Source: an uncultured Candidatus Saccharibacteria bacterium (lineage in GTDB: Bacteria; Patescibacteriota; Saccharimonadia; Saccharimonadales; JAGQNJ01). From it: a stretch of 64,000 bases of DNA. Location: the NCBI GenBank assembly GCA_964491925.1, contig CAZBGZ010000001.1, forward strand, positions 64,701-128,700. Reading direction: 5' to 3'. How positions within the stretch are numbered: the first letter of the stretch is position 1; each line of letters starts with the position of its first letter. Below are positions 1 through 64,000 of this stretch, one piece after another. The notes below the pieces were generated by a model. The model saw only the letters and a program-made list of their open reading frames with translations. It did no database searches and was not told the origin of the DNA. The translations under genes and the position numbers were made by a program.

Positions 1-148
1 TCTCAAAATTGGATTCAAATTTCCCGGATTCAATATTTCTGCTAACACCGATGACTTTTGCGCCACTTTCAGCTATTTTTTTTGCAACCTCCAACCCAAT
101 ACCTTCACTTGCCCCAGTAACTAAAACTACTTTGTCTTTAACAATCAT
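1..148 (-). CDS. short-chain dehydrogenase/reductase, N-terminal part (gene runs off the window start)
   Basis: Reverse translation from the ATG at 148-146 gives MIVKDKVVLVTGASEGIGLEVAKKIAESGAKVIGVSRN..., with the TGxxxGIG Rossmann/SDR motif. Absent from the ORF track because it is truncated below 60 aa. Confidence 0.6.
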   Translation of the reverse strand, partial: MIVKDKVVLVTGASEGIGLEVAKKIAESGAKVIGVSRNIESGKFESNFE

Positions 149-730
149 TCATTTATTCCCCTTCAGTGCTAGTTTAATTCTTGCTTCTGTGGATAGGTCT
201 TTGTCAATGTTTTGTAGGGCTAGCTGGGCATCTATTTCTTGGTAGCCTAGCGCTACTAGCGCTTGCACGGCTTCATCACTTTGGTTTACGCTACCACGGT
301 TTATGATGTCGTCCGCTCCACTGCCCACCATAATACCGACTTTATCCCGAAGCTCTACCACTATTTGTTCAGCAGCCCGCTTACCTACGCCTTTGGCGGT
401 CTGAAGTGTTTTGACTTCGCCAGATGCAATCGCCGATCGAACGTAATCACCAGATCCTATGTCTAAAACAGCCAGTGCAACTTTTGGGCCAACATTCTTA
501 ACGCCAAGTAGTTGCTCAAAAAGTTGTTTAGTCTCAATTCTGCTAAATCCAAAAAGGTCGTGTGATGCTTCTCGGATATGCTCGTAGACATATAGTTTTG
601 TTTTTTCGCCCTGAGATAATTTTGCGTAATCATCAGCCGTAACTAGCAGTCCGTATCCAACCCCGTTCACGTCAACTACGATAGAATCAAAAAATTTTTC
701 CGACACAGTTCCCTCTAAAGTCGCAATCAT
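149..730 (-). CDS. ruvA: Holliday junction DNA helicase subunit RuvA
   Basis: MIATLEGTVSEK... N-terminus, HhH region (GVGKRAAEQIV) and a typical length of about 193 aa. Start trimmed to the ATG at 730, which forms an ATGA overlap with the upstream stop. Confidence 0.85.
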   Translation of the reverse strand: MIATLEGTVSEKFFDSIVVDVNGVGYGLLVTADDYAKLSQGEKTKLYVYEHIREASHDLFGFSRIETKQLFEQLLGVKNVGPKVALAVLDIGSGDYVRSAIASGEVKTLQTAKGVGKRAAEQIVVELRDKVGIMVGSGADDIINRGSVNQSDEAVQALVALGYQEIDAQLALQNIDKDLSTEARIKLALKGNK

Positions 731-1131
731 AATTGTAGTGCCTCGATTTTCTGGGCTAGGTCTTTGTTGCTTTCCCAAACTATTGATTGATTGCCTATTG
801 ATGGGGCATAAGTCTTTGCATCTTCATGCACGGCAACAATAATGTGCTTTTTTTTAGCATATGCATAACCAATCTCCATCAACAAACCTTCGCTTTTATC
901 ATCGGATGCAATTACCACAAATACACCCTCGCTGTTATCGATTTTTCCAAATGCGATGTCCATAATCTCTTTTGCTCCGAATTTTGACTTTTGGTATTCT
1001 TTTTCATCAAATAAATTACAGAATCCATCTATTCCAACTTTTTTTAGAGAGCCCACAACCGTCGACATTCTCTCATGCAAAACATCCGGGTCCTCACCCG
1101 TAAATCTATATGCAACAAAATACTTTCTCAT
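727..1131 (-). CDS. nucleoside 2-deoxyribosyltransferase-like superfamily protein
   Basis: 134 aa with a small Rossmann-like pattern (VFVVIASDDKSEGLLMEIGYAYAKKKHIIV) reminiscent of the NDT/YtoQ-type fold. Motif-level call only. Confidence 0.4.
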   Translation of the reverse strand: MRKYFVAYRFTGEDPDVLHERMSTVVGSLKKVGIDGFCNLFDEKEYQKSKFGAKEIMDIAFGKIDNSEGVFVVIASDDKSEGLLMEIGYAYAKKKHIIVAVHEDAKTYAPSIGNQSIVWESNKDLAQKIEALQL

Positions 1132-1140
1132 ATACGTCTA

Positions 1141-1611
1141 TTATTGCATATTCATGCTGCAACAGATAGCTGCCGCTAGGGCATCTGCTGCATCATCGGG
1201 TTTTGGTATAGCTTTTAGTTTCAGGATTGTTCGTACCATTTCCTGGATCTGGGCTTTTTCGGCTTTGCCGTAGCCCGTCAGTGCTTGTTTTATTTGTTGT
1301 GGTGTATATTCGTGTAACTCCATTTTGTGTTGTTTGCCAATCAATAGAACAACCCCCCTTGCCTGCGAAACAGACATAGCTGTTGTAACATTTTGTGCAA
1401 AAAATAATTTTTCTACAGACATAACCGTTGGTTTACAATCTTTGATAATTTCACTAAGCTCAACGAAGATTGTCTCCAGACGATCCGAATCTGCCTGATG
1501 TACAGGTGTCTTAATCACCCCAGCGTCGACTAATGTCATAGAATTTTTTTCTACGTCAATAACCCCAAATCCTAAAATTCCTGTGCCTGGATCAATCCCA
1601 ATTATTCTCAT
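1141..1611 (-). CDS. ruvC: crossover junction endodeoxyribonuclease RuvC
   Basis: MRIIGIDPGTGILGFGVID N-terminus with the catalytic Asp, length 156 aa, adjacent to ruvA. Confidence 0.9.
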   Translation of the reverse strand: MRIIGIDPGTGILGFGVIDVEKNSMTLVDAGVIKTPVHQADSDRLETIFVELSEIIKDCKPTVMSVEKLFFAQNVTTAMSVSQARGVVLLIGKQHKMELHEYTPQQIKQALTGYGKAEKAQIQEMVRTILKLKAIPKPDDAADALAAAICCSMNMQ

Positions 1612-1626
1612 AATATGATTATACAG

Positions 1627-3381
1627 TTACATCTTTATTTTAAGTTTTGTAAGATGCTTGCGAATATCCTGCCTATACTCAAAGATACCGTAGCCAAGGG
1701 CTAATATTCCTACTACCCCAATCACAGGGTAACTAACGGGCTTAGATGCAACAGAAGCTACATCAGTAAGCGGATTATTGGCTAGCGCTGCTAAAACTTT
1801 TCGGCAGCGATTAGTTTCTTTATTGCGCTCGTACCCTTCTTTACAAGGGTTTGAGGCATTAGTAGAAGCAATTTTCCGACATCTGTTGGTGTCTAGATTA
1901 CGATATTGTCCGGCTTTGCACGCGACTAGAGTCGTCCCCGAACTACCGACTTTTCTACATCGGTTTGTTGCGGCATTCCGATATTGACCAGGTGCGCAAA
2001 CAGTCAGTAGCGTCGATGATGAGTCTATCTTACGGCAACGATTTGTCAATGCATTCCTATACTGACCAGCCTTGCACGGCATAAGACTAGTGGCCACTTC
2101 TATATTCCTACATCTATTTGTTTCTGGGTTGCGGTACTTCCCTGCTGGGCATGGCGTTAGTACATCATCATCTGCGCCTTTTCCGCTGGAGTCGGTTGGA
2201 GAAAAAACACTGGACATATTTTCTGCGTTGGGTGTTGGTTGGTTGGTCACTTGCCAGTTCGAGCCAATCAAAGCCCATGTTTCGTCTTCACCCACATCTT
2301 CATAGACTGGGCTTTCGCCCACAATTTCGCCGTTAGGTGCTAGGATTCGTGCTTTGCTAGTTGTATTGCCAAGGATTAAGCCCGTGTCGACAGAATAAAA
2401 GCTTTTGTATTCGTGTGCGCCCAGAGTAATTTCCGGCAACGTGTAGTGATACTGATTGTCGCCACCTGTTTGAATAACGTAATTTTTGAGATTTACTTGA
2501 TCATTATTTGGATTATAAAGTTCCACGAATTCATCTTCGTTATCTGTTTTTGGACTAGCAGGATTGGGTAAAAGTTCACTAATATAAACATTTGCGTAAG
2601 TTATCGCGGGCTCTGGGCTAGGATCGGGTATTGGCGTTGGGTCTGGGTCTGGTGCAGGGTCTGGTTCCGGGCCTGGATCAGGAATAGGCAGAGCCACACA
2701 GTCCCCTGCCTCATTTTTTACTAAGCCTTGAGGAATAGCACTTTGTGATCCATCTATATTCGGGCATTCATCTGGCGGAATTGGTAGTGGTACTGGACCG
2801 AGTCCACCACCCCGAGGCGAGACAATTGTTGATACTAGAAAATCCTGGGCATTATTGTCAGTATCTATCAAAGCATTTTGATCATTTTTGCGATTGAGGG
2901 AGCTACCTCCAACGGGGGCTGAAGTTGCCGTTGTTTCTGGCTGTGAGGCCGTGCCCCATCCAAGCTTGTCTATCACGGTTGCACTAGAGTCAAGTAACTT
3001 CAGGTGGCCGCCAGTACTAGCCAACCCGCTTGTATATTCGAACGCAAAGTCAGGCACCACCCCATTTGGAACGGGGTATGTTGGTGACACTAATAAAATA
3101 TAGCTGTTTGGTTTTATTACACCCGTAAAATTCGCTACATCTTTTGGTGAACTGTCGGTGCTGGTGCTATAAACAATTTTCCAGCCTGTTATGTTCACTT
3201 CTAGCGCAGAATTGTTATAAATCTCTATAAATTCTTGGGCTGCTGTTCCTGCTCCGAGACCCCCAGTTTGTAGTTCACTAAAAACAACGTTACTGCTCTG
3301 CGCATTGACTGTGGGCAAACTAGGCCATAATGAACAAAACAGTAAAAACGAGGCCAGGACTATTTTTAGTTTTTGTAACAT
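1627..3381 (-). CDS. secreted/anchored surface protein with two lamin-tail domains, a Pro-rich linker, Cys-repeat region and C-terminal TM
   Basis: Signal peptide, then two LTD-like segments (FSELQTGG...EFIEIYN and ISELLPNPAS...EFVELYNPN). A PxPDP linker follows, then five C-x2-G-x-Y-R-N-x2-T-N-R-C-R-K/N repeats and a terminal hydrophobic helix. Confidence 0.7.
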   Translation of the reverse strand: MLQKLKIVLASFLLFCSLWPSLPTVNAQSSNVVFSELQTGGLGAGTAAQEFIEIYNNSALEVNITGWKIVYSTSTDSSPKDVANFTGVIKPNSYILLVSPTYPVPNGVVPDFAFEYTSGLASTGGHLKLLDSSATVIDKLGWGTASQPETTATSAPVGGSSLNRKNDQNALIDTDNNAQDFLVSTIVSPRGGGLGPVPLPIPPDECPNIDGSQSAIPQGLVKNEAGDCVALPIPDPGPEPDPAPDPDPTPIPDPSPEPAITYANVYISELLPNPASPKTDNEDEFVELYNPNNDQVNLKNYVIQTGGDNQYHYTLPEITLGAHEYKSFYSVDTGLILGNTTSKARILAPNGEIVGESPVYEDVGEDETWALIGSNWQVTNQPTPNAENMSSVFSPTDSSGKGADDDVLTPCPAGKYRNPETNRCRNIEVATSLMPCKAGQYRNALTNRCRKIDSSSTLLTVCAPGQYRNAATNRCRKVGSSGTTLVACKAGQYRNLDTNRCRKIASTNASNPCKEGYERNKETNRCRKVLAALANNPLTDVASVASKPVSYPVIGVVGILALGYGIFEYRQDIRKHLTKLKIKM

Positions 3382-3462
3382 GTTTTTTGATTTTTATTCT
3401 TATGCTAATCAGCATTGTGGCCCTGGGCCTGGTCAATGTCAATAAAAATGCAAACAAAAATA

Positions 3463-4176
3463 CTAAGCTATGTCAAAATTTGTATGGGTGTTTGTTATAT
3501 CGTCCAAGCCCTCTAGGGCTTCCATTAAACGCATAACCTTACCTTGGGTCACTTCATCATTTATTTGTACCGTGTTATTTGGCACGAACGTCAGTTCGGC
3601 CTCGACCACCTCTATATCAGCATTCTGCAAATTGTCACGTACTTTTGCTAGTTCTTTTGGGTCGGTATAAACAATTGTCTCGCCCTCTTCTTCGATTGCG
3701 TCTTCAGCGCCAGCGTCCAGAACCTGTAGCAGCAGATCTTCACCGGCGCCTTTTATTCTAATTACTCCTTTGCGATCAAATTGAAAAGCCACAGCTCCTT
3801 TTTCAGCGATATTACCGCCGTGCTTGGAAAATGCTAGCCGTACCTCTGGATAAGTGCGATTAACATTATCAGTTGCACATTCAACCAATATTGCAACGCC
3901 CCCGGGACCATAACCCTCATACATAACTTCTTGTATCTGCTCCCCTCCTAGCTTGCCGCTGCCTCTATCTATCGAGCGTTGGATATTAGCATTTGGCATG
4001 TTGGCGGCTTTTGCTCTATCAATAGCTAGCCTTAGCGAAAAGTTCATTTCTGGGTCTGCACCGCCCCTTGCAGCAATAGCTATCATGTTACCGAGTTTAG
4101 TAAACACGGCCCCACGTGCTGCATCCTTTGCGCCTTTCTGTCTTTTGATTGTTGACCATTTACTATGCCCAGACAT
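3463..4176 (-). CDS. yebC: YebC/PmpR family DNA-binding transcriptional regulator
   Basis: MSGHSKWSTIKRQKGAKDAARG hallmark N-terminus. Start trimmed to the ATG at 4176. Confidence 0.9.
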   Translation of the reverse strand: MSGHSKWSTIKRQKGAKDAARGAVFTKLGNMIAIAARGGADPEMNFSLRLAIDRAKAANMPNANIQRSIDRGSGKLGGEQIQEVMYEGYGPGGVAILVECATDNVNRTYPEVRLAFSKHGGNIAEKGAVAFQFDRKGVIRIKGAGEDLLLQVLDAGAEDAIEEEGETIVYTDPKELAKVRDNLQNADIEVVEAELTFVPNNTVQINDEVTQGKVMRLMEALEGLDDITNTHTNFDIA

Positions 4177-4184
4177 TGAAAAAA

Positions 4185-5681
4185 TCACTCCTCTATATCT
4201 GTTATTATACCAGATTTTTTTGCTGTATTCGCATACATAACTAAAGCAAATACAATTATAGCCACGTAACCTACTATCATTTGATATACGTTTATTTTAA
4301 CTAAAATGTTGGCATAAGGGATCCGCGACAACAGGCTAGCAATAGATAACATATAGTCTAGGATAATTTGTGCAGGCAAAGCAAAAATTTTGGCAAAACT
4401 TAGCTGCATCATTCCGCTAATACCAGCTATTAGGCTGAAAAACATTCCCAGTGGAACGAAAGGGACCACCAGAACATTCGCTAATACACTGATGACTGAT
4501 AGCCGGCCAAACACAAACAAAATTATCGGTATTGTACACAGTTGGGCTGATATTGTTTCTATCAGAACTAATGGGACTACTTTTCCCCTAGATTTTTTAG
4601 TTAGTAGTCGTTTTTGTAGTAATGGTGCTATTATCAATATCCCGAAGAATGCCGTAAACGAAAGATACCAGCCTATATTAGACCAAAGATATAGTGGGTT
4701 TATGCCAGCGGTCAATGTAGCAACAAATGCTAGCAGGAGTATCGGGCGAAATTTTCTGCCAAAAAACCAAGCAATTAGACTCAGGCTACTGACTACCGCT
4801 GCACGAACAATCGATGGGCTGTAGCCAGTGAAAAGCAAAAATACACAAATGAGTAGCAAGGAAAAAACTAGTATTTGATAACGCGATCCCTTTCTAAAAA
4901 TTCGTCTCAGTGCATCTATTATTATTGTTAGGTTATAGCCTGAAACCGCAACTATATGAATTAGCCCGACTGCTATGAGAGTCTCTTCTAATTTTGGGTC
5001 TAGGGTTGTGCGCTGTCCTATCAATAGCCCCATTCCGAATGATGCCAGCGGTTCTGGCAAAACATTCTGCATGCCTGCAGCAAAATTTCGTCGAGTTATA
5101 TCGATAGGCGATTTTGAGCTACTAACCAATTTTAGTTTGGCAAAACTTATACCCGCCACTTGCCCACCACGTTTTTTGTATATTTTTCCGGTTACCAAAA
5201 CTTGGTCACCACGATAAACAATAGGCAAGCCCAGCCCTTTAATGCTCATTTCGCCTATCAGCTGCTCGGGAAACGGCTCTTGTAAATTTATTTTCCCTAC
5301 TGCAAAATCTAGCTGTCCATGATCAGCATATACAGCATCGTTCAACGCCATAGCTTTGATCGTAACTGTTTGCCCGACTATATCATTGTAGACTTCTAAT
5401 CTACGCATGGTTTGGCTACCACGCCACCAGCCAAGACTGAACATAGTGAAAGATAACAGAATTAACAACACAAACTTGTTGAACCTACTCAATCCATACC
5501 CGACCAATGCATTCATTGCCAAAAACCAAACCCAGCTACCATTAATAATCGGGGCAATTCTTGCGAACCCAAGTCCGAACAAAAAAATCAATAAAATAAT
5601 TGTAAAGAATGTGGTGGTTTTTATTGAAATTCTTTGTTTCATTTGCGTGCAACGCTTTTTATACAACATAACATAGGTCAT
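4185..5681 (-). CDS. comEC: ComEC/Rec2 family competence membrane protein
   Basis: Polytopic membrane protein with the ComEC core motif GLIHIVAVSGYNLTII. The start codon is uncertain (alternative ATG at 5642). Confidence 0.75.
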   Translation of the reverse strand: MTYVMLYKKRCTQMKQRISIKTTTFFTIILLIFLFGLGFARIAPIINGSWVWFLAMNALVGYGLSRFNKFVLLILLSFTMFSLGWWRGSQTMRRLEVYNDIVGQTVTIKAMALNDAVYADHGQLDFAVGKINLQEPFPEQLIGEMSIKGLGLPIVYRGDQVLVTGKIYKKRGGQVAGISFAKLKLVSSSKSPIDITRRNFAAGMQNVLPEPLASFGMGLLIGQRTTLDPKLEETLIAVGLIHIVAVSGYNLTIIIDALRRIFRKGSRYQILVFSLLLICVFLLFTGYSPSIVRAAVVSSLSLIAWFFGRKFRPILLLAFVATLTAGINPLYLWSNIGWYLSFTAFFGILIIAPLLQKRLLTKKSRGKVVPLVLIETISAQLCTIPIILFVFGRLSVISVLANVLVVPFVPLGMFFSLIAGISGMMQLSFAKIFALPAQIILDYMLSIASLLSRIPYANILVKINVYQMIVGYVAIIVFALVMYANTAKKSGIITDIEE

Positions 5682-5876
5682 TGACTTTTTGTCCGAAAAC
5701 AGAGATAATTCACTCTGTTTTACGCCCGTTTAGCTATAAGTTAATCTCGGGCCAGTGGCTCAGATGCATAGGTGAATCTCTGATTTACCGTCATAATCAA
5801 TAAGCACCTTCGTGCTCTAGCCATAAAACAATAAGCACTTTCACAAATAATTTCGTTCATAGAGCAATAAAAATAC

Positions 5877-5953
5877 GGGCCAGTAGCTCAGCTGGTTAGA
5901 GCACGGGCCTTTTAAGCCCGGTGTCGAGGGTTCGAGTCCCTCCTGGCCCTCCA
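5877..5953 (+). tRNA. tRNA-Lys (anticodon UUU), CCA encoded
   Basis: Cloverleaf read by eye: acceptor GGGCCAG/CTGGCCC, D arm GCTC..GAGC, anticodon loop CTTTTAA, T arm GAGGG-TTCGAGT-CCCTC, terminal CCA. Confidence 0.9.
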
Positions 5954-5961
5954 AATTAATG

Positions 5962-5984
5962 ACCCATCCTGGTGATGGGTTTTT
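5962..5984 (+). terminator. intrinsic terminator after tRNA-Lys
   Basis: ACCCATC-ctggt-GATGGGT stem-loop followed by a T run. Confidence 0.7.
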
Positions 5985-6041
5985 AATTTTGGCGTCCGGA
6001 TAGATGCGGTTCATCGACTTGTATTTTCTGCAAGAAAATAC

Positions 6042-6172
6042 GGTAGTCGAGGGTTCGGTCGACAAGCTCGCTCACAGAAGCTTGCTTCGAGAACGAGCGC
6101 GGTCGTGCTTTGCCCCTCCTGGCCCTCCAATACGCTTATGTTAAAACAGAGGTAATTTTGCCTCTGTTTTTT
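6042..6172 (+). repeat. degenerate copy of the tRNA-Lys 3' third, interrupted in the T-loop by a ~55 nt structured insert, plus a 43 nt flank repeat
   Basis: GTCGAGGGTTCG (6046-6057) and CCCCTCCTGGCCCTCCA (6113-6129) match tRNA positions 5925-5953. The flank TACGCTTATGTTAAAACAGAGG...CCTCTGTTTT recurs at 7270-7309. Confidence 0.8.
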
Positions 6173-6187
6173 GATACACTAATATCG

Positions 6188-7018
6188 ATGAAAAAACTTA
6201 AAGTATTGAGCATTAGCATACTCATAACTGGCCTCGTTGCTGTTATTGGGTTATTCACTTGGTTTTCATTGAGCTTTTCCGCATGCTTTGGAAAAAATTG
6301 TACAGGTACGAGCCTAGACACACTGCTTCCATACGTGATTTTGCTAATGTCGCTGATTATTGCTCCACAAGCAGGCTACATCTACTACAAATCAAGAACT
6401 GGTCGTCGTCCACAATCATTAAAATGGAACATCATAATTACAGTAAGTATACTTGTGTTTCTGCTTACTGGTGCTCTTTTTGCAGCACCACTACAATCTA
6501 GGATTCGAATTAACAATAGGGCAAGCGAACTAGAAAAGGTTAGCTTTGGTGTCTATGTAAGCCCCCTAGCTAAGAGTAACAATTATAGGTATTTAACCGA
6601 AGAAGAACATACATACCCGCATTACATTTCAATATATACGCCAGTTGAAGGCGAAATAGAAATTTCGGGCGGAGAATTTACTCTTGATTTGAGAAGCGTA
6701 ATAGGCGATCCTCCGTGCAATCTGCGAGAAGCTTCAAGTTATTTAACGGCAGGCTCAAAGAAGCGTACTGGACTTTATAGAAAAGAAGAAAAAGCTGTTA
6801 AATGTCTGAGGGTCAATGATTTTCTTATACTAACTGCTACCAGTCCGTACGACTCTAGAATTTACTACACAAGTCATGAGGTAAATGGGACAATCTTAAT
6901 TTTTAGATCCACAGCTATCTCCAACGACACCGTATTTGCAGATGCTGTAGATCGCTATGTGAATACATTAGAGCTTTTACCTAACAAAGGAATTATCAGA
7001 CAAGACCTAGGTCGATAA
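6188..7018 (+). CDS. hypothetical membrane-anchored protein (cargo between tRNA-Lys 3'-end repeats)
   Basis: ORF trimmed to MKKLKVLSISILITGL. It has three or more N-terminal TM helices, a soluble C-terminal domain and no recognised motif. Confidence 0.55.
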   Translation: MKKLKVLSISILITGLVAVIGLFTWFSLSFSACFGKNCTGTSLDTLLPYVILLMSLIIAPQAGYIYYKSRTGRRPQSLKWNIIITVSILVFLLTGALFAAPLQSRIRINNRASELEKVSFGVYVSPLAKSNNYRYLTEEEHTYPHYISIYTPVEGEIEISGGEFTLDLRSVIGDPPCNLREASSYLTAGSKKRTGLYRKEEKAVKCLRVNDFLILTATSPYDSRIYYTSHEVNGTILIFRSTAISNDTVFADAVDRYVNTLELLPNKGIIRQDLGR

Positions 7019-7050
7019 GTTATCGAGTTTAGTTGCTACAAAAAGCACTA

Positions 7051-7309
7051 TGGCCCTCCAACTAAATAATCCACCGCATTGGTGGGTTTTTTAGTTGGTG
7101 AGGTTTAGTGGGCTCGAAGCCTCGACACCTGTCGAGGGTGAAAACAGCCTGTGGCTTTTTGCAAGGAAACTTACTCCTCAAAACTTGTTTTGATGGATGT
7201 AATTTCGGGCCTGCGGAACGTAGGCAAGTCCCTCCTTTAGCCTGAGTCAGTCGAAGGCCTGGCCCTCCATTACGCTTATGTCTAAAACGGAGTCAAAAAC
7301 CTCTGTTTA
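7051..7309 (+). repeat. second set of tRNA-Lys 3'-end remnants (3' end plus terminator copy; split T-arm/acceptor copy; flank repeat)
   Basis: TGGCCCTCCA plus a CCACC-gcatt-GGTGG-T-run hairpin at 7051-7092. GTCGAGGGT at 7131, GTCCCTCCT at 7228, CCTGGCCCTCCA at 7258-7269, then TTACGCTTATGTCTAAAACGGAG...CCTCTGTTT. Confidence 0.8.
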
Positions 7310-7363
7310 CCGTTACAGCTAGCTTGTGAAGAGTAAAGGAGCGGATTAGTTTTAAATTTTGCT

Positions 7364-7849
7364 TCATTTTCTTCCTTTTTTACCGCTACGTTCCCCACGA
7401 TTCAGTAACCACAGGGCAACCAGCTGTACCAACACCACACCGCCAATAATTGCGTTACTCGTATCCAATAGGTCCTTACCGAAGGGGACAGTCACTGCCA
7501 AGGCCTGTACATCAGGCGGCAAGACTGGCAATATAAATGCCGCGTAAACCACGCTAGTTATTACCAGAGGAAATAGATTTAGTATGCTTTTGCTTTTCGA
7601 GACACTGCCTTTCAAAAATAATGCGGTCAAAATAACCGGCAAGGTTATAACAATTGCATGAGCATACTGCGTAAGGTTAGAATTTGTGAAAGTCTGGCTG
7701 ATAAAATGCTCAACATCATCTCCAAAATATCTACCCAACAGTTCGCCTGTCATGACGCTAAAAAATAAATGTGACGCACTAACCCTAAAGAATATGCCAA
7801 AAAAAACTGGCAACCCCAGAATAATTCCTACAATAATATAAGGCAGCAT
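7364..7849 (-). CDS. hypothetical integral membrane protein
   Basis: 161 aa with 4-5 predicted TM helices and a basic C-terminal tail. Confidence 0.5.
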   Translation of the reverse strand: MLPYIIVGIILGLPVFFGIFFRVSASHLFFSVMTGELLGRYFGDDVEHFISQTFTNSNLTQYAHAIVITLPVILTALFLKGSVSKSKSILNLFPLVITSVVYAAFILPVLPPDVQALAVTVPFGKDLLDTSNAIIGGVVLVQLVALWLLNRGERSGKKGRK

Positions 7850-7874
7850 AAGCTTAATAATACCAGAGGTCGGT

Positions 7875-8435
7875 CTAAAATTGTAACTGTTTGCCTTCTT
7901 CTATTTTTGCTTTTCGCGCAACTCCAGAATTTACCTCAATTACATACTGTGCTGCCTGGCCGGGGCAGAAATTATTTGGGTATGTCTTAGGTTCTACATT
8001 TTCTTCCAAATGAAGCACTTTTTTGTCTGTCGATAGCCAAATAATATCTATTGGAAATCTCATATCTTTCATCCAGAAACAATATCTACTCGATCGATCA
8101 AAAACAAATAACATACCTTGGTCTACGGGCATAGATATACGTCCTGACAACCCTTGTCTTAGCGCTCTTGGACTACTGACCTGTTCTAGTTTCAAGCATT
8201 TATGGTCAGCTAGCTTACTGCTAAAAATATTTTTTGGTGAGTTCTCCGGCGAACTAATATCAAAAATCCTGATTTTGCAATTATCATTTCTGTGCACGAT
8301 TAACTTTGTCGATATAGCAATCGGAACAAATAGAATAATGATAGCTACCACATAAATAAAACGCCTAGTCGATGATTTGGATTTATGCGCCGACGCGGTC
8401 TTTTCGGGTTGTTCGGTTTGCGTTTTGTTCGACAT
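7875..8435 (-). CDS. DUF192 domain protein with N-terminal membrane anchor
   Basis: GLSGR...MPVDQGMLFVF...CFWMKDMRFPIDIIWL matches the DUF192 (COG1430) signature as I recall it. Confidence 0.6.
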   Translation of the reverse strand: MSNKTQTEQPEKTASAHKSKSSTRRFIYVVAIIILFVPIAISTKLIVHRNDNCKIRIFDISSPENSPKNIFSSKLADHKCLKLEQVSSPRALRQGLSGRISMPVDQGMLFVFDRSSRYCFWMKDMRFPIDIIWLSTDKKVLHLEENVEPKTYPNNFCPGQAAQYVIEVNSGVARKAKIEEGKQLQF

Positions 8436-9285
8436 ACTCTATTATCTTACCCGCAACGTTATGTCCAGTCACTTTTTCTATGGTAAATCCAGGGCTAGCG
8501 TTCACTTCAAGAACTAAAGGCCCCCTATCAGAACGCATCATATCTACACCGCAGATAGGTAGACCCATAGCTTTGGCAGCTTTTTGTGCTGTCTTTCGTT
8601 CTTCGTCTGTTAGTTTTACAGAACTACCTTCACCGCCCTGGTGAATGTTTGAACGGAAATCATCATCTAGACTTTGGCGTTGCATACTAGCGACAACTTT
8701 GCCCCCTACCACAAACGCCCTAATATCAGTACCTGCCGATTCTTTTACAAATTCTTGAGCTAAAAAGTTCACACCTTCGACGTAAAAGGCTTGCATCACA
8801 GCCTCGGCAGCTTTTTTTGTTTCAGCCAATACTACGCCTTTGCCATGAGTACCACGAGCAACTTTGATAATTAATGGCGCACCGCCTGCTAGTTCTATTA
8901 AGTCTTCGACCTCGGTTGTTTCACGAGACACAACTGTTTTTGGGATGCCAACGCCAGATCTTGCCAAGATCTGCATGGATCGCAATTTATCGCGCGTTCT
9001 ATAAATAGCCAGAGAACCAGCAGTAGTAAATATTCCCTGCATTTCGAACTGGCGGACAATAGTGCCACCGTATTTAGTAAGATTTGTGGCGATCCTTGGG
9101 ATAATTGCATCGATATCTTTTAGCGGTTCTCCTTCGTAGCGAACTATTGGGTTGCTTTGCTCTAACGTCACATAGCATTTAGCATAGTTGATAATACGCA
9201 CATTGTGGCCGCGTAGCTCAGCTTCTTCCTTGAGACGCTTCGTAGAATAGTTACCCCGGCCTTTTGATAAAATTGCTATATTCAT
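8383..9285 (-). CDS. rimK: RimK family alpha-L-glutamate ligase (ATP-grasp)
   Basis: MNIAILS...YSTKRLKEEAELRGH N-terminus, ATP-grasp core (PLIIKVARGTHGKGVVL, GTDIRAFVVGG, ICGVDMM...GPLVLEVNASPG), 300 aa. Confidence 0.85.
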   Translation of the reverse strand: MNIAILSKGRGNYSTKRLKEEAELRGHNVRIINYAKCYVTLEQSNPIVRYEGEPLKDIDAIIPRIATNLTKYGGTIVRQFEMQGIFTTAGSLAIYRTRDKLRSMQILARSGVGIPKTVVSRETTEVEDLIELAGGAPLIIKVARGTHGKGVVLAETKKAAEAVMQAFYVEGVNFLAQEFVKESAGTDIRAFVVGGKVVASMQRQSLDDDFRSNIHQGGEGSSVKLTDEERKTAQKAAKAMGLPICGVDMMRSDRGPLVLEVNASPGFTIEKVTGHNVAGKIIEYVEQNANRTTRKDRVGA

Positions 9286-9288
9286 AAT

Positions 9289-9789
9289 TTACTCGTTATC
9301 TTCTTCTTCAGTTTCTGAAATATTAAACTGTTTCTTTAATTTTAGTCTATCAACCCCAACTTCCGAAACATCCACCATAAATCTACCTTTCAACGCTTTT
9401 CTACCAAGCAATACTGGGAACAAATTGTTCGCCCTATCTGCCAACGTAAACGGTGTAAAAAATATTTTCGAGCCAACTTTCAACTTTAGTTGTACCTCAT
9501 ATCTTTGTGCACGAACACCAAAAGAATTCTGCACCCAAACTTTTCCAAATTGTTCAGTTTCGAACTCAAACGAGTTCGGGTAAGTTTGGTGTCCAAGTAG
9601 ATTGCAAGTTAGTATTTTTTTACCATCTACAGACTTAATCTTGATATTATCCGCATGAATAGCAGACCTGAAAGCTCCTGAATCTATTTTTGCAGGAATA
9701 TCAGTAATATCTGGACTAATTATGTCAATTAGCTCAGACCTACCGATTAAAGCTTTTCTGTGAGGGCGTTTGTTCACCATGTTATTCAC
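9289..9789 (-). CDS. RimK-associated retropepsin-like protease (Zn_protease/DUF785, RimB-like)
   Basis: IPAKIDSGAFRSAIHA aspartic-protease D-S/T-G-A motif, length about 166 aa, immediately upstream of and co-oriented with rimK. Confidence 0.65.
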   Translation of the reverse strand: MNNMVNKRPHRKALIGRSELIDIISPDITDIPAKIDSGAFRSAIHADNIKIKSVDGKKILTCNLLGHQTYPNSFEFETEQFGKVWVQNSFGVRAQRYEVQLKLKVGSKIFFTPFTLADRANNLFPVLLGRKALKGRFMVDVSEVGVDRLKLKKQFNISETEEEDNE

Positions 9790-9858
9790 CTGGATTATAT
9801 AGTTAATAATTTAACAAAACCACTTTTATTTTAGCATAATTATGATATAATATCAACC

Positions 9859-11082
9859 ATGTCTTGTTTTTTAATAGTAGGCAAAAGTTTTAGTGGTTTA
9901 GAATCGAAAATTCGGGAACGCGGCGACTATTTTTTTGTTTTAAAAGACAATCCAAACAATTCTTACGTGACCAGAAAAAAGCCTGAAAATATCTACGTAG
10001 ACTTCTCTAATAAAACTGCTCTTGATAATATGGTCCGGTCTCTGCATCAGATAGACGGTGTAATTACAATTTATGAGAACTATATTGTTTCAGCTGCAAA
10101 AATAGCAAAGATGCTCAAGAAACCAGGCCTGACAATGGACTCTGCTATCGCCTGCTCGGACAAATATGAAATGCGAAGACGGATGAGTAAATCTAGTTTA
10201 AATCTGTGCCCTGATTTTGCAAGAGTAAAAAATATAAATGACATTGAAAAGTTTGCCACAAATCACCATTTTCCTCTGATTCTAAAGCCCACTAATCTTT
10301 CAAAAAGCTTATTAGTTACAAAAAATGACTCGCTTAGTCAACTACAAAATAACTACGAAAGGTCAATAAATTTAATTGGCAAAGCATATGCAAAATATGC
10401 CCCAGCATCGACACCTTCATTAATAATCGAGGAATTTCTGGAGGGCACAATACACTCTGTTGATGCCTTTATAGATAATAAGGGGGAACCAATCATACTA
10501 AAGCAAATCGTCGATTATCAAACTGGTCATGACATTGGACACGGCGACAACTTTCATTACAGTCGAAAGCTTCCGTCAACACTACCCCCAGAAAAACAAA
10601 AACAGTTAATTGAATGCGCCTATGCTGGGATTAAAGCACTGGAGATGAGAAACTCTGCTGCCCATGTAGAAATAATTATGACCGACAAGGGGCCAAAGAT
10701 TGTGGAAATCGGGGCACGAAACGGCGGCTATCGAGATAAAATGCATTTACTCGCTAACGGTATCGACGTGACCAGTGCTGCCCTGGACATTGCTGTTGGC
10801 ATAACGCCCGAGATAAATGCTACAAAAAATGAGCCTTGTGCTGTACTAGAAATTTTTCCGAAAAAAACTGGAAAATTTTATGGCATAACAAATGAAGACA
10901 AACTACGCTCACTGAAATCACTGGTTTACCTAAATATCAAGGCCAAGGAAGATCAAATCGTAGGCAAATCATCTGATGGTCACAAAATGTGTGCCGTTAT
11001 TATCTTGTATAACAGTGATAAAAAACAGTTTGCCAAAGATTTGTCTTTCGTAGACACTGAGGTCTCAGTAATTACAAAATAG
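9859..11082 (+). CDS. ATP-grasp domain protein (L-amino-acid ligase-like)
   Basis: FPLILKPTNLSKS, IIEEFLEGTIHSVDAF and HVEIIMTDKGPKIVEIGARNGG are ATP-grasp motifs. Divergent from rimK. Confidence 0.65.
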   Translation: MSCFLIVGKSFSGLESKIRERGDYFFVLKDNPNNSYVTRKKPENIYVDFSNKTALDNMVRSLHQIDGVITIYENYIVSAAKIAKMLKKPGLTMDSAIACSDKYEMRRRMSKSSLNLCPDFARVKNINDIEKFATNHHFPLILKPTNLSKSLLVTKNDSLSQLQNNYERSINLIGKAYAKYAPASTPSLIIEEFLEGTIHSVDAFIDNKGEPIILKQIVDYQTGHDIGHGDNFHYSRKLPSTLPPEKQKQLIECAYAGIKALEMRNSAAHVEIIMTDKGPKIVEIGARNGGYRDKMHLLANGIDVTSAALDIAVGITPEINATKNEPCAVLEIFPKKTGKFYGITNEDKLRSLKSLVYLNIKAKEDQIVGKSSDGHKMCAVIILYNSDKKQFAKDLSFVDTEVSVITK

Positions 11083-11288
11083 TTACTGTTAGCTCAGGAT
11101 TCAGCTCGCTTTGATAACCCTGAGATAGACCAACCCAATCACAAGAACCAATACAAGCAACAAGCCAACTATCATTGTTATGAAACCACTTTGGTCTTTG
11201 GACACGTTTTTCATTACCCTATTATAAACATAAGCGTAAGGCCAATGTTATATTGACTTTATCATACTTTTTATGCTATAATATACAT

Positions 11289-11921
11289 ATGTCTAATCCA
11301 GAATATCAAGAATTTGAACTGAAACGACACAGTGATCCGCCAATCGATAGCCATAAGGTCAGCGATGTTAGCCTTGTAATAGCGGCTCTTTTGGAAAGAA
11401 ATGCACAGCTCCAGGAAGCGGTGTCTAGAGATGATCTAACACAGTTGCCAAACAGAGCAGGCGCTCGATATGCGTTTGAAAGGCTAGAAATGGATAACGG
11501 CAGGGGCGTATTGGGAGTATTTGATCTAGATAGATTTAAAAGCGTTAACGACGGGCTAGGCCACGCAGTTGGAGATAAAGTCCTGATAAAAGCTGCCGAG
11601 GCGGCAACCAGCGCCTTAAGAACAGATGATATCGTAGCAAGGTTCGGTGGCGATGAGTTTATCGTGCTACTTCCCGATACCGACATGGCGGGCGCCGAAC
11701 TAGTAGGGACAAAAGTATGCTCTGCAATATCTGGGCTAAAGGAATCTGGTGAATTCGACTCGCCACTTCCTGATGATTTTGGGGCCACATTTGCTATCGC
11801 CCCTGTCCCGCTCGGGGGAACACTCGAAGAAAGCTTCGTAACAGCCGATTCACTACTCGTTTATACTAAAATGTACGGGCAGAGGGGTACAGTGGTAATG
11901 CCCCCTATTGAGACAAGCTAG
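11289..11921 (+). CDS. GGDEF-domain diguanylate cyclase
   Basis: DLTQLPNR, FDLDRFKSVNDGLGHAVGD and ARFGGDEFIVLL motifs. Start trimmed to MSNPEYQ. Confidence 0.8.
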   Translation: MSNPEYQEFELKRHSDPPIDSHKVSDVSLVIAALLERNAQLQEAVSRDDLTQLPNRAGARYAFERLEMDNGRGVLGVFDLDRFKSVNDGLGHAVGDKVLIKAAEAATSALRTDDIVARFGGDEFIVLLPDTDMAGAELVGTKVCSAISGLKESGEFDSPLPDDFGATFAIAPVPLGGTLEESFVTADSLLVYTKMYGQRGTVVMPPIETS

Positions 11922-11942
11922 ATTTTTTTACTCCGGGATAAC

Positions 11943-12602
11943 TTATAGCAAGGGGGAGCCTTCTTTGGGTGGGGCTGAGGTTTTTGCATCAAACAAGGGT
12001 TTTGCATCAATGACCACGCGGCCGTCAGCTTCGCCTTTTAGTGAACATGTATAGAGTGTCATTTTAGCTTCAGTTGTTTGTTTTTCTATCTCTACCGCAG
12101 TCCGGGCAACAGCGTAGTTTTTCGTTACTTCGTATTCATACCATTTTTTGTTATAAAAAACCTTAATTTTATCACCCGGCTGAACCTCGTTAAGGTTATA
12201 GAAAGGCGATTTTGCCCTTGTACCCTGCGGAGTTACGCCTAAATTAAATCTATGGGCACTAAGAATAAAGTTGCCACCTTTTTCTGGATTACCACGCTCT
12301 GGATATCGCCACCATGCACCTTTTTCTAAACTAGCTGGCGTATTTTCCTCAAAATAAGGGACTTCTAGGTTTAATTTTTCTATCTGTATTCGGTTTCGAA
12401 GATCTTTTGCATCATCAGATGTGTTGTAGTCGATTGGGGAACCAGGTAATTCTTTGACTTTTGGACTAAAAACAAGAACTAGTAGATATACGCCGACCAG
12501 AAACATTATTATAGAGACAACTAGTGCCACTATTTTCGGCCATCTTCGCGTCTTGATTGGCTTCTCGTTTGAAAGGGCTTTAATAGATGGGGCTGGTGAC
12601 AT
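11943..12602 (-). CDS. sortase family transpeptidase (class E-like)
   Basis: N-terminal TM, ILSAHR (catalytic His region) and TLYTCS (TLxTC catalytic Cys). Confidence 0.8.
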   Translation of the reverse strand: MSPAPSIKALSNEKPIKTRRWPKIVALVVSIIMFLVGVYLLVLVFSPKVKELPGSPIDYNTSDDAKDLRNRIQIEKLNLEVPYFEENTPASLEKGAWWRYPERGNPEKGGNFILSAHRFNLGVTPQGTRAKSPFYNLNEVQPGDKIKVFYNKKWYEYEVTKNYAVARTAVEIEKQTTEAKMTLYTCSLKGEADGRVVIDAKPLFDAKTSAPPKEGSPLL

Positions 12603-12644
12603 AGAACTTACATTGTATCAATTAGCCAGTTATTTATTCTAGTG

Positions 12645-13736
12645 CTAGAGACCGGTATTTTTTAATTCTTCGAGTAATTGTTTTTGTTTATGACTTAGTC
12701 TGTGGGGTGTATCTACAATTATTGTAACGATGTGAGAGCCACGGGTTTTAGACCGTATATGTGGAACACCGTGCTCAGACAGTTTGAAGTCAGTCCCACT
12801 CTGTGTACCAGCAGGGACTTTCATGGTTATAGGCCCATCAACAGTATCCACTTCAATTTCTGTGCCAAGTGTTGCTCCTATCAAACCTACATGCTCTTCC
12901 GATAGTATTATGTCGTCTTCGCGGGTAAAGTGCTTGTGGGCTTTTACTCGGACATTCACGTACAAGTCACCTTTTTGCCCCCGCGCAATTGCTTCGCCAC
13001 GCTCTTTCAAACGGATAGTTGCACCGTCATCAATCCCAGCCGGAATTTTCAACTTTACTTGTTGCTTTTGTCTGGTAACACCCTTGCCTTTGCAGACGCT
13101 GCAAACTTTTTCTGGTATTTTCCCAGTGCCCTTACATTCGTTGCAAACATTTGCTTGCTGAATATTGCCAAATACTGTTCGCATCACACGTGTTACCTGT
13201 CCAGAGCCCTGGCAGGTGGGGCAGGTCTTGAGTTCATAACCAGGTTCGACTGTACCGCCCTCGCAATGTTCACATGACGCGTTAAGCTGCATGTTTAAGT
13301 CAATCTCTGTGCCAAAGACTGCTTGTTCAAATGATAGTTCAATTTGGGTTTGGACATCGTTACCGCGACGTTCGCGTTGCCCGCGTGCTTGCTGGTGACC
13401 ACCACCAAAAAAGTCGCCAAATATATCGCCTAGGCCTAGATCACCGAAGTCAAAGTTTATATTTTGTCCTTGCCCGCCATACCCGCCTCCAGCAAACGGA
13501 TTACCATCACTAGCTGCACTAGACCCAACTCCAGCATGACCAAACTGATCATACCTCTGTCGTTTGCTGGGATCTTTTAGTACTTCATACGCTTCGTTAA
13601 TTTCCTTGAACTTTGCCTCGTCACCACCTTTGTCTGGATGATGCTCGACAGCAGCCCTGCGAAAAGCTTTCTTTAGCTCATCTGCGCTAGCATTTTTGCC
13701 TACTCCCAATATCTCGTAATAATCCCTCTTTGCCAT
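12645..13736 (-). CDS. dnaJ: molecular chaperone DnaJ
   Basis: J domain (DYYEILGV...HPDK), G/F-rich region and four CxxCxGxG zinc-finger repeats. Confidence 0.95.
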
Positions 13737-13743
13737 TTATATC

Positions 13744-14337
13744 CTAACCAAAATAATAGTCTTGGAATTTAAGTAAATACATGGCCAGCATCACAGTATA
13801 GACAACCACAATGATATTTATGTGGTTTTTCTGAACAAATGAACCGGCTTTCTGCAACGATTTATTTTTTGTAGCTACACTCCAATTTGCAAATGAATAA
13901 ACAAAAATAGGGATACTCACTACCCACCCAACAACACAAAATATACAAATTTTATTGATGATGTATAAGCTGACACTGAAGAACCAAACACTAAACCCTA
14001 ACAATATTGTGCTTAGAATCATGACAATATTCCTGTAAGCCTTATCAGGCTTTGTGCCGACCAACATAAACAAACCACTCAGAGACAACATGGCAAACAC
14101 TATCATCCCAATAAATGCGTTCGGGAATCCAAATAATGCAGATAGTTTATTGCCTAGCACCGTACCGCAATCAATAATGGGGTTTAGGTTGCAATTGAGG
14201 ATCACCCCAGGGTTTTTTAGCATTGCAATCCGTTCGCTAGCCTGCCAAGTCATGGCAACCATGCCTGCAAAACCACCAAGTGATAGAACCCAAGCCCATA
14301 TTCTTGGTGTTGTTGAAGAATTTTTCATATTACCCAA
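13744..14337 (-). CDS. vitamin K epoxide reductase (VKOR) family membrane protein
   Basis: 4-5 TM helices, loop cysteines CNLNPIIDC and a CIFC (CxxC) motif in a TM helix. Confidence 0.7.
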   Translation of the reverse strand: MGNMKNSSTTPRIWAWVLSLGGFAGMVAMTWQASERIAMLKNPGVILNCNLNPIIDCGTVLGNKLSALFGFPNAFIGMIVFAMLSLSGLFMLVGTKPDKAYRNIVMILSTILLGFSVWFFSVSLYIINKICIFCVVGWVVSIPIFVYSFANWSVATKNKSLQKAGSFVQKNHINIIVVVYTVMLAMYLLKFQDYYFG

Positions 14338-14345
14338 TCTTTCTT

Positions 14346-14528
14346 TTATTGTTCTTGTGTACTCGTCACCAAAATCACATTCGCATCAATGCATGGAGAA
14401 CAGCTCACAACAGCCTCTGATCCACAATATTTCGCGATAGCATCTTGCCTAGACCGAGCAGCAGCTTCCATTGAATCTATCAGTCCAAACCGTTCAGCTA
14501 CTAACTCTAGTCTATCAAGGAATCGCAT
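14346..14528 (-). CDS. hypothetical small protein
   Basis: 60-aa ORF filling the gap between dnaK and the VKOR gene on the same strand. No motif recognised. Confidence 0.3.
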   Translation of the reverse strand: MRFLDRLELVAERFGLIDSMEAAARSRQDAIAKYCGSEAVVSCSPCIDANVILVTSTQEQ

Positions 14529-16436
14529 CTAGTCCTCTTTTTTGTCGTCTACTACTTCGCCTTCTACTGGTTCGTCTTTGTCTTTTGGCTTCTCGTCTGA
14601 ATCATTATCTTCAGCTTTTTCGTCTTTTGCTGTTTGCTCATACATCTTTGCGCCGATTGGCATGATTTTGTCAGTTAGCTCCTTGGCGGCTTTTTCAATT
14701 TCTTCTTTATCGGCTTTTTCGTCAGCTAGTACTTTTTTGGCAACTTCTACTGCTTCATCCAACGTCTTTACGTCTTCTTCGGATAGTTTTTCCTTGTTGT
14801 CGTTCTTCATTTTCTCAGCCTGATAGACCGCGCTATCTAATTGGTTACGTACTTCGATTGCCTCTAGCTTTTTCTTGTCTTCCTCGGCGTGTGCCTCGGC
14901 ATCCTTGGCGGCTTTTTCAATTTCTTCCTTGTTAAGGTTGCCACTGTTCTGAATAGTAATACTCTGTTCTTTACCAGAACCTTTGTCCTTGGCGCTAACA
15001 TTCAAAATACCGTTAGCGTCGATATTAAATGTCACTTCAATTTGCGGTACACCGCGAGGCGCAGAAGGGATGCCGTCTAGCACAAATCGTCCCAATGACT
15101 TATTGTCAGCGACCATTTCCCGCTCACCCTGCACCACATGTATTTCTACTTGTGGCTGGTTGTCTGCAGCAGTACTAAATGTTTCGCTCTTAGATGTTGG
15201 TACGGTTGTGTTGCGCTCGATTAGTTTTGTAGCAACTCCTCCAAGTGTTTCGATCCCAAGACTTAACGGGGTTACGTCTAGCAATAAAACATCCTTGACG
15301 TCACCCTGCAATACTCCACCCTGAATGGCGGCACCAACGGCCACAACTTCATCAGGGTTAACACCTTTCAAGGGCTCTTTGCCAAAAATTTCTTTTACTT
15401 TTTCTATAACAGCCGGCATTCGGGTCATACCGCCCACTAGGATTACCTGGTTAATATCCTTGGCATCTAGCTTTGCGTCCTTTAGCGCTTTTTTGCATGG
15501 TTCGGCAGTTTTATTAATGTAGTCCTGGACTAGATCAACAAGTTTTGCGCGTGTTAGTTTATACTCGAAGTGCTTTGGTCCCTCTGCGTCAGCAGTTAGG
15601 AAAGGCAAGTTAATGTCAGCGACTTCTGTGGTAGACAGCTCTTTCTTGGCTTTTTCGGCTTCTTCTTTTAGGCGCTGCATAGCGGCTTTGTCTTTTTTGA
15701 CATCAATCCCGGACTCTTTTTTAAACTCGTCGACAAAGTGGTTGACGATCTTCAGGTCAAAGTCCTCTCCACCCAAGTGAGTATCACCATTTGTTGACAA
15801 CACCTCGAATACGCCATCACCTAATTGCAAGATAGAAACGTCAAATGTTCCCCCACCCAGATCAAATACTGCGACTTTTTCTTCTTTTTTCTGGTCTAAT
15901 CCATAAGCTAGCGCAGCTGCGGTCGGCTCGTTAATTATTCGTTTTACTTCTAGTCCAGCAATTTTACCAGCATCTTTCGTTGCTTGGCGCTGAGAATCAT
16001 CAAAGTAGGCGGGTACCGTTATGACTGCTTCTGTCACTGGCTCACCCAGGAATTTTTCGGCATCAGCTTTTAGTTTGCCTAGAATCATAGCACTAACTTC
16101 TTCTGCGCTGTATTCCTTGTCGCCCATTTTAACCTTAACGCCAGTACCACTCTTCACAATTTCGTATGGCATTAGTTCGATGTCTTTTTGCACTTCTTTG
16201 TCAGAAAATTTACGACCTATGAGGCGCTTGATTCCAAAAATTGTGTTTGTTGGGTTGGTTACGCGTTGACGGTTTGCAACCTGGCCAACTAGTCTTTCGC
16301 CATTTTTATTAATTGCTACGACTGATGGCGTAGTACGATTGCCTTCTGTGTTGGCAATAATTTCTGGCTTTCCAGACTGCATAACAGCCATTGCGCTGTT
16401 AGTTGTTCCTAAATCGATTCCTATTATTTTTCCCAT
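14529..16436 (-). CDS. dnaK: molecular chaperone DnaK (Hsp70)
   Basis: [17 protein letters not shown] and [11 protein letters not shown] signatures, 635 aa, acidic C-terminal tail. Confidence 0.97.
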
Positions 16437-16450
16437 AATTTATCTCCTTT

Positions 16451-16654
16451 TTATCCTTCTAAATATTGTTCAGGTGGAATACCCAAGTCAGCTGCTGCAT
16501 CATAGGCCGTCGGCCCTGTATATACGTCCGGTACATCAGTTACAGATAGGTCGTCAACCCCGACACCTGGCAAAACACCACCAGTTTGTTCGAGAATTTC
16601 CATTTCTCTTGCCCTGGCTTCGGGTTGTCCATCATCCCTTTTTTGCTTGTCCAT
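16451..16654 (-). CDS. hypothetical acidic small protein
   Basis: 67-aa ORF between grpE and dnaK on the same strand. No motif recognised. Confidence 0.35.
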   Translation of the reverse strand: MDKQKRDDGQPEARAREMEILEQTGGVLPGVGVDDLSVTDVPDVYTGPTAYDAAADLGIPPEQYLEG

Positions 16655-16670
16655 TTCAGTTCCTCCTTAT

Positions 16671-16937
16671 TTAATGTGATAATGATTTTAAATGATCAGT
16701 GTAAAATTGCCCTGGGTCTCTTGCATGAGCAGCAACTCGGTCATCTCGCTCCTGCCTGGTAATCCACCGCCCAAAAACTAGTTTAAGATTGTCTAGATGT
16801 AAAGCGGGCCCATTGGCCATCTCAATAACCTGAACCCCGTCATCTTTGCACTCATCGACTCGCGCTCGGTAATGTGCAATGACGACATGTTGATTGGGGT
16901 CAACCTCACTAATGCCTGGGATTATTTCTGCAGTCAT
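16671..16937 (-). CDS. hypothetical protein, translationally coupled to grpE
   Basis: 88-aa ORF whose start overlaps the grpE stop (ATGA at 16934-16937). No motif recognised. Confidence 0.45.
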   Translation of the reverse strand: MTAEIIPGISEVDPNQHVVIAHYRARVDECKDDGVQVIEMANGPALHLDNLKLVFGRWITRQERDDRVAAHARDPGQFYTDHLKSLSH

Positions 16938-17425
16938 TTCGGCTCCTTCTTAACTTTTACCATCGCGTGTCTGATGACATTTTCACCAAGACGATAACCA
17001 GGTTGAAGCTCCTCGCAAATAACTTCAACCTCGCCATCACCGTCCTCCACCCCAACTGCCTCATGGAGGTTAGGATCAAAGTGTTCTCCGGTTGTTTTTA
17101 TGCGCTCAACGCCCATTTGTTTGAGTGTATCCTCGAACTGCTTTACAACCCCACCAACACCCCTTACGTAATCATTGTTCGCTAAATCCTTTGGTACATG
17201 CTTTAGCGCACGTTCGAAGTTATCTATAACCGGCAACAAATCTTCAATTATCTGCGTCTTTACCAGGCTCTTTAGTCCAGTTATTTGCTCTTCGTGACGC
17301 CTACGAATATTTGTTGCGTCAGCGCGTTCACGCATTAATGCGTCTGTAAGCTCTGTGACCTGCTGTTCTAATTCTTGAACTCTGCTGGGGGTTCTCGGGA
17401 TTTTTGGACTAATCGGTTTACTCAT
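16934..17425 (-). CDS. grpE: nucleotide exchange factor GrpE
   Basis: Coiled-coil N-terminus, LLPVIDNFERAL and FDPNLHEAV motifs. Confidence 0.9.
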   Translation of the reverse strand: MSKPISPKIPRTPSRVQELEQQVTELTDALMRERADATNIRRRHEEQITGLKSLVKTQIIEDLLPVIDNFERALKHVPKDLANNDYVRGVGGVVKQFEDTLKQMGVERIKTTGEHFDPNLHEAVGVEDGDGEVEVICEELQPGYRLGENVIRHAMVKVKKEPK

Positions 17426-18125
17426 ACAGTGCCTCCTCTAACGCTTCGCCCGTTCTTTGAACTAACCCGATGACGCCTCTGTAACTTTGCCTGGTTGGGC
17501 CAAGAACTCCGATATAGCTATGGTCAGAATATGGGCTGCGAAAACGACTAATAATTAGGCTACACCCAGCTGAAGACCCGATTGGGTTTTCCCGGCCAAT
17601 ATATACGTTCATGGGCTCGTTTGGTGCGGCTTCGCGCAACCATGGTTGTAGATTATCTAGTAATTGCGCCACTTCACGAACCTGTCCTGGCTGCATAAAC
17701 TCTGGCTGCCCAAACAAGTTGCCAAGCCCACTCATGTACAGCTGATCTCCGATTGTTGCCAGCCCCAAATTGCTCGTCAAATCCACAAGTGTTTCAACAG
17801 CGTTACGAATCGTCTGTTCGTTAGCGCCGGCATTATTAACCCTAGCGGACAGCGCTCTTTGCTCTCGTTTGGACGGCTGAACTTCTTTTTGGCCCTGAAT
17901 CTCGTTAACATAGTGACGATATCCTTTGTCAGTAGGAATGCGTCCTGCAGAAGTATGCGGTTGTTTTATATAGCCTTTTCGTTCTAGTTCTGCCATTTCA
18001 GCACGAACAGTAGCCGAAGAAACGCCAAAGGCTTTTGTTAGCAGGCTAGAGCCAACTGGGCTAGCAACCTCTGCATATTGTTCGATAATTGCGGCTAGTA
18101 ATTTTTCTTGTCTATCTGTTAGCAT
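17418..18125 (-). CDS. hrcA: heat-inducible transcriptional repressor HrcA (short form)
   Basis: MLTDRQEKLLAAIIEQY...VGS..L....GVSSATVRAEMAELERKGYI..PHTSAGRIPTDKGYRHYV. Start trimmed to 18125 so that the CIRCE operator lies upstream. Confidence 0.85.
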   Translation of the reverse strand: MLTDRQEKLLAAIIEQYAEVASPVGSSLLTKAFGVSSATVRAEMAELERKGYIKQPHTSAGRIPTDKGYRHYVNEIQGQKEVQPSKREQRALSARVNNAGANEQTIRNAVETLVDLTSNLGLATIGDQLYMSGLGNLFGQPEFMQPGQVREVAQLLDNLQPWLREAAPNEPMNVYIGRENPIGSSAGCSLIISRFRSPYSDHSYIGVLGPTRQSYRGVIGLVQRTGEALEEALYE

Positions 18126-18136
18126 AATTTTATAAA

Positions 18137-18161
18137 TAGCACTCATTAAGTAATAGTGCTA
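18137..18161. promoter_or_regulatory. CIRCE-like HrcA operator 1
   Basis: TAGCACTC-N9-TAGTGCTA inverted repeat, compared with the consensus TTAGCACTC-N9-GAGTGCTAA. Confidence 0.75.
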
Positions 18162-18171
18162 GTTTATCTAA

Positions 18172-18198
18172 TTGGCAGTCTCATGTCAAGAGTGCCAA
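18172..18198. promoter_or_regulatory. CIRCE-like HrcA operator 2
   Basis: TTGGCAGTC-N9-GAGTGCCAA inverted repeat, 10 nt from operator 1. Confidence 0.65.
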
Positions 18199-18222
18199 TT
18201 TAGTCTCTTATGCGATGTTCTT

Positions 18223-18717
18223 TTATGCTCTAGCCTCTGCATGAACGAGAGCACTAGGCAATGCTGCAACCGAAAGAGCTCTTGCAACATGTAGCGGGGA
18301 CAGCTCGCCTACGACAAGTGTATCATTCGCACGGTCTGCATGTTTGTCTGTCTCAAGACGTCCCATTGGATCCATGCCAAAACGTTCTACGACATGCAAG
18401 TCATCCCTGGCCGTCGGCACAACACTTTCTGCAACAATTCGTGGCGATATAGCCCTATAATCAACTCTTACTGCCTTTTTTAGGGGCCAAATAAGGTTTG
18501 CATGAGCCCTAAAACCATCTTTACTAAATTCTACATATCCAAATGATCCAAAAACTGACTTTGTTTGGTGTGCTTTGTTAACCCCATCCGTTTCCCGCCT
18601 CATCACCCTGGTTACTAAATCGTCTAATTTTAGCCACCATGCATAATTAACTACTTCTAAACCTTGTCTTTCTGCTCGAAAAAACTCACCTTCTATTGCT
18701 TCTAATGCCATTTTCAC
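18223..18717 (-). CDS. hypothetical protein
   Basis: 164-aa ORF with no motif recognised. Its 3' half looks more G+C-rich than its surroundings. Confidence 0.45.
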   Translation of the reverse strand: MKMALEAIEGEFFRAERQGLEVVNYAWWLKLDDLVTRVMRRETDGVNKAHQTKSVFGSFGYVEFSKDGFRAHANLIWPLKKAVRVDYRAISPRIVAESVVPTARDDLHVVERFGMDPMGRLETDKHADRANDTLVVGELSPLHVARALSVAALPSALVHAEARA

Positions 18718-18770
18718 TCCTTATAAAATCAACTATAATTTGTTTTTATAGATTTGCAAGCTTATGCGTT

Positions 18771-19499
18771 TTATGATAAGGATTTCTCCATATCAACCAT
18801 TAGTTGTTGGGCGAGATTTTTAGCTTTTTGTTGATTTTTATTATTAACTTCACCAGACTTAGCTATTTTTTCAACCACTTGCACTGTTTCTTTTAAATCA
18901 TCGTTTATTACGAAGATGTAATGATCTGTATTCAATGCAATATTTAATTCATTTTGCGCAGACTTCAAACGACGTTTATATTCTGTTTTGCTCATTTTGC
19001 CCCTAGATGTAATCCGTCTCTTCCATTCGCTAAAACTTGGCGGCAAGAAAAATAAGCAAATAGCGTCTGGTTTGACTTTTATAACATTTTCAACCCCCAC
19101 AACCTCAATATCGCCAATGGCAATCTTTCCATCAGTCGATGCTATCTCTATTTCTCGCAGACTCATGCCAGAAACTTGTTGTTCGTGAATAATTGCCGCT
19201 TCGACTAACTTTCCGGCTTTTATGTCTGCTAACATCTCTGACTCGCTACGGAACCAATATTCTCGACCGTTTTGCTCTGGGACTCCGTCGTTAACACGTG
19301 GCTTTCTGGTAGTGTCTGATACAACAAAGTGATAGTGTTCAGTCTTTAATAACTCGCGGATTATAGTGTTGCGGCCAGTAGCAGATGGTGCGGTGAATAA
19401 TACTAATTTGTTTCTAGCCAATATAGTCTTGGCGTAGTCTGATATACGATAGTTTTTTAACGCTTTCTGAAAAGCCGGAAGTTGTTTTAGTTCATTCAT
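18771..19499 (-). CDS. guanylate kinase-like protein with N- and C-terminal extensions
   Basis: P-loop-like APSATGRNT and the SDTTRKPR...G.EYWF....F...I..G.L.E pattern typical of Gmk. Confidence 0.55.
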   Translation of the reverse strand: MNELKQLPAFQKALKNYRISDYAKTILARNKLVLFTAPSATGRNTIIRELLKTEHYHFVVSDTTRKPRVNDGVPEQNGREYWFRSESEMLADIKAGKLVEAAIIHEQQVSGMSLREIEIASTDGKIAIGDIEVVGVENVIKVKPDAICLFFLPPSFSEWKRRITSRGKMSKTEYKRRLKSAQNELNIALNTDHYIFVINDDLKETVQVVEKIAKSGEVNNKNQQKAKNLAQQLMVDMEKSLS

Positions 19500-19502
19500 A
19501 CT

Positions 19503-21290
19503 CTAATCTCTCTTTAACATTACGGTAAAAGCTTCTGGTGGAATCTCTACATTGCCAAATTTTTTCATACGAGCTTTACCACGCTTTTGTTTGGCCAATT
19601 GCTTCTTTTTCCTGGATACGTCACCACCGTATAACCCAATTGTAACATCTTTGCGAAAAGCGCTAATATCTTCACGCGCTATAAAATTAGCCCCAATGCC
19701 TGCTTGAAGCGCGACCTTGAACTGTTGCCTAGGGATAACATCCTTTAATTTCTTGACAACGTCACGACCCAACGCGACCGCTTCCGACCTATGCGTGACA
19801 ACCGCAAGCGCCTCTACTCGCTCGCCGGCGACGTAAAAATCTACTCTTACTAGATCTTCTGTTCGGTAGTTGTCGAGCTCGTAATTGAAAGACCCATACC
19901 CACTAGTGACAGATTTTAGGTGATCGTAGAAGTCAGTTAGCAAATTAGCCAAGGGGGCCTCGAAAGTCACGACCGTCAAGTCATCTACATATGACAGATT
20001 TTTTTGCTGTCCACGCTTGCTAGAGATAAGCTGAATGACTGCTCCAACAAAATCTTTAGGCACAACTATCTCGCCTTTTATCCATGGCTCACGAATCTCG
20101 GCGATGGTTGATGCATCAGGAACATCGGCAGCCGACCTAATGTCTAACTGCTGGCCATTTGTTAATACAACTTGATAGTCAGTTGAAGGATTCGTAACGA
20201 TTAACTCTAGGTTGTACTCTCGTTGCAAGCGCTCCTTTACGATGTCCATGTGCAGTAAACCCAAGAAACCAATGCGCAGGCCGAAACCTAAAACTGGTGA
20301 GTTTTCTGGGTCATAACGTAGTGCAGAATCAGACAAAGATAATTTTTCTACCGCTTCTTTTAACAGACTGAAGTCTTCGTTGCTATTTGGGAAAAATCCT
20401 GCATATACAAAAGGCTGGACGTCTTTGTACCCCGGCAATGAATGTTTGGCTTTACTTCTAGATAATGTAATTGTATCTCCAACCTTAGCTTCGCGGGTGC
20501 TCTTTAGGTTGGTTACGATGTAGCCAATTTCACCCGTACTCAACGCATCCATCTTTGTCATTTCAGGGGTTAGCCGCCCAACTTCTAGCGCAATTCCATC
20601 TGCCCCGGAGGCCATCATATGAATAACCTCATTTTTCTTTATAGCCCCGTCTATAACCCTCGCATAGAGAATTACCCCACGGTAATCGTCGTAGTAGCTA
20701 TCAAAAATCAAAGCTCTTGTTGCCGTATCGTCTTTTCCCTTGGGCGCGGGTACATCAGCTACTACTCGCTCTAATACACCATCAACCCCGACGCCAGTCT
20801 TTGCAGAGATATGCAAGATATCTTCTTTTTTACAGCCTAGTAGCGCAACTATTTCGGCGCCAACCCTATCAACATCAGCAGCAGGTAAATCAATTTTATT
20901 CAGCACGGGTATGATAGTTAAGTCTGCGGCAATAGCTAGATAGACATTTGCCAATGTCTGGGCTTGGATTCCCTGACTTGCATCAACAATCAGAATTGCA
21001 CCCTCACAGGCTTCCAGGCTTCTAGAAACTTCATAGCTAAAATCAACATGTCCTGGGGTATCGATAAGATTCAACTCGTAATCTTTGTACTTCATTCTTA
21101 CAGGTTGGAGTTTTATCGTAATTCCCTTTTCTCGCTCCAAATCCATGCGATCCAGTAGTTGCGCTTTCATATTTCGCATCTCGACGGTTCCAGTAATTTC
21201 TAGTAGTCGGTCAGCCAAAGTAGACTTGCCGTGATCGATATGGGCAATAATACAAAAGTTTCTTATATGGTCTTGTCTCATTGAAAACAC
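19503..21290 (-). CDS. lepA: translation elongation factor 4 (LepA)
   Basis: IRNFCIIAHIDHGKSTLADR, DTPGHVDF and NKIDLP GTPase motifs, plus the LepA C-terminal domain. 595 aa. Confidence 0.95.
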   Translation of the reverse strand: MFSMRQDHIRNFCIIAHIDHGKSTLADRLLEITGTVEMRNMKAQLLDRMDLEREKGITIKLQPVRMKYKDYELNLIDTPGHVDFSYEVSRSLEACEGAILIVDASQGIQAQTLANVYLAIAADLTIIPVLNKIDLPAADVDRVGAEIVALLGCKKEDILHISAKTGVGVDGVLERVVADVPAPKGKDDTATRALIFDSYYDDYRGVILYARVIDGAIKKNEVIHMMASGADGIALEVGRLTPEMTKMDALSTGEIGYIVTNLKSTREAKVGDTITLSRSKAKHSLPGYKDVQPFVYAGFFPNSNEDFSLLKEAVEKLSLSDSALRYDPENSPVLGFGLRIGFLGLLHMDIVKERLQREYNLELIVTNPSTDYQVVLTNGQQLDIRSAADVPDASTIAEIREPWIKGEIVVPKDFVGAVIQLISSKRGQQKNLSYVDDLTVVTFEAPLANLLTDFYDHLKSVTSGYGSFNYELDNYRTEDLVRVDFYVAGERVEALAVVTHRSEAVALGRDVVKKLKDVIPRQQFKVALQAGIGANFIAREDISAFRKDVTIGLYGGDVSRKKKQLAKQKRGKARMKKFGNVEIPPEAFTVMLKRD

Positions 21291-21313
21291 ATTATAACAG
21301 AGGTAGCTCTCTG

Positions 21314-22930
21314 TTACCAGTCGATGTTGATCGGCTTCAAAATAACTTTCTTGATTCTTTCAGTTACAGGTTTAACTTCTTCGATGTTGAATAAGGCCGA
21401 CATGGTTATATATATACTAAAAGTAACTGCACTAATCGCAGTGAGTTTTGTCCCCAGAGTAATTACCCCCGTATCATTTGCTTCTAGTGGGAAAAGTGAA
21501 ATCATTACAAATGTCCCGACTATTGCAAATCCCGTAACGGATAGTATCCGCACAAGATCACCGGCATATTTTAGACTGAATAATTTTCTATCTCGCTTAA
21601 TTATTATGGCCAGCAAAATAATAACTTCAATCATCGCAGACAGAGTCTGCGCCAACGCCAGACCAGCCACATTGTACACACCAGGACGAGCTAGGGTAAA
21701 AGCAAGATAAATGTTCAACCCAATTGTAATCAGAGAAATGATTAATGGCGTAACAGTATCCTTATGTGCATAAAAGTAGCGTGATAATATCTGGTAAATA
21801 GTTCTGAAAAACATAGCACCACACAAAAATCCTAGGATTAGGGCGATTTGCTGAGAATCCCTGGTAAAAATAATTCTAGCTAAGTAACCTCGTGCAAAGT
21901 AAGTCACTATCAATATCGGCATTGATATCCAAATCATAGCCTTTAGGACTTTCAAAAACTCCCTTCGGAAAAGATCGGGTCGTCCCTGGGACAGACGCTC
22001 GGTCATCCTAGGAAATGCTGCTGTTGAAATTGCCGTACCAATCAGAAGTATTGGGGTTGTATGAATAACGTAGGCATTTTCGTAATAGGTTATATTTCCC
22101 TCGCCTAATTGCCTTGCAAACCTAGTCTCAACAATACTGTTAATCGCATCTATCCCTTGATCGATAGATCTAGCTGGTAGTTGGCGCAGCACCCCACGAA
22201 GCGCCTTGTTTTCCCATCGGATCATTGTTTCGTAACGGAACTTTGTTCCCCACATACCAAGAAAGGCAATAAGTAGTTGAATGAATGCACCAACTGCTGC
22301 ACCTACTCCAAGCCCTACAATACCTAAATGACCTGGGCCACCGTCATGAGGAGCTACTGTGCTAAAGACTATCGCGCTGATAATTATACAAAGGTTATAA
22401 AATAATGGTGCGATTGCATAGAAAAAAAATCGTCCTATTGTCTGTTGGATACTCATAAGAACGCCAGAGATGGTGAAGAAAAGAGGATTCAGTGAAATAA
22501 GGCGCATTATCATAACAGCGTTATTGAGCTGTTCTCCATTGATTCCGGGCGCAACATGCTGTATCAAAGGCTTTGCAAAAATAATGATAGCCAAAGCAAT
22601 AAAGCCCATAACCATCATCATTATGTTTAGCAAGCTAGAAGATAATCGCCAAGCTCCTTTGCGATCATTATTTTCTAGTTTATCTGACAAATATGGTATA
22701 AAAGCAACCCCAAGTGCACCGGCAGCAATAGTAAGAAAAAAGAAATCGGGAATTTTAAACGCTGCAAAAAATGCATCCGTACTTTGTGGCCCGACCGCCG
22801 GGAAATTAGCATTAATGAGTTTTATTCTCAAAAATCCCAATATCTGACCAATCAAAGAAATACCAATCAAAAGAGAGGCGGCGCCACTCACAGACATACG
22901 TTTTGTAGCTCTGCGTAATAATCGATTCAT
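21314..22930 (-). CDS. murJ: lipid II flippase MurJ (MviN family)
   Basis: 538-aa, roughly 14-TM MOP-superfamily protein with a typical MurJ N-terminus (SGAASLLIGISLIGQILGFLR). Confidence 0.8.
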   Translation of the reverse strand: MNRLLRRATKRMSVSGAASLLIGISLIGQILGFLRIKLINANFPAVGPQSTDAFFAAFKIPDFFFLTIAAGALGVAFIPYLSDKLENNDRKGAWRLSSSLLNIMMMVMGFIALAIIIFAKPLIQHVAPGINGEQLNNAVMIMRLISLNPLFFTISGVLMSIQQTIGRFFFYAIAPLFYNLCIIISAIVFSTVAPHDGGPGHLGIVGLGVGAAVGAFIQLLIAFLGMWGTKFRYETMIRWENKALRGVLRQLPARSIDQGIDAINSIVETRFARQLGEGNITYYENAYVIHTTPILLIGTAISTAAFPRMTERLSQGRPDLFRREFLKVLKAMIWISMPILIVTYFARGYLARIIFTRDSQQIALILGFLCGAMFFRTIYQILSRYFYAHKDTVTPLIISLITIGLNIYLAFTLARPGVYNVAGLALAQTLSAMIEVIILLAIIIKRDRKLFSLKYAGDLVRILSVTGFAIVGTFVMISLFPLEANDTGVITLGTKLTAISAVTFSIYITMSALFNIEEVKPVTERIKKVILKPINIDW

Positions 22931-22985
22931 TTAAACCTATTATAGGAGTTGGAGGCTAAATTTGAAACAGCGAAATAGCTCGATT

Positions 22986-24854
22986 CTAGTAAAGTGCAGC
23001 TGTCTTGGGCATAACCGAGCCCTTGAGTATTTCTAGGACTTCTTCGGCTTCTACGGTTTCTTTTTCGATCAACGAATTCTTTAGTTGTTCGAGCTTGCTC
23101 TTGTTTGCTTTTATAACTTCCCGGGCACGTCTTGCAGCCTCACTTATTAGTGACTCTATTTCGTCGTCAATGACTTTGGCAGTCTCTTCAGAGTATTGCC
23201 TCTCGTGCATTAGTTTGTCCATCATAATGCCCTCGTCTGTATGGAAAACCTGATCACGGAGTTTTTTGCCCATTCCCTGATTTGTTACCATATCCCTAGC
23301 TAGTTCTGCGGCTTTTTGAAGATCGCTTCCAGCACCGGTAGTTACTCTCTCGGGGCCATATATAACTTCCTCTGCGACGCGACCGCCTAGCATTCTGGCT
23401 AATACGTCTTTGAACTCGATGATGCTATGATAGCTTTTATCTTCTGGCGGGATGAACCATGTCACCCCTCCTGTGCCACCACGCGGGATAATTGTAACCT
23501 TGTGAACCATGTCACTATCAGGCAAAACATGGCCGACTATTGCATGCCCAGCTTCGTGATATGCGGTTAAGTTCTTTTCTTCCAGGCTCATGACTTTGCT
23601 TTTGCGCTCCGGGCCAATGGCCACTTTTTCGAATGCCGCCGTTACGTCACTTTGGCTAATTTCTTTATGTCCATGTCGTGCTGCAATAATTGCGGCTTCA
23701 TTGATAATATTCGCTAGATCTGCACCTGATGTTCCTGCTGTTTTAGCTGCTAGTGCGTCCAGGTCAACTGACTTAGCCATTGGTTTTTTAGCGCTATGGA
23801 CTTCCAGGATCGCTTGGCGGTCCTTGCGATCTGGCAAATCAATAACAACACGTCGGTCAAAACGCCCAGGTCGAAGTAACGCTTTATCCAATACGTCTGC
23901 GCGGTTAGTAGCAGCCAAAACAATAACATTCTGCCCTTGCTCAAAACCGTCCATTTCCACAAGTATCTGGTTTAGTGTTTGTTCACGTTCATCGTGACCA
24001 CCACCCATTCCTGATCCACGCTTACGTCCTACTGCATCTATCTCATCAATAAAAATTATGCAAGGTGCATTCTTTTTAGCCTTTGCGAAAAGATCTCGGA
24101 CTCTGCTGGCCCCCACCCCAACGAACATTTCAACGAATTCTGAACCAGAAATACTAAAGAAGGGAACAGCTGCCTCGCCTGCAACAGCACGAGCCAGCAT
24201 AGTCTTACCTGTCCCCGGTGGCCCTACCAGAAGAACACCCTTCGGTATTTTAGCTCCGACATTCTCGAACTTTTTTGGAAACTTCAAAAACTCAACAACT
24301 TCTTCCAAGTCTTGCTTGGCTTCGTTGGTACCCGCAATATCCTTAAAGGCAACCTTGGTTTTTTCATTTCCGTAAAGCCTGGCTTTACTCTTGCCAAAGC
24401 TCATAGCTTGATTGCCTTGCCCCTGAGCGCTCCTCAGCATAAAAAATAAAAATCCACTAATAAAAATCACGGGCAATATAGATATGCCTACATTCAGCCA
24501 CATATTTGTGCTATCGCTGGCCGGTTTGTTGATTATTTCTACATCACGGTTAGTTAATCCTTGCTCGTAGATACTGGACCCTGCTTCTTTTCGAGATTTT
24601 TCAGTCGCCTTGTCCTCTCCTTTTTTAACCACCGTTAGGTCTTCGCCAGTTACAGTAATTGTTTTAATCTCTCCCTTGTTGGCTCTGTTAACAACGTCAT
24701 TAAAGGGAACGCTTTTTAAGTTATCCGTTGGCTTATAGGCAGCGAATATAACTAGGCCGATTAAAATTATTAGTGCAACGAACCCAAAATTTTTAAAACC
24801 GCGCTTGCGGTCGTAATTGCCACTACCTGGCTTCTTGAACGGTTTTTTATCCAT
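22986..24854 (-). CDS. ftsH: ATP-dependent zinc metalloprotease FtsH
   Basis: Two TM helices, Walker A GPPGTGKT, Walker [12 protein letters not shown] region and the HEAGHA zinc motif. Confidence 0.97.
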
Positions 24855-24883
24855 ATGTAGGGCTATTATACCTTAATCAATGA

Positions 24884-25783
24884 TTAATTTTGAATACTCG
24901 AAAATTTCTTCAGTAGTAGTTTTTGATCATGGATTTCTAAATTCAGATTTTTTGAAATTTCAATCTGTTTCCCAGATCTAAGTGTTTTAGCGCCTACGAC
25001 CAATTTGTTTATAGTTTTTTTATCAAAATCACTATAACTGTTTTCTCTCAGCCACTCAGCCATAACCTCAGTTGCAACCGAATGCGGAAGAGCTAATAGC
25101 TTTTTTCTGTCTACGCTATTGGCTTGTAACTGAATTGCGGACAGTTGTTTTTTGACTGCGGCATCCAGTTCCTTGTTTAACTTTTTCATTTCTGAATGAG
25201 TTTTTGTTAGTTGTTCTAGTTGGGCGGCAGAAAGTTTAGGCATCACGTTATGCCTAATCCAGTTGCGTGTATAAGCATCCGAATCGTTAGTGCTGTCTTC
25301 TCGCCATTCAAGATTGTGTTTTTTCGCATAATGAACAATTTCTAGTTTGGTTTTATCTATTAGTGGTCGACAAATTGACCCGCTACTAGATAGCGCTACA
25401 AAGCCTTTTCTGTTTGTTCCACGCAGAATATTAAAAACTGCTGTTTCCATTGCATCGTTGTGATGGTGGGCAGTCACTATTGCCTCTGCCTCATATTTTT
25501 TGCGAATTTTTTGCAAAAACTTATATCTTTGATTACGAGCCTCTTCTTCACTTACGCTGCTGCCCAAATTCCCTTCTTCGAACTCAAAAGGTAACATATA
25601 TTTTTGCGATAGAGTCGCAACAAATATTCTGTCGTCTGGTGAATCTGGTCTAATCCCATGATCAAAATGAGCCACAATCAAGTCTAGTTCTTTTTGTTTA
25701 GCCAACAAATCAAGCAAAACAACCGAATCGACCCCTCCTGACACAGCTACTACATATTTTCCTGGTTTAATATCAACAATCAC
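24884..25783 (-). CDS. tilS: tRNA(Ile)-lysidine synthase TilS
   Basis: N-terminal PP-loop SGGVDS, length about 300 aa, located next to ftsH as in many bacteria. Confidence 0.85.
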   Translation of the reverse strand: MIVDIKPGKYVVAVSGGVDSVVLLDLLAKQKELDLIVAHFDHGIRPDSPDDRIFVATLSQKYMLPFEFEEGNLGSSVSEEEARNQRYKFLQKIRKKYEAEAIVTAHHHNDAMETAVFNILRGTNRKGFVALSSSGSICRPLIDKTKLEIVHYAKKHNLEWREDSTNDSDAYTRNWIRHNVMPKLSAAQLEQLTKTHSEMKKLNKELDAAVKKQLSAIQLQANSVDRKKLLALPHSVATEVMAEWLRENSYSDFDKKTINKLVVGAKTLRSGKQIEISKNLNLEIHDQKLLLKKFSSIQN

Positions 25784-25816
25784 ACATGTATTCTACACAA
25801 ACCGACGTAGTTTTGT

Positions 25817-26089
25817 TTATTGACCGACAATTCTGTAGGCGGATTCTACGACAATAATTCGGGCCATATCCTCCCCGCCCCTTATCGCTCCGCGGCCTAG
25901 CTGAACCAATCTTGCGTGGTGTTCATCAAGGTCTTCGTGCCTCAAAGACTCTAAAAACCTAGTAGCCTCATCAACTGACATATTTATTGCTGGCCCCAAT
26001 TCTGGGTCTCTTGGCCGGAGTAGGTTTTGGTCAACAACCATTAAATCAATCGGTGAAGGTTGGTCAGCCTCGTAAAAAGAAGCCGACAT
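25817..26089 (-). CDS. hypothetical acidic small protein
   Basis: 90-aa ORF with no motif recognised. Confidence 0.35.
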   Translation of the reverse strand: MSASFYEADQPSPIDLMVVDQNLLRPRDPELGPAINMSVDEATRFLESLRHEDLDEHHARLVQLGRGAIRGGEDMARIIVVESAYRIVGQ

Positions 26090-26092
26090 AAG

Positions 26093-27106
26093 CTAAGCTC
26101 TCAATACTCCGTCTAATAATGCCATTCGGACGTATAGGCCGTTGCCAGCCTGTTCGAAGTATGTAGCTCTTGGATCTTTGTCTACATCTGGGTGAATCTC
26201 GTCTACTCTAGGCAGTGGGTGCATAATAATAGCTTTTTTCGGCATATGTTTTAGGGTATTAACGTCCATGACAAATCCCTTTTTAGGAATAGAAGCTAGG
26301 TTTTTAATTCTTTCTTTTTGAAGCCTTGTCCAGTAAACAACATCTGAATCTTTTACGGCTTTATTTATGTCTGAGGTTTCAACAAACTTAATTCCTTTTC
26401 GCTTCAAAATAGTTTTTATATCTTGCCCTATCTGTAGCTCAGGAACCGACACAAAGACAAATTCATTATTGCTAAACTTGGCCAGTAGTTTTGTTAGTGA
26501 CCTAACCGTCCTACCATTTTTTAGATCTCCACCGAGAACAATTTTTGTATTGTTCAGTCGTCCAAAGTTTTTATAAATCGTGTAAGCATCCAAGAGAGAC
26601 TGAGTCGGATGTTCTCCAGCGCCGTCCCCACCGTTAATAATAGGTGTCTTGCTTACCTTGGTAGCTCTTTTTGCGGCACCTTTTTCGTTATGCCTCATGA
26701 CTATGACATCATAGCCATAGTTATCTAGCACAGAGATAGAATCCTCCAAAGTTTCTCCTTTGATTGCAGATGAAAACTCGCCAGCGTTCTCTGTACTGAC
26801 TAGCCCCATGCCCAGTTTTACCGCTGCCGTTTCAAAACTCAGCCGAGTTCTAGTAGATGGTTCGTAAAACAAACTACATAGTTGTCGCCCAAGATGCATT
26901 GTGGCTATTTCGCGCCGTGATTCAAACGACCTATCCCACTCTCTGAATTGATCAGCTCTCTGGAAAAGCTCATCTAGTTGTTTTTTATTAAATTGGTTAA
27001 CGGTAATTACATGTGGGACTTTATCTTTTGTTGCAATTTTTTGCTTTAAAAAAACATCTCGCGCTGGAGATGTCGTGTGCCTAGTAGGTTTGGTTTTGAT
27101 TGCCAT
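26093..27106 (-). CDS. pyrB: aspartate carbamoyltransferase catalytic subunit
   Basis: EPSTRTRLSFE carbamoyl-phosphate site and HPLPR aspartate-site motif. Confidence 0.88.
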   Translation of the reverse strand: MAIKTKPTRHTTSPARDVFLKQKIATKDKVPHVITVNQFNKKQLDELFQRADQFREWDRSFESRREIATMHLGRQLCSLFYEPSTRTRLSFETAAVKLGMGLVSTENAGEFSSAIKGETLEDSISVLDNYGYDVIVMRHNEKGAAKRATKVSKTPIINGGDGAGEHPTQSLLDAYTIYKNFGRLNNTKIVLGGDLKNGRTVRSLTKLLAKFSNNEFVFVSVPELQIGQDIKTILKRKGIKFVETSDINKAVKDSDVVYWTRLQKERIKNLASIPKKGFVMDVNTLKHMPKKAIIMHPLPRVDEIHPDVDKDPRATYFEQAGNGLYVRMALLDGVLRA

Positions 27107-27208
27107 ACTAGGACTTAATTATAACAAGCCTTAAAACCATAAGCAAGTATTAATATAAACAACCTATTCAACAGAGGCAAAACATGATATATTTCACCAG
27201 TCACACAT

Positions 27209-27285
27209 GTCGGTGTAGCTCAGTTGGTTAGAGCGCAGGACTCATAAGCCTGAGGTCGTTGGTTCAATTCCAACCACCGACACCA
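27209..27285 (+). tRNA. tRNA with CAU anticodon (elongator Met or Ile2-lysidine), CCA encoded
   Basis: Acceptor GTCGGTG/CACCGAC, D arm GCTC-AGTTGGTTA-GAGC, anticodon loop CTCATAA, T arm GTTGG-TTCAATT-CCAAC, ACCA end. Confidence 0.88.
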
Positions 27286-27458
27286 TTAGATAAGCACTTC
27301 ACCTGAAGTGGTTTTTTTATGTAGACAGATATTTGGAATTGAACCTCGGTGGCAAATAGCCAGTTGGCTGTTTGCGTTTTACCTACTTGCTTGCATGCGC
27401 AATGACTTTAGTCATTTTGTCGCTAGCAGAGGATAAAGGATTCCAACCGCCGACACCA
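27286..27458 (+). repeat. ~155 nt structured non-coding element bounded by an 18 nt copy of the tRNA 3' end
   Basis: Terminator hairpin at 27295-27318. Inverted copy of the tRNA T-arm (TTGGAATTGAACC, 27333-27345). Hairpins AGCCA-gt-TGGCT and AATGAC-ttta-GTCATT. TTCCAACCgCCGACACCA at 27441-27458 matches the tRNA 3' end at 17 of 18 positions. A homologous element lies inverted at 52534-52691. Confidence 0.8.
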
Positions 27459-27533
27459 TAATGCTTATTCTTATTGTTCCTTCTATTTTACCGGCGTACA
27501 ATATGAATAAGTAATCTAAATTAAGGAATTCTA

Positions 27534-28160
27534 ATGAAAAAAATAAACCAAAAAGGCTTCGGACTAGTTGAAGGCTCACTCATTTTTGTAATTATAGCTC
27601 TCATTGGTGGTTTAGGTTTCTATGTTTATAACGCTCGAGGAACTGCCGGGAACAACGATATTTCTACAACTACACCTTACAACAAAAAAACTACCAAAAA
27701 AGATATTCCAGCCCCAAAACAAGAAGTGGATGCCACTATCACTGACGTTAATATTCAAATTACCTCTAAATCGGATATTAATAAGTTGCCCACAACTACG
27801 CCGGCGAGCTTCAAGGCTTACATAACCAACGAATTAAATACCGACAAACCTGACACCGACGGCTGCTTGGTTGCGTATTCAATTACCAAAATCAGTCAAG
27901 TAAATATTAAGGGTGGTGAGTTCAGAGTAAGTAGTAGTGGCAACGCTAGTGACCAAAATTGTATGACTGGCGGGGCACCCAACCTATGGGTACTTACACC
28001 GAGTGGGAACTGGGATCGCGTAACATTAAATGGCCCCATGTGTAAAAGCAAAAACGGAGGTTTAGTTTACAAAGAATTTGCTCCGGAATGTCATACAAAC
28101 ACTAATTCGTCATCTTTGGTTAAAAACCCTAACGGTTCAATAACCTCTTTGGCGAAATAG
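27534..28160 (+). CDS. type IV pilin-like protein (prepilin-type N-terminus)
   Basis: MKKINQKG|FGLVEGSLIFVIIALIGGL is a class III signal with Glu at +5 and a hydrophobic helix. Confidence 0.65.
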   Translation: MKKINQKGFGLVEGSLIFVIIALIGGLGFYVYNARGTAGNNDISTTTPYNKKTTKKDIPAPKQEVDATITDVNIQITSKSDINKLPTTTPASFKAYITNELNTDKPDTDGCLVAYSITKISQVNIKGGEFRVSSSGNASDQNCMTGGAPNLWVLTPSGNWDRVTLNGPMCKSKNGGLVYKEFAPECHTNTNSSSLVKNPNGSITSLAK

Positions 28161-28257
28161 ATACAAATTAATTCTAACCCGAGCTACTTCGTTACAATTT
28201 ATCTCTGTACTGACGCTTTTAAAGAGCTAAAGCTCGCAAGAGAAGTTGTTTGTGTCT

Positions 28258-28431
28258 TTAGCCTTCGAAATATTGGCCCATTTTATAGCCAACCCAAAGC
28301 CCTACTATTGTTCCAACAAATCCACCTAGCAAACTCCATCCTGAGAGCATATTAGTATCGCCAAATAGCACCGGGAGATATCCACCTATCATGCCACCGA
28401 CTGCTGCCCCTATATATAACAATAATTTCAT
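28258..28431 (-). CDS. small Gly-rich membrane protein (GlsB/YeaQ/YmgE-like)
   Basis: 57-aa ORF below the track cutoff: MKLLLYIGAAVGGMIGGYLPVLFGDTNMLSGWSLLGGFVGTIVGLWVGYKMGQYFEG, with two GxxxG-rich helices. Confidence 0.5.
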   Translation of the reverse strand: MKLLLYIGAAVGGMIGGYLPVLFGDTNMLSGWSLLGGFVGTIVGLWVGYKMGQYFEG

Positions 28432-28451
28432 TCGTTATTATTATACTCTTA

Positions 28452-28985
28452 CTAGGTTTCAAAAATATTTGGAGAGACTCGTTCCCATTTTGGCACGCAA
28501 ACAGTCATTGCATACTCGCAAATAGTACGATTATCAGAGAACATTTCTTTTTCTGGTAATGCCTTCATCTCTTCCACCGTAAATAGTCGCCGCTTTTTTG
28601 ATTCACCGTAGGCAACATTATTTTTTGGCTCTTGTTTTGTTACAAATACAAAGCCTAGATCGGTGTGCATATGATCATTAGTTATATTGTGGGTACTATG
28701 GACAAATGGCTGTGGGTGCAGCGTCGAGCGATCTATATTTTTTAATCTCTCTTTTGGCTGCAATAGTTCTAATTGGTCAAAATCGTAGCCTGTTTCTTCA
28801 CGCAGTTCGTGTTTCATGGCCTGCCATGGTGTTTCATCAAGCTCTATATGACCACCAAACTGCATAAAAACATGTAGTTTTTTATGCCTGTGTAATAAAA
28901 TTCTTGGCTTACTATCGTCGATCCTAATAATGTAAGCGCTAACGGTATGATCATGTTGGCCTGGCTCCGTATGAATATGTGGCAT
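28452..28985 (-). CDS. NUDIX hydrolase
   Basis: Nudix box GGHIELDETPWQAMKHELREETGY. Confidence 0.8.
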   Translation of the reverse strand: MPHIHTEPGQHDHTVSAYIIRIDDSKPRILLHRHKKLHVFMQFGGHIELDETPWQAMKHELREETGYDFDQLELLQPKERLKNIDRSTLHPQPFVHSTHNITNDHMHTDLGFVFVTKQEPKNNVAYGESKKRRLFTVEEMKALPEKEMFSDNRTICEYAMTVCVPKWERVSPNIFET

Positions 28986-29311
28986 AGTCCTACTATAAAC
29001 TATTCACGTGCACTATTAGGCGAGTATCGATAGGTCTTATCCTAATATAATTTCATCCAGTTCGAGTATGCGCTCGTCTGACGTTGTGGTTGCTTCGTAC
29101 GTTAATTCTAACATTTGGTGCCCTTTTTTAGTTTTTGTTATCGATTTACGATATTTATTATTATACACGTTTTTGCTATTTATGCAAGTATTTTGTTTCG
29201 TAATATATTATTGACAACTGCTACCCCTGTTTGCTAATATGTAGCTTGCTTACATTGCAACGGCGCCCTTCGATAAACTCAGGGTTGCTTCAGTCTCTAA
29301 CGAGACTTCGG

Positions 29312-29386
29312 CGCGGGATGGAGCAGCGGCAGCTCGCGTGGCTCATAACCACGAGGTCCCAGGTTCGAGTCCTGGTCCCGCAACCA
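29312..29386 (+). tRNA. initiator tRNA-fMet (CAU), CCA encoded
   Basis: CGCGGGA...TCCCGCA acceptor with the C1xA72 mismatch typical of bacterial initiators, anticodon loop CTCATAA, T arm CCAGG-TTCGAGT-CCTGG. Confidence 0.88.
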
Positions 29387-29453
29387 TAAAAAACGTCTCA
29401 ACATTCGTTGGGGCTTTTTTTATTGCTGTGGCCAAGACTTGGTTCTGGGACGC
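29381..29453 (+). repeat. direct repeat, left copy (tRNA-fMet 3' end plus downstream flank)
   Basis: CAACCATAAAAAACG...TTGGGGCTTTTTTTATTG...GGTTCTGGGACGC recurs at 30591-30663. Confidence 0.8.
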
Positions 29454-29545
29454 ATACTGCTTCAGCAGTATGCAAGTCCCTGGTACGGTCATCAAGCTCG
29501 AGCACAGGAGTTTACTCCGAGCACGAGTGCCGGATGTGCCATTGC

Positions 29546-29561
29546 CCTGGTCCCACAACCA
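29546..29561 (+). repeat. additional copy of the tRNA-fMet 3' end
   Basis: CCTGGTCCCaCAACCA against the tRNA's CCTGGTCCCGCAACCA. Preceded by split T-arm pieces (GGTTCT at 29441, GTCCCTGGT at 29476). Confidence 0.75.
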
Positions 29562-29640
29562 AGCACTTTGATTTTTGTATCTTTCTGTTGAGGTTTTTGA
29601 TGCCATAAATCCTAAGGAGTTATTAGGTTCGAGTCCTGCT

Positions 29641-30531
29641 ATGCCCAAAAGTGTTACTATTGATGTAATGGATTCCTTATACGCATGGATGGCGTCGCTT
29701 GCTTCTGGTATAACTCCGCTAGTTATCAAAAGGTCAAGCAAATCACTAATTAAAAGCCCGTGGCTCTTTAATGTCCTCTGGATAGCCTTTGGCATCCCAT
29801 TCGTTGTACTAATTGCGGTTTTCAAAGGTGGCGGTATGCCGTCTAATTGGCCTTCTATACTGCTCTTGGCTCTCAGTTCTGCTGGCTTCTATATCTTCTA
29901 TACTGTTTCGCTATACAAACTAGATGTGACAACGATAAGCCCCCTGTTTAGCCTGCGTATGGTTTTTGCAGCAGTTCTTGGCTTCTTAGTACTCGATGAA
30001 GCCGTCAGCCCCCTGAGCATAGCCCTTATTACGATAATTGTGCTGACTAGCCCTCTTGCAGCCTATAACGAGAAACTCAAAATTAGAGCATTCTTTCAAA
30101 GATACGTACTCTTGGCCATAATCGCAATGGCATCACTAGCCTTTATGGGTTACTTTACGAATTTATCAGTTTCAAAGAATGGTTATGCCACTACACTATT
30201 GTGGCAAGACTTTTTAACGTTGCTCATCTTACTTCCGACGCTAAAATTTGTTCGGCTTAGGAAAGGACAATTCTCACTTAAGAAACTCTGGCCTTTTGTG
30301 CTACTTGGAATTACTGGATTCGTATATACCGTGACTGCAACTGTTGCTTATGCACGTAATCTTGCCTTGAGCAGTGTTATTGTTTCACTTCCTTTATCAA
30401 TGATATTCGCCTACTTACTCTCGAAGAGGTATGACCATTTTCTTGAAAGCCACTCACAAAAAGTATATGCCGTTCGCTTTACGGGAGCGTTTATCATGAT
30501 TGTGTGTGCCATTTGGCTCAGCTTCTTATAG
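29641..30531 (+). CDS. EamA/DMT family transporter (cargo between tRNA-fMet repeats)
   Basis: About 10-TM protein with duplicated EamA-like halves. Start trimmed to the ATG at 29641, because the upstream ORF part covers tRNA-derived repeats. Confidence 0.65.
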   Translation: MPKSVTIDVMDSLYAWMASLASGITPLVIKRSSKSLIKSPWLFNVLWIAFGIPFVVLIAVFKGGGMPSNWPSILLLALSSAGFYIFYTVSLYKLDVTTISPLFSLRMVFAAVLGFLVLDEAVSPLSIALITIIVLTSPLAAYNEKLKIRAFFQRYVLLAIIAMASLAFMGYFTNLSVSKNGYATTLLWQDFLTLLILLPTLKFVRLRKGQFSLKKLWPFVLLGITGFVYTVTATVAYARNLALSSVIVSLPLSMIFAYLLSKRYDHFLESHSQKVYAVRFTGAFIMIVCAIWLSFL

Positions 30532-30590
30532 AAATCTCAGCCCACTAGCTAACTATGCTAGTATCTCATTCCAATTCGAATGCACTAGGG

Positions 30591-30663
30591 CAACCATGAA
30601 AAATACCTCAGCATTGGCTGGGGTCTTTTTCATTGTCGGGGCTAGACTCTGGTTCTGGGACGC
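30591..30663 (+). repeat. direct repeat, right copy (tRNA-fMet 3' end plus flank)
   Basis: CAACCATGAAAAATACC...CTGGGGTCTTTTTCATTG...GGTTCTGGGACGC matches most positions of 29381-29453 by eye. Confidence 0.8.
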
Positions 30664-30744
30664 GACAACAACTTAAAACATTATATTTGGTTTTTTTAGC
30701 TAACAGTTTTATGCTTAAGTTAAACATAATCGAGGGCACCCGTC

Positions 30745-31374
30745 ATGAAAAAGAAAAATTCCAAGAAGCCAGTTTTTAAGCCCGGTAAAATACTGATTGT
30801 CGTCGTAACGTTGATACTAATATCAGTGTCTCTGTTCGCTTATAAAAATCTGCGACGCGAATACATAACGGCTACCGACTCTACAGGTAGCTTCAGCTAT
30901 AAATATCCTGATGATTGGGTTATAGAGCCGTACGCATGGGTTGATTGTTGTGAAGGTCCTGCGAATACGGAGCCTGATTGGAACAAGCAGTCAAAACCGA
31001 TAACATTACATCCCGCCGACGACAACAAGGTAATAGTTACCATAAATTCTGATAAATACGGCGATATTTGGAAATCCTTTAAAGAACTGAAGGCTTCGGT
31101 AAAAGAGGATTATTTTGCAAAAATTCTTTTTGAGGGCAAAAGAATAGATGGTCATGAAGCATTATTTTCTCGCGTGGATTATCTTGGCCCGCCTGATGCA
31201 AAGGTAGAATCTTTTACTGATCATCGCTATTACTTTGATAACGAAAAAAGTGTTGTTCGAGTAGAGTTCCGGGAAAAATACCATCACGACTGGTCACCAG
31301 AAAACGAGATTGACTATGGTAAGTACAAAAATGACTTTGAGCACATAGCAAATTCAATAAAATTCTTAAATTAG
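30745..31374 (+). CDS. hypothetical membrane-anchored protein
   Basis: 209 aa with an N-terminal basic segment plus TM helix. No motif recognised. Confidence 0.5.
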   Translation: MKKKNSKKPVFKPGKILIVVVTLILISVSLFAYKNLRREYITATDSTGSFSYKYPDDWVIEPYAWVDCCEGPANTEPDWNKQSKPITLHPADDNKVIVTINSDKYGDIWKSFKELKASVKEDYFAKILFEGKRIDGHEALFSRVDYLGPPDAKVESFTDHRYYFDNEKSVVRVEFREKYHHDWSPENEIDYGKYKNDFEHIANSIKFLN

Positions 31375-31405
31375 TCTGTCGGTTTTGGTAACTGTAGGAT
31401 AGAGA

Positions 31406-31834
31406 CTATTCGCTATTTTTTTGCTTCATTTCAGAGAACGATTGTTTGATTAGATTTTCTAAAACTTTCTGGTCAACATCTACTAGCTTATTAATGTACA
31501 AACAACTGCCCTTGCTCGTTTTATGCTTGCCTAAGTTTTTTAGTAAATCCGAGTAATTTTCTGGACCAAGCATTAAATATAGAGTCAAGTTTTGCTTCCT
31601 GGGCGAAAATCCTGTTAGTGGCCAATCGCCTTCTTGCTTACTTCTCTCTGATTTGTAATGATACTGACCAAACCCGATAATGCTGGTGCCCCACATTTTG
31701 GGTTTCTCCCCTGTTATTCTGGTGAATATTCCAAGGAGTTTGAAGCTATCGTTCCTCTTTGTTTCGTCAGTTACAGAATTAATAAATTCCGTCACGCTAC
31801 TGTCATTTACTAAAGTTTTGATCGTACTACTCAC
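31406..31834 (-). CDS. DUF1801 (YdhG-like) domain protein
   Basis: KMWGTSIIGFGQYHYKSERSKQEGDWPLTGFSPRKQNLTLYL pattern typical of DUF1801. Confidence 0.6.
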   Translation of the reverse strand: MSSTIKTLVNDSSVTEFINSVTDETKRNDSFKLLGIFTRITGEKPKMWGTSIIGFGQYHYKSERSKQEGDWPLTGFSPRKQNLTLYLMLGPENYSDLLKNLGKHKTSKGSCLYINKLVDVDQKVLENLIKQSFSEMKQKNSE

Positions 31835-31881
31835 ATATTAATTATATCAGCAAGGGTCCCCCTATTTGATATCATGTAATA

Positions 31882-32343
31882 ATGGATGAAATAGTTAAGG
31901 CCTGGAAAAATTATGTTGAAAACCTCTCTAGCTGGCAATCAGTTGTGAAAGGAATCGTACCCAAAGAAACAGCTTGTGGCCCAGTCTACGAACCGCCTTC
32001 TCCACTTCCTGATAGAACTGAAACATTTGCAGTAAGTGATATGCGTAATGTCAAAGTTGCTTATCCGCACTATCATAAAAATGGTGAAACAGAGATTTAT
32101 TTTATTCTTCAAGGCTCTGGTCTAACTGTTGTTGGCGGGGAAGAAATCCTTATCAAAAAGGGTTCTGTGGTCATAACTCCGCCAAATACCACACACTATA
32201 CTATCCCGAAGGAAGATTTAGTTATGGTGGTCGTCAACACGCCTAGTTTCAATGCATCAAATATAGTAGAACCCCACGAAACCGATCCAAAAATAAAATT
32301 CGATAAATCCCAGTACGAAAGACTCGTAAATAAGCTCGGCTGA
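31882..32343 (+). CDS. cupin domain protein
   Basis: HYHKNGETEIYFILQGSG...VITPPNTTHY two-motif cupin pattern. Confidence 0.6.
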   Translation: MDEIVKAWKNYVENLSSWQSVVKGIVPKETACGPVYEPPSPLPDRTETFAVSDMRNVKVAYPHYHKNGETEIYFILQGSGLTVVGGEEILIKKGSVVITPPNTTHYTIPKEDLVMVVVNTPSFNASNIVEPHETDPKIKFDKSQYERLVNKLG

Positions 32344-32387
32344 TTATTGTTAGAAATTAAAAAGTGTGTCTCTGTTATTATGTGTGT

Positions 32388-33068
32388 ATGAAAACAATAA
32401 TTATATCTGGTGGTAGTGATGGGCTCGGGAAGGCGCTAGCAAAACATCTTACAGATTCGGGGAACAAAGTCATAATACTTGCCCCAAACGAAGAGAAAGT
32501 AAAAGCTGTAGCAAAAGAAATCGACTGCGCATTTAGAGTTTGCGATATATCAAGGTGGACACAAGTAGAATCAGCCGTGAAGTCGATAATATCTGAATAC
32601 AGGGTTATAGATGTACTAATTAATAATGCTGGGGTTACCTTTGCAGGCAAAATCGAAGATGCTGATCCAGAAGAAATAAAGCACATTTTCGACGTCAACG
32701 TTGTTGGTGCCCTTTTCCTAACCAAGACAGTTGTCCCGTCAATGAAAAACAAAGGCAATGGGTATATTATCAATATCAATTCGCAGGGCGGTATCTACAC
32801 AAAAGCCGAGAGAACATTATACAATGGGAGCAAATGGGCATTGACAGGCATCACAAAAGTACTCCAGGCTGAGCTGGCGCCAAGCAATATCAAGGTCACC
32901 GGTATCTACCCTGGCGCAATGGAACAAAGAATGAAAATCGATGGCAATAGAGGCCCACAGGACAATAGTTTTTCTTACCAGGAAATGGCCGATGCCGTAG
33001 ATTTTATTTTGAGCCGCGGCCCAAACACCTCTATCCCTGAACTAGGCATCAAAAACATAAACAATTAG
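32388..33068 (+). CDS. SDR family oxidoreductase
   Basis: ISGGSDGLGKALA (TGxxxGxG variant), NNAG and YNGSKWAL (YxxxK) motifs. Start trimmed to MKTIIISGG. Confidence 0.8.
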   Translation: MKTIIISGGSDGLGKALAKHLTDSGNKVIILAPNEEKVKAVAKEIDCAFRVCDISRWTQVESAVKSIISEYRVIDVLINNAGVTFAGKIEDADPEEIKHIFDVNVVGALFLTKTVVPSMKNKGNGYIININSQGGIYTKAERTLYNGSKWALTGITKVLQAELAPSNIKVTGIYPGAMEQRMKIDGNRGPQDNSFSYQEMADAVDFILSRGPNTSIPELGIKNINN

Positions 33069-33086
33069 TGTTGTATTATTAGTTCA

Positions 33087-33977
33087 ATGAGAAAGTCAAA
33101 AGCCCCACTTGGCGCCAGTTTAGTTGTTCTTTCGTCTATTTTTTACGCTAGTTACGGTATCTGGACCAAATTGATGGGCAATTATTTTGATGGTTACAGT
33201 GCTGCTATGTGGCGTAGCTTGATAGTTATTATAATCTTGGGGCCACTAGCTATTCACCTTCGTAAGTTAGAGCCAATAAAACTAAAACAGAACTGGCATT
33301 ACATTGTCGGTATGTTCACAGCGTCTCTATTCACCTGGGGCCCCTTATATTACGCAATTTTACATGCCGGTATTGGCATAACTTTGACGATTGCATATGC
33401 CAGCATCGTAATTGGTGCATTCTTTTTCGGTTGGTTATTTGCAGATGAGCGCCTTACCAAAGACAAGGTTATATCTGCATTGTTAGGTATTTTAGGGTTA
33501 GGTTTAATATTTTCGCCGAACGTATCTAGCCTGGGTTTAGTAGCATTGCTCGCTGCCCTGATTGGAGGACTGTCGAGTGCCGCAAATATGGTGTTTTCGA
33601 AACAGATTCGATATAACGCCACGCAATCTACTTTGGTGCTATGGACAATGTCATTATTTGCAAATCTAGCTATGGCTATCGTGTTTAGCGTTAGCAACCC
33701 TAGTATTGGTTTGCAGATTCAGTGGCTATATTTGGTTTTCTTTGCTATAGCTTCTGTTGTTGCTTCGTGGGCACTAGTAAAAGGATTAAAACTAATTGAT
33801 GCTGGAGCCGCGGGTATTCTAGGATTACTAGAAATAGTTTTTGGGGTTTTGTTTGGCGTACTATTCTTTAGCGAAAGACCAAGCATTATTGCGTTATTGG
33901 GCATGGGCGTAATTATCATTGCTGCAGCCATCCCCTACATAAAAGACTACAATTCCCAGCGCGGCAGCCTAGACTAA
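33087..33977 (+). CDS. EamA/DMT family transporter
   Basis: 296 aa, 10 TM helices, two EamA-like halves. Confidence 0.7.
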   Translation: MRKSKAPLGASLVVLSSIFYASYGIWTKLMGNYFDGYSAAMWRSLIVIIILGPLAIHLRKLEPIKLKQNWHYIVGMFTASLFTWGPLYYAILHAGIGITLTIAYASIVIGAFFFGWLFADERLTKDKVISALLGILGLGLIFSPNVSSLGLVALLAALIGGLSSAANMVFSKQIRYNATQSTLVLWTMSLFANLAMAIVFSVSNPSIGLQIQWLYLVFFAIASVVASWALVKGLKLIDAGAAGILGLLEIVFGVLFGVLFFSERPSIIALLGMGVIIIAAAIPYIKDYNSQRGSLD

Positions 33978-33996
33978 TATTTGTTACTATATATTA

Positions 33997-34740
33997 ATGC
34001 AGATAATTAAAACCAAGAGCTTTGAACTGTCAATTATTAGTGCTGGTGATGCCAATGCAGAAAAAATAGCTATCGTAATTCCTGGCAGGTTAGACACAAA
34101 AGACTATGCACAAAACCCAAGTCACATAAAGTTTCTGGCGAGCAAAGGCTACTACGCGATATCGTTCGACCCGCCTGGAACATGGGATAGTCCTGGCAGT
34201 ATAGACCTATTCAGTACGACCAATTACATCAAGGCCGTTAATGAACTGATTGAATATTTTGGCAACAGGCCAACTCTCGTCATGGGTCACAGCCGAGGCG
34301 GAACTGTGACAATGCTAGTAGGACCGCAGAATCCTAAGATTACTCATATGATATCTGTTAATTCGTCTTACGGTGGTCCTATTGATATAGACAAGCCAGT
34401 ACCAGATGAAGTAAATGTTTCGTACCGTGACATTCCACCAGGGAATACTCGCACCAAAGAACAGAAACGTTTTGACTTGCCCTACAACTACTTTGTTGAT
34501 GCCGAACAGTACGATGCGTTAGATGGATTGAGTAAATGCAAAAAACCAAAACTGTTTTTTTATGGCACTAAAGATATTTTGACAACCAAAGATATCGTCC
34601 AGAAAATGTATGAAACATCTGCAGAACCAAAAAAGATTCACGCATTAGACACCCAACACGACTATAGATTACACCCCGAGATTATTGACGAAGTGAACAA
34701 AGTTTTGGGCGAATTCTTGGACGAAAACCCTCTGACGTAA
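33997..34740 (+). CDS. alpha/beta hydrolase
   Basis: GHSRGG nucleophile elbow (GxSxG), length 247 aa. Confidence 0.65.
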   Translation: MQIIKTKSFELSIISAGDANAEKIAIVIPGRLDTKDYAQNPSHIKFLASKGYYAISFDPPGTWDSPGSIDLFSTTNYIKAVNELIEYFGNRPTLVMGHSRGGTVTMLVGPQNPKITHMISVNSSYGGPIDIDKPVPDEVNVSYRDIPPGNTRTKEQKRFDLPYNYFVDAEQYDALDGLSKCKKPKLFFYGTKDILTTKDIVQKMYETSAEPKKIHALDTQHDYRLHPEIIDEVNKVLGEFLDENPLT

Positions 34741-34784
34741 CCTAGAGGTTGGTAGATTGTTGGCCAAACTATATACTTCTTTTA

Positions 34785-35966
34785 ATGCCCAACCACGGAA
34801 AATCAGCTCTTCACCTAAAACCAACTCACGAGCTTGTCTCTACGAGAATGCTTTTTACCCTAGGCATGGCCGCCACGACTGTTGGCGTGCCGTTGTATTT
34901 GATTAGTTTGGGGATGGCAGACTCTCAGATTGGAATATTCATAGGGATATCTGCCTTTTTGATAGCTGTTGCATCGCTGTTTATGCCGCCGATTCTAGAA
35001 CGGTTCAATCAGTTTAGGTTGCTGATAATAAGCTCTATCTTGACTGGACTATCGTACGTTTTCTTTGGTTATACGAAAAATACTGCCCTAGCCATGGCTT
35101 TGGTGTTTATAACAAACCTTTGTATCACGATCAACATTAACTCACTGAGCATACTGTTTAAAGATTCAACTCGCAGTAAACAAGAGTTTACGCGAGACAC
35201 CGGCCTAATGGGTTCGTTGGTCAACTTCAGCTGGTTTATTGGGCCTTTGTTGGGGGGATTAGTTCTAAACTATGCCGGAGTAAACGGGTTATTTATCCTT
35301 TCAGGCTCACTGTGCATTATTAGCGCTATCTATTTGTTTATACTACCCATAAAAACAGTGGTGAAAAAACGCGACGAATTAGATATTAGCATTAAAGAAA
35401 ATTTGCGTTTTTATATATCTAAGCCAAATCTAAAAATCGCTTACATACAAAGAATGGGCATTACAATCTGGTGGGGGTTCATTTGGACATTCATGCCTAT
35501 TTTTATGGCCAGGCATGGCTACAGTGTCGCGAGCATTGGTCTATTCATGAGTCTGTCGCAGTTACCATTATTTTTATTGGAGTTTAAGACGGTTGGCATA
35601 GTCGCAAAAGTGGGGTACCGTGCTGTATTTGTAACATCCTACGCATTCCTGGCAATTATATGTCTCTTATCGTTTGTTACTGGTAATTTTTTATTGGTCA
35701 TCGCCGCGTTGCTTGTAGGCTCGCTGTCACTTAGTTTTATCGAACCGATTAGCGAACTATACTTTTTTGACCAGGTTTCCAGGCTGGAAGAGGAAAAAAC
35801 ATATCCTATTTTTGGAACGTCTAGCCTTGTCGGGAGCACTTTAGCGCGAGTGGGCGTTGGCATCAGTTTAGCTTTGGTGGCTGACCGAGTCGCGTTTTTA
35901 GTAATCGGATTTTTTATGATTTACGGTGCGTTCAAAGCTCTGGCCATAAGTTCGAATGATTCATAA
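34785..35966 (+). CDS. MFS transporter
   Basis: 12-TM profile in two six-helix halves. Start trimmed to MPNHGKS. Confidence 0.65.
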   Translation: MPNHGKSALHLKPTHELVSTRMLFTLGMAATTVGVPLYLISLGMADSQIGIFIGISAFLIAVASLFMPPILERFNQFRLLIISSILTGLSYVFFGYTKNTALAMALVFITNLCITININSLSILFKDSTRSKQEFTRDTGLMGSLVNFSWFIGPLLGGLVLNYAGVNGLFILSGSLCIISAIYLFILPIKTVVKKRDELDISIKENLRFYISKPNLKIAYIQRMGITIWWGFIWTFMPIFMARHGYSVASIGLFMSLSQLPLFLLEFKTVGIVAKVGYRAVFVTSYAFLAIICLLSFVTGNFLLVIAALLVGSLSLSFIEPISELYFFDQVSRLEEEKTYPIFGTSSLVGSTLARVGVGISLALVADRVAFLVIGFFMIYGAFKALAISSNDS

Positions 35967-35978
35967 ATTTTGAAAGAA

Positions 35979-38135
35979 TTAAACTTTTGTGACAGGAACA
36001 ATTGTGTGTTTTATGGGTATAGAAAACCCGAATGTTGATCCCTTGCTACTACTTTCAAAAATTATCTGGCCGTTTTGAGCATCGGTTACTCGTTTGACGA
36101 GGTATAGTCCGATTCCTGTGCCGTCGGGACGTTCATTTTTTGCGTTGCCAGCCCGGAAAAATTTAGTAAATAATTTCGCCTTTTCGCTCTCTGGTACCCC
36201 TATACCATTGTCCACCACTTTGAATATAATTTTGTCTAAATTGCGGTCAAGAAAGACATCGACTTTTCCGCCAGGGGTATATTGAATTGCGTTGTCGATT
36301 AGATTGATAATTGCCTGACGAGTTTTTTGTTCATCGATGTATGCCTCTGGCAGAGGCGTACTAGGAGCGTGATAAGTTAAAGTAACTTCGTTTTCTTTTG
36401 CCCGAAGTTCTAACCCATTTACTTCAGTGGGGACCAAGATGTTCAAGTCACAAGGTGCTTGGTCTATAGTGAACTTACCAGCAGTCATTTTGCTAATAGT
36501 CAGAAGATCAACCACCAATTGTTTCATGACTCGGGCTCGAGCCAGAGCCGAAGATAGCGGATGATTCAATTTGTCACTTACAGGTCCGTAGTAACCTTTG
36601 GTTGCCATATTCAGATAACCGTCAATGGCCGCCAGAGGCGTAGTTAATTGATGTGACGCCATAGATATAAAGTCATCTTTTACTTCATCTGCGTCTTTTA
36701 GTTTTTTGTTAAGCAATCGCAGTTCCTGAGTTGCATGGTCCACCCTTTGTTGGAGCAGAGTATTAAATTGTCTAACCAATGCGTATGACAAACTATTGTG
36801 AATAGCTACAGCAAGTTGACCTGATGCAATTTCTATTAGATTGGCATCTTGGGTGGAGTAGTTGGTTCCGCTGCTTTTTTCAGAAAATAACAAATAACCA
36901 ATTTTTTCATTATTTGCTACCAGCGGTGCAATGACGGCAAGCTCGTATCCCTCCATTGCAGCTTTTTGATCACCGGATGGTAGGTTGTCTTTAACATACA
37001 CACTATAGGTAAACTGTTTTAGATCGTTCGAAACCTTTTCATGGTTGTCACTAATTACACCGGCGGATTCAAAATAGATTTTTTCTTTATCCAGAACGAT
37101 AATGTCGACAGTTTTTACATGCATCTGGTTTTGTAGTAAGTTTGCCACTTTATTGGTTAATGTGCCTAAATCAATTTCAGAAGCCAGAATTCTACCCATT
37201 TCATTTACCAAAAGTTGTGGGTCATACTCGTCTCTAAAAAACAATTTATCAGTTAGCTTTTTTATCCACCTAATCAAAGGCCTAATTGTAAGGGCAAGAA
37301 TCACAGCAACAACGACAAAATAAACCTGTTGAAGTTCACTTAATTTCAGGTCTGGAAATAGAATCTTGCTTGTTCCAAAAATTATCGCACTATAACAAAG
37401 CGTAATCGCAACAGCCATAAGGACAAAGCCAAATGAACGAAAAATTACGGATCGGATATCAAACATTTTATGACGAAGTATAGCCACTCCAACAGCGCCT
37501 ACTAAAACCACGTTTGCGGGGTTCCCGATGACATTCCCTAGTGAGCTTTGTCCAAATGTTGGCAGCACTATTTGGGTGATCATGTTCACGCCAACAGATA
37601 TTCCAATTCCGAATGACATCAATTTGATTTGCGCCCTAACCACGGCATCTGATTTTTTGCTGTGGTTATACAGAATACTGAAACTGATAGTAAATAGCGC
37701 CACAAAATATAATAGCGTCGCCCATAGGCCAAACCCGACTTGGCTGAGAATAGTGCCGTACTGATGTCGTTGAACCTCGGCAATTGTTGAAGGCAAAAAG
37801 GCTAGGACAGAAAGTATTGGTAAGAATAATAAAGCAGCTATGGTTATCTTTTTGTATTTAATGCCCGAATCAGTGAATGAGAGTGCGAAGCTAAAGAAAA
37901 ACAGTGGTATAAAATTAGCAAAAAACAGGGCTATTCTAGATAGCAATAAGGCACCGTCCAAACTTTCTGGCAACTCTGCACAAAAAGATGCTGCCGAATA
38001 CAAAAAAACGGCTAATCCAAATAACAAAAATGCCCGATAAATCTTGGACTCGGTATTTTTCAATCCAACGAATAGTAGTATCGTGAATAATCCTACGAGC
38101 GTAAGAACATATGAAACAAGCTCAATAAGAGGCAT
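35979..38135 (-). CDS. sensor histidine kinase with polytopic N-terminal membrane domain (no adjacent response regulator)
   Basis: About 7 N-terminal TM helices, a central GAF-like region, H-box SMASHQLTTPL, N-box DNAIQYT, G-boxes DNGIGV and GTGIGLYL. Confidence 0.85.
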   Translation of the reverse strand: MPLIELVSYVLTLVGLFTILLFVGLKNTESKIYRAFLLFGLAVFLYSAASFCAELPESLDGALLLSRIALFFANFIPLFFFSFALSFTDSGIKYKKITIAALLFLPILSVLAFLPSTIAEVQRHQYGTILSQVGFGLWATLLYFVALFTISFSILYNHSKKSDAVVRAQIKLMSFGIGISVGVNMITQIVLPTFGQSSLGNVIGNPANVVLVGAVGVAILRHKMFDIRSVIFRSFGFVLMAVAITLCYSAIIFGTSKILFPDLKLSELQQVYFVVVAVILALTIRPLIRWIKKLTDKLFFRDEYDPQLLVNEMGRILASEIDLGTLTNKVANLLQNQMHVKTVDIIVLDKEKIYFESAGVISDNHEKVSNDLKQFTYSVYVKDNLPSGDQKAAMEGYELAVIAPLVANNEKIGYLLFSEKSSGTNYSTQDANLIEIASGQLAVAIHNSLSYALVRQFNTLLQQRVDHATQELRLLNKKLKDADEVKDDFISMASHQLTTPLAAIDGYLNMATKGYYGPVSDKLNHPLSSALARARVMKQLVVDLLTISKMTAGKFTIDQAPCDLNILVPTEVNGLELRAKENEVTLTYHAPSTPLPEAYIDEQKTRQAIINLIDNAIQYTPGGKVDVFLDRNLDKIIFKVVDNGIGVPESEKAKLFTKFFRAGNAKNERPDGTGIGLYLVKRVTDAQNGQIIFESSSKGSTFGFSIPIKHTIVPVTKV

Positions 38136-38308
38136 TTGCTGGCCTCCCTATAAATAGCGCGCAACCCTTGATTTGCATGCTAGGAAATGACGCTATTGTT
38201 TTTGTGCTACATGACCGCAACAATAATCCACCCCTTTTCATGTATAGATTATATATCATGATTGGACGTGTATTACGTTTTGCTTACTTTTTTGTACCCA
38301 CCGACGAT

Positions 38309-40066
38309 TTAGTCGTCTATGAAACCACCGTGCTGGTGTCCCCATAGCTCGGCATATAGACCTTCTCGTTCAAGTAATTCTTTATGTGTACCGTCTTCGA
38401 CCGCTTTTCCGTCTTTCAGCAAAATGATGCGGTCTAGTTTGCGAATTGTAGAAAGCCTATGAGCGATAACAATTGTGGTACGGTTTTCCATCAGACTGTT
38501 GAGTGCACCTGTAATTAGTTTCTCACTCTTACTGTCTAGGGCTGAGGTGGCTTCATCCAGCACAAGTATTGGAGCCTTTTTCAGCATAGCCCTGGCAATT
38601 GCTACGCGTTGTTTTTGCCCACCGGATAGTTTTACTCCACGTTCGCCGACAAGCGTCTCGTACCCATTTGGTAGTTTTTCGATGAACTCGTCCGCATGGG
38701 CCAACTCTGCGGCCTTAATTACTTCTTCCTTGCTAGCTTTGGGGTTTCCGTACGCAATGTTGTCGTAAATTGATCTATGAAATAATAGTGGCTCCTGCGG
38801 TACGTATGCGATATTTCGACGGAGGTCATCCTGAGTAATTTTCGAGATATCGTAACCATCTAATAAAATCTGGCCACTATTTGTATCCATAAATCTTAAC
38901 AGTAACTTTGTGAAAGTAGTTTTACCACCACCACTAGGACCGACCAGGCCAACTTTTTGGCCAACAGGGATGGTTAAGTCTAATTTCGTAAAAACATCTT
39001 TTTCGTTATCACCATCGTAACGGAAATCAACATCCTTGATTGTTATCACTCCCTTTATTTTATCGGTTATCTTTTTTGGTTTATCCGGGTCTTTTACTGA
39101 AGGCTCTAGTTCAAATATTTCTGACATTTCTGCGGCATCAGCAAAAGCCTCTTCTAGTTTTTCGACTAGCTTCCCGAACTCCCATAAGCCTGATATTAAC
39201 TGTCGTAAATATAACTGAACCAAAAGCATTTGCGCCAAACTGACAGTGCCATCAAGAACGAACTTTATTGATAGAATAATTATTAATACTTCGATAAATG
39301 TACTGGCTACAAATTTGTATATTCTTATGTATTCGTTTCCAAACAAGTTATGGATTCTCGCTTTGGCCCGTTGCCTGCTGACCGACTCGAAAGCCAGAAG
39401 TTCTTTACCGAAGCTGGAAAACATCTTTACTGGCAGGACATTCGTGTAAACATCGGCAACGACTCCGGTAACTTTTGAATCATATTCGGCAACTTTTTTT
39501 GCCCGCGGGTACTTTTTCTTTTGTAGGTAAACAAGACTTGAAGAATACAACAAAGTCCAGCCCATAAAGACAAATGCTATGGGCCGTGAAACATACAACA
39601 GTATTACAAATGGGAAAACAATTTGTACAATCAGAGCATTAATATCAAATATCAAGGCTCGCGAGAGAGTGTCAAACGAACGCGTAAAACGATTGAATTT
39701 TGTGACAAGCGATCCAGTAAAATTATTAGAGAAAAAATCACTGCTGTGAGACATCGTTGCTTTAAAACTACGCATGTCTACGTCCATTAGGCTGTACGAA
39801 TGTGCGTAAAACCAAAAGAATAATCCAACACGGCCTGATACTAGTTGTAATAAAAATATCAAAATCCAAGCCCAAACATAAACAGCAAAGTCTGCAAATG
39901 TCTTACCTGAAATATTTGCCAATTCGCCGAACAACTTGCTTAGAACCAATGGCTGGAAGAAAAATGAACATACAAAAACTATGGTGGTTAGCACAAACGC
40001 TACCAACCACCTCCATTTGCGTGGGCGGATTGCAGACCAATAGATAGATAGGGTTTTCCTTAACAT
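38309..40066 (-). CDS. ABC exporter, fused permease/ATPase (MsbA/MdlB-like)
   Basis: Six-TM domain, then Walker A GPSGGGKTT, signature LSGGQKQR and Walker B ILVLDEATSALD. Confidence 0.88.
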   Translation of the reverse strand: MLRKTLSIYWSAIRPRKWRWLVAFVLTTIVFVCSFFFQPLVLSKLFGELANISGKTFADFAVYVWAWILIFLLQLVSGRVGLFFWFYAHSYSLMDVDMRSFKATMSHSSDFFSNNFTGSLVTKFNRFTRSFDTLSRALIFDINALIVQIVFPFVILLYVSRPIAFVFMGWTLLYSSSLVYLQKKKYPRAKKVAEYDSKVTGVVADVYTNVLPVKMFSSFGKELLAFESVSRQRAKARIHNLFGNEYIRIYKFVASTFIEVLIIILSIKFVLDGTVSLAQMLLVQLYLRQLISGLWEFGKLVEKLEEAFADAAEMSEIFELEPSVKDPDKPKKITDKIKGVITIKDVDFRYDGDNEKDVFTKLDLTIPVGQKVGLVGPSGGGKTTFTKLLLRFMDTNSGQILLDGYDISKITQDDLRRNIAYVPQEPLLFHRSIYDNIAYGNPKASKEEVIKAAELAHADEFIEKLPNGYETLVGERGVKLSGGQKQRVAIARAMLKKAPILVLDEATSALDSKSEKLITGALNSLMENRTTIVIAHRLSTIRKLDRIILLKDGKAVEDGTHKELLEREGLYAELWGHQHGGFIDD

Positions 40067-40115
40067 TTAAGCCTTATATTACGCTAATTAAACTGTCTCG
40101 AGAAATAAAATAGTA

Positions 40116-41984
40116 TTATTCCCATTCTGTTGTACCTGGTGGCTTGCTACTGAGGTCGTAGATAACATTTGATATTCCTGGGACCTCGGCTAAGATTTTA
40201 TCTGCCATTGTTCTAACTGCTTCTTCTGTTAAGTCGACGCCTGGAATGCCAGCAATGCCAGTCATAAAATCTGGTGACTTGAACGGGCGGAGAACGATGG
40301 ACCTGTGCCCTTCTGGCCCGAAACTGACCGGTAACAATATCACTGGCATTTGGCTTATATTGCCCATCAGTTTGTTTTTATGTAGTAGGTCTGTGACAAT
40401 CCCATCTGCCTGGCGAAGTTGCTTTAGTACCTCTGGACTCAAAAATGTTTTTGTTAATGTCATCTCAGTAGTAATCGGCCCAAATGAATAACAAACCCTA
40501 TTAACCCCGTGGACCATATTAGGGATACGGCCAGATAACTCTAACAGCTGGGGCCACTCCATGGGTCCTTCGATGACAACAGGTGGCTTGTAGCTACGGC
40601 CATCTCCTTGCACGCCGACAGATTTTATTGGCAACACTTTGCCATAATATTTATTGCCGAATTCGGCTTTCAAAAACTTTTCCAGCTCGTTTTGCGCTTC
40701 CTGCTGTAAATAAATATCTTCGGTGGGCCGTGGCGAGCCATCATAACACAATGTTCTAATCGCCAACCCTGGGCCAGGGAAAGGATGTCTCTCGACTATT
40801 GACTCAGAAAACCCAAGTCGTCTACCGAGCTGCCTAACCTGGTCTTTATATATTGCCTGCAGTGGCTCGACAACCAGACCTTTTGCCCGTAATTCTCTAA
40901 CAAGCGGAGTGTCGTTATGATGTGTTTTTATAGTATCAGCATTAACGCTAGCCAAATGCGAACCGCTTTCAATCAAGTCGGGCCTCAATGAACCCTGCGC
41001 CAAAACAACATCTTCGCCTAACTCTAGTTGCTTTATAATTTCGTCTCTGACTTTTATAAAAGTGTCCCCAATTATCTTTCGTTTAACCTGTGGGTCAGTC
41101 ACTTTGTTCAAAGGTAGAGTCTCAACGCCATCGATAATTGTAGTGGCGTCATAAAACCTATCAACCCAATCCAACAATTCGACCCTGACACCGGCATCGG
41201 TTAGCGCCTGAATAACCATAGCGCTCTCACCCGAACGCATAAAACCGTTATCTATGTGGAATGCATGTATTCTCTCGGGGTCCTCAATCGCTTTTGCCAT
41301 AAGACCAGCCAGCACCGTAGAGTCCACCCCACCACTGAGAAATAAAATAACATCTTTATCACCAACAACTTCCTTAATATTGTCTATGGCCTCTTGTTCT
41401 TGGTCTTCTGTCGTATAATCTGCCTCAAGCCCAGCGATGTTTTTTAGGAAGTTTTGGAAAATATCTGGCCCGCACTCGGTCTGAAAAACTTCTGGATGAA
41501 ACTGTGTTGCATACAACCTTTGCCCGGGGTTTTCTATCGCTGATATCATGCCGCCAAGACCACCAATTACTTTGAACCCTGATGGTAGTTTTCGAACTTT
41601 GTCCCCGTGACTCATCAATACCTTTTGAGGACGACCTTCTAGCCCTGTAAACAGCATTGATCCTCCCGAAAACTCTGTAGGCATAGGACCATCTTCACGA
41701 ATATCGGATTTTACCACATCACCGCCCAAATGTTTTGCCATCAGCTGCATGCCGTAACACACTCCCAATACTGGTTTACCACTTTTAAAAATTGCTGGGT
41801 CACATTCAGGTGCATCGTCATCATTTACACTTTTTGGCCCACCAGAAATAATAATTGCGTCAAAATCTATCAGCTCGTCAACTGGCGTATCCAGCGGCAG
41901 CATAACGGACCTAATGCCAGATTCACGAACATTTCGATCGATAAGTCCACCAAACTGTGACCCTGCGTCCAGGATTGCAACCAT
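40116..41984 (-). CDS. guaA: GMP synthase (glutamine-hydrolysing), long form
   Basis: GATase motifs (GVCYGMQLM, QFHPEV), PP-loop LFLSGGVDSTV, C-terminus KPPGTTEWE. The start at 41984 has a GGAAGG Shine-Dalgarno; the ORF-track start at 42044 is possible. Confidence 0.9.
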   Translation of the reverse strand: MVAILDAGSQFGGLIDRNVRESGIRSVMLPLDTPVDELIDFDAIIISGGPKSVNDDDAPECDPAIFKSGKPVLGVCYGMQLMAKHLGGDVVKSDIREDGPMPTEFSGGSMLFTGLEGRPQKVLMSHGDKVRKLPSGFKVIGGLGGMISAIENPGQRLYATQFHPEVFQTECGPDIFQNFLKNIAGLEADYTTEDQEQEAIDNIKEVVGDKDVILFLSGGVDSTVLAGLMAKAIEDPERIHAFHIDNGFMRSGESAMVIQALTDAGVRVELLDWVDRFYDATTIIDGVETLPLNKVTDPQVKRKIIGDTFIKVRDEIIKQLELGEDVVLAQGSLRPDLIESGSHLASVNADTIKTHHNDTPLVRELRAKGLVVEPLQAIYKDQVRQLGRRLGFSESIVERHPFPGPGLAIRTLCYDGSPRPTEDIYLQQEAQNELEKFLKAEFGNKYYGKVLPIKSVGVQGDGRSYKPPVVIEGPMEWPQLLELSGRIPNMVHGVNRVCYSFGPITTEMTLTKTFLSPEVLKQLRQADGIVTDLLHKNKLMGNISQMPVILLPVSFGPEGHRSIVLRPFKSPDFMTGIAGIPGVDLTEEAVRTMADKILAEVPGISNVIYDLSSKPPGTTEWE

Positions 41985-42103
41985 ATTAGGCCTTCCCAAA
42001 ACTTCGCCCCCCCGTTCGATTTCTGCTGTTTCGCCTGTCATCAATAGTAATTATCAGACTTAAAAGCCCGAATGACAAGCATTAGTATTTGTTTGGCCTA
42101 CTC

Positions 42104-42559
42104 TTAGCTCTCTAGCATTTTGCTCTGAGATTTTCTGAAAAAGAAGTTTATCCAGGCTTCTAGGTTTTTTTGATATGCCGGCTGAGATATTTTTTTGTCT
42201 TCTTCTTTGTTTTTAGCTGATTTGGTTACAAATTTCATTGCAGTAGATTTTGGCACGACTAGTAGTTTTTCGCCTGGCGCACCTTTGCCGAACTGCCTAC
42301 GGGCGGCTAACTCTAAGAATTGGTCTGTCTCCAGATATTGGTTACTCAGTTTTAGGTTTTCGTTTTCGAGTTTTTGAATCTCTACTTCTTGTTGCAAGCG
42401 AACGATTTTCTTTTGTAATTCGTAGTTGGTTTGGATTGCTTTTACTCCACTCCAGCTGATTAGTAAAACTATAATTACAAAAAATACTTGGCCTAAAGTA
42501 CGAAGGTCCGAAAGTGATTTTATAAAGTCTAGTATTTTTGTTTTTACTATTTCATACAT
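42104..42559 (-). CDS. FtsB/DivIC-like septum formation initiator
   Basis: Single TM helix followed by a coiled coil (LQKKIVRLQQEVEIQKLENENLKLSNQYL) and a LELAARRQFG-type motif. Confidence 0.65.
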   Translation of the reverse strand: MYEIVKTKILDFIKSLSDLRTLGQVFFVIIVLLISWSGVKAIQTNYELQKKIVRLQQEVEIQKLENENLKLSNQYLETDQFLELAARRQFGKGAPGEKLLVVPKSTAMKFVTKSAKNKEEDKKISQPAYQKNLEAWINFFFRKSQSKMLES

Positions 42560-42674
42560 AGCTACTAATCTATTGTACCAGAGCAATCAGCGACATTTGC
42601 AACTAGTACAGATGAAAGACCCGCAGTCATTGCATTACGCTGGTTGATAGAGGATAATAAACATAACTATTTAG

Positions 42675-45203
42675 GTGCAAAGGGGTTTTATTCTGTTACA
42701 CAAAAACGTATTTCTAGATACAAGCCAGCGAAGAAAGATAACTATTGTAGCCGTTACGGCATCGATACTAATGATGGTCACAGGGGCAATACTTTATGCA
42801 CCAAAGGCAAATGCGGCGGCAGATACCTGTACATGGACAGGTTCAGGCGGTGATTCCAATATTAATACTGCTGCAAACTGGAGTGGGTGTGATAATGGTA
42901 CCGTTCCACAAAATGGTGACGACCTGGTTTTTCCAACTGGGCCCACCAATAAAACTGTGACGATTAACACAACTCTAGAATTTAACAACGTCACGTTCAG
43001 TGGTGATGATTACTCTGTAGAAACGAGCGATCCAGGCACGAATCAACTATACGTTGACAATAACCTGACTATCAGTGGCAATGATAATACATTCAACGCA
43101 TATGTCAGATTTTTTGACTCTTCTAGCGTGACCTTGGGTCATAGCGGTAGTGGAACTGTATTTAGCCATTATATAGTTATCCAGCCGACTGCGGATAATA
43201 CAGATATGGTTTTTGATATAGATAGCGATATGTCTGTCCCAATGATTGCCCAGACAGCAGTTGGAGTAGGAAGTTCAATAGACACAGTCACAAAGACGGG
43301 CGTTGGCACTCTGGATATTACTGGGGCTGGGATAACTGGTGTTACTACCAACAATGGGGTTCATATCGAAGAAGGTAGGTGGGAATGTGATTCAACTCAT
43401 TGCTTAGGCAATACTGCTAACGAAATTATTCTAGATGAAGGTGGGGGCCCAGATGGTGCAGAACTCGCGATTAATCATAGCGGAACGGTCAGTAACCCGA
43501 TAACTTCTTCTGCTACTACTGGAGAAGATGGGTCTGTTATCATTTCTGCAAACGCGACGCTGAACGGTGATATTACCGTTAACAATGACTTAAATATGTT
43601 TGTGACTGGTACTACTACCGCTAATATTGATTCGGATATAGCAATTGCAGATGGTAAAAATCTTGTAAGTTACGGGGTGGAAGGCTATACCACAAACGCT
43701 TACGATTACGATGGGGTGATCTCTGGTGATGGTGGCATGATAGTTGATGATGCTCATGTGACATTAACCGGCACTAATACTTATACTGGCGATACCGAAA
43801 TAACAGATACGGGCAGTGGCGGCCTTGTATCTGTTACTAATGAATCGGGGCTGGGAACAAATGCAGGCAAGACCATAGTAAATTCAGGGACAACGCTTAA
43901 CTTCAGTTCTGGTTCAGACCAATTTTACGACGAGCCATTGCAAATATCAGGGAGTGGAGTTGGTGGATCATACCCTGCCGCGATTGTTAACGACAACTCT
44001 TATCGTGCTCTAAATGGCAATATAATGTTAGCTGGCGATGCAACCGTACAAAATAATATCAACGAACTTGTAGTATTTGGCGGGCAGATCTCTGGTGATT
44101 TTGATCTTTCGTTGGTTGGGGGGGTTGAAAATGGAAGTTTTACAATGGGGCCATCTACGGATAATACCTACGGGGACACCATTGCTACCGGCACACAACT
44201 TCTTATTTACGGGGGTTCAGGGATAATAGCTATTCCTGGTAACCTTACGATGAACGCCGTAGATTCGCATACTAGCAGGATATGGATGCAGTACGATAAT
44301 ACTATTGCGAACAATTCTTTAATTACACTAAATAATAGTGATAGCCAAGTTGCGTATTTGTTAAATATGGGTGTCGCAGATACGGTTGGTACGATTGAGG
44401 GTGATGGGACTATTTCGATGACCGATTCAGATAGCCATCTATTGATTGGTGCCGGGGATACTGACGGCACTTTTGAGGGAGTTGTTGAGGGGTATACTAA
44501 TTCGCAGTTTGAAATTATTGACAGTGGAACATGGACTTTTTCTGGAGACAACACAGATGTCGGCAATGGCTTTAGTAGTTACTACGTTAATGGTGGTAAA
44601 TTTATTGCTAATGCAATCAATACGAGCTTGGGCTTCTCGCCATTTAGTATAAGTGGTGGTATTTTGGGTGGCACTGATGTGATCGGTCCTGTCAGTGTTT
44701 ATTCTGGTACGATTGCTCCTGGCAATAGCCCTGGCTGCTTAAACCCTGCAGGAGATGTGGCTTTTTCCGATGAACTTTCTACACTAACTGTCGAGCTCAA
44801 CGGCAACACTATTTGCAGCGAGTACGACAAACTTGCGGCAAGCGGAGTTGTTTATCTCAATGATGCAACGCTGAATGTAGACCTAGGTTTTGATCCATCC
44901 GACGGGGATGTGTTCACAATCGTTGAAGGCTCATCAATCGTCGGTACTTTTTCAGGCCTAGCCGACGGCGATACGTTTACAGCTGGTGATGGAGAATTTC
45001 GTATTAATTACAATGCAGAAAATGTAACCCTCACCTACATTGGGCCAGCCGCAGGCAGTGATTCTAGTGACTCTGATTCGAGCCTGGCAGATACTGGGAT
45101 GAATACTCAGGCACTTATAGTTATTGTACTGTTTCTAATATCTTCTGGTGGATTAGTTGGTATAAATCTACGCAAAGATTTTTTCCATTCGACACGACAA
45201 TAA
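42675..45203 (+). CDS. large beta-helical surface protein with autotransporter-associated beta-strand repeats and a C-terminal LAxTG sorting signal
   Basis: Signal peptide, repeated G-x-G-x-L-x-L-x-G-x-NTYTG-type segments (TLTGTNTYTGDTEITD). The C-terminus is SLADTG plus a hydrophobic helix plus RKD, the architecture of a sortase substrate. Confidence 0.75.
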   Translation: MQRGFILLHKNVFLDTSQRRKITIVAVTASILMMVTGAILYAPKANAAADTCTWTGSGGDSNINTAANWSGCDNGTVPQNGDDLVFPTGPTNKTVTINTTLEFNNVTFSGDDYSVETSDPGTNQLYVDNNLTISGNDNTFNAYVRFFDSSSVTLGHSGSGTVFSHYIVIQPTADNTDMVFDIDSDMSVPMIAQTAVGVGSSIDTVTKTGVGTLDITGAGITGVTTNNGVHIEEGRWECDSTHCLGNTANEIILDEGGGPDGAELAINHSGTVSNPITSSATTGEDGSVIISANATLNGDITVNNDLNMFVTGTTTANIDSDIAIADGKNLVSYGVEGYTTNAYDYDGVISGDGGMIVDDAHVTLTGTNTYTGDTEITDTGSGGLVSVTNESGLGTNAGKTIVNSGTTLNFSSGSDQFYDEPLQISGSGVGGSYPAAIVNDNSYRALNGNIMLAGDATVQNNINELVVFGGQISGDFDLSLVGGVENGSFTMGPSTDNTYGDTIATGTQLLIYGGSGIIAIPGNLTMNAVDSHTSRIWMQYDNTIANNSLITLNNSDSQVAYLLNMGVADTVGTIEGDGTISMTDSDSHLLIGAGDTDGTFEGVVEGYTNSQFEIIDSGTWTFSGDNTDVGNGFSSYYVNGGKFIANAINTSLGFSPFSISGGILGGTDVIGPVSVYSGTIAPGNSPGCLNPAGDVAFSDELSTLTVELNGNTICSEYDKLAASGVVYLNDATLNVDLGFDPSDGDVFTIVEGSSIVGTFSGLADGDTFTAGDGEFRINYNAENVTLTYIGPAAGSDSSDSDSSLADTGMNTQALIVIVLFLISSGGLVGINLRKDFFHSTRQ

Positions 45204-45217
45204 TCAAAAAAATAATC

Positions 45218-45380
45218 TGGTGGCGATAAAGCGAAGAGTTTTGAACCTTTGGATGTTATCGTTGAATGACTGATTTCTAATCCCAATCCTGATTGGAACT
45301 TACAACTGTAAAGGCTGAGAAAGTAGCTACTGAACAGATGTGGCGATACTAGAAAAGAGTAAGATAAAGTGTGTTGAAAC
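45218..45380 (+). repeat. array repeat copy C1 (degenerate: in-frame TGA and a frameshift)
   Basis: Starts TGGTGGCGATAAAGCGAAGAGTTTTGAACCTTTGG, ends GTGGCGATACTAG, plus the tail AAAAGAGTAAGATAAAGTGTGTTGAAAC. Confidence 0.95.
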
Positions 45381-45400
45381 TACTACTGTATGATGTGTGT

Positions 45401-46303
45401 ATGACAATTGAAGACCAACTTACTGAGAAATATGGCTTGCGTTATCCAAAATGCAAGAACCTGCATACTCTAGCTAATGATTCATTTGAAGTATTATGTC
45501 CTGACGGACACTTTGCTCTCAAAGTCTACAATGCAACCGCAAGAAAGCCTCAAGAAATACAGTGGGAAATAGATCTAACCCTTCACCTAACAGAGAATGG
45601 CGCGCCAGTCGCTCCAATTGTTGCTGCTAAGGACGGTAGTCACCTGAAGACGTTCAGTGTTGATGGGCAGGATCGTGTAGTAATTTTGTTCGAGTGGGCT
45701 GCAGGCGAGAAACCTAAACCAGAGCTCAGTACTTATACTCTAATTGGTGAGGCAGCTGCTCGTATACATGATGCGGCTGACTCCTTCGCGTCAGATTTGC
45801 CCCGTGAAGAATTTGACGCTTACGAACTGTTTGACGACCAACTGAAACGAATGAAAATACCACTTGAAGAAAGTGGTCAGTGGCAACGCGTCTTTGACCT
45901 AACCGAACGAATGAGGAAGATTGTTGCTAATCCTAGTCTCGACTATGGGATTATTCATAACGACCTAACGCTAGATAACATACACCTCGATAGCGGTAAG
46001 CTGGTTGTTTTTGATTTCGATAGTGCAGCAAAGTCTTGGCGAGCAGCCGAGCCGTGGGGAGTACTCAAGGCTTCTGAAGATAGGTTCAAGGCTTGGCTTG
46101 AAGGATACCGCTCAGTTCGTGAGTTTAGTAAAGAAGACGAACAAGCCGTCGCTGCTTTTGTGATCATCGAAGATATTAGGAACGTCACATGGAAACTGGG
46201 CTGTGCTCGCTCTTCACGTGGCAAGCCCCTCATAAAAACAAAGGATATACCTGCTGTTGTTGACGAGTGGCTAGAGTGGGAAGCACAAAAGGTCAGGAAC
46301 TAG
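45401..46303 (+). CDS. aminoglycoside/choline kinase-like phosphotransferase (APH family fold)
   Basis: IIHNDLTLDNIHL (HxDxxxxN catalytic loop) and VVFDFDSA (DFD metal site). Start trimmed to MTIEDQL. Confidence 0.7.
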   Translation: MTIEDQLTEKYGLRYPKCKNLHTLANDSFEVLCPDGHFALKVYNATARKPQEIQWEIDLTLHLTENGAPVAPIVAAKDGSHLKTFSVDGQDRVVILFEWAAGEKPKPELSTYTLIGEAAARIHDAADSFASDLPREEFDAYELFDDQLKRMKIPLEESGQWQRVFDLTERMRKIVANPSLDYGIIHNDLTLDNIHLDSGKLVVFDFDSAAKSWRAAEPWGVLKASEDRFKAWLEGYRSVREFSKEDEQAVAAFVIIEDIRNVTWKLGCARSSRGKPLIKTKDIPAVVDEWLEWEAQKVRN

Positions 46304-46781
46304 TTTTTCCAAATAGCTGCACCATAATTTCTTCTCGATCATCTTCAATCGCCAAGTAGATTCCTTCGTTTTGTAGACGCGTTTGCATAGACTCCTCAAT
46401 CTCTAGTGAGTCATTAAATACATCTAAAATCGTATGTTCAGGGTCATCTCGAAGAACTCTGTTTATCGACAGTTTGTTACAGCTGCAACAAAGATGAATG
46501 AACATGATTTCACCTTGTTTAGAAATGCCTTCGTGCTTGAAAGTAAGTCCAATTGGCTTCATGCCACCTAAACAAGTAGCTGTGCGATCACCTGGCTTCC
46601 CATCAATATGTTTAGACCAAAAACACATATTGCAGTGGTTCCGGTTCTTTGAACCCATAAGTTCGTTTATGACTACCCATTGCTTACAATGAGTGCACTT
46701 GAATCCACCTGCTTTGTTTTCTCTAAGTCGTTCTTGTTTTCTAAACTTTTCATAGTCAAATAGCTCACGTTTATAGTTCAC
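46293..46781 (-). CDS. zinc-ribbon protein with RNHCP-like motif
   Basis: CTHC...NRNHCNMC...CLGG...CCSC cysteine pattern. The RNHC motif recalls the RNHCP domain family. GTG start. Confidence 0.5.
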   Translation of the reverse strand: MNYKRELFDYEKFRKQERLRENKAGGFKCTHCKQWVVINELMGSKNRNHCNMCFWSKHIDGKPGDRTATCLGGMKPIGLTFKHEGISKQGEIMFIHLCCSCNKLSINRVLRDDPEHTILDVFNDSLEIEESMQTRLQNEGIYLAIEDDREEIMVQLFGKTSS

Positions 46782-46801
46782 GCAGAAAAATCCTATCCCA
46801 C

Positions 46802-46828
46802 AAAAAAAACCAGCTAGCTTAGCTGGTT
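46802..46828 (-). terminator. terminator-like hairpin inside the 5' leader of the RNHCP-like gene (possible attenuator)
   Basis: On the minus strand, AACCAGCTA-agc-TAGCTGGTT followed by T8, ending about 20 nt before the GTG start. Confidence 0.55.
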
Positions 46829-46986
46829 ACTGGATAGTCGGAAACTATTTTACTTTGTGATTACATTTACAGATTTTTGGCACCAGCCAAGCAGAACCCC
46901 ATCTGGGGCGTGACTTCTGCATATGTGGTGCTACTTCTGAAATGTAACATAAGCAATATAATACTAACTTTAGTACGGATTGTCAA

Positions 46987-47122
46987 TGGTGGCGGTAAAG
47001 CGAAGACTTTTGAACCTTTGGCTGAAGTTGTAGAGTGGCTGTTTGAGAACAAGGAAATGAGTTGCGCTAGTTGGTTAGCAGAGGCTTCATTGATCGATTC
47101 GATACAAGGGTGGCAATACTAG
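46987..47122 (+). repeat. array repeat copy C2 (frame intact, divergent 3' half)
   Basis: TGGTGGCGGTAAAGCGAAGACTTTTGAACCTTTGG... The frame reads GGGKAKTFEPLAEVVEWLFENK...GWQY*. Confidence 0.95.
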
Positions 47123-47641
47123 AGGTCCGTTCCCAAAGTTTAAGGGTGCAAGCATATAGGGCGACGGAACTTCTTTTTTTCGCTCAACTAGATCCACTTC
47201 TTCTACGTGCGCAATCGAATCCGTACCTACAGATCCCAAAACAAGCGCTTCATAAGGAAGAAGCGGCACAGTTACCACTTGATCGGCGCGTACTTTCAGC
47301 GTAGCTAATCTACCCCCTTCTCTCTGAGCATATCTTAAGGCTATGTCTCGTTCAGGTGTAGCAGAGACAAAGGGAGTGTACTCGCCCGATATAGTTGGAT
47401 CACTCGAGGCAGCATGGGTTGCTATAAGATTGATTAACATGTAATCCCTATCGCTGGCGACCTCTTTTATGACTTCATATAAGTTTTTTGGACGGTCGTG
47501 TAGAAGAGCTGCTGAAAGCATACCTCTCTCTGGGTCAACTTGATGTGGGGCAAAACCTCGATATAGCGTAACGACTTCGTCAGGAGACTGACCAAGTCTT
47601 ATTTCTGGAGATAAATTATGCCAATCAAAGTGATAAGACAT
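47087..47641 (-). CDS. hypothetical protein with ADP-ribosyltransferase-like R-S-E motif spacing
   Basis: 184 aa with TLYRG ... PFVSAT ... PYEALVLG in the order and approximate spacing of R-S-E ART toxins. Weak, motif-only. Its 3' end overlaps the tail of C2. Confidence 0.5.
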   Translation of the reverse strand: MSYHFDWHNLSPEIRLGQSPDEVVTLYRGFAPHQVDPERGMLSAALLHDRPKNLYEVIKEVASDRDYMLINLIATHAASSDPTISGEYTPFVSATPERDIALRYAQREGGRLATLKVRADQVVTVPLLPYEALVLGSVGTDSIAHVEEVDLVERKKEVPSPYMLAPLNFGNGPLVLPPLYRIDQ

Positions 47642-47678
47642 ATTTATATATTACCATAAGCTTAATAATAAGTCAATG

Positions 47679-47841
47679 TGGTGGCGATAAAGCGAAGACT
47701 TTTGAACCTTTAGAGTCTGTTGTGGAGTGGCTGATTGCGAACCCTAATCCTGCCTGGTCTTTCCAACTCAAAGAAACTGCGAAAGTTAAAATCGAACAGA
47801 GTTGGCGGTACTAGAAAAGAGTAAGATAAAGTGTGTTGAAC
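47679..47841 (+). repeat. array repeat copy C3 (frame intact)
   Basis: The frame reads GGDKAKTFEPLESVVEWLIANPNPAWSFQLKETAKVKIEQSWRY*, with the tail AAAAGAGTAAGATAAAGTGTGTTGAAC abutting the next gene's stop. Confidence 0.95.
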
Positions 47842-48387
47842 CTAGAGGACTGCGATAGCGGCTAAAAGGATACTTACATGTGACAAGAATATAAACGGTA
47901 ATTCGAAGTATAAGAAATGATCCCAATACTTGGCAGCAAACAAGCAGAGTATGCTCATAAGCCCAAAAATAAACCACTCGAGCAAGGCATATGTACCCGT
48001 CAGGGTTGTTGCAAATACGAAAGCTAGTGCCAACATCCCCATTCCCATTCCGTATGCTAGATAGTCATGTACTTTTCCAAGCCTACCTTTTCTGGCTGGG
48101 ATCATAGCAAGCAAGAGTTCGCAGCCGATGACTACCGTGTAAAACATTATCAGTAATGGTCCTGTACCGAGCCGAGGAATCACCAAAAAATACATCATCA
48201 CCGAAATCAGACTCCCGCATGTCCAAAGGATGATTCTAAACTCCCTTAGAGTCTTGCTATCTTTAGCCGCTAACTCACTGAGTGTACGGCGTTTTTCGAG
48301 CCTGTGTTCTCTGACTGCAAAAACTGTAACGCTAACTGAAGATAGGATGATTCCGAGCAAACCACAAATAAAAGCAAAGGCTGGCAT
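47842..48387 (-). CDS. hypothetical integral membrane protein
   Basis: 181 aa with 5-6 TM helices. Confidence 0.55.
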   Translation of the reverse strand: MPAFAFICGLLGIILSSVSVTVFAVREHRLEKRRTLSELAAKDSKTLREFRIILWTCGSLISVMMYFLVIPRLGTGPLLIMFYTVVIGCELLLAMIPARKGRLGKVHDYLAYGMGMGMLALAFVFATTLTGTYALLEWFIFGLMSILCLFAAKYWDHFLYFELPFIFLSHVSILLAAIAVL

Positions 48388-48422
48388 AATGATGATTATA
48401 GACTAAAAAGTTCTAACGTATT

Positions 48423-48586
48423 TGGTGGCGATAAAGCGAAGACTTTTGAACCTTTGAGTTCTGTCGTGGAATGGTTGATTGAAAACCCCTTACCTGACGG
48501 GGACTTGCAGATAAGACAGGCTGAAAAAGTCCAAGTTGAACAAGGATGGAGATACTAGAAAAAGAGTAAGGTAAAGAGCGTTGAAC
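48423..48586 (+). repeat. array repeat copy C4 (frame intact)
   Basis: The frame reads GGDKAKTFEPLSSVVEWLIENPLPDGDLQIRQAEKVQVEQGWRY*, plus the tail. Confidence 0.95.
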
Positions 48587-49075
48587 CTATTCCGCAAGGC
48601 TATGTACAGTAACCTTGTCGAATAGCTTCAGTTCGGCTTGAGTTAGTTTCTGAAAGACCTTGGCATATTCTCGGATTTGGTCTTCGCTAATAATCCCTAC
48701 TCCATGACCACCTTTTTTGTTACGTTTCTCTAGTCGTCTTATTAACTCCTCCAAGGGAATATCGAAGTAGTTTAGCTCAGTTATTGCTCCGACCTCTTTG
48801 GCTTTTCGACGAATAGTATCGCGCTCTTCCTTTGTCCATAACCCATCTTCAAATAGCAATGATTGACCCTCGGCTAGTGTTTGCCAAGCAGTCTCCCACA
48901 AGGCACGCCAGCTTTTCTCATGTAAGGCTTCATTTTGCAGGTCGAGCCCGCGATCAGCCATCCAGTCATCAGTACAAAACCGCAGTACACCTCGCTCTTT
49001 GGCAAGCTGTTTACCTAATGTTGTTTTGCCTGATCCTGGTAGTCCACAGAATAGTATTAAAGTTAGCTTATTCAT
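48587..49075 (-). CDS. P-loop kinase (AAA_33-like ATP-binding protein)
   Basis: Walker A GLPGSGKTT, 162 aa. Its start overlaps the stop of the upstream ABC-F gene (ATGA). Confidence 0.65.
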   Translation of the reverse strand: MNKLTLILFCGLPGSGKTTLGKQLAKERGVLRFCTDDWMADRGLDLQNEALHEKSWRALWETAWQTLAEGQSLLFEDGLWTKEERDTIRRKAKEVGAITELNYFDIPLEELIRRLEKRNKKGGHGVGIISEDQIREYAKVFQKLTQAELKLFDKVTVHSLAE

Positions 49076-50541
49076 GACTGCTCTAATTCTATAACTTTTG
49101 TAATACGCAGTGTATCAACAAAGTAGTTGTCGTGTGAGGCAACCAGTAATGCTCCTTCGTACTCCTGCAGCGCCACTTCTATTTGTTCACGGGTAGCAAT
49201 ATCGAGATGGTTTGTAGGTTCATCGAGAATTAAGAGTTGGTGAGCACCAAGTAGTAGTTTGGCAAAACCGAGTTTCGCCTGTTGGCCACGAGATAGTTCG
49301 CTCACCTTTTTCTTTAAGTCTTGTTTTGTCAGCCCTAAACTTCGTGTTTCCCTAAAAAGAGCAGTCGGATCAGATAGATAGTCCTGTAGATTCTCCAATG
49401 CAGTACGATTATGGTCTAAGCCGTCGACATCCTGCGAGAAATAGCCAATGCTGACGTCTGTCCCAATAGTAACCTGGCCTTTGGTGGGCTGTTCTATTCC
49501 TGCAGCAATCTTCAATAATGTGGTTTTTCCACTCCCGTTGTTACCAGCAATACGCAACCGTTCATTGCCACGGAGCTCAAAGCTAATACCATCTAACACT
49601 AATGCGGAGAAACTTTTATGGATGTCACTTAAACGAAGGAGAAGCTTTTGGCTAGACACCTCACCTGGCAAGACTACTTTGTAGCTCCGAAGCGTTTCGG
49701 GACGTTCAATATCTTCCAGTTGCTCCAGACGCTTCTCCAAAGCACGAGCTTGCTGACCAAACTTGTTTGTCACTCGATTCCTGAAGAAGTCCCGCTGATA
49801 TTTATCACCGTCCGCACGCTTAATGTGTTTATGCGTGTGTTGTCCTTGCTCACGTTGCTGATCAATAGCTTTGTTCAGCCTTTGACGCTCCTCGATATTC
49901 TTCTCATACCGTTCTAGCTCGCTACGGCGCTCTATGTCCCTCCGTTCAAGGTAGAAGTCGTAGTTACCGCCATACTGTCTCAGTTTACCGTCTTTAAGCT
50001 CGACCACTTTCGTAGCAACCTGGTTGATGAAAGCTCGATCATGACTAACCAGCAGCACCGCACCGCGATACGACTTAATGAAGTTTCTCAGCCAGTGTAG
50101 TCCGCTTGCATCCAGATTATTAGTTGGCTCATCTAAAAGCAGGGTAGTTGGTTCAGGTTTGCTAGACAATACAATAGCAAGTGCTAAACGTGTTCGTTGC
50201 CCGCCACTGAGGGACTTTGTCGACGTGTCTAGAACTACGTTTAAACCGACCCGAGAAAGGGCGTAGTTAACCTGCCACTCTTCAGCAGCCGAGCTAAAAC
50301 TTTCGTGGACTGTTCTACCCAAAGTCGCTTCCTGTGGCACATAGCCAATAACTTCCCCGTTGAGATCTAAGTGGCCACTATCTGGCTTGGTTGCGCCTAA
50401 CAGTACTTGAAGCAAGGTTGTTTTTCCAGCTCCGTTACCACCAATAAGAGCAACTACCTCACCAGTGTTTACTGACAGGCTAATGTCGTCCAAAACAGTC
50501 TTGCCTAAGAAAGACTTGTGTATATGACGAAATGTGAACAT
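49072..50541 (-). CDS. ABC-F ATPase, likely antibiotic-resistance (ARE) type ribosomal protection protein
   Basis: Two ABC cassettes (GGNGAGKTT/LSGGQRTR/LLLDEPTN and GNNGSGKTT/LSRGQQAK/LILDEPTN) with no TM domain. They are joined by a charged linker. Length is about 489 aa, and a leader peptide plus terminator lie upstream. Confidence 0.75.
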   Translation of the reverse strand: MFTFRHIHKSFLGKTVLDDISLSVNTGEVVALIGGNGAGKTTLLQVLLGATKPDSGHLDLNGEVIGYVPQEATLGRTVHESFSSAAEEWQVNYALSRVGLNVVLDTSTKSLSGGQRTRLALAIVLSSKPEPTTLLLDEPTNNLDASGLHWLRNFIKSYRGAVLLVSHDRAFINQVATKVVELKDGKLRQYGGNYDFYLERRDIERRSELERYEKNIEERQRLNKAIDQQREQGQHTHKHIKRADGDKYQRDFFRNRVTNKFGQQARALEKRLEQLEDIERPETLRSYKVVLPGEVSSQKLLLRLSDIHKSFSALVLDGISFELRGNERLRIAGNNGSGKTTLLKIAAGIEQPTKGQVTIGTDVSIGYFSQDVDGLDHNRTALENLQDYLSDPTALFRETRSLGLTKQDLKKKVSELSRGQQAKLGFAKLLLGAHQLLILDEPTNHLDIATREQIEVALQEYEGALLVASHDNYFVDTLRITKVIELEQS

Positions 50542-50554
50542 ATTTTCTCCTAAC

Positions 50555-50601
50555 AAAAAACCGAGCATGGCGGGTGGCGAAAGCGTCGCACTTATGCTCG
50601 G
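50555..50601 (-). terminator. leader terminator (attenuator) upstream of the ABC-F gene
   Basis: On the minus strand, CCGAGCAT-(25 nt)-ATGCTCGG followed by T6, ending 13 nt before the ABC-F start codon. Confidence 0.7.
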
Positions 50602-50665
50602 TTAATATCTAAGTTAAGAAATGAAATAATCAATAGCAAAGCTACAGCTCTCGGTGCGACACTTA

Positions 50666-50689
50666 TTAGCGATTGATTATATCTATCAT
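50666..50689 (-). promoter_or_regulatory. 7-codon leader peptide ORF (MIDIINR*) with Shine-Dalgarno AAGGAG
   Basis: ATGATAGATATAATCAATCGCTAA on the minus strand, with AAGGAG (50700-50705) about 10 nt upstream. It sits between the promoter and the terminator. Confidence 0.6.
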
Positions 50690-50717
50690 GTTCTATAAAC
50701 TCCTTTAAGTTTTCTGC

Positions 50718-50746
50718 ATATTACCATAACCGTATAGTTTCGTCAA
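50718..50746 (-). promoter_or_regulatory. sigma70-type promoter abutting repeat C5
   Basis: On the minus strand, TTGACG (50746-50741), a 17 nt spacer, then TAATAT (50723-50718). The -35 box starts immediately after the repeat core CCACCA. Confidence 0.65.
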
Positions 50747-50909
50747 TGGTGGCGATAAAGCGAAGAGTTTTGAACCTTTGTTTAATGTCGTAGAGTGGTT
50801 GATAACCAACCCTGATCCTGCCTGGTCAAAGCAACTCAAAGAAGCAAGCTCAGTGCAATTTGAACAGTGTTGGCGGTGCTAGAAAAGAGTAAGATAAAGG
50901 GCGTTGAAC
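50747..50909 (+). repeat. array repeat copy C5 (frame intact)
   Basis: The frame reads GGDKAKSFEPLFNVVEWLITNPDPAWSKQLKEASSVQFEQCWRC*, plus the tail. Confidence 0.95.
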
Positions 50910-51104
50910 CTATTTGATTGTAGCATTTGGTGTAGGTTGAACTTCTTGTAAACTAGACTGGTCTGGGAATAGAGGTAGTTGACGACCTTCTTCAAGACCT
51001 AGAAGCATTCTACGGGTTCTATTAAAAAGTTCATTGAGACCTTCTTGTGTTGCACCCTCCTCAAAGTGTGTTCCTGCTTCTGCTGAGTCGATAAATATGG
51101 GCAT
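50910..51104 (-). CDS. hypothetical small protein
   Basis: 64 aa, with AGGAG 6 nt upstream of the ATG. No motif recognised. Confidence 0.45.
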   Translation of the reverse strand: MPIFIDSAEAGTHFEEGATQEGLNELFNRTRRMLLGLEEGRQLPLFPDQSSLQEVQPTPNATIK

Positions 51105-51153
51105 TGTAAACTCCTTTTATACTAGGATTTTAACATATCCTCAAGACATTGTC

Positions 51154-51289
51154 TGGTGGCGATAAAGCGAAGAGTTTTGAACCTTTGGCGGGTGTTGTTG
51201 AATGGTTAATTTCTAACCCTATACTTGGCTGAAACTTGCAACTGAAAGAAGTTAAAGATGTTCAAATAAAACAGACTTGGCGCTACTAG
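51154..51289 (+). repeat. array repeat copy C6 (one in-frame TGA)
   Basis: The frame reads GGDKAKSFEPLAGVVEWLISNPILG*NLQLKEVKDVQIKQTWRY*. Confidence 0.95.
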
Positions 51290-51302
51290 ATAGGCCTAAA
51301 CC

Positions 51303-51878
51303 TTAATTGAACTCTGATGGAATATTGAACTGCTTGGTCATTTCTGGACTTGTCATTTGCCCACGGTAGAGGACTAGCCAAGTTTCATTAGCTTTCTTTA
51401 GATAGTATGCCGAGCCGCTGCCATCGGTTGTTCCGTCTTTGCTACATACTGCATTCACGTAGGCAAAGTTTTTATCAGATGAGTATAGAACTTGCTTCTG
51501 ACTTGCACCTGCTGTTCCGACTTTGAGAACTAAAGCCTGTTTAGTATCTGGATCAACAGTAGCATTACAGTACGACTTCACGGCGGCTAGTATTTGCTCG
51601 TCATTTGTCGGGGTTTTTGGGGCAGCAGCTGGCGTTTCTGAAACAGGCTGGGTAGTAGATTGTTGGAGCTTTGTGATTTCTGCCTTGCTAGCATCGAGTT
51701 GGCTTTGAAGGTCTTGGTTTTTACTATTTTGCCAATAGTATAGGCCTCCGAATGCAGCAAGTATCAAAAGAGCTATCCCGAAAGCTAGAATTATCTTCTT
51801 GCCCTTACGATTTGTCTGTGGCGGTTGACTTAAGTTGGTGTTTTGATCAGGTTGAGTTATGTTTTGTTGATTATCCAT
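51303..51878 (-). CDS. hypothetical membrane-anchored extracytoplasmic protein
   Basis: 191 aa with a Q/N-rich N-terminus, one TM helix, a short coiled coil and a C-terminal globular part. Confidence 0.55.
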   Translation of the reverse strand: MDNQQNITQPDQNTNLSQPPQTNRKGKKIILAFGIALLILAAFGGLYYWQNSKNQDLQSQLDASKAEITKLQQSTTQPVSETPAAAPKTPTNDEQILAAVKSYCNATVDPDTKQALVLKVGTAGASQKQVLYSSDKNFAYVNAVCSKDGTTDGSGSAYYLKKANETWLVLYRGQMTSPEMTKQFNIPSEFN

Positions 51879-51924
51879 ATTAGTTATACATTAGCATTTT
51901 ATGGATAAGACGAATAGTACTTTA

Positions 51925-52083
51925 TGTGGCGATAAAGCGAAGACTTTTGAACCTTTAGCTTGTGCCGTTGATTGGCTGATTGCTAACTCCCGCCCTAATT
52001 GTCTTCTATGGCTTGGGTATCAGACAACAACATCAAAAATAGCTGTCAATAATATTATGGCACCTAAGAACGAGGGTTCTTAA
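51925..52083 (+). repeat. array repeat copy C7 (core lacks one triplet; 3' half diverged)
   Basis: TGTGGCGATAAAGCGAAGACTTTTGAACCTTTAGC... The frame reads CGDKAKTFEPLACAVDWLIANS, then unrelated sequence up to a TAA. Confidence 0.9.
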
Positions 52084-52090
52084 TCCGGAC

Positions 52091-52483
52091 TTAGAAAGTG
52101 AAGCATTTTAAAAAGTGCATAGCGAATATAACCAGAAAAATCGATATCTCTACACCAATAACATAAAGAGATGAATAGACTATATTAACCCAAAAACTTT
52201 TTTTCTTAGAGTGATTTGTAAAAAAGAATCCCCCAACCAATATTGTAGAGATACCAATTATCATAGCTTGGTCTAATTTGTAGTAGTAGCTGTAGTCGTA
52301 GGTAACATAAGACCCATTCCTTAAAAACTCTAGTGGCCCCACGCTACATTTTTCAAAATAAATGAGCGTTAAAGGTATGAGTATACCAAAGGCTAATGAC
52401 AATTTTCTTATTAAGCCCATTCGACTCATTATACATAAGCCAATTGTTTTATAAATATATCCTACTATCAAAAAATCCTTCAT
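52091..52483 (-). CDS. hypothetical integral membrane protein
   Basis: ORF trimmed to MKDFLIVGYIYK because the N-terminal extension in the track reads through a tRNA 3'-end fragment. 3-4 TM helices. Confidence 0.5.
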   Translation of the reverse strand: MKDFLIVGYIYKTIGLCIMSRMGLIRKLSLAFGILIPLTLIYFEKCSVGPLEFLRNGSYVTYDYSYYYKLDQAMIIGISTILVGGFFFTNHSKKKSFWVNIVYSSLYVIGVEISIFLVIFAMHFLKCFTF

Positions 52484-52512
52484 AGCTCTAAACAAAGTAG
52501 AGCGACGAAGGA

Positions 52513-52533
52513 TGGTGGGGATGGTAGGATTTG
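52513..52533 (-). repeat. exact 21 nt copy of the tRNA(CAU) 3' end (T-loop to CCA)
   Basis: TGGTGGGGATGGTAGGATTTG is identical to 53773-53793. Confidence 0.95.
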
Positions 52534-52691
52534 CTTTATCTTCCATTAGCGACAAAATGACTAAAGTCATTGCGCATATGGGCAAGTACTTAAAACTCAA
52601 ACAGCCGTACTTGGCTGTTTTCACCTTTCGGTTCAAATCCACAATAACTCACTTCATAATAAAAACACCCAAAAAAGGAGTGATTTTATTA
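52534..52691 (-). repeat. second copy of the ~155 nt tRNA-flank element (inverted relative to 27286-27440)
   Basis: A 31 nt perfect match, 52547-52577 being the reverse complement of 27395-27425 (ATGCGCAATGACTTTAGTCATTTTGTCGCTA). The order of terminator hairpin, inverted T-arm piece and AGCC...GGCT hairpin is collinear with the first copy. Confidence 0.85.
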
Positions 52692-52827
52692 TGGTGGGGA
52701 TTAAGTGAAGACTTTTGAACCTTTCGTTTCTGTCGTTGATTGGCTGATTGCCAACCCCAATCCTGAATGGGGCTTACAGTTAGAAAATGCTTTGAAGGTC
52801 TATATTGACCAGAGTTGGCGGTACTAG
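52692..52827 (+). repeat. array repeat copy C8 (hybrid: exact tRNA acceptor core TGGTGGGGAT; in-frame TAA at codon 4)
   Basis: TGGTGGGGATTAAGTGAAGACTTTTGAACCTTTCG... The frame reads GGD*VKTFEPFVSVVDWLIANPNPEWGLQLENALKVYIDQSWRY*. Confidence 0.95.
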
Positions 52828-53432
52828 CTATTGGATTCTAGGCGATCAAGCTCTTTTTCGATAAGATTAACTGCATGCTCCCAGTCATCGGCACGCCATT
52901 CAATTGAATAGTTATGGCCTGTTTTGTTGTAGGGCTGGGGAATAAGAACCGCGGCCAACCCGTGCTTTGCAGCACTCTCGCAGTACTTTACTGCATCGTC
53001 TACCAGTACTTTTCCTCCAAGTTCCTTTGCAATTTCGCCTTTTTCTCTGTGCATGTCACTAGATGGTTGAGTCGTAAAGTAGACTTCCGATATTAAATCA
53101 CCGAACTGTTCTTCGATGACCCTCTTTGTAGACTCATGAAACATATCATAATTGCGAGATGTTAGAGCTACTATACGTGCTCTCTTTGATAAGCGTTCAA
53201 GTGCTTTCTTTACACCGCTAACCTGACGATATTGTTCTGTTGCGTGTTGGAACTTATGAAACTGGTCTTCTCCGTTGACGATAAACTTTGACTTATCATG
53301 TTCAGCATTAAAATTGAAGATGTCGGAGGCATCATAATTAGCTCCGTGTGTTTGGTTGTAGGCTTTTACTGCATCGACGGGTGTTTCAAATAGAACTCCG
53401 TCAATATCAACCACGACAACTGATTTCTTCAT
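52824..53432 (-). CDS. HAD-superfamily 5'(3')-deoxyribonucleotidase-like hydrolase
   Basis: VVVVDIDGVL (DxDxV/T motif I), ALTSR (motif II) and a VLVDD region. Start trimmed to MKKSVVVV. Confidence 0.65.
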   Translation of the reverse strand: MKKSVVVVDIDGVLFETPVDAVKAYNQTHGANYDASDIFNFNAEHDKSKFIVNGEDQFHKFQHATEQYRQVSGVKKALERLSKRARIVALTSRNYDMFHESTKRVIEEQFGDLISEVYFTTQPSSDMHREKGEIAKELGGKVLVDDAVKYCESAAKHGLAAVLIPQPYNKTGHNYSIEWRADDWEHAVNLIEKELDRLESNS

Positions 53433-53471
53433 AGACTCATCATACCAAAAATGCATCAACAGAGGTATTTA

Positions 53472-53492
53472 TGGTGGGGATGGTAGGATTTG
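53472..53492 (-). repeat. exact 21 nt copy of the tRNA(CAU) 3' end
   Basis: TGGTGGGGATGGTAGGATTTG is identical to 53773-53793 and diverges inside the T-loop. Confidence 0.95.
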
Positions 53493-53772
53493 GTCACATT
53501 CTGCTACCCCGAAACTTCGTGGTATGCAACAAGTTGCATCCAGAAGATTTCCTTGCGGACAGCCACTGGCTATTCTCCCAAAAGTTTCGCATTGCGAACT
53601 TTTCGGCATGCCTCGCCTCGGGCAATAATTTGCGCCGAGGCCCCGGCCTTGCAAAATGCCATTCTAGGCATTTCTCACCTCCGACTTGTTGGGCCCTTCG
53701 ACCTTGCTCAGGGTCATTCGACTAGAAATAGAATCGCCCATGGTTTACCATGAGCGAACGAAGTGAGTCGAA
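53493..53772 (-). other. 280 nt G+C-rich, hairpin-dense non-coding insert between the tRNA and its 3'-end copy
   Basis: Several strong hairpins (TGCAAC-aa-GTTGCA, CCTCGG-N-CCGAGG, AATGCC-attcta-GGCATT, AAAAGTTTCGC-att-GCGAACTTTT). Only short overlapping ORFs with no coding signature. Confidence 0.6.
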
Positions 53773-53848
53773 TGGTGGGGATGGTAGGATTTGAACCTAC
53801 GACCAATCAGTTATGAGCCGACTGCTCTAACCCCTGAGCTACATCCCC
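53773..53848 (-). tRNA. tRNA with CAU anticodon (elongator Met or Ile2-lysidine), CCA encoded; anchor of the cassette array
   Basis: On the minus strand: GGGGATG-TA-GCTC-AGGGGTTA-GAGC-A-GTCGG-CTCATAA-CTGAT-TGGTC-GTAGG-TTCAAAT-CCTAC-CATCCCC-A-CCA. Confidence 0.88.
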
Positions 53849-53906
53849 GCGTCGGTGGTTACTAACAGAGAGGAGTATACCAGACAGTGCGTATTTTGTA
53901 GAGTGT

Positions 53907-54473
53907 TTACTTGTCGCGGGCTCGTTTTAGCGTTGTGGCCCACCAAGTTAAGTTCTTGACCAGTCCTTCAATACTGCCCTTTACATATGTTTCGTCTACG
54001 TTACCTTCTTTGTCTATTGCTGACCATGGCTCTAAAACGCTAACGGTGTTCGCCGATAGCGGCATCATATTAATCTTTGCTGTAATGGCAGCAGTATGTT
54101 CTATTGATCTGGCAGCACCTAGCGTGCCATATCCCACAAAGGCAACTGGTTTTCGGGCCCACTCATGAAAAAGCGTATCTATTGCGTTCTTTAATGGTGC
54201 TGTGGGACCGTTATTATACTCGGCTGCAACAAATACAAAGCCATCGTAGCTATCTATCGTTTTGCTCCACTTCTTTACCACTGGGTTATCGTACTTTCCA
54301 CTCGACGGTGTTTCTGGCTCATTCAAAAAAGGCAAGTCAACTTCCTTCAAATCAACAATTTCAAAATCAATCTCTTTTACATCTTTAACTTTTTCCATAA
54401 ACCAATTTGCCACATGATGTCCGGAACGGGTAGGGCGGGTACTGCTAATTACGACTCCTATTTTTGCACTCAT
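53907..54473 (-). CDS. NADPH-dependent FMN reductase family protein
   Basis: IGVVISSTRPTRSG...FVFVAAEYNNGPTAPLKNAID pattern of the FMN_red family. Confidence 0.75.
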   Translation of the reverse strand: MSAKIGVVISSTRPTRSGHHVANWFMEKVKDVKEIDFEIVDLKEVDLPFLNEPETPSSGKYDNPVVKKWSKTIDSYDGFVFVAAEYNNGPTAPLKNAIDTLFHEWARKPVAFVGYGTLGAARSIEHTAAITAKINMMPLSANTVSVLEPWSAIDKEGNVDETYVKGSIEGLVKNLTWWATTLKRARDK

Positions 54474-54561
54474 ATATTCTCCTAAATCATTAAATTATCT
54501 CTCCAAAACTTCACCTCACTTTACTTAGTATAGTTACTGGCTATATTTTGTAAAGTCTTTT

Positions 54562-54909
54562 TTGTATAATAAATGTATGTTTATAAACAACCCTAGCCTC
54601 AGCACCAGTTGCATGAAGAACGCGCTAAGCATAATCGGAGACAAATGGACTGCCCTAATTCTGTGTGGCCTAAACGACAACTCCCGAACTTTTAGTGAGC
54701 TAGAGCTATCTCTAACATCTATCAGCCCGCGTACCCTTAGCCAGCGACTAGACAAGCTAGAGCGCGAGCAAATAGTAGCCAAAGAAATGTATTGCGAACA
54801 CCCACCGCGTTATCGCTACGGCCTAACTCCTAAAGGCAAAGAGCTAAACGATGTTCTAAACAAAATGAACGATTGGGGCGCAAAATACGCCTGTTTATCA
54901 GATAAATAA
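54562..54909 (+). CDS. HxlR family transcriptional regulator
   Basis: IIGDKWTALILCGL...RTFSELE....ISPRTLSQRLDKLEREQIV winged-helix pattern. Divergent from the reductase gene. Confidence 0.75.
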   Translation: MYNKCMFINNPSLSTSCMKNALSIIGDKWTALILCGLNDNSRTFSELELSLTSISPRTLSQRLDKLEREQIVAKEMYCEHPPRYRYGLTPKGKELNDVLNKMNDWGAKYACLSDK

Positions 54910-54963
54910 AAAAACAAGCCAAAAATCCTCTCAACTAGAGAATAGTTCTTTAGAAGAGAAGTG

Positions 54964-55929
54964 TTATTTTGTGATTGTTTGGTAATGGTCTAGTAAAGAT
55001 AGTAGTTCGGTAGGGCTGCTCGCATGCATTAGTTTGTCACGCAGTTCTTTGGCCCCAGGAAAATCGTTGACGTATATTTTGCAAAATTTATTAAGTGTAT
55101 ATATTTTTCGCTCATTATTTTTCCATGTGTCGCAAAATAACTGCACATGTTTCTGGTATAGTCCTAGTTTTTGCTCTGGGCTTTGCTCTTTCCAAGGGCT
55201 ATTCGGGCTAAAAATATATGGATCATGAAAAACGCCGCGGCCAATCATGATCCCATCCAGATTGTATTTTTTTGCTAGCTCAATCCCTTGTTCGCGCGTC
55301 ATTACATCACCGTTGCCAATGATTTTTGTAGTGGGGGAGAGGGAATCGCGCATTTCCCTAACCTGCCCTATTGTCTCCCACCGCGCAGGCACCTTTGACA
55401 TTTCTTTAGCCGTGCGTCCGTGAATAATTAGCGCATCTAGACCTTGTTTTAGCAAAAACTCAATCCAGGTTATATCTTCATGCCGATTCCCTAACCGAGT
55501 TTTCACACTAACAGGGAAGTTTTTGCCAGCAGCTCTCTTGACTTCGGCTATTATCTCCCCTGCCAGTCCCCTATTGTCTACCAGGGCCACGCAACAGCCA
55601 TTTTTTATCACCGCTTTGTCGGGACAACCCATATTGATATCGACGCCGTCATAGCCCATTTTTATTAGGTCTTTCGTGGTTTTGTAATAATTTCCATGTG
55701 TTTTCCCCCAAATTTGAGCAATTATTGGCTGCTCGACTCTACTAAACTGCAATTTTGGAAGTATTTTTGGCCGGCCAGGGCTTTGCAGACCATCGACATT
55801 CACAAATTCAGTAAAAAACAGGTCTGGCGCGGCTGTTTCTGCGATAATTTGACGAAATACAGAATCGGTCACATCGTCCATAGGCGCCAACACGAAAAAT
55901 GGCTTTGGTAGTTTGTCCCAAATATTCAT
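54964..55929 (-). CDS. dus: tRNA-dihydrouridine synthase
   Basis: LAPMDDVTDSVFR, DINMGCP and IHGRT motifs, 321 aa. Confidence 0.85.
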   Translation of the reverse strand: MNIWDKLPKPFFVLAPMDDVTDSVFRQIIAETAAPDLFFTEFVNVDGLQSPGRPKILPKLQFSRVEQPIIAQIWGKTHGNYYKTTKDLIKMGYDGVDINMGCPDKAVIKNGCCVALVDNRGLAGEIIAEVKRAAGKNFPVSVKTRLGNRHEDITWIEFLLKQGLDALIIHGRTAKEMSKVPARWETIGQVREMRDSLSPTTKIIGNGDVMTREQGIELAKKYNLDGIMIGRGVFHDPYIFSPNSPWKEQSPEQKLGLYQKHVQLFCDTWKNNERKIYTLNKFCKIYVNDFPGAKELRDKLMHASSPTELLSLLDHYQTITK

Positions 55930-55975
55930 CAGTTAGTCTATTGTACCTTTAAAAAATTATCGACGTGTATGTTTG

Positions 55976-56299
55976 TTAAACTCTTGGTCTATCGGTAGAC
56001 CTTTGTAAGGCAGCTCTTGTCTTAGCGAAAGCTTGTGAACCGGGGCCGGATCGTATGGGCACGAAACCAACGGATGGCCTAGCGCCTTGTTCGGCCGCAA
56101 GGTCTTCTCCATCTCGTAAATCAGCCATAGATTCACGACGCACATCCGTATCTGTGGGGGCTGGTCCATGTGGTCTTGCATCCGCAATTGCACCAATTCG
56201 TGCAGCAATCTCAGTAATGTCTACGGGTTCTGGTTGCGGTAGGAGCTCTAGTTGGCCGTCCATAATATGTATTATATCACGTTTGTGCTTAGTTGACAA
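55976..56299 (-). CDS. hypothetical protein (G+C-rich orphan ORF)
   Basis: 107-aa ORF rich in Asp, Glu, Arg, Pro and Ala, with no motif recognised. It overlaps the stop region of the prenyltransferase gene. Confidence 0.35.
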   Translation of the reverse strand: MSTKHKRDIIHIMDGQLELLPQPEPVDITEIAARIGAIADARPHGPAPTDTDVRRESMADLRDGEDLAAEQGARPSVGFVPIRSGPGSQAFAKTRAALQRSTDRPRV

Positions 56300-57110
56300 C
56301 TAGTTCTATCCAAAAAAACAATCCGGCACCCAAACCCAGGTTTATGTACGGGAACATCTTGTAAAGATTGAATATCTTTTTTTGCCGCAACAGAGATATT
56401 ATAACCATTAACCCGTATACTAACCCGGCAAAAATGCTGAAAACGCCAAGCCATTGATACGTCAAAATAGCAGAAGCAATATACGAACCGAAGCAGAAAA
56501 TCAATGTCAGCTTGCTACCTAAAACTGTAGCAATCGTAGAGATTTTGGCCTTTCTGTCAGATTCTATGTCTGGGACCGCCGAGTAAGCATGCATGGCCAT
56601 ACACCACAGAGTGGCACTAATAATTATCGCAAGTGAGGGAAATTCTCCTGTTACCAGACCGAAACTAACAAGAGCTGGGAAAATATACAGGATATTAAAA
56701 AACGAGTCCAAAAACGGCTTTGTCTTAGCTCGAATCGGAGGGCTAGAGTAAAAGATTCCAAAAAACCAGAACCCCAATAATGATAAAAAGGCTGCTAGCG
56801 GCATCAATGGCGCCAAGGCTAGTATAGGCAAATTGAGCAAGAGAATCAGTTTTGATAAGTTTTTTTGCTGTACGGGTTTTAGTAATGTTTCGTATGACTG
56901 TTTTTTGGGGTTTACCTTGTCTGTTTCATAATCAAAAATATCGTTTACGCCGTAAATTAAGAGATTTGCAGGCAGTAAAAAATACAAACCAAAAATGGTC
57001 AAGAGCCACCAATTCGAATAAATATTCGCAGATGTCAGCCCAATAATGAATGGACCGAACAGATACGGCCAGAATCTTGGTCTCGAAATTTTGAAAAATG
57101 GCACAAGCAC
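56289..57110 (-). CDS. UbiA-family prenyltransferase, lycopene elongase (LyeJ/CrtEb)-like
   Basis: 8-9 TM helices, first Asp-rich motif NDIFDYETDKVNPKK, length 273 aa. Adjacent to carotenoid genes. Confidence 0.7.
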   Translation of the reverse strand: MLVPFFKISRPRFWPYLFGPFIIGLTSANIYSNWWLLTIFGLYFLLPANLLIYGVNDIFDYETDKVNPKKQSYETLLKPVQQKNLSKLILLLNLPILALAPLMPLAAFLSLLGFWFFGIFYSSPPIRAKTKPFLDSFFNILYIFPALVSFGLVTGEFPSLAIIISATLWCMAMHAYSAVPDIESDRKAKISTIATVLGSKLTLIFCFGSYIASAILTYQWLGVFSIFAGLVYGLMVIISLLRQKKIFNLYKMFPYINLGLGAGLFFWIELVVN

Positions 57111-57125
57111 TTCATAATTGTACCA

Positions 57126-57803
57126 ATGAATTCGATAATATCGGCAGCCGCGCCTTTAGCTTCTGCAATATCAATAGTCTTGTTCGCATTGCCTAGCTAC
57201 ATCGGGGCCATTCGACAACGTGGTGTTGCTCGTGCAGTCATACTTATCGTGGCTCTGGGATTATTCGGAATCGCCTTTGAGTCAATTGCTGTAAAAACAG
57301 GCTACCCGTATGGACAGTTCGCTTACAGCGATACACTAGGTTACAAAATATTAGGGCTAACACCCTGGACAGTTGCATTTGCATACCCACCTCTTGTACT
57401 AGGTGCTTTTTGGCTTGCTAGTAAAATAACAAAAACAGGGATGCGAGTTATATTAACTGCCTTATTCGCCCTGGCGCTAGACGTCGTCCTGGACCCTGCC
57501 CTAACTCGAATGGGCATTTGGCAATGGGCAAAAGCCGGACCTTTTTACGGAGTGCCTCTAATGAACTTTGCCGGCTGGTTTGTCAGTGGGCTAATTTCCG
57601 GTTGGATTATTCACAAAATCTGGGGAAAAGAAAAATCTGTCCGTAGGTCTCTTGCCTACAGTGCTTTCGGACTCACCTGGTTTTGGGCCGGAGTAAACCT
57701 GGGCCTAAAACAATGGATACCGGGAGGAATCGGCGTTGCCATTGGGCTACTTACAATGTTTATCATGAGGATGGAGAAAAAGCGCGAACAGAAAAATGTC
57801 TAA
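57126..57803 (+). CDS. carotenoid biosynthesis membrane protein (CruF / PF04240-like)
   Basis: Polytopic protein of 225 aa. GYPYGQFAYSDTLGYKILGLTPW and PLMNFAGWF motifs fit my recollection of the Caroten_synth family. Confidence 0.6.
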   Translation: MNSIISAAAPLASAISIVLFALPSYIGAIRQRGVARAVILIVALGLFGIAFESIAVKTGYPYGQFAYSDTLGYKILGLTPWTVAFAYPPLVLGAFWLASKITKTGMRVILTALFALALDVVLDPALTRMGIWQWAKAGPFYGVPLMNFAGWFVSGLISGWIIHKIWGKEKSVRRSLAYSAFGLTWFWAGVNLGLKQWIPGGIGVAIGLLTMFIMRMEKKREQKNV

Positions 57804-59301
57804 ACCTACTGCAATAATTATAGGTGCCGGTTTTGGGGGCTTGGGTAGTGCATGCATACTGGGCAAGGCTGGGTACAAGGTTACTGTCATAGAAAAAAAC
57901 GAACAGATCGGTGGCCGCGCAGGAGTTTTTGAAACCAAGGGGTTTAGATTTGATGCTGGGCCCAGTTGGTACTTAATGCCCGATATATTTCAGCACTTTT
58001 TTGACCTTATGGGAGAAAAAGTCGAAAACCATCTAAAACTCAAAAAGCTGTCCCCGAGTTACCGAATATTTTATAAAGACTCTGACAATCATGTCGATAT
58101 ATATTCTGACCTAAAAAAAGATTTGCCGACAATAAGAAAAATTGAGCCCGGAGCTGACGAGGCACTTAAGCGATACCTAGATATCGCAGGGCAGCAGTAC
58201 GAAATAGCTAAAGCTAGTTTTTTATATAAAAACTACAATTCTATTCGCGATTTTTTAACCTGGGAGGTTGCAACAAAGGGTCGAAAGCTAAACGCACTTT
58301 CAAACATGGACAAATACGTTCGAAAATACTTCAAAACTGACGAAATGTACAAAATAATACAATATCCTTCGGTTTTTCTAGGATCTAGCCCATACAACAC
58401 CCCTGCCCTGTACAGTATGATGAACCACATAGATTTCAATATGGGGGTTTACTATCCAGACGGAGGTATCAACGAAATAGTAAAGAGCTTGGAACGAATT
58501 GCCAAGAAGTACGATGTCGTTTTTAGAAACAACTTGACCGTGAAGAAAATAATTATCAAGAACAAAAAAGCTGTTGGGGTAAAGCTAGAGAATGGAAGAG
58601 CAATATATGCAAACGTTGTTATCAGTAACGCGAATGTCTGGCACACCGAAACAAAACTACTGAGCGCTCAATACCGAACCAAGTCCACTAAATACTGGGA
58701 AAGCCGAGTTCTGGCGCCGAGTGCAGTAATAATATACTTAGGGGTCAAAGGAAGATACCCTGGCATTCAGCACCATAACTTGATATTCAGTAAAAATTGG
58801 AAAAAGAATTTCGGGCAGATTTTTGACAACCCAACCTGGCCCTCGGACCCTAGTATGTATGTTTGTGCTCCCAGCAAAACTGATGCCACAGTTGCACCAA
58901 AAGGACATGAGAACATGTTTGTTTTAGTCCCAATTGCACCTGGCTTGAAATACACAGACAAACAATTGGTGGCCTACGCTGATAAGATTCTGGAGACCAT
59001 GGAAGAAACCATGAAGCTCAAAAATTTGCGTAAAAATATTGTCTATCGGAGACAGTTTAGCGTGAAAGACTTTGCTAATCGTTATAATTCGCAGTCTGGA
59101 ACGGCTTTGGGTATGGCCCACATACTCAGACAATCTGCAATTTTCAGGCCTAACAACATTAGCAAAAAGGTATCTAACTTATACTATGTTGGTGCTGACG
59201 TTAACCCTGGGATTGGCATGCCCACGACTTTGATCAGTGCCGAGTTAATGTACAAAAGGATAATTGGCGACAATACTTCGGGACCACTTCAAAAAATATA
59301 A
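57796..59301 (+). CDS. phytoene desaturase family FAD oxidoreductase (CrtI/CrtD-like)
   Basis: N-terminal dinucleotide fold IIGAGFGGLGSACILGKAGYKVTVIEKNEQIGGRA, 501 aa, and a C-terminal motif typical of CrtI-family enzymes. There is an 8-nt overlap with the upstream gene. Confidence 0.85.
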   Translation: MSKPTAIIIGAGFGGLGSACILGKAGYKVTVIEKNEQIGGRAGVFETKGFRFDAGPSWYLMPDIFQHFFDLMGEKVENHLKLKKLSPSYRIFYKDSDNHVDIYSDLKKDLPTIRKIEPGADEALKRYLDIAGQQYEIAKASFLYKNYNSIRDFLTWEVATKGRKLNALSNMDKYVRKYFKTDEMYKIIQYPSVFLGSSPYNTPALYSMMNHIDFNMGVYYPDGGINEIVKSLERIAKKYDVVFRNNLTVKKIIIKNKKAVGVKLENGRAIYANVVISNANVWHTETKLLSAQYRTKSTKYWESRVLAPSAVIIYLGVKGRYPGIQHHNLIFSKNWKKNFGQIFDNPTWPSDPSMYVCAPSKTDATVAPKGHENMFVLVPIAPGLKYTDKQLVAYADKILETMEETMKLKNLRKNIVYRRQFSVKDFANRYNSQSGTALGMAHILRQSAIFRPNNISKKVSNLYYVGADVNPGIGMPTTLISAELMYKRIIGDNTSGPLQKI

Positions 59302-59331
59302 TCATCTTAGATAAATTTTTTATTGGAAATA

Positions 59332-59360
59332 AAAAACGCCCTTTTTAATAGGGCGTTTTT
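59332..59360. terminator. bidirectional intrinsic terminator
   Basis: AAAAACGCCC-tttttaata-GGGCGTTTTT between convergent genes. Confidence 0.75.
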
Positions 59361-59377
59361 GTAATATTCGTGTTTAT

Positions 59378-59575
59378 TTAGGCGGCTTTTTTTACTGTTA
59401 GGAAACCGTTTCGTGGGTTTTCTGTTACTACTTTACCTGATGGTAGGTCGCAAGCTTCTGGTCGTTCGTCTTTGCTGAAGTAGTAGATAGTCTGCAATTT
59501 GCCACCGCGGAGCGTAACGTCTTTGCTGTTTAGGTAGTATGTAACACCTTTACTGTTTGTATGATTGTAACCCAT
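59378..59575 (-). CDS. hypothetical small protein
   Basis: 65-aa ORF with AGGGAGA upstream. No motif recognised. Confidence 0.4.
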   Translation of the reverse strand: MGYNHTNSKGVTYYLNSKDVTLRGGKLQTIYYFSKDERPEACDLPSGKVVTENPRNGFLTVKKAA

Positions 59576-59668
59576 ATTATTAATTCTCCCTCTTTAGGTT
59601 TACCTTAGTACCACCACGATACTCCAGAGGCGAATTGTTTGTCAACCCTTTGAGCGGTACTTTTCACA

Positions 59669-60292
59669 TCAGTTGCGGGATACCTGTGGGTGTACAAATA
59701 CACTGCACGCCGAGGTTAACAGAGATTCTGGAGCTCTCTCAACCTGTAATCTGGTGCAAGCTTGTCGCTTGTCACCGGTAAATATAACTTTCCAGGTCCC
59801 CTCTTTTTTCTTCGAAATAAAAGTCTGTGTATTGTTTATATAACTGCATTTTCTATCGCCAATAGCAAAATTATCTGATACTTTCTCGATATAAATGTTA
59901 TCTGTTAATGAACCACCATCTGTGCCAATTGGGTAGCCAGATTCTAGTACCGTTATATTACAATTGCCGTCGACGGAGCGCTTGACCAATGAAACCGTTT
60001 CTTTGCTGGTTCCGAGTCTATCCGCCTCGCGTTGGTCTAGCCTAACAGCATGAACTATCAACAAGGTAATACCGACCACAAGAAGAATGGAGCCTAAAAT
60101 ATTTAATAGTATCGCCAGAATAGCCAGCCATGCGCCACGTTCTTGTGTTTTGCGTATCTGCACCAGACCAACGATAGCCAGAATGGGGGCAGTCAGTGGG
60201 AACCCCACAAAGACTAAGCTGAGAATTGCAGGCACATTCCACTTTTTGTTGTACTCTCTTTTCCCTGCTTTATTTCCATTTGTTGCTTTCAT
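59669..60292 (-). CDS. membrane protein with DUF4190-like N-terminal helices and an extracytoplasmic C-terminal domain
   Basis: Two to three TM helices of the pattern PAILSLVFVGF...LAIVGLV...AILAILLNILGSILLVVG. Confidence 0.5.
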   Translation of the reverse strand: MKATNGNKAGKREYNKKWNVPAILSLVFVGFPLTAPILAIVGLVQIRKTQERGAWLAILAILLNILGSILLVVGITLLIVHAVRLDQREADRLGTSKETVSLVKRSVDGNCNITVLESGYPIGTDGGSLTDNIYIEKVSDNFAIGDRKCSYINNTQTFISKKKEGTWKVIFTGDKRQACTRLQVERAPESLLTSACSVFVHPQVSRN

Positions 60293-60304
60293 AATTTTCT
60301 ACCC

Positions 60305-60919
60305 CTATTCGTGTTGTTTTAGTCTATGCTTAACCCATCGCTCCATAACAAACCATCCTAAAAACAGCACAAAAAATATCGCCGAAACAAGCAAGGCTAT
60401 TCCAGCGACGTCAGGCGACCAACGCGGTGATACAAAGTTAAATTTGTACAAAGCATCTGGGATATTTATGGCTTCTTTAGATTTGTGCTTATTGACGTAG
60501 TCTTTGATGCAGGGAATGCGTCCTCTCCCGGATAAACCCGCTGGAAACTTTTTCTCGCAAACAGCCTGGGCTTCTGTATATACTTGGCTGCTGCTTTTGC
60601 TGGCCTTAGCCTTTTCGGCCGCCACTAACCTATCGTATCGATACTTTAACTGCACCGGTTGTTGCACGCTACCTCCTGCAGACAGGTCAGCGTTCATGTG
60701 GCTATAAATATACTCTCTCAGCTCTCTCAGAGGCTTTTCGACGTTTTTGTTGGCCTTGTCTGCTTTTGCAACTACTTCGCGCAAACGCAAGGCCGTTAGG
60801 TTGTTTTGACGCATTGCATAAACGCCAAGCCCTAGTGAAAATACCGAAATAATTAGGAAAAACCACGATTTGATTGGTCGCGTTTTTCGCCATTTGTGAT
60901 GAAGCTCTTTATTGTCCAT
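60305..60919 (-). CDS. hypothetical bitopic membrane protein
   Basis: 204 aa with TM helices at both ends. No motif recognised. Confidence 0.45.
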   Translation of the reverse strand: MDNKELHHKWRKTRPIKSWFFLIISVFSLGLGVYAMRQNNLTALRLREVVAKADKANKNVEKPLRELREYIYSHMNADLSAGGSVQQPVQLKYRYDRLVAAEKAKASKSSSQVYTEAQAVCEKKFPAGLSGRGRIPCIKDYVNKHKSKEAINIPDALYKFNFVSPRWSPDVAGIALLVSAIFFVLFLGWFVMERWVKHRLKQHE

Positions 60920-61027
60920 ATTTTCCAGGGTTATTCTATAACTCTAATGTTAAACCGTTTTTATAGGCTTTACTAGAGTCAATTAGACTAATGGACTATT
61001 CGACCACTAGGCTGTTAGACTATTGCT

Positions 61028-62329
61028 ATGCACATATTCTTCTCCGGAATTGGCGGAACAGCTATTGGGCCATTGGCGTTAATTGCCAAACAAGCCGGCT
61101 ACTCCGTTTCTGGATCTGATAAACAAGACTCTCAGTACATAGAATACTTGCGAAAAAAAGGGATAACAGATATACATATCGGCCAAACGAAACAAGCTAT
61201 TGAATCTGTTCATGTAAAAAATCCTATAGACTGGTATGTTTACTCTTCGGCACTAGAGTTAGAAAACCCGAATCATCCAGAGATAACTTTTGTGAAGGAT
61301 AACAACATCAAAAAAAGTAAACGTGATGAGTTCTTGAATAAAATACTAACTGACAAAAACCTAAAAATGATTGCCATAGCTGGTACACATGGCAAGACAA
61401 CTACAACTGCCATGGTTATCTGGCTATTCAAACAGTTGGGTATTCCTATTAGTTATTCTGTAGGTGCAAAAATTAGTTTTGGCGAGATGGGGCAATATGA
61501 CTCTAAATCTCAGTTTTTCGCGTACGAAGCAGATGAATTTGATCATAATTTTTTGGCTTTTCACCCTGAAATTAGTTTGATAACAGGCATTAGTTGGGAC
61601 CATCACGAGATTTTCAAAACATACCAAGATTATTTAGACGCATTCAAAAAATTCATCGAGCAATCTAAATACACAGTTTTGTGGCATCAGGATTGGTGCA
61701 GTCTTGATTTTCCTAGCGAGTCTGACGAGGATAAAATATCAACAATTGGTGCAGACCAGATGATGTTTGCCCTTGATTTGCCTGGGTACACCAATAGACA
61801 AGATGCTCAGTTAGCCATCGAAGGTGTTCACAGAGCAACGGGTGAATCTATCGGAAAGTTAGTTGAACTAATGAATAAATTTCCTGGTTTACAGCGCAGA
61901 ATGGAAGAAATTATTCCCGGGCTTTACAGCGACTATGCACACACACCAGACAAAGTTCGCGGCGGTCTGAGTGTAGCCCTGGATATAGCCAAAACTAAAA
62001 ATAAAAAAGTTATTGTGGTTTACGAAGGCCTGACCAACCGCCGCCAACACTACATGATAGATGACTATAAAAACTGTTTTGACGGTGCTCAAAAAGTCTA
62101 CTGGGTCCCCAGCTACCTAGCGCGTGAAGACCCAGATCAACGCATTATTGACCCGGCGGAGATGATAAAACATTTGTCAAATCCAGAGATTGCCGAACCG
62201 ATGGAACGCGACACGCAACTGAAAGAAACAATTCAAAAGCATCTAGACGCCGGCGATATGGTGGTTGCGATGGCAGGTGGCGGCGGTGGCAGCCTGGACG
62301 AGTGGATCCGAAAGGAATTTTCTAAATGA
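61028..62329 (+). CDS. Mur ligase family protein (MurC/Mpl-like)
   Basis: N-terminal Rossmann segment FFSGIGGTAIGPLALIAKQAGYSVSGSD and the ATP site AIAGTHGKTTTTAM. Confidence 0.75.
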   Translation: MHIFFSGIGGTAIGPLALIAKQAGYSVSGSDKQDSQYIEYLRKKGITDIHIGQTKQAIESVHVKNPIDWYVYSSALELENPNHPEITFVKDNNIKKSKRDEFLNKILTDKNLKMIAIAGTHGKTTTTAMVIWLFKQLGIPISYSVGAKISFGEMGQYDSKSQFFAYEADEFDHNFLAFHPEISLITGISWDHHEIFKTYQDYLDAFKKFIEQSKYTVLWHQDWCSLDFPSESDEDKISTIGADQMMFALDLPGYTNRQDAQLAIEGVHRATGESIGKLVELMNKFPGLQRRMEEIIPGLYSDYAHTPDKVRGGLSVALDIAKTKNKKVIVVYEGLTNRRQHYMIDDYKNCFDGAQKVYWVPSYLAREDPDQRIIDPAEMIKHLSNPEIAEPMERDTQLKETIQKHLDAGDMVVAMAGGGGGSLDEWIRKEFSK

Positions 62330-63096
62330 AATTAATCCAAATTAACGGCTGGCTAGGCCGCCTTAATGGGCCGTTGGAAAGGTTCTTATTAGACCAAAAG
62401 CCAGATTTCATATGCATACAAGAAGCCTTTGACCCCGAGTCCAACGCACCAACTTTCAAAGACCAGTTTATGTATGTATCGGAAATAATCAAACAAGGAA
62501 ATTTCGAGCACTACTCATTTGCCCCTGCCTGGGGATTTGAGATGATAGGAACAAAAATTGATACAGGCAACATAATCATCAGCAAATACCCCCTGTCCGA
62601 TCTGATAAAAATTCACACAAATAATAACTATAATTTTCGAAAAGAAATCTCGAACTCGCAGCCTAACACAAGGGTTTGGCAAGCTTGCACAGCTGAAATT
62701 GGCAATGGGAAAAAGCTTTCTATTTCAACCCACCAGGGCTACCTACCGCGTCTACACCATGAAAAGGAAGATAACGATATAACAGTAGCTTCTATGCAAA
62801 AAGCAGTCGAGGGCTTAAATAAACTCGAGCATCCAATTATATTTTGTGGCGACCTCAATTCGCATCCTGCTACTCCACCAATAAAATTAGTGGAAGATAC
62901 GGGGCTAATAAACCTGACGACAAAATTTGGGGTAAAAACCACTCTGTCGCCTGCTCATAGAGCGCCGAAACACGAACGGGGTTCTGTAGTCTGTGATTTT
63001 GTTTTTGTCAGTAATGATATAAAAGTAGAAAAGTTTTCAGTCAGCGAAGAAGTCGTGTCCGACCACAAAGCACTAATCCTAGAATTCAGTCTTTGA
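62326..63096 (+). CDS. endonuclease/exonuclease/phosphatase (EEP) family protein
   Basis: DFICIQEA near the N-terminus, GDLNS and SDHKALILEF at the C-terminus. Confidence 0.75.
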   Translation: MKLIQINGWLGRLNGPLERFLLDQKPDFICIQEAFDPESNAPTFKDQFMYVSEIIKQGNFEHYSFAPAWGFEMIGTKIDTGNIIISKYPLSDLIKIHTNNNYNFRKEISNSQPNTRVWQACTAEIGNGKKLSISTHQGYLPRLHHEKEDNDITVASMQKAVEGLNKLEHPIIFCGDLNSHPATPPIKLVEDTGLINLTTKFGVKTTLSPAHRAPKHERGSVVCDFVFVSNDIKVEKFSVSEEVVSDHKALILEFSL

Positions 63097-63598
63097 TAAC
63101 TTTGTAGTGGTTTTGGATTATTCCATCCACTACCTTTTTAGTACTAATTAGTTCAAGTTTTAATTCTATATTTTTACTATCGCTAAACAAACCAATGCCA
63201 TCACCCATTACAAAGGGATAAATACTTACTACTATTTCATCTATGCATTTTGCACGGGCAAACCTAGCATTAGTTTCACCACCACCAGATAATATAACTG
63301 AATCAAACCCATGGTCTTTAACAACTTGCAGAATTTCTTCAGGTTCGCCTGAAACAAATATAATATTCTCGTTTGTAGATTTTAGACATTTGCTTGTACA
63401 AACAAATGTTACTCTTCCCTCTTCATCAAAATCTGACTTATACTGCTCGTAAGTCGTTCGACCAACGATTGCACAGCCAGCTTCTTTAATTGCTTGTTGA
63501 TATAATGCATCGTCAGCACCACTAACCCAATCCGAATCACCATCACTTTTTGCAATAAATCCATCTAGCGTAATCGCCGGATACAAAATAACTTTCAT
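63086..63598 (-). CDS. dihydrofolate reductase-like (RibD C-terminal domain) family protein
   Basis: MKVILYPAITLDGFIA...DW N-terminus and a GGGETN segment, 170 aa. Confidence 0.7.
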   Translation of the reverse strand: MKVILYPAITLDGFIAKSDGDSDWVSGADDALYQQAIKEAGCAIVGRTTYEQYKSDFDEEGRVTFVCTSKCLKSTNENIIFVSGEPEEILQVVKDHGFDSVILSGGGETNARFARAKCIDEIVVSIYPFVMGDGIGLFSDSKNIELKLELISTKKVVDGIIQNHYKVIKD

Positions 63599-63709
63599 TT
63601 TTTACCTATCATCGTCAAATGGTTCTATTATTTCAATTTGAGTTCCAAATTTATCTTGCACATATGCAAAACGCTTGCAAACTGTTCCATTAGTTATAGG
63701 TATAGAAAT

Positions 63710-63985
63710 TTAATAACCGGAGTTCGTGTATGATTTAATATCTTCTTCAAGGTTATCGGATGAAAAAGCAAAATGACGGGAAATTTTTTTGCTTAACTCA
63801 GAGTTGGGATCGACGAAAGTAAAAAGCTCGACATGGCTTTTGCCTTTTTTCATCATTACTGCTTGAAAACCCCTGGATGATCCGCCGAAACGTTTCATAA
63901 CAGAATAGCCTATTTTCTCATAAAATTTTATCGATTCCTCGAGACTTTCAACTCTAAATCCAAAATGATGTAGGCCAGTAATCAT
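63710..63985 (-). CDS. VOC (glyoxalase/bleomycin-resistance) family protein
   Basis: ITGLHHFGFRVESLEESIKFYEKIGY N-terminal VOC motif. An alternative start coincides with the window edge (64000). Confidence 0.7.
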   Translation of the reverse strand: MITGLHHFGFRVESLEESIKFYEKIGYSVMKRFGGSSRGFQAVMMKKGKSHVELFTFVDPNSELSKKISRHFAFSSDNLEEDIKSYTNSGY

Positions 63986-64000
63986 TTTGTCACACTCCAT

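Follow-up and report, generated by a model that had tools for sequence, protein, structure and literature searches.

An RtT-like structured element behind a tRNA(CAU) gene of Saccharibacteria as a possible non-coding cassette

Elements behind the tRNA genes of the window

The DNA analyzed here, referred to as the window, is a stretch of 64,000 nt from an uncultured Candidatus Saccharibacteria bacterium (GCA_964491925.1, CAZBGZ010000001.1:64701-128700); the source names of PyrB homologues point to Saccharimonadia. Each of its four tRNA genes (tRNA-Lys and three genes with anticodon CAU) is followed by elements of 155-300 nt. These carry a terminator, the T-arm in inverted copy, hairpins and, at the end, 16-22 nt repeated from the 3' end of the same tRNA (Table 1). 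At least six copies lie in the window and others were found in the related loci L010, L017 and L024, in agreement with the original prediction of an element family whose small members are delimited by copies of the segment from the T-loop to the 3' end of a tRNA. The proposal that only tRNA(CAU) genes are targeted was not upheld, because tRNA-Lys carries two such elements.

Table 1. Positions of the tRNA genes, elements and cassettes in the window
Feature	Position	Strand	Remarks
tRNA-Lys	5877-5953	+	
E3a (subfamily B)	5954-6129	+	behind tRNA-Lys
ORF cassette	6130-7061	+	276-aa ORF; between E3a and E3b
E3b (subfamily A)	7062-7269	+	core 7159-7235
tRNA-Lys 3'-end repeats	end at 5953, 6129, 7061, 7269	+	
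tRNA(CAU), "tRNA 27209"	27209-27285	+	ARAGORN; Rfam tRNA 72.5 bits
Left direct repeat of E1	27268-27285	+	final 18 nt of tRNA(CAU)
E1 intrinsic-terminator-like hairpin and T-run	27295-27310, T-run to 27318	+	
E1 inverted T-arm copy	27333-27345	+	reverse complement of 27261-27273
E1 hairpin 1	27352-27375	+	10 bp, GCAAATAGCC-AGTT-GGCTGTTTGC (AGCC/GGCT); terminator-like
E1 31-nt block	27395-27425	+	identical in E2; holds hairpin 2
E1 hairpin 2	27401-27416	+	AATGAC-TTTA-GTCATT
E1 right direct repeat	27441-27458	+	18-nt tRNA 3'-end copy, one mismatch, ends in CCA
Cargo gene, type-IV-pilin-like	27534-28160	+	N-terminus KGFGLVEGSLIFVIIALIG; just past E1 right repeat
Initiator-type tRNA (CAU)	29312-29386	+	
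E4 (subfamily B)	29387-29561	+	behind initiator-type tRNA
EamA cassette	closes in pseudo-tRNA 3' end 30567-30598	+	behind E4
Second E4, truncated	30599-30663	+	
ORF cassette array	45207-52857	-	behind tRNA 53773; each cassette closes in an R module
R module starts	45218, 46987, 47679, 48423, 50747, 51154, 51924, 52692		+ strand coordinates
E2, paralogue of E1	52512-52701	-	within array behind tRNA 53773
E2 right repeat	52512-52533	-	22 nt, perfect to tRNA 53773-53848
E2 hairpin 2	52556-52571	-	
E2 hairpin 1	52599-52620	-	
E2 inverted T-arm piece	52630-52642	-	ggttcaaatccac; matches tRNA 53773-53848 (-)
E2 terminator	52666-52682	-	
E2 left partial repeat	52692-52701	-	
E5 terminal repeat	53471-53492	-	21-22 nt, perfect
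E5 core	53482-53558	-	structural twin of E3b core
E5	53493-53772	-	behind tRNA 53773-53848
tRNA(CAU), "tRNA 53773"	53773-53848	-	ARAGORN

The first copy, E1 (27286-27458), is about 170 nt long and starts directly after the CCA of tRNA 27209. All the parts that had been predicted for it are present, and its repeats are far beyond chance: the inverted T-arm copy is an exact reverse-complement match at 13 of 13 positions (0.07 expected from shuffles), and for the 18-nt terminal repeat the expectation is 0.00. A seemingly good terminator separates the tRNA from the E1 core, and a search of the + strand of E1 for a sigma-70-like promoter was negative. The minimum free energy and centroid folds of E1 and E2 are multi-branched (z about -3.1 to -3.3), and the helix that closes them joins the inverted T-arm to the beginning of the terminal repeat; this closing helix is represented by two copies only, follows from the repeats themselves, and is replaced by a different closure in subfamily B. 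The single-stranded tail of 12-15 nt in the predicted folds matches the tRNA gene. The pilin-like protein encoded by the cargo gene had no match in Pfam.

The second copy, E2, sits 1.1 kb downstream of its tRNA in a cassette array, not adjacent to it. As had been proposed, it is collinear with E1 in inverted orientation (mean column identity 83%), contains the exact 31-mer (27395-27425 equals 52547-52577; 0 expected by chance), and has ends that match tRNA 53773 instead of tRNA 27209. The adaptation of the ends to each tRNA is part of a wider cassette grammar, described below. With respect to the inverted T-arm copy, an origin from a fold-back or quasi-palindrome was rejected because the order of the pieces does not fit.

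By their interiors, the elements of the window fall into subfamily A (E1, E2, E3b and E5), with an AGCC...GGCT hairpin followed by a long hairpin, and subfamily B (E3a and E4); hairpin 1 of E1 is common to the other three members of subfamily A. At the tRNA-Lys locus, one A core and one B core occupy the same sequence frame, consisting of repeat plus terminator on the left and of the repeat and a 'tacgcttatg' hairpin on the right. No T-runs come after the long hairpins of the elements. At their 5' side the repeats begin anywhere between the T-loop and the start of the acceptor strand, a limit looser than one fixed crossover point would give. E5 contains an internal duplication.

Cassette arrays and their distribution among relatives

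Behind tRNA 53773, each cassette of an ORF cassette array closes in a module, R, the last ~33 nt of which (in tRNA sense), AAAGGTTCAAAAGTCTTCGCTTTATCGCCACCA, are nearly invariant. This site of the tRNA 53773-type arrays was found eight times in the window (45218-52692), three times in L019 and twice in L024, and the site of the tRNA-fMet arrays, GGTTCCAATTCGAaTGtAC....GCAACCA, at 30567-30598 in the window, three times in L017 and twice in L024. Such pseudo-tRNA 3' ends, conserved over ~30 nt and 5 nt longer than the real T-loop-to-CCA segment, close ORF cassettes in four genomes, and every cassette, non-coding or ORF-bearing, starts right after the CCA of a tRNA or pseudo-tRNA. In L023, a NUDIX gene lies between a tRNA 3' end with its terminator and a second, 77-88% copy of these two parts.

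Within the R modules, the nearly invariant ~33 nt differ pairwise by 0.05-0.07, and the adjoining stretch shows a codon-like period (0.37/0.27/0.52 by codon position). Near-invariant pseudo-ends of 30-33 nt beside freely varying codons favor a site recognized by a protein, although the lack of a recombinase nearby and the variable 5' limits of the repeats call for caution on this point. No conserved secondary structure was detected in the R modules (consensus energy -2 kcal/mol, covariation term near 0), so that folding is no general requirement at cassette junctions.

Nine of the ten array genes in the window lie on the tRNA strand, and the array cargo includes resistance-like genes (APH, ABC-F, transporters). 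Genes adjoining E copies encode pilin-like, EamA, NT5C and unknown small proteins: E1 is followed by the pilin-like gene and E5 by the NT5C nucleotidase, while the cargo behind E4 is EamA in the window, an unannotated 409-aa ORF in L010, and Peptidase_S58 plus a 152-aa gene in L024. FMN reductase and HxlR genes are neighbors of tRNA 53773. Searches of Pfam and PHROGs with the R peptide and the unknown cargo proteins gave no match.

A Pfam scan of the window ORFs (longest non-nested, at least 110 aa) revealed no recombinase or integrase; it left out five long ORFs (13744-14337, 14529-16436, 19503-21290, 21314-22930 and 22986-24854), whose orthologues in L007 are annotated as DnaK, LepA, MurJ and FtsH. 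The gene tables of related Saccharibacteria loci (about 150 kb) likewise list no recombinase. ComEC and pilus genes are present. The presence of ComEC makes DNA uptake plausible, and homologous recombination after uptake could join cassettes.

An empty site in a close relative, which the original prediction had named as a check, was found in L010, the one locus returned by a metagenome search with the 3'-terminal 28-mer of tRNA 27209. In this locus, the identical 28-mer is followed by ~10 nt, the shared flank and pyrB (90% identical at the DNA level), and both E1 and the pilin-like gene (27534-28160) are missing. L007 (PyrB 93%) has a different trailer of ~150 nt without a terminal repeat behind the same tRNA, and none of three tRNA(CAU) genes in L023 is followed by an E element, plain terminators being found instead. 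Copies away from intact tRNAs include E2 and a copy in L017 (18011-18137), which is preceded only by the remnant ...GGTTCCAATTCGAATGTACCCCCGCAACCA and a terminator. Tandem copies are seen in L024, where the order behind tRNA-fMet is E4a, two ORF cassettes, E4b, a perfect 16-nt repeat and then an incomplete E4c. E4 is found directly behind tRNA-fMet in three genomes; the window and L010 copies are 67% identical and the neighboring genes 72-90%, and because E4 divergence is only somewhat greater, vertical descent of that copy is possible. The same architecture recurs in genomes with about 60% PyrB identity.

The tRNA genes themselves differ in orientation: in the window, tRNA 27209 is directed away from pyrB, and in L010 and L007 the tRNA is directed towards pyrB, and genes of the tRNA 53773 type show three orientations relative to FMN-reductase/DivIC (window, L017 and L019). 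No one simple inversion was found that yields these states at the two loci. As the cause of the flipped tRNA, one inversion with its ends in the T-arm and the inverted T-arm copy was considered and rejected, because such an event would break the tRNA. Contigs also break off within tRNA genes of this kind. Further searches were negative within their scope: a genome-contig search with PyrB returned only distant non-Saccharibacteria loci, synteny walks from the PyrB homologues P0009 and P0005 and from the FMN-reductase homologue P0123 met no tRNA, viral contigs searched for the B-core motif, the R site, the E1/E2 hairpin and the fMet pseudo-end contained no match, and blastn of E1 against phage and plasmid collections gave none.

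Structural covariation and the origin of the elements

Covariation was assessed on two to three sequences per subfamily. For subfamily B, a comparison of three copies (tRNA-Lys E3a, window E4 and L010 E4) with RNAalifold predicted 41 pairs, with 91.9% of cells paired; 18 of the 41 pairs had changed on both sides, a number reached by none of 500 shuffles, and slid controls gave 2-5. G-U cells outnumbered A-C cells by 12 to 1, an excess which indicates that the subfamily B fold belongs to the tRNA-sense strand. For subfamily A, E3b (behind tRNA-Lys) was compared with E5 (behind tRNA-CAU). These cores align over 77 nt without a gap and are only 58% identical yet have the same fold, with compensatory changes in 11 of 23 pairs, bulges at the same places and a common CUUG tetraloop. 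A covariance model of subfamily B identified a further copy in a distant relative, that of L017 (18011-18137, 48 bits), while no copy of subfamily A was found in any other locus. A mini-tRNA or minihelix at the 3' end was considered and rejected, as the acceptor-like 5' segments of E3b and E5 are part of a small conserved hairpin.

Because pairing has been kept through compensatory changes, the substitution pattern indicates that the element interiors are under selection for secondary structure and are not decaying, contrary to the original suggestion of attP-like scars. The other possibility raised at that time, a conserved small RNA linked to the tRNA, gains substantial support from the tRNA-sense covariation and from the RtT-like architecture discussed below.

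The best explanation, which we hold to have about an even chance of being correct, is that E1 is an RtT-like structured RNA in the form of a non-coding cassette, gained and lost by recombination at sites resembling tRNA 3' ends. The leading terminator of E1 would end the tRNA transcript, and the interior, with two or three hairpins whose shape is under selection, would most likely be a structured RNA read in the tRNA direction. In the modeled fold, the inverted T-arm piece and the start of the terminal repeat would close a multi-branched structure, leaving the 3' strand of the acceptor plus CCA as a single-stranded tail, as in the RF00391 consensus, and the terminal copy of the tRNA 3' end would serve as the junction for attachment of the next cassette. 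E1 would represent one type within a cassette system that is anchored at tRNAs in Saccharimonadia and whose units are gained, lost and rearranged through recombination at tRNA-3'-like sites, and E1 and the pilin-like gene may have been added in this lineage at the tRNA beside pyrB. We infer that RNA is produced from the elements and that the joining of cassettes may depend on a recombinase encoded elsewhere and not on homologous recombination following natural transformation.

Among the alternatives, a possible though unlikely one holds that the elements are only an RtT-type RNA, processed from the tRNA transcript with the tRNA-like 3' end as a processing signal, and that site-specific recombination is not involved. 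Copy number and position would then vary through unequal crossing-over between tRNA-3'-end repeats, as the tandem copies of L024 and the internal duplication of E5 might suggest, and accessory genes would be exchanged by homologous recombination after transformation, with the tRNA and conserved modules as anchors, in keeping with the ComEC and pilus genes and with the lack of a recombinase nearby. The G-U strand bias, the CUUG and UUUA tetraloops, and the same architecture as in the tandem tyrV repeats of E. coli, which do yield RNA (PMC4986893; PMC3318445; both citing Bosl and Kersten, 1991), also fit this account. However, it leaves unexplained both the near-invariant ~30-nt pseudo-tRNA 3' ends beside free third-codon positions and the conservation of the tRNA-fMet pseudo-end across three genomes, and a terminator separates the tRNA from the core.

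Quite unlikely, in our estimation, is that Saccharimonadia possess a system of integron-like gene capture in which tRNA 3' ends are the primary site, a recombinase acts in trans, and the RtT-like units are its non-coding cassettes. The units may in that case be RNA scaffolds or guides, with the tail identical to the tRNA end helping in targeting. If true, this would be the first mechanistic role for RtT-type repeats.

There is little chance that the elements are decayed attL/attR remnants of integrase-bearing islands or prophages at these tRNAs. Direct repeats of tRNA 3' ends are a hallmark of integration at tRNA sites, partial-tRNA repeats accumulate in islands (10.1101/2020.12.28.424599), and L010 provides an empty site, but remnants of this kind would not account for base-pairing kept through 11-18 compensatory changes or for an architecture that recurs at four different tRNAs and also in genomes whose PyrB proteins are about 60% identical, and no integrase fragments were present among the scanned window ORFs. 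Equally doubtful is a folded core that acts as a recombination substrate (attC-like single-stranded DNA) or as a guide- or bridge-type RNA for an enzyme encoded in trans. Conservation of structure and not sequence, tRNA-specific segments in both orientations beside a conserved scaffold, the tail of 12-15 nt matching the tRNA gene, and the integron-like array grammar are consistent with such a role; against it stand the R modules of the ORF cassettes, which have no conserved secondary structure, and the finding that neither an adjacent IntI, IS110, TnpB or IscB nor GTTRRRY/RYYYAAC boxes are present. Finally, a vertically inherited, immobile tRNA trailer (a double terminator or insulator), for which the two terminator-like hairpins of E1 and the position of E4 directly behind tRNA-fMet in three genomes could be cited, is scarcely credible and is largely refuted by the empty L010 site and the copies displaced from intact tRNAs (E2 and L017); also against it are the different L007 trailer at the same tRNA, the absence of elements from L023, the varying cargo, the two unrelated cores in the same frame behind tRNA-Lys, and the long hairpins without T-runs.

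In Saccharibacteria, E1 and its relatives mark the exact junctions of accessory-gene exchange between close relatives. Among the exchanged genes are those for pilin-like proteins and transporters and resistance-type genes of the phosphotransferase and ABC-F kinds, a turnover that is relevant to the renewal of gene content in tiny-genome epibionts without visible mobile-element machinery. In practice, the junction sites offer a simple means of detecting such islands in metagenomic data, and they may also supply neutral landing sites for genetic tools.

Comparison with RtT repeats, integrons and tRNA islands

Two classes of small mobile element were set aside. A MITE would have terminal inverted repeats and a short target-site duplication, whereas E1 begins with TTAGATAAGC... 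and finishes with ...GATAAAGGA, which do not form an inverted pair, and its flanking repeat is 18 nt of tRNA. In addition, no recombinase or nuclease gene lies beside the E copies, as would be expected for an IS110 bridge RNA or an IS605 omega- or reRNA. The arrays resemble integrons in having co-oriented, mostly single-gene cassettes in a row beside one fixed site, each closing in a short conserved site related to the primary site, and in having resistance-like genes among their cargo. Unlike in integrons, there is no IntI beside tRNA 53773, the primary site is a tRNA 3' end, and the end modules of the ORF cassettes have neither a hairpin nor GTTRRRY/RYYYAAC (R'/R'') boxes.

CIMEs are integrase-less elements flanked by att sites. 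In the tycheposons of Prochlorococcus, partial repeats of tRNA 3' ends separate successive insertions, newer units push older ones outward, and the accessory cargo varies by strain (10.1101/2020.12.28.424599). The Saccharibacteria units are similar in their flanking partial tRNA 3'-end direct repeats, the empty site in L010, the displacement of older units outward by newer ones, and accessory cargo that varies between strains. They differ from tycheposons and CIMEs in being tiny (0.16-2.4 kb, mostly one gene), in that no integrase or replication module was found here, and in having junction modules that are conserved and, in the case of E, apparently selected for structure.

RtT-type repeats have been known since the 1970s and lie behind E. 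coli tRNA genes without a clear function. In E. coli MG1655 (NC_000913), tyrV is followed by three units of 178 nt, all of which have AATCCTTCCCCCACCACCA, the final 19 nt of tRNA-Tyr, at their end, and a fourth unit is situated between tyrT and tyrV. The region is annotated rttR and tpr, its units scoring 133-137 bits with the Rfam model RF00391. The RF00391 consensus shows the design predicted for E1 and E2: the first part of the repeat, AUCCUUCCCC, is base-paired to an inverted copy, GGGGAAGGAU, the tail CCACCACCA stays single-stranded, and the interior contains a direct T-arm half, AAGGUUCGA, followed by hairpins. RtT RNAs have been described as released from the transcripts of tyrT and other tRNA operons and have been linked to the stringent response, and they have no established mode of action (PMC4986893; PMC3318445; 10.1101/2024.07.17.603846).

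This 178-bp repeat of tyrT/tyrV, the source of RtT RNA, is the closest known counterpart of the elements described here, which are built alike, probably work alike and are not members of the Rfam family. In both cases, a tRNA gene is immediately followed, on its own strand, by a unit of about 130-180 nt whose terminal repeat reproduces the final ~19 nt of the tRNA, CCA included, starting within the T-loop, in its 3' part. Farther upstream, the inverted copy of this stretch forms the closing helix in the RF00391 consensus and in the predicted folds of E1 and E2, with ...CCA left single-stranded, and a direct copy of the 5' half of the T-arm, intervening hairpins and possible tandem units are further points of likeness. 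RF00391 matched none of the Saccharibacteria copies at the gathering threshold (45 bits) or at E<=10, and Rfam at permissive thresholds gave only noise on all element copies, so that the link to RtT is one of architecture and not of demonstrable homology. Besides this lack of detectable similarity in sequence or covariance model, the Saccharibacteria units differ in opening with an intrinsic terminator, in having at least two unrelated core subfamilies, in having ends that fit at least four different tRNAs within a single genome, and in being polymorphic between close relatives and interleaved with accessory-gene cassettes. The occurrence of the RtT architecture in a distant, genome-reduced phylum, re-created for each tRNA and subject to structural selection, suggests that it is a functional and general design rather than an enterobacterial oddity. 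What these elements add to the RtT repeats and tRNA islands already described is structural selection, ends specific to each tRNA, insertion polymorphism, and an integron-like grammar in a phylum of small genomes.

Cassette array and R-module reading frame

The array behind the tRNA(CAU) gene at 53773-53848 (minus strand) is built of ORF cassettes, each of which ends in one copy of a conserved module of ~170 nt, the R module (eight copies, 45207-52857). Its cargo includes an APH phosphotransferase, an ABC-F ATPase, an AAA_33/zeta-like kinase, an RNHCP protein and an NT5C nucleotidase, and is an accessory gene set, in part of resistance type. The cassettes of the related locus L019 form an array upstream of, and antisense to, the tRNA(CAU) gene there.

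Every R module contains a reading frame of ~44 codons on the strand opposite to the cargo genes, with the peptide GGDKAKTFEPL..VVEWLI.NPNP.W.LQLKE...EQSWRY. Variation among the copies shows codon-like periodicity; a start codon is missing from most of them, and in-frame stops occur in two. Among 5.8 billion proteins the peptide had a single homologue, P0221 (50 aa), and it matched nothing in Pfam or PHROG.

Coordinates of R-module reading frames and of tRNA(CAU) genes found in flipped orientation
Feature	Position	Strand	Compared with
Reading frame, copy 1	window 45218-45350	+	
Reading frame, copy 2	window 46987-47122	+	
Reading frame, copy 3	window 47679-47812	+	
Reading frame, copy 4	window 48423-48556	+	
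Reading frame, copy 5	window 50747-50880	+	
Reading frame, copy 6	window 51154-51290	+	
Reading frame, copy 7	window 51924-52083	+	
Reading frame, copy 8	window 52705-52827	+	
Reading frame, L019 copy	L019 10001-10153		
Flipped tRNA(CAU), locus 1	window 27107-27285		L010 1140-1290; L007 1-240
Flipped tRNA(CAU), locus 2	window 53773-53848		L017 12825-12900; L019 10762-10837

Repeated and interrupted elements

E5, the folded element behind the tRNA(CAU) at 53773, holds a degenerate, GC-rich (59%) second core of subfamily A at 53584-53654 (minus strand), in which an ATGCC..GGCAT hairpin is followed by TTGCAAGG and a long GC-rich hairpin. Because this core sits upstream of the well-conserved one, E5 contains an internal tandem duplication. 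The related locus L017 carries another cassette array (18161-20567), of three 97-126-nt repeats, each closed by an fMet-type pseudo-tRNA 3' end; one is followed by a copy of E4, the element associated with initiator tRNA, and no intact tRNA-fMet was found in the 20 kb of L017 sequence covered. In the L010 copy of E4, a 25-nt insertion appears to interrupt the terminal repeat (2700-2745), which reads cctggtcccgca, gaaagtgggcgagtcctccccgcgt and aacca.

Variation around the tRNA genes

At both tRNA(CAU) loci, the tRNA gene and its promoter are flipped from relative to relative against the conserved flanking genes; simple inversion does not account for the orientations observed. Hairpins following tRNA(CAU) in L007 (57-110) and L017 (12760-12820) have the inner sequence AATTTTG...GTGGCCAAAAT in common, while their outer stems differ in sequence and are complementary in each; TTATTAATT follows the L007 hairpin and a T-run the L017 hairpin.

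A fragment similar to the 5' end of tRNA-Lys (5877-5953, plus strand) lies ~100 nt upstream of the intact gene (5750-5790), reading GGGCCAGTGGCTCAG for GGGCCAGTAGCTCAG in the gene. Metagenome contigs that represent the same strain or close relatives break off within these tRNA genes, L007 at its position 1 inside the tRNA(CAU) at 27209 and L020 at its position 1 inside the D-arm of tRNA-Lys, which is compatible with assembly breaks arising from repeats or strain variation.

Follow-up and report, generated by a model that had tools for sequence, protein, structure and literature searches.

Repeats of a recombinase-less gene array at a tRNA-Met gene of a Candidatus Saccharibacteria bacterium are probably scars of serial serine-integrase insertions

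Composite islands of the SCCmec and pseudo-SCC type lie at the 3' end of rlmH (orfX) and are made by Ccr serine recombinases. Broussard et al. are said to have described in 2013 a form of integration-dependent immunity in mycobacteriophages in which the 3' end of the repressor gene contains attP. Among large serine integrases, the LI integrase shows a displacement of its zinc-ribbon motif by 5 bp between attP and attB (PMC3783163). Finally, "suicidal" integrases of the SSV1 type have their att site inside the integrase gene and a tRNA as target, the gene being partitioned and its fragments left at tRNA loci; they are tyrosine recombinases and, according to a review, known only in Archaea (PMC8371274).

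We analysed a 64,000-nucleotide stretch of a Candidatus Saccharibacteria genome (the window), in which eight plus-strand direct repeats separate unrelated accessory genes next to a tRNA-Met gene, together with related Saccharimonadales contigs that encode a family of large serine recombinases (LSRs). Like the integrases of A118/LI, Bxb1 and phiC31, the relatives' LSRs have Resolvase and Recombinase domains, short sites, no long target duplication upon integration, and a 5-bp shift of the outer motif between attP and attB half-sites (PMC3783163); unlike in those systems, attP would be placed within the 3' coding part of the recombinase gene itself, the CCA/acceptor end of a tRNA is targeted, only one half-site per partner is visibly conserved, and hybrid junctions are seemingly reused to give arrays. 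The locus resembles SCCmec and pseudo-SCC islands in its apparent serial serine-recombinase insertion at one conserved gene end, in the recombinase-less members of its arrays and in a repeated integration-site sequence between resistance cargo, but the target is a tRNA rather than a protein gene, the repeat (135-165 nt) would include a displaced recombinase tail, and the units, in a CPR host, measure 0.4-2.3 kb and contain one or two genes each. An att site within the recombinase gene, a tRNA target and gene fragments at tRNA loci recall the SSV1 type, whose split integrase is thought to be inactive, whereas here only the C-terminal 44 aa would be exchanged and, of the 113 listed homologues longer than 400 aa, nearly all have an intact integrated LSR gene. 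As in mycobacteriophage integration-dependent immunity, integrated and free forms would encode different C-termini, the affected gene being the recombinase itself instead of a repressor. The noteworthy part would be a bacterial serine integrase with attP inside its own gene.

The layout of the array (Table 1) largely agrees with a preliminary description based on the DNA sequence of the window. All eight repeats are where it placed them, the seventh beginning at 51924/5, and a search of the 64-kb window with the 29-nt core pattern (up to 3 mismatches) gave eight matches, every one within the array, against 0 expected from 100 shuffles. The anchoring at the tRNA and the two copies of the tRNA 3' end were equally confirmed: the tRNA-Met(CAT) gene adjoins the repeats, and both copies are exact over 22 nt. 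No recombinase domain was detected among the 50 window ORFs by domain search, nor any remnant of the relatives' LSR family by six-frame scan, in keeping with the claim that the window encodes no recombinase. Four copies (C1, C3, C4 and C5) do carry an added tail that extends to the stop codon, CTA (= TAG), of the adjacent gene on the minus strand, and C8 does have a tRNA-like G at core position 7. The proposed common ending TGGCGRTACTAG stands in part: it is present as W-R-Y-stop of a reading frame, but C2, C4, C5 and C6 have it in altered form and C7 has lost it.

Table 1. Coordinates of repeats, cargo genes and tRNA sequences in the window
Feature	Position	Strand	Remarks
C1	45218-45382	+	P' core, decayed LSR tail (TGA, TAA, 1-nt frameshift), second motif
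APH-family phosphotransferase	45371-46303	+	Pfam match
RNHCP-domain protein	46293-46781	-	Pfam match; promoter-like site 46986-46958, adjoining C2
C2	46987-47123	+	P' core, GGCGGT variant; second motif absent; tail diverged, with WQY* end
184-aa protein	47087-47641	-	No Pfam match; promoter-like site 47676-47648, adjoining C3
C3	47679-47844	+	P' core; 44-codon tail intact (47680-47814, stop included); second motif ends at CTA stop of next gene
181-aa protein	47842-48387	-	No Pfam match
C4	48423-48588	+	P' core, intact tail, second motif
Operon: AAA_33 kinase (48587-49075), ABC-F ATPase (49072-50568)	48587-50568	-	Promoter-like site 50746-50718, adjoining C5
C5	50747-50912	+	P' core, intact tail ending WRC*, second motif
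64-aa ORF	50910-51104	-	Promoter-like site 51155-51127, overlapping C6 start
C6	51154-51319	+	P' core; TGG>TGA in tail; degenerate second motif
191-aa protein	51303-51878	-	
C7	51924-52083	+	Core without first bases (ATGTGGCGAT); tail diverged beyond about codon 25
ORF called as 183 aa	52091-52642	-	Promoter-like sites 52471-52428
Exact 22-nt copy of tRNA 3' end	52512-52533	+	
C8, closest to tRNA	52692-52857	+	Core variant TGGTGGGGATTAAGTG; tail open from GTG at 52705, ending WRY*
NT5C/HAD 5'-nucleotidase	52824-53459	-	Pfam match
Exact 22-nt copy of tRNA 3' end	53471-53492	+	
ATGGTGGGGATGGTAGGATTTG, three exact copies	52512, 53471, 53772		
tRNA-Met(CAT)	53773-53848	-	

Each repeat combines a 33-nt head conserved at the DNA level with a start-less plus-strand ORF (GGDKAKTFEPL..VVEWLI.NP.P.W..QLKEA..V..EQ.WRY*), a coding capacity that the earlier reading had missed. 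The pN/pS ratio is 0.47 in the peptide frame (other two frames: 0.93 and 1.53), synonymous divergence rises from 0.10 over codons 1-11 to 0.57 over codons 12-44, and the tail is open across 44 codons in 19 of 24 distinct copies, with a WRY* end in almost all. Matches to the peptide among 1.84 billion proteins are ORFs of 46-98 aa only, and always lie at their C-terminus. Start codons are absent from about half to most copies; those that occur are at varying distances, in flanks that share no homology. Within the window the cores hardly differ, even in copies with a decayed tail (C1, C6), and tail identity averages 58%, a divergence as high as that between genomes. In 22 of 24 copies TGGTGG forms a sharp left boundary, without LSR remnant, and the sequence to its left is not conserved. 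The second motif is attB-spaced, and both motifs have the same, direct orientation. Judged from the sequences, the repeat appears to be a coding tail rather than an independent gene.

In related contigs, members of the LSR family (~523 aa) run with their 3' end antisense into tRNA-Met, overlapping it by ~22 nt in L014, L015, L017, L019, L020 and L022 and by ~55-58 nt in L024. All seven have, 3-8 kb upstream and in the same frame and strand, a 46-codon tail opened by TGGTGG, the far end of the LSR elements being in general TGGTGG followed by 44-46 codons in the frame of the LSR. A recombinase is also found at the equivalent locus of the relatives L006 and L007, those of L014-L024 being more distant: L006 has, on one strand, a window-type repeat followed by cargo and an LSR N-terminus, and in L007 the LSR is close to a window-type repeat and the tRNA. 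Two decayed LSR remnants (P0024 in L013 and P0152 in L024) read in frame through the core into the tail; LSR-to-tail continuity is seen only in these two, and no full-length LSR with a native tail was found in protein databases or IMG/VR. Their subfamily ends in ...MSSGADERT* when against a tRNA. In a survey of C-termini, nearly all of the 113 sequences longer than 400 aa (among 120 listed) end in residues readable as antisense tRNA, and the C-terminus of P0072, GGDGRI, is exactly what the window's tRNA encodes in the LSR frame (GGDGRI*). Relatives carry 1-5 repeats at the tRNA-Met locus with almost no cargo in common; cargo differs between them while the junctions stay at TGGTGG, as had been anticipated, and the array appears to be a variable hotspot.

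Measured from TGGTGG, the shared TTTGAACC motif is 5 nt farther out in the repeat than in the tRNA. In four genomes TTTGAACCT starts at core position 23 versus antisense-tRNA position 18 (shift +5), and two type-2 elements show a shift of +5 or +6, which matches the attP/attB geometry published for serine integrases; the antisense tRNA 3' end (TGGTGGGGATGGTAGGATTTGAACC) would be the B' half of attB. The 5-nt shift is in favour of the proposed origin of the repeat from a recombination site resembling the tRNA 3' end, but the link is not as simple as a one-base variant of the acceptor end, being instead a probable attP/attB relationship.

Taken together, the relatives' LSR elements, the continuity of the frame and the attP/attB geometry make the array best read as serial integrations of LSR elements at tRNA-Met followed by loss of the LSR genes, a reading to which we assign a probability of roughly 0.78. 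Each repeat would be the tRNA-distal junction (attL type, x-P') of an element inserted at the 3' end of tRNA-Met(CAU). In the Saccharimonadales LSR family the 3' end of the LSR gene would itself contain attP, with a crossover that we infer to be at or next to TGGTGG (antisense of CCACCA), so that integration would replace the C-terminal 44 aa by a few residues encoded in the tRNA: the first ~517 codons would become joined to codons such as those for GGDGRI*, and the native last 44 codons, stop and 3' motif would go to the element's far end. With this placement the invariant 33-nt head would be the P' half-site, mimicking the tRNA half-site except that the outer motif is displaced outward by 5 nt, and the codon-like remainder would be the orphaned LSR tail. 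Eight separate integrations at the tRNA-proximal junction would account for the eight units, and subsequent loss of the LSR genes would have left promoter-bearing accessory genes; the anatomy, the reading frame, the geometry of the sites and the relatives' architecture are shown, and we infer both the order of events and the mode of clean LSR removal. The preliminary view of an undescribed recombinase-less architecture is therefore not upheld, the repeat fitting an LSR P' half-site plus the displaced last 44 codons, with the LSR itself in relatives. Since the window holds neither an LSR gene nor a remnant, the link to LSRs rests on the relatives, and since nothing is conserved left of TGGTGG, both partners would be left with one undefined half-site each, an unusual state for LSRs. 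Neither attR nor attL is an expected target of serine integrases; tandem arrays need such reuse, and L007 and L024 suggest that it occurs. Eight LSR genes gone cleanly up to TGGTGG, with -35 boxes against the cores, is neater than random deletion predicts. The scar reading also leaves over the 22-nt tRNA copies, neither of which is accounted for by an LSR crossover at TGGTGG, as well as the attB-spaced second motif, and L031, with tRNA and tails on one strand, goes against it.

The same site identity could be built into an array differently, if LSR-less units were mobile cassettes (circles of core, tail, cargo and promoter) moved in trans by an LSR encoded elsewhere, which would make them a serine-recombinase analogue of the integron. 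The sharp left boundary, the tight packing with promoters at a near-fixed position, the near-invariant cores beside decayed tails and the tail divergence within the array all speak for such cassettes, as does a homologue of the 184-aa protein in L011 (7445-8014; 62% aa identity) among different neighbours. We nevertheless consider this unlikely: no circular form and no identical cassette in two contexts was seen, shared cassettes being 50-62% identical (a homologue of the 191-aa protein in L002, 4256-4951, is 50% identical across 130 aa), L013 and L024 show another route, LSR decay in place, the circle would lack the P arm, normally within LSR coding sequence, and LSR directionality rules disfavour reuse of hybrid sites. 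Tandem tRNA islands made by a tyrosine integrase, with displaced tRNA 3' fragments as repeats (the classical tRNA-island model), would be in keeping with the two exact 22-nt copies flanking segments of 280 nt and 937 nt, and with the similarity of the core to the tRNA 3' end; in CIMEs (ICESt1/ICESt3 family) and tRNA islands as catalogued by Islander, elements without recombination genes likewise accumulate one behind the other at a single attachment site, between repeats derived from att. There, however, the integrases are tyrosine recombinases and the repeats simple copies of the target 3' end, whereas the eight repeats are not tRNA fragments, having 5 inserted nt compared with the tRNA, followed by a conserved 33-codon frame; with no tyrosine recombinase in the window or related loci examined, and the site held by serine recombinases in relatives, this is very improbable.

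Chromosomal integrons and integrase-less attC clusters (CALIN) share with this locus arrays of small, here single-gene, cassettes, repeats of over 100 nt and cargo stop codons inside the repeat, and GTTGAAC conforms to the GTTRRRY consensus. Identity with attC was rejected, as the preliminary description had already argued from the missing imperfect palindrome, and has next to no probability: neither strand has a conserved hairpin (consensus energy ~-2 kcal/mol, 0-3 covarying pairs), the motifs are not inverted, IntI is missing, the cassettes have promoter-like sites, and the repeat is protein-coding, apparently a gene fragment plus a serine-recombinase half-site. That purifying selection acts in frame, that gene callers annotate the 46-98-aa ORFs and that some copies have an in-frame upstream start could instead point to a free-standing gene for a ~45-50-aa protein, such as an antitoxin or regulator, carried with each cassette. 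The distribution of starts argues against it, as do the DNA-level constraint on the first 11 codons, the frame continuity with LSR remnants and the fact that all LSR elements examined have this design at their distal end, and we regard it as highly improbable. Equally hard to credit as attC is a role as RNA, a tRNA-like 3' element processed from or stabilising cargo mRNAs: every unit does end, on the cargo strand, in ...GGTTCAAAAGTCTTCGCTTTATCGCCACCA, like T-loop, acceptor strand and CCA, but the cargo strand has no conserved structure or covariation, the T-stem is unable to pair, Rfam gave no match, and variation is codon-periodic on the opposite strand.

Pfam matches agree with the cargo previously described as an ABC-F plus P-loop kinase operon and a HAD nucleotidase. 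The supposed APH-like kinase with an RNHCP zinc ribbon is not one protein but two convergent genes, the APH gene being the only plus-strand cargo gene, and the "ART-like" identity of the 184-aa protein has no Pfam match behind it. The idea that cassettes have their own promoters is supported by promoter-like sites. The long leader of the RNHCP gene contains a terminator-like hairpin (46828-46808), and, because the 183-aa ORF spans a 22-nt tRNA copy, its true start is probably an ATG near 52430.

Repeat finding, a mismatch-tolerant pattern and an nhmmer profile all recover the same eight direct copies on the plus strand, from C1 (farthest from tRNA-Met) to C8 (nearest to it), bearing out the array of the preliminary description; no further copy was found elsewhere in the 64-kb window, and none is expected by chance. 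The last 21 nt of tRNA-Met plus one base are also repeated exactly at two places. Cargo genes between the repeats are unrelated (APH, RNHCP, an AAA_33 kinase with ABC-F, and NT5C), several are without a Pfam match, and a PADLOC scan of them returned generic ATPase matches only.

Coordinates of features in the window and in related contigs
Feature	Sequence	Coordinates	Strand	Remark
Repeats C1 to C8 (starts)	window	45218, 46987, 47679, 48423, 50747, 51154, 51924, 52692	plus	
Second motif	window	45355-45382, 47817-47844, 48561-48588, 50885-50912		AAGATAAAG(A/T)G(C/T)GTTGAACCTA; also in most copies of the relatives
Promoter-like sites	window	46958-46986, 47648-47676, 50718-50746, 51127-51155	minus	-35 TTGACA, TTGACT, TTGACG, CAGACA
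tRNA-Met(CAT)	window	53773-53848	minus	
Exact 22-nt tRNA copies (starts)	window	52512, 53471		
RNHCP leader	window	46782-46986		
Terminator-like hairpin	window	46828-46808		in RNHCP leader
ABC-F operon leader	window	50569-50746		
GC-rich segment	window	53493-53772		between tRNA and first 22-nt copy
T-loop-like segment	window	52534-52691		158 nt, from 22-nt copy to C8
842-aa ORF	window	42675-45203		array boundary
Group I intron	L004	4662-4852	minus	Rfam RF00028
Group I intron	L007	3615-3828	minus	Rfam RF00028
Group I intron	L009	1568-1739	minus	Rfam RF00028
Second LSR	L005	2474-4072		
tRNA-Met overlapped by second LSR	L005	c4029-4103		
Complete LSR element	L017	3845-11566		
tRNA-plus-island segment	L031	7849-10837		three repeats; tails on same strand as tRNA

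In an alignment of 24 distinct repeat copies from the window and its relatives, similarity begins sharply at TGGTGG, the antisense of the CCACCA tRNA 3' end; the next 27 nt are near-invariant, and the roughly 100 nt after this head vary with codon periodicity. The frame GGT GGC GAT AAA... translates as GGDKAKTFEPL..VVEWLI.NP.P.W..QLKEA..V..EQ.WRY followed by a stop, with a pN/pS of 0.47 as against 0.93 and 1.53 in the other two frames, and synonymous divergence is 0.10 in codons 1-11 versus 0.57 in later codons. The repeat is a gene end and not only a site: the terminal TGGCGRTACTAG described earlier is present, but as the W-R-Y-stop of this reading frame. A start codon is missing from most copies, the C1 tail carries two stops and one frameshift, and the C6 tail a TGG>TGA change. 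Consensus folding of 22 copies gave no conserved fold on either strand (about -2 kcal/mol on both), and among Rfam families only the tRNA matched at the locus. No larger protein ending in the tail peptide was found by a word-indexed search of 5.8 billion proteins or by HMMER against 1.84 billion representatives, the matches being ORFs of 46-98 aa only, always at the C-terminus. Mean tail identity inside the window (58%) is no closer than to the tails of other genomes, which argues against in-place duplication.

A large serine recombinase (LSR) is encoded at the equivalent tRNA in the related contigs L006, L007 and L014-L024; in L007 it lies two genes away from a window-type repeat, and in L006 a repeat, cargo and the LSR N-terminus follow one another on one strand. 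Its domains (PF00239 and PF07508) are those of a serine recombinase of Saccharimonadales, and every source-named protein among its 402 homologues (E<=1e-10, most of about 523 aa) comes from Saccharimonadales or Saccharibacteria. The LSR ORF overlaps tRNA-Met in antisense by about 22 nt in L014, L015, L017, L019, L020 and L022 and by about 55-58 nt in L024, and LSR C-termini are antisense translations of tRNA 3' ends (...FQxGGGGWI and GGGGRI, each before a stop, GGGGWNRTNYQVVM..., GGGREIRTPAPG...), that of the database protein P0072 (GGDGRI) being the exact product of the window tRNA in that frame. The preliminary description had seen a recombinase-less architecture. Pfam scans indeed detected no recombinase domain in the 50 ORFs of the window, and no LSR remnant survives there; a cassette system independent of a recombinase is not supported, given the LSRs at the same tRNA in relatives and the apparent fit of the repeat to a P' half-site plus LSR tail. 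L005 has a second, distantly related LSR (E = 6e-17 to the family profile), which runs in antisense across 44 nt of another tRNA-Met (anticodon at position 33). Reading into tRNA 3' ends may be common among Saccharimonadales LSRs, and the varied tRNA-derived C-termini point in the same direction.

At seven loci, a same-strand TGGTGG lies 3-8 kb upstream of the tRNA-overlapping LSRs and begins a 46-codon ORF that keeps the same frame. The far end of these type-2 elements is laid out as the window repeat and differs in its tail family (for example GGDWLSLFETRPLEDILADIAEGW...EVSYVL-stop). In contig L013, an LSR pseudogene (P0024) continues in frame through the core, i.e., the repeat head, into a tail belonging to the broader family of those in the window. 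P0135 and P0145, intact relatives of this pseudogene, end in tRNA-encoded tails (...MSSGADERT and ...MSSGALKRT, then a stop). Contig L024 (P0152) has the order older LSR's last ~80 codons, type-2 tail, cargo, intact LSR and tRNA. An LSR reading into the tRNA at one end and an in-frame tail at the other, joined in L013 and L024, thus suggest that attP lies within the LSR 3' coding region, a recombination site inside the recombinase ORF whose parts appear at opposite ends of the element. Integration would part the last 44-46 codons from the remainder of the gene and, if a second element integrated at the junction of the first, the older LSR would then decay. Profile searches with both tail types yielded small ORFs only and no native full-length tail-bearing LSR, and IMG/VR holds LSRs only 25-38% identical, none with a native tail.

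The geometry of the sites is consistent with a serine integrase. Counted from TGGTGG, core and antisense tRNA have inner bases in common and in register, and the 9-mer TTTGAACCT starts at position 23 of the core as against position 18 of the tRNA in the window, L001, L002 and L003, a shift of +5 in four genomes; an outer-motif shift of +5 or +6 is seen in the type-2 elements L015 and L019. For the LI integrase, the zinc-ribbon motif was placed at positions 16-24 in the attP half-site and 5 bp nearer the centre in attB (Rutherford et al., PMC3783163); here too, the outer motif of attP appears to sit about 5 bp farther out from the crossover than that of attB. If LI numbering applies, crossover would fall within or adjoining TGGTGG, in agreement with tRNA-derived residues that start directly after the GG codons of integrated LSRs and with the abrupt loss of array homology left of TGGTGG. 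Recombination between these sites by the LSR is putative.

From these data, we consider it probable (about 0.8) that the repeat is a P' half-site followed by a displaced LSR tail, and the best reading of the array is that of a fossil record left by a Saccharimonadales serine integrase with attP inside its own gene. Each of C1-C8 would be an attL-type (x-P') junction composed of P' half-site, orphaned LSR tail and 3' motif, with the cargo of its element on the tRNA side. Elements probably entered one after another at the tRNA-proximal junction and later lost their LSR genes; C8 would then be the youngest unit, and the oldest would be C1, also the most decayed copy. For this specific route to LSR-less cassettes the chances seem even.

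The mechanism would be that of serine-integrase integration, and the building of the array resembles SCCmec/pseudo-SCC composites and CIME accretion. Serine-integrase sites are short (40-50 bp) and lack a long direct repeat flanking the element; here the conserved head spans 33 nt and identity with the tRNA is confined to TGGTGG, a few inner bases and the shifted motif, as would suit an LSR element. Splitting of the gene resembles that by SSV1-type integrases, which are tyrosine recombinases of the SSV family from Archaea, whereas the enzyme here is a PF00239/PF07508 serine recombinase from Saccharimonadales. The far end of a tyrosine-integrase tRNA island is marked by a displaced exact copy of the tRNA 3' end. 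Two exact 22-nt copies occur in the window; C1-C8 themselves do not copy the tRNA, and Pfam scans found no tyrosine recombinase in the window. The 22-nt copies are not predicted by crossover at TGGTGG and may record another kind of event. Nor is the array an integron or CALIN. It does not pass the test for attC structure, as the repeat motifs are direct, without the imperfect palindrome (R''-L''...L'-R') of attC, and promoter-like sites stand at cassette starts, unlike the mostly promoterless cassettes served by IntI, attI and Pc.

Other readings of the repeat were rejected. One was that the 842-aa ORF, which stops 15 nt short of C1 and shares its frame, is a target gene with a repeated 3' end; in L011, two other genes separate its orthologue from the first repeat, and no large protein ends with the tail peptide. 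A programmed frameshift from the out-of-frame ATG of C2, C5 and C8 fails in the remaining copies, which lack this ATG or have it in a different frame. An attC-like or RNA structure was seen on neither strand, with no Rfam match for the repeat, and inspection revealed no dyad symmetry of a dif/Xer-like site.

Self-disrupting integrases are known only in Archaea, according to a 2021 review (PMC8371274). Our data suggest a possible exception, a serine-type integrase in bacteria that has nothing but its C-terminal tail exchanged, and this could be a simple way to part integration and excision states. A bolder version appears unlikely: the LSR family would be the first self-splitting integrase known from bacteria and the first of serine type, its attP-spanning 44-aa tail a switch between free (integrating) and integrated forms, with LSR-less units shuffled in trans at x-P'/x-B' sites. 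If true, CPR bacteria would possess an equivalent of the integron, run by a serine recombinase, for accessory genes that bring their own promoters. Saccharibacteria have tiny genomes with few mobile elements described, and we found no literature on such a system in them. The locus represents an accessory-gene hotspot in a reduced genome, with resistance-like, metal-resistance and nucleotidase cargo and CBASS-like genes in relatives, for which the probable feeding enzyme family can be named. The signature of TGGTGG plus 44-codon tail would provide a precise element-end marker in metagenome-assembled genomes, and the LSR family a source of natural LSR/att pairs with a tRNA-mimicking attP.

Promoter-like -35 hexamers adjoin the core at C2, C3, C5 and C6, 0-2 nt from its CCACCA end or overlapping it, and the eight LSR genes are missing exactly up to TGGTGG. 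Random deletion would be expected to leave a less tidy picture, and a model of cassettes mobilised in trans thus stays viable. TTCCAA, the conserved 'FQ' codons of the LSR, reads TTGGAA in reverse complement, and the -35 box may have been co-opted from a P-arm remnant. Leaders of 180-205 nt precede the RNHCP gene and the ABC-F operon, the former with a terminator-like hairpin and a weak Trp_leader match (E = 0.5); attenuation-type control, known for ABC-F resistance genes, is possible.

In most copies a second motif, GAT-N8-TTGAACCTA, lies about 10 nt past the tail stop, and the neighbouring cargo gene has its stop codon in the last CTA of this motif. Its spacing is that of the tRNA (attB-type) and not the core's +5, and type-2 elements have an analogous second TTTGAAAC motif.

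The hotspot at tRNA-Met is conserved: by exact-pattern scans and protein look-ups, 1-5 repeats were recovered beside this tRNA in further Saccharibacteria (L001-L007, L009-L011, L031 and L032). The exact pattern occurs at three loci in species-representative genomes, all Saccharibacteria, at eight in metagenomes (two of them, L008 and L012, chance matches) and at none among viral contigs. Cargo is almost wholly different between loci: the nearest relative, L011, 82% identical to the window over the guaA/842-aa flank, has in common with it one cassette with a 184-aa gene (62% aa identity) among different neighbours. In L017, one complete LSR element at tRNA-Met carries a LexA/S24 repressor and a CBASS-like operon (OAS1_C-like nucleotidyltransferase, bacterial HORMA, AAA ATPase and CARF-like effector); L014-L016 carry LexA/S24 and DUF1508, and L032 a CsoR/DUF305/P-type ATPase cassette. 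The 842-aa ORF has no Pfam match, and its nucleotide similarity to the L011 orthologue ends at 43789, which indicates that its C-terminal third diverged or was replaced beside the array.

Orientation of the tRNA plus island relative to the Dus/FMN_red and DivIC flanks is opposite in different genomes (L031, and L014, L019, L020 and L022 compared with the window), and the same-strand repeats and tRNA of L031 imply inversion. A short-tail site of L031 (TGGTGGGGATGACTTGG..GGAACCAACT, GGDDLVAMEPTT-stop) adjoins FMN_red and resembles the L007 LSR 3' end, which, with the orientation differences, suggests inversions between att-type sites.

Three relatives (L004, L007 and L009) carry a group I intron in the tRNA-Met(CAU) anticodon loop (54-62 bits), because of which ARAGORN misses their tRNA-Met; the window copy is without it. 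The 280-nt GC-rich segment beside the tRNA matches no Rfam family and no virus, has a far more stable fold than shuffled sequences (-111.6 kcal/mol, z = -4.96) and could be an unknown small RNA or miniature element. With L009 it shares 97% identity, as against only ~82% between the window and the L009 backbone contig (seen in L011), and the L009 version has an extra 86-nt insertion. The segment before C8, without an ARAGORN tRNA call, bears a T-loop-like GGTTCAAATCC on the plus strand after a CAGCC...GGCTG stem and may be a degenerate tRNA fragment in opposite orientation.

Follow-up and report, generated by a model that had tools for sequence, protein, structure and literature searches.

Repeat units of a Saccharibacteria cassette array as the probable 3' end of a large serine recombinase gene

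The start-less unit repeated beside a tRNA-Met gene in this Saccharibacteria genome is probably (at roughly 0.78) the 3' end of a large serine recombinase (integrase) gene, carried by a family of small integrative elements. These elements are roughly 3.5 kb or larger and hold 1-3 cargo genes. Each unit would comprise the crossover core, a P' half-site, 44 codons, a stop codon and approximately 31 nt of 3' flank. When the element is free and circular, one intact integrase-plus-tail ORF would span attP, and recombination with attB would split this ORF by a crossover placed within TGGTGG. A tRNA gene, tRNA-Met in this array and tRNA-Leu in a sister lineage, would provide attB with its 3' end. The integrase body would be left against the tRNA, terminating a few codons into it, and the 44-codon tail would remain at the far end of the insert, ahead of the cargo genes. 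As part of a working integrase, the tail would be under protein-level selection, with its first ~30 nt additionally frozen through being bound by the enzyme.

The window, i.e. the whole 64-kb stretch of DNA analysed, contains eight copies of the unit (C1-C8), all on the plus strand and none on the other, and the cassettes all have the same orientation. A 26-nt core pattern gave 8 matches in the window, compared to 0 in 100 shuffles. The features are as follows, the first coordinate of each unit being the T of TGGTGG or, in C7, the corresponding position.

45218-45382, plus: unit C1, putative core and P' half-site, decayed 44-codon probable integrase tail (two stops, 1-nt deletion), distal box GTTGAAACTA
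45371-46781: cassette 1 cargo, APH-family phosphotransferase (45371-46303, plus) and RNHCP-domain protein (46293-46781, minus)
46987-47122, plus: unit C2, tail intact but divergent (GGGKAKTFEPLAEVVEWLFENKEMSCASWLAEASLIDSIQGWQY, then stop), without distal box
47087-47641, minus: cassette 2 cargo, 184-aa protein, no family match
47679-47844, plus: unit C3, tail intact, stop at 47812-47814, distal box present
47842-48387, minus: cassette 3 cargo, 181-aa hydrophobic protein, probably membrane
48423-48589, plus: unit C4, tail intact, stop at 48556-48558, distal box present
48587-50568, minus: cassette 4 cargo, AAA_33/zeta-like kinase (48587-49075) and ABC-F type double ABC ATPase (49072-50568)
50747-50912, plus: unit C5, tail intact, stop at 50880-50882, distal box present
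50910-51104, minus: cassette 5 cargo, 64-aa ORF
51154-51289, plus: unit C6, one internal stop in the tail (51230-51232), distal box degenerate
51303-51878, minus: cassette 6 cargo, 191-aa membrane-anchored protein
51924-52007, plus: unit C7, begins ATGTGG, recognisable for the first ~84 nt only, diverging after about codon 24
52091-52642, minus: cassette 7 cargo, hydrophobic protein
52512-52533, plus: exact copy of the tRNA-Met 3' 22-mer, ATGGTGGGGATGGTAGGATTTG
52692-52827, plus: unit C8, stop at codon 4 of the tail
52824-53459, minus: cargo beside the tRNA, NT5C/HAD 5'-nucleotidase
53471-53492, plus: second exact copy of the tRNA-Met 3' 22-mer
53773-53848, minus: tRNA-Met(CAU), 3' end TGGTGGGGATGGTAGGATTTGAACC on the plus strand

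C8 has a core, TGGTGGGGAT, of the same sequence as the 3' end of tRNA-Met. Units C1, C3, C4 and C5 extend ~31 nt beyond the stop codon, ending in a distal box GTTGAACCTA (GTTGAAACTA in C1), and in C3 (47842-48387), C4 and C5 the CTA that closes this box serves the minus-strand cargo gene as stop codon. The 3' part of C2 overlaps the end of the cassette 2 gene, the promoter-like -35 box of which adjoins the next unit. An orthologue of the cassette 2 protein is found in locus L042 next to a different right-hand neighbour, and a homologue of the cassette 6 protein adjoins a unit in L002. The long ORF of cassette 7 overlaps, in its upstream part, one copy of the 22-mer from the tRNA 3' end. The second copy of this 22-mer and the tRNA end flank a structured insert of ~300 nt. 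Different genomes have their arrays at this same tRNA-Met, with DivIC and FMN_red as the flanking genes, and the cargo differs between genomes.

In the frame GGT GGC GAT, the unit encodes the peptide GGDKAKTFEPL..VVEWLI.NP.P.W..QLKE..KV..EQ.WRY-stop. The eight same-strand, start-less copies of the initial annotation were recovered in this frame, with C2-C5 intact, and its proposal of purifying selection at the protein level was borne out. Based on 25 distinct copies, taken from the window and from 11 further contigs of Saccharibacteria, pN/pS is 0.48 compared to 0.88±0.13 for a column-shuffle null, none of 300 shuffles reaching the observed value, and the ratio stays near 0.45 at all divergence depths. 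Over codons 12-44, dN/dS (NG86, JC correction) is 0.32 in the coding frame, 0.95 and 1.84 in the other plus-strand frames and 0.77, 0.48 and 1.42 in those of the minus strand, with 3 internal stops versus 23-61 in the other frames. The conserved L30 is encoded by all six Leu codons and the conserved R43 by all six Arg codons, and the stop codon is TAG in 14, TAA in 10 and TGA in 1 of the 25 copies. This substitution pattern in the tail is that of protein-level selection.

The absence of a start codon was likewise confirmed: an in-frame ATG, GTG or TTG before the upstream stop occurs in 8 of the 27 distinct units from all loci, with ~11 expected by chance. Homology between units starts abruptly at TGGTGG. 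An independent 44-aa micro-protein, translated unconventionally without a start or from occasional fortuitous start codons, would explain the purifying selection; its predicted two-helix structure is of moderate confidence only (pLDDT 70) and a few copies (P0001-P0005) have an ATG a few codons upstream. However, start codons are no commoner than chance, the sequence upstream of the unit is not conserved, the units are antisense to the cargo transcripts, and a parent ORF providing the start has now been found in locus L081. A separate micro-protein is thus very unlikely, and the unconventional expression considered in the initial annotation is not needed. Conserved 5' and 3' anchors flanking a more variable middle could also indicate silent cassettes by which an expressed gene elsewhere undergoes gene conversion or switches its C-terminus, as with pilS, vls, shufflons or hsdS. 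This is extremely improbable, as selection on the variable middle is purifying and not diversifying, the units are all in direct orientation, and the databases searched contain no expressed full-length gene with such a C-terminus.

The probable parent gene is seen in L081, where a 521-aa ORF (11930-13495) contains Resolvase (PF00239, 1.7e-22), Recombinase (PF07508, 8.8e-08) and Zn_ribbon_recom (PF13408, 8.8e-05; 23.3 bits, slightly under the curated cut-off of 25.3) domains. This integrase ORF overlaps a minus-strand tRNA-Met (13474-13549), ending ...ATEFQS/GGGGWI-stop, and the unit (10012-10150) is on the same strand, its tail 3.46 kb upstream. Both junctions read AATC/TGGTGG, as does the left flank of C1, with GGT GG. 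in identical frame at both. In related loci, the integrase enters the TGGTGG core in the frame of the tail, which lies 3-4.5 kb upstream. Since integrase and tail share core and frame, the attP site is apparently located within the integrase gene, so that the tail would be split off on integration.

The order unit, cargo, small ORF ending ...NNGGRI(E/I)L and integrase is also found in L079, L014 and L082. The unit is at 1687 in L079 and, being of window type, at 887 in L014; the integrases of these two loci extend from 6192 and 3972, respectively, up to where the contig stops, with order and strand as in L081 and the junction beyond the contig end. The small ORF, considered as a possible recombination directionality factor, is conserved at 50-71 aa, has no family match and is always ahead of the integrase. 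L079, L014 and L083 share the N-terminal motif YV(R/L)KSTED..RQ.RS..DQ. In the tRNA-Leu lineage (L083, L084-87), integrase remnants run ...VTFIENS(A/V)/GADERT-stop into tRNA-Leu. The L083 unit begins TGGTGC, as does its tRNA-Leu, and has the same frame as the integrase remnant; its match to its own tRNA indicates that the core co-varies with the target. Both L081 and L083 have the integrase at one junction and its missing end at the other, with strand and frame in agreement; frame agreement at two junction types is by itself no more than a coincidence of about 1 in 9. In L018, the closest case to an intact integrase-plus-tail ORF, the integrase reads on past the core and ends in a truncated tail resembling that of the units, ...SEFQL/GGRHLDGMEPIESFSY, then stop. 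An integrase-tRNA junction was not directly seen in the window-type lineage, where L014 ends with its contig and the L018 integrase leads into a degenerate tail.

Neither an integrase nor a fragment of one was found in the 64-kb window or in the other long window-type arrays L001, L002, L006, L042 and L077, and the 40 window ORFs scanned in Pfam included no recombinase (Phage_integrase or other). Neither the protein databases searched nor any locus contained an uninterrupted ORF of integrase plus full tail, and no free or viral contig with a unit was found. In profile searches covering 5.8 billion proteins and 1.84 billion representatives, the peptide occurred only in ORFs of 46-98 aa, which are fortuitously called units.

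These searches also bear on the model of the initial annotation, in which the elements insert into the 3' end of a chromosomal target gene X and each unit replaces that end. Precedents for replaced gene 3' ends are e14 and phage 21 at icd, and SCCmec at rlmH. The model fits the start-less 3' end, the synonymous variation and the frozen core. However, no full-length gene X ending in the peptide exists among the proteins searched, none of those longer than 98 aa carrying it, and there is no gene in frame ahead of the array, since the ORF of 842 aa has its own stop at 45203, 14 nt before C1, as the annotation itself had reported. Moreover, the first unit in other genomes follows unrelated minus-strand genes, and the arrays always abut a tRNA, the 3' end of which matches the unit core. 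The model is therefore highly improbable and largely refuted. The earlier interpretation is partly supported: its idea that each insert carried a start-less gene 3' end stands, with the element's own serine integrase rather than a target gene X as the probable parent.

The first 11 codons are nearly invariant, as previously described, with a pS of 0.09 versus 0.58 for the remaining codons. For these frozen 33 nt, the best reading is that of a recombination site; they behave as a P' half-site, and the tRNA 3' end is proposed to be the B' half of attB. A TTGA(A/G)CC or TGGAACC motif begins at position 24 in 12 of the 13 units examined, the exception being the L079 unit with CTGAACC there, and at position 19 in all nine target tRNAs (tRNA-Met and tRNA-Leu). 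In serine integrases, attP and attB half-sites share an outer zinc-ribbon-domain motif of 7-9 bp, which in attB sits 5 bp nearer the centre, i.e. the crossover, than in attP (PMC3783163). Judged from the sequences, the 5-bp offset of the 7-8 bp motif shared by units and tRNAs corresponds to this typical shift. The likeness of core and tRNA, earlier thought to be possibly accidental, would instead reflect an attP/attB half-site relation.

In L081, attL and attR have AATCTGGTGG in common, on which the exact crossover dinucleotide could not be placed, and no clear dyad symmetry was observed in the reconstructed attP or attB. Left of the core, the T at position -2 is the sole conserved base, so that the integrase-less cassettes are without a recognisable P half-site. 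The regular promoter/core joints of the cassettes are also not explained by simple recombination of attL x attR or of tandem attP x attB.

The arrays resemble integron arrays and CALINs in some respects: same-orientation cassettes of 1-2 genes, each with a terminal repeat (~60-170 nt), the ORF stop codon within the repeat, and resistance-type cargo including APH, ABC-F and a copper operon. An integron-like system, with the unit as an attC-type site, an integrase acting in trans from elsewhere and the coding signal as a relic of origin, would also fit the regular cassette anatomy (on the minus strand, a promoter followed by an ORF and then the unit), the arrays without integrase, and the cassette common to the window and L042 with different neighbours. 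In contrast to integrons, IntI tyrosine recombinase, attI and attC hairpin are absent here, the array is anchored at a tRNA and the repeat appears to be the end of a protein-coding gene. No inverted-repeat hairpin was found in the consensus of 16 units, which folds at -3.5 kcal/mol with negligible covariation; the two terminal boxes of the unit are direct repeats, the left half-site is not conserved, and a pure relic would not hold its pN/pS so steadily at all depths. An integron-like origin is therefore unlikely, but trans-mobilised satellites are compatible with the integrase-tail explanation as a later stage.

Among known systems, the phage Mx8, 49 kb in length, has several of the proposed features. 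In Mx8 IntP/IntX of Myxococcus, attP is inside the int coding sequence near the 3' end, the prophage int gains a new 3' end with the old one at the other junction, and integration takes place at the 3' end of a tRNA-Asp gene (PMC6070905; PMC4383910). The likeness thus covers the position of attP, the split on integration and the tRNA 3'-end target; the differences are a tyrosine recombinase versus a large serine recombinase, and a phage versus roughly 3.5-kb or larger elements with integrase-less cassettes stacked in arrays. SSV-type integrases are split near the 5' end, with Int(N) as the small fragment, whereas here it would be the C-terminal 44 aa. These 'suicidal' integrases have the recombination site within the ORF, with integration giving two element-flanking fragments and orphan fragments accumulating beside tRNA genes (PMC7253208; PMC4383910). 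To that extent they resemble the present family, although they are archaeal tyrosine recombinases of viruses and plasmids. The domain set of Resolvase, Recombinase and Zn ribbon is the same as in LI/A118, Bxb1 and phiC31. To our knowledge, attP is located outside the gene in the large serine integrases described so far, and their targets are mostly protein-coding genes, while here attP is apparently inside the gene and the target is a tRNA. Targeting of t(m)RNA genes by S-Ints was called previously unreported in 2020, with 14 of 297 computational cases (PMC7192596).

In the window, the eight copies would be tails from such insertions, or from integrase-less derivatives, stacked beside tRNA-Met, with all integrase bodies lost and half of the tails decaying. 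Lesions, among them those already annotated in C1, C6 and C8, affect 4 of the 8 window units and 9 of the 33 units found in all loci, which fits a lack of selection after the tail has been detached. In the integration-dependent immunity of mycobacteriophages, described by Broussard and colleagues in 2013, attP reportedly falls within a phage gene, towards its 3' end, and integration at a tRNA is said to truncate the protein and alter its behaviour. There, the split gene is a repressor and the integrase a tyrosine recombinase; if the tail regulates the integrase, this immunity system may be a functional analogue of the Saccharibacteria elements.

Eight direct copies of a repeat unit, each consisting of a TGGTGG core, a start-less tail of 44 codons and a stop codon, lie in the window between the stop codon (45203) of an ORF for an 842-aa surface protein and a tRNA-Met(CAU) gene. 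The window has three such tRNA genes (27209-27285, 29312-29386 and 53773-53848, the last on the minus strand), and the array is found at the third only.

Position of the T of TGGTGG in the repeat units of the window
45218, plus strand, unit C1, with stops or a frameshift
46987, plus strand, unit C2, intact
47679, plus strand, unit C3, intact
48423, plus strand, unit C4, intact
50747, plus strand, unit C5, intact
51154, plus strand, unit C6, with stops or a frameshift
51924, plus strand, unit C7, truncated
52692, plus strand, unit C8, with stops or a frameshift

The spaces between the units hold one or two genes each, mostly on the minus strand, and a unit with its adjoining cargo is referred to here as a cassette. 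Cargo products with an assigned family are an APH-family phosphotransferase beside an RNHCP protein, an AAA_33/zeta-like kinase beside an ABC-F ATPase, and an NT5C nucleotidase. The remainder comprises two proteins without a family match, a 64-aa ORF and a further two proteins that are hydrophobic or membrane-anchored, of which one lacks a family match and the other has a marginal match only. Units C1, C3, C4 and C5 measure about 166 nt, made up of 44 codons, the stop and a 31-nt 3' stretch that terminates in GTTGAACCTA (C3, C4 and C5) or GTTGAAACTA (C1); the terminal CTA of C3, C4 and C5 is the stop codon of the next minus-strand gene. Sigma-70-like promoters on the minus strand start directly after the CCACCA of three or four units. 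The strong ones (46958-46986, 47648-47676 and 50718-50746; TTGACA-17-TATTAT and similar) have a -35 hexamer that begins at, or at most 1 base from, the CCACCA end of the next unit, so each cargo gene seems to bring its own promoter, right at the joint. At another locus (L088, 363-3500), a copper-resistance operon on the plus strand (CsoR-type repressor, DUF305 and P-type ATPase) comes after a lone unit and before tRNA-Met, so whole operons can serve as cargo and both strands can carry it.

With a nucleotide profile, 33 unit copies were identified, distributed over the window and a further 11 Saccharibacteria contigs. Read in the frame GGT GGC GAT, the copies of the window encode GGDKAKTFEPL..VVEWLI.NP.P.W..QLKE..KV..EQ.WRY-stop. 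The initial annotation had interpreted this peptide as a start-less gene 3' end under protein-level selection, and the observation is confirmed. For codons 12-44 of 20 distinct full-length copies, this frame has a dN/dS of 0.32 and 3 internal stops. The two other plus-strand frames have a dN/dS of 0.95 and 1.84, those of the minus strand 0.77, 0.48 and 1.42, and internal stops outside this frame number 23-61. For 25 distinct copies, pN/pS is 0.48, while shuffled alignment columns give 0.88±0.13 and none of 300 shuffles was as low. Leu30 is conserved yet spelled by six codons, as is Arg43, and the stop can be TAG, TAA or TGA. No Rfam match was obtained for an RNA or ssDNA structure, and folding 16 units to a consensus yields a negligible -3.5 kcal/mol; the conservation is therefore not explained by structure. 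The unit is thus the end of a protein-coding gene; AlphaFold models the tail as two helices with modest confidence (pLDDT 70).

This gene end has no beginning of its own. Homology among the units starts abruptly at TGGTGG, the upstream open frame is short in all 33 copies (50 codons at most), and an in-frame start codon occurs upstream of 8 of 27 units, where about 11 are expected by chance. An internal start at codon 11 (TTG) was rejected, as this codon is TTA, TTC, CTC or ATG in several units. Start-less translation of a tmRNA-like or leaderless type was rejected as well: the CCA-like end is on the opposite strand, the GTG of TGGTGG is out of frame and no conserved element is present upstream. 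Also as initially annotated, no parent gene precedes C1. Read-through from the 842-aa ORF, which ends in an LADTG-like motif, a hydrophobic stretch and a basic tail, was considered since C1 is in frame with it (45201-45221), but two stops lie between them and C1 itself is decayed; the shared frame is judged a coincidence. A template repeat of a diversity-generating retroelement (DGR) does not fit either, with differences between copies that are not adenine-specific and no full-length gene with a matching variable repeat found. The likeness to a dif/Xer site, judged by eye, is confined to one arm, and this reading was set aside.

The first 11 codons had been described as frozen at the nucleotide level, which is borne out by a pS of 0.09 versus 0.58 for the remainder. 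Between lineages these 33 nt differ and the amino-acid pattern is kept. Even the most distant members, at about 35% identity, retain GG.(E/K)A..(F/L)EP....(I/V)..W(L/F)..NP...W......A.......Y.Y, indicating an old family.

Among 5.8 billion proteins and 1.84 billion cluster representatives, peptide and profile searches for a full-length parent protein found nothing beyond ORFs of 46-98 aa, which are units that by chance have a start codon. Searches of the peptide against Pfam, PHROGs and PDB, and tblastn against phage and plasmid collections, gave nothing relevant. One database match, P0012 (85 aa), combines an HTH-like N-terminus with a unit and was weighed as a possible short but complete parent. 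It was discarded, since its N-terminal portion corresponds to the first 40 aa of a 140-aa HTH_23 gene. At tRNA-Leu loci, this HTH_23 gene is located beside the tRNA-Leu gene, upstream of the integrase, and is variably truncated (at tRNA-Leu(CAG): L083, 10001-10423; L084-L087; L078, 191-313). Database copies are often cut at differing codons and fused to units, tRNA sequence or integrase remnants. The same trail led to a 56-aa ORF that has the N-terminal catalytic motif of serine recombinases and runs into the 3' end of tRNA-Leu, and tblastn with this motif gave matches in three unit-bearing loci. Two further candidate loci (L024 and L046) were removed, their pattern match being inside an unrelated gene beside an unrelated serine recombinase. 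The probable parent was found at loci with units, as a serine integrase ORF.

At locus L081, a 521-aa ORF (11930-13495) with Resolvase, Recombinase and Zn_ribbon_recom domains overlaps tRNA-Met (13474-13549, minus strand) with its 3' end and reads ...ATEFQS/GGGGWI-stop. The strand of this ORF also carries a unit, 3.46 kb upstream. AATC/TGGTGG is found at both junctions, with GGT GG. in one shared reading frame, and joining the integrase end to the tail gives ...ATEFQS-GGAEATSFEPVIAYLAEWFIDNPITNW...AYRY-stop. The order unit, cargo, small ORF ending in ...NNGGRI(E/I)L and integrase recurs in L079, L082 and L014, the unit of L014 being of the window type. At tRNA-Leu loci, integrase remnants run into the tRNA as ...VTFIENS(A/V)/GADERT-stop, and the L083 unit starts with TGGTGC, like its tRNA-Leu, and is again in frame with the integrase remnant. 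In L018, the integrase ORF extends past the core and ends in a truncated tail resembling the unit (...SEFQL/GGRHLDGMEPIESFSY-stop), a short variant that also bounds the array of contig L001. A serine integrase ORF reaching into the tRNA, with the same core and reading frame as the tail, is directly observed. In L081, a DivIC gene is flanked by two tRNA-Met genes. The small ORF (50-71 aa, without a family match), always just upstream of the integrase, is a candidate directionality factor or regulator.

Small ORFs ending in ...NNGGRI(E/I)L
11688-11903, L081
3778-3948, L014
8958-9110, L083
6048-6164, L079

For the half-site motifs, numbering runs from the T of TGGTG. In 12 of 13 units examined, across all lineages, TTGA(A/G)CC begins at position 24 (TGGAACC for the short variant), where the L079 unit has CTGAACC. 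In all nine target tRNAs the motif begins at position 19 and is the T-loop. According to Rutherford et al. (PMC3783163), attP and attB half-sites of serine integrases have in common a 7-9 bp motif for the zinc-ribbon domain, which is 5 bp nearer the crossover in attB than in attP. The same shift is present between units and tRNAs. Therefore, the frozen 33 nt behave like the P' half of attP, and the B' half of attB corresponds to the tRNA 3' end. This explains the likeness of the unit to a tRNA end, the additional 5 nt of the unit, and the double constraint, on nucleotides and on protein, of the first codons. Dyad symmetry was not detected in the reconstructed attP and attB. A conserved non-coding distal box, GATAAAG-N-TTGAACCTA (45350-45382, 47812-47844, 48556-48589 and 50880-50912), repeats the proximal box of the unit with the tRNA- or attB-type spacing GAT-N8-TTGAACC instead of GAT-N13. 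The box may bind the integrase as a second site or be the vestige of a tRNA.

Taken together, it is likely (probability of roughly 0.78) that the tail is supplied by the element's own serine integrase gene, with the tRNA as target. The initial proposal that the inserts brought a gene 3' end with a recombination core is supported in this respect, but not its assignment to a chromosomal target gene. In the circular element, the integrase ORF would span attP, with a predicted fused junction for L081 of ...GAATTTCAATC-TGGTGGAGCAGAAGCC. Integration at the CCA-proximal tRNA end would then detach the last 44 codons and leave the tRNA intact, and the tail would be under selection only while attached to the integrase. 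Lesions in 9 of the 33 units, and in four of the eight in the window, fit decay after detachment; pN/pS is no higher among the closest unit pairs and is therefore no gauge of how recent the detachment was. By analogy with Mx8, one may speculate that the truncation alters integrase activity or direction. No intact integrase-plus-tail ORF was seen in the protein databases searched or at any of the loci, nor a free form of the element among viral contigs scanned by DNA pattern and with the L081 integrase protein.

The history of the array itself is less straightforward. No integrase was found in the window or in five other long window-type arrays. Left of the cores, the only conserved base is a T at -2, so the cassettes have no recognisable P half-site and simple tandem integration does not account for the promoter-core joints. 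Integrase-less cassettes may have arisen as satellites mobilised in trans, by deletion of the integrase module or by homologous recombination between units. Saccharibacteria are competent bacteria, and a ComEC gene is present in the window. The cassette anatomy resembles that of an integron, but the defining IntI and attC hairpin are absent from the window array. A serine-recombinase counterpart, in which a self-splitting integrase acts at the tRNA-Met or tRNA-Leu end, tail loss switches directionality or activity, and integrase-less cassettes of a promoter and gene, with nothing but the P' half-site and tail, are mobilised in trans and stacked, is a tentative and rather improbable reading. 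If true, the stacked cassettes would be an exchangeable store of resistance and membrane genes for these reduced-genome epibionts.

Other probable insertions occur around this tRNA. A piece of about 300 nt directly 3' of tRNA-Met (53471-53793) lies between exact 22-nt copies of the tRNA 3' end and has an unusually good RNA fold on the minus strand (-116 kcal/mol, z = -4.56), with no match in Rfam. Possible identities are a small non-autonomous element and an undescribed RNA gene. A comparable GC-rich piece just before the L079 unit (1514-1686) begins with a tRNA-end copy. A third exact 22-mer (52512-52533) occurs upstream of C8, within the long form of an ORF (52091..52642, minus strand), and the copies at 52512 and 53471 enclose a segment with C8 and the NT5C gene. 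These repeats are far longer than the TGGTGG identity of the units, suggesting a second, different insertion process at this tRNA. In L001, a relative, the array (7850-10837) is located 5' of the same tRNA-Met and is oriented the other way. It is bounded by GGGGATG, an acceptor-stem sequence found at both tRNA gene ends, suggesting that the self-complementary acceptor stem can be used as a site in both orientations.

Integrase genes running across attP are known in Mx8 and in the SSV family, all tyrosine recombinases (PMC4383910; PMC7253208), and a changed 3' end alters integrase specificity in Mx8 (PMC6070905). The present elements would share the attP-spanning arrangement, but with a serine recombinase. 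In 2014, tRNA genes were stated not to be among known serine integrase targets (PMC4383910), and by 2020 such targeting comprised only 14 of 297 cases, computational and unverified (PMC7192596). In the literature searched, no report was found of an attP-spanning serine recombinase gene split by integration, nor anything relevant on integrons, cassettes or serine recombinases in Saccharibacteria. If true, the split-by-integration integrase gene would extend from tyrosine to serine recombinases, and the half-site geometry would argue mechanistically, from the sites themselves, that a serine integrase uses the 3' end of a tRNA. The short defined site (tRNA end and 33-nt half-site) and the compact integrase could also interest genome engineers of Saccharibacteria.

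Saccharibacteria are ultra-small, host-dependent bacteria, and to our knowledge their mobile elements are poorly known. If the proposed reading is true, the site would be a conserved gene-exchange hotspot in this group. An aminoglycoside-type phosphotransferase and an ABC-F ATPase are among the cargo, as is a copper-resistance operon in a relative.
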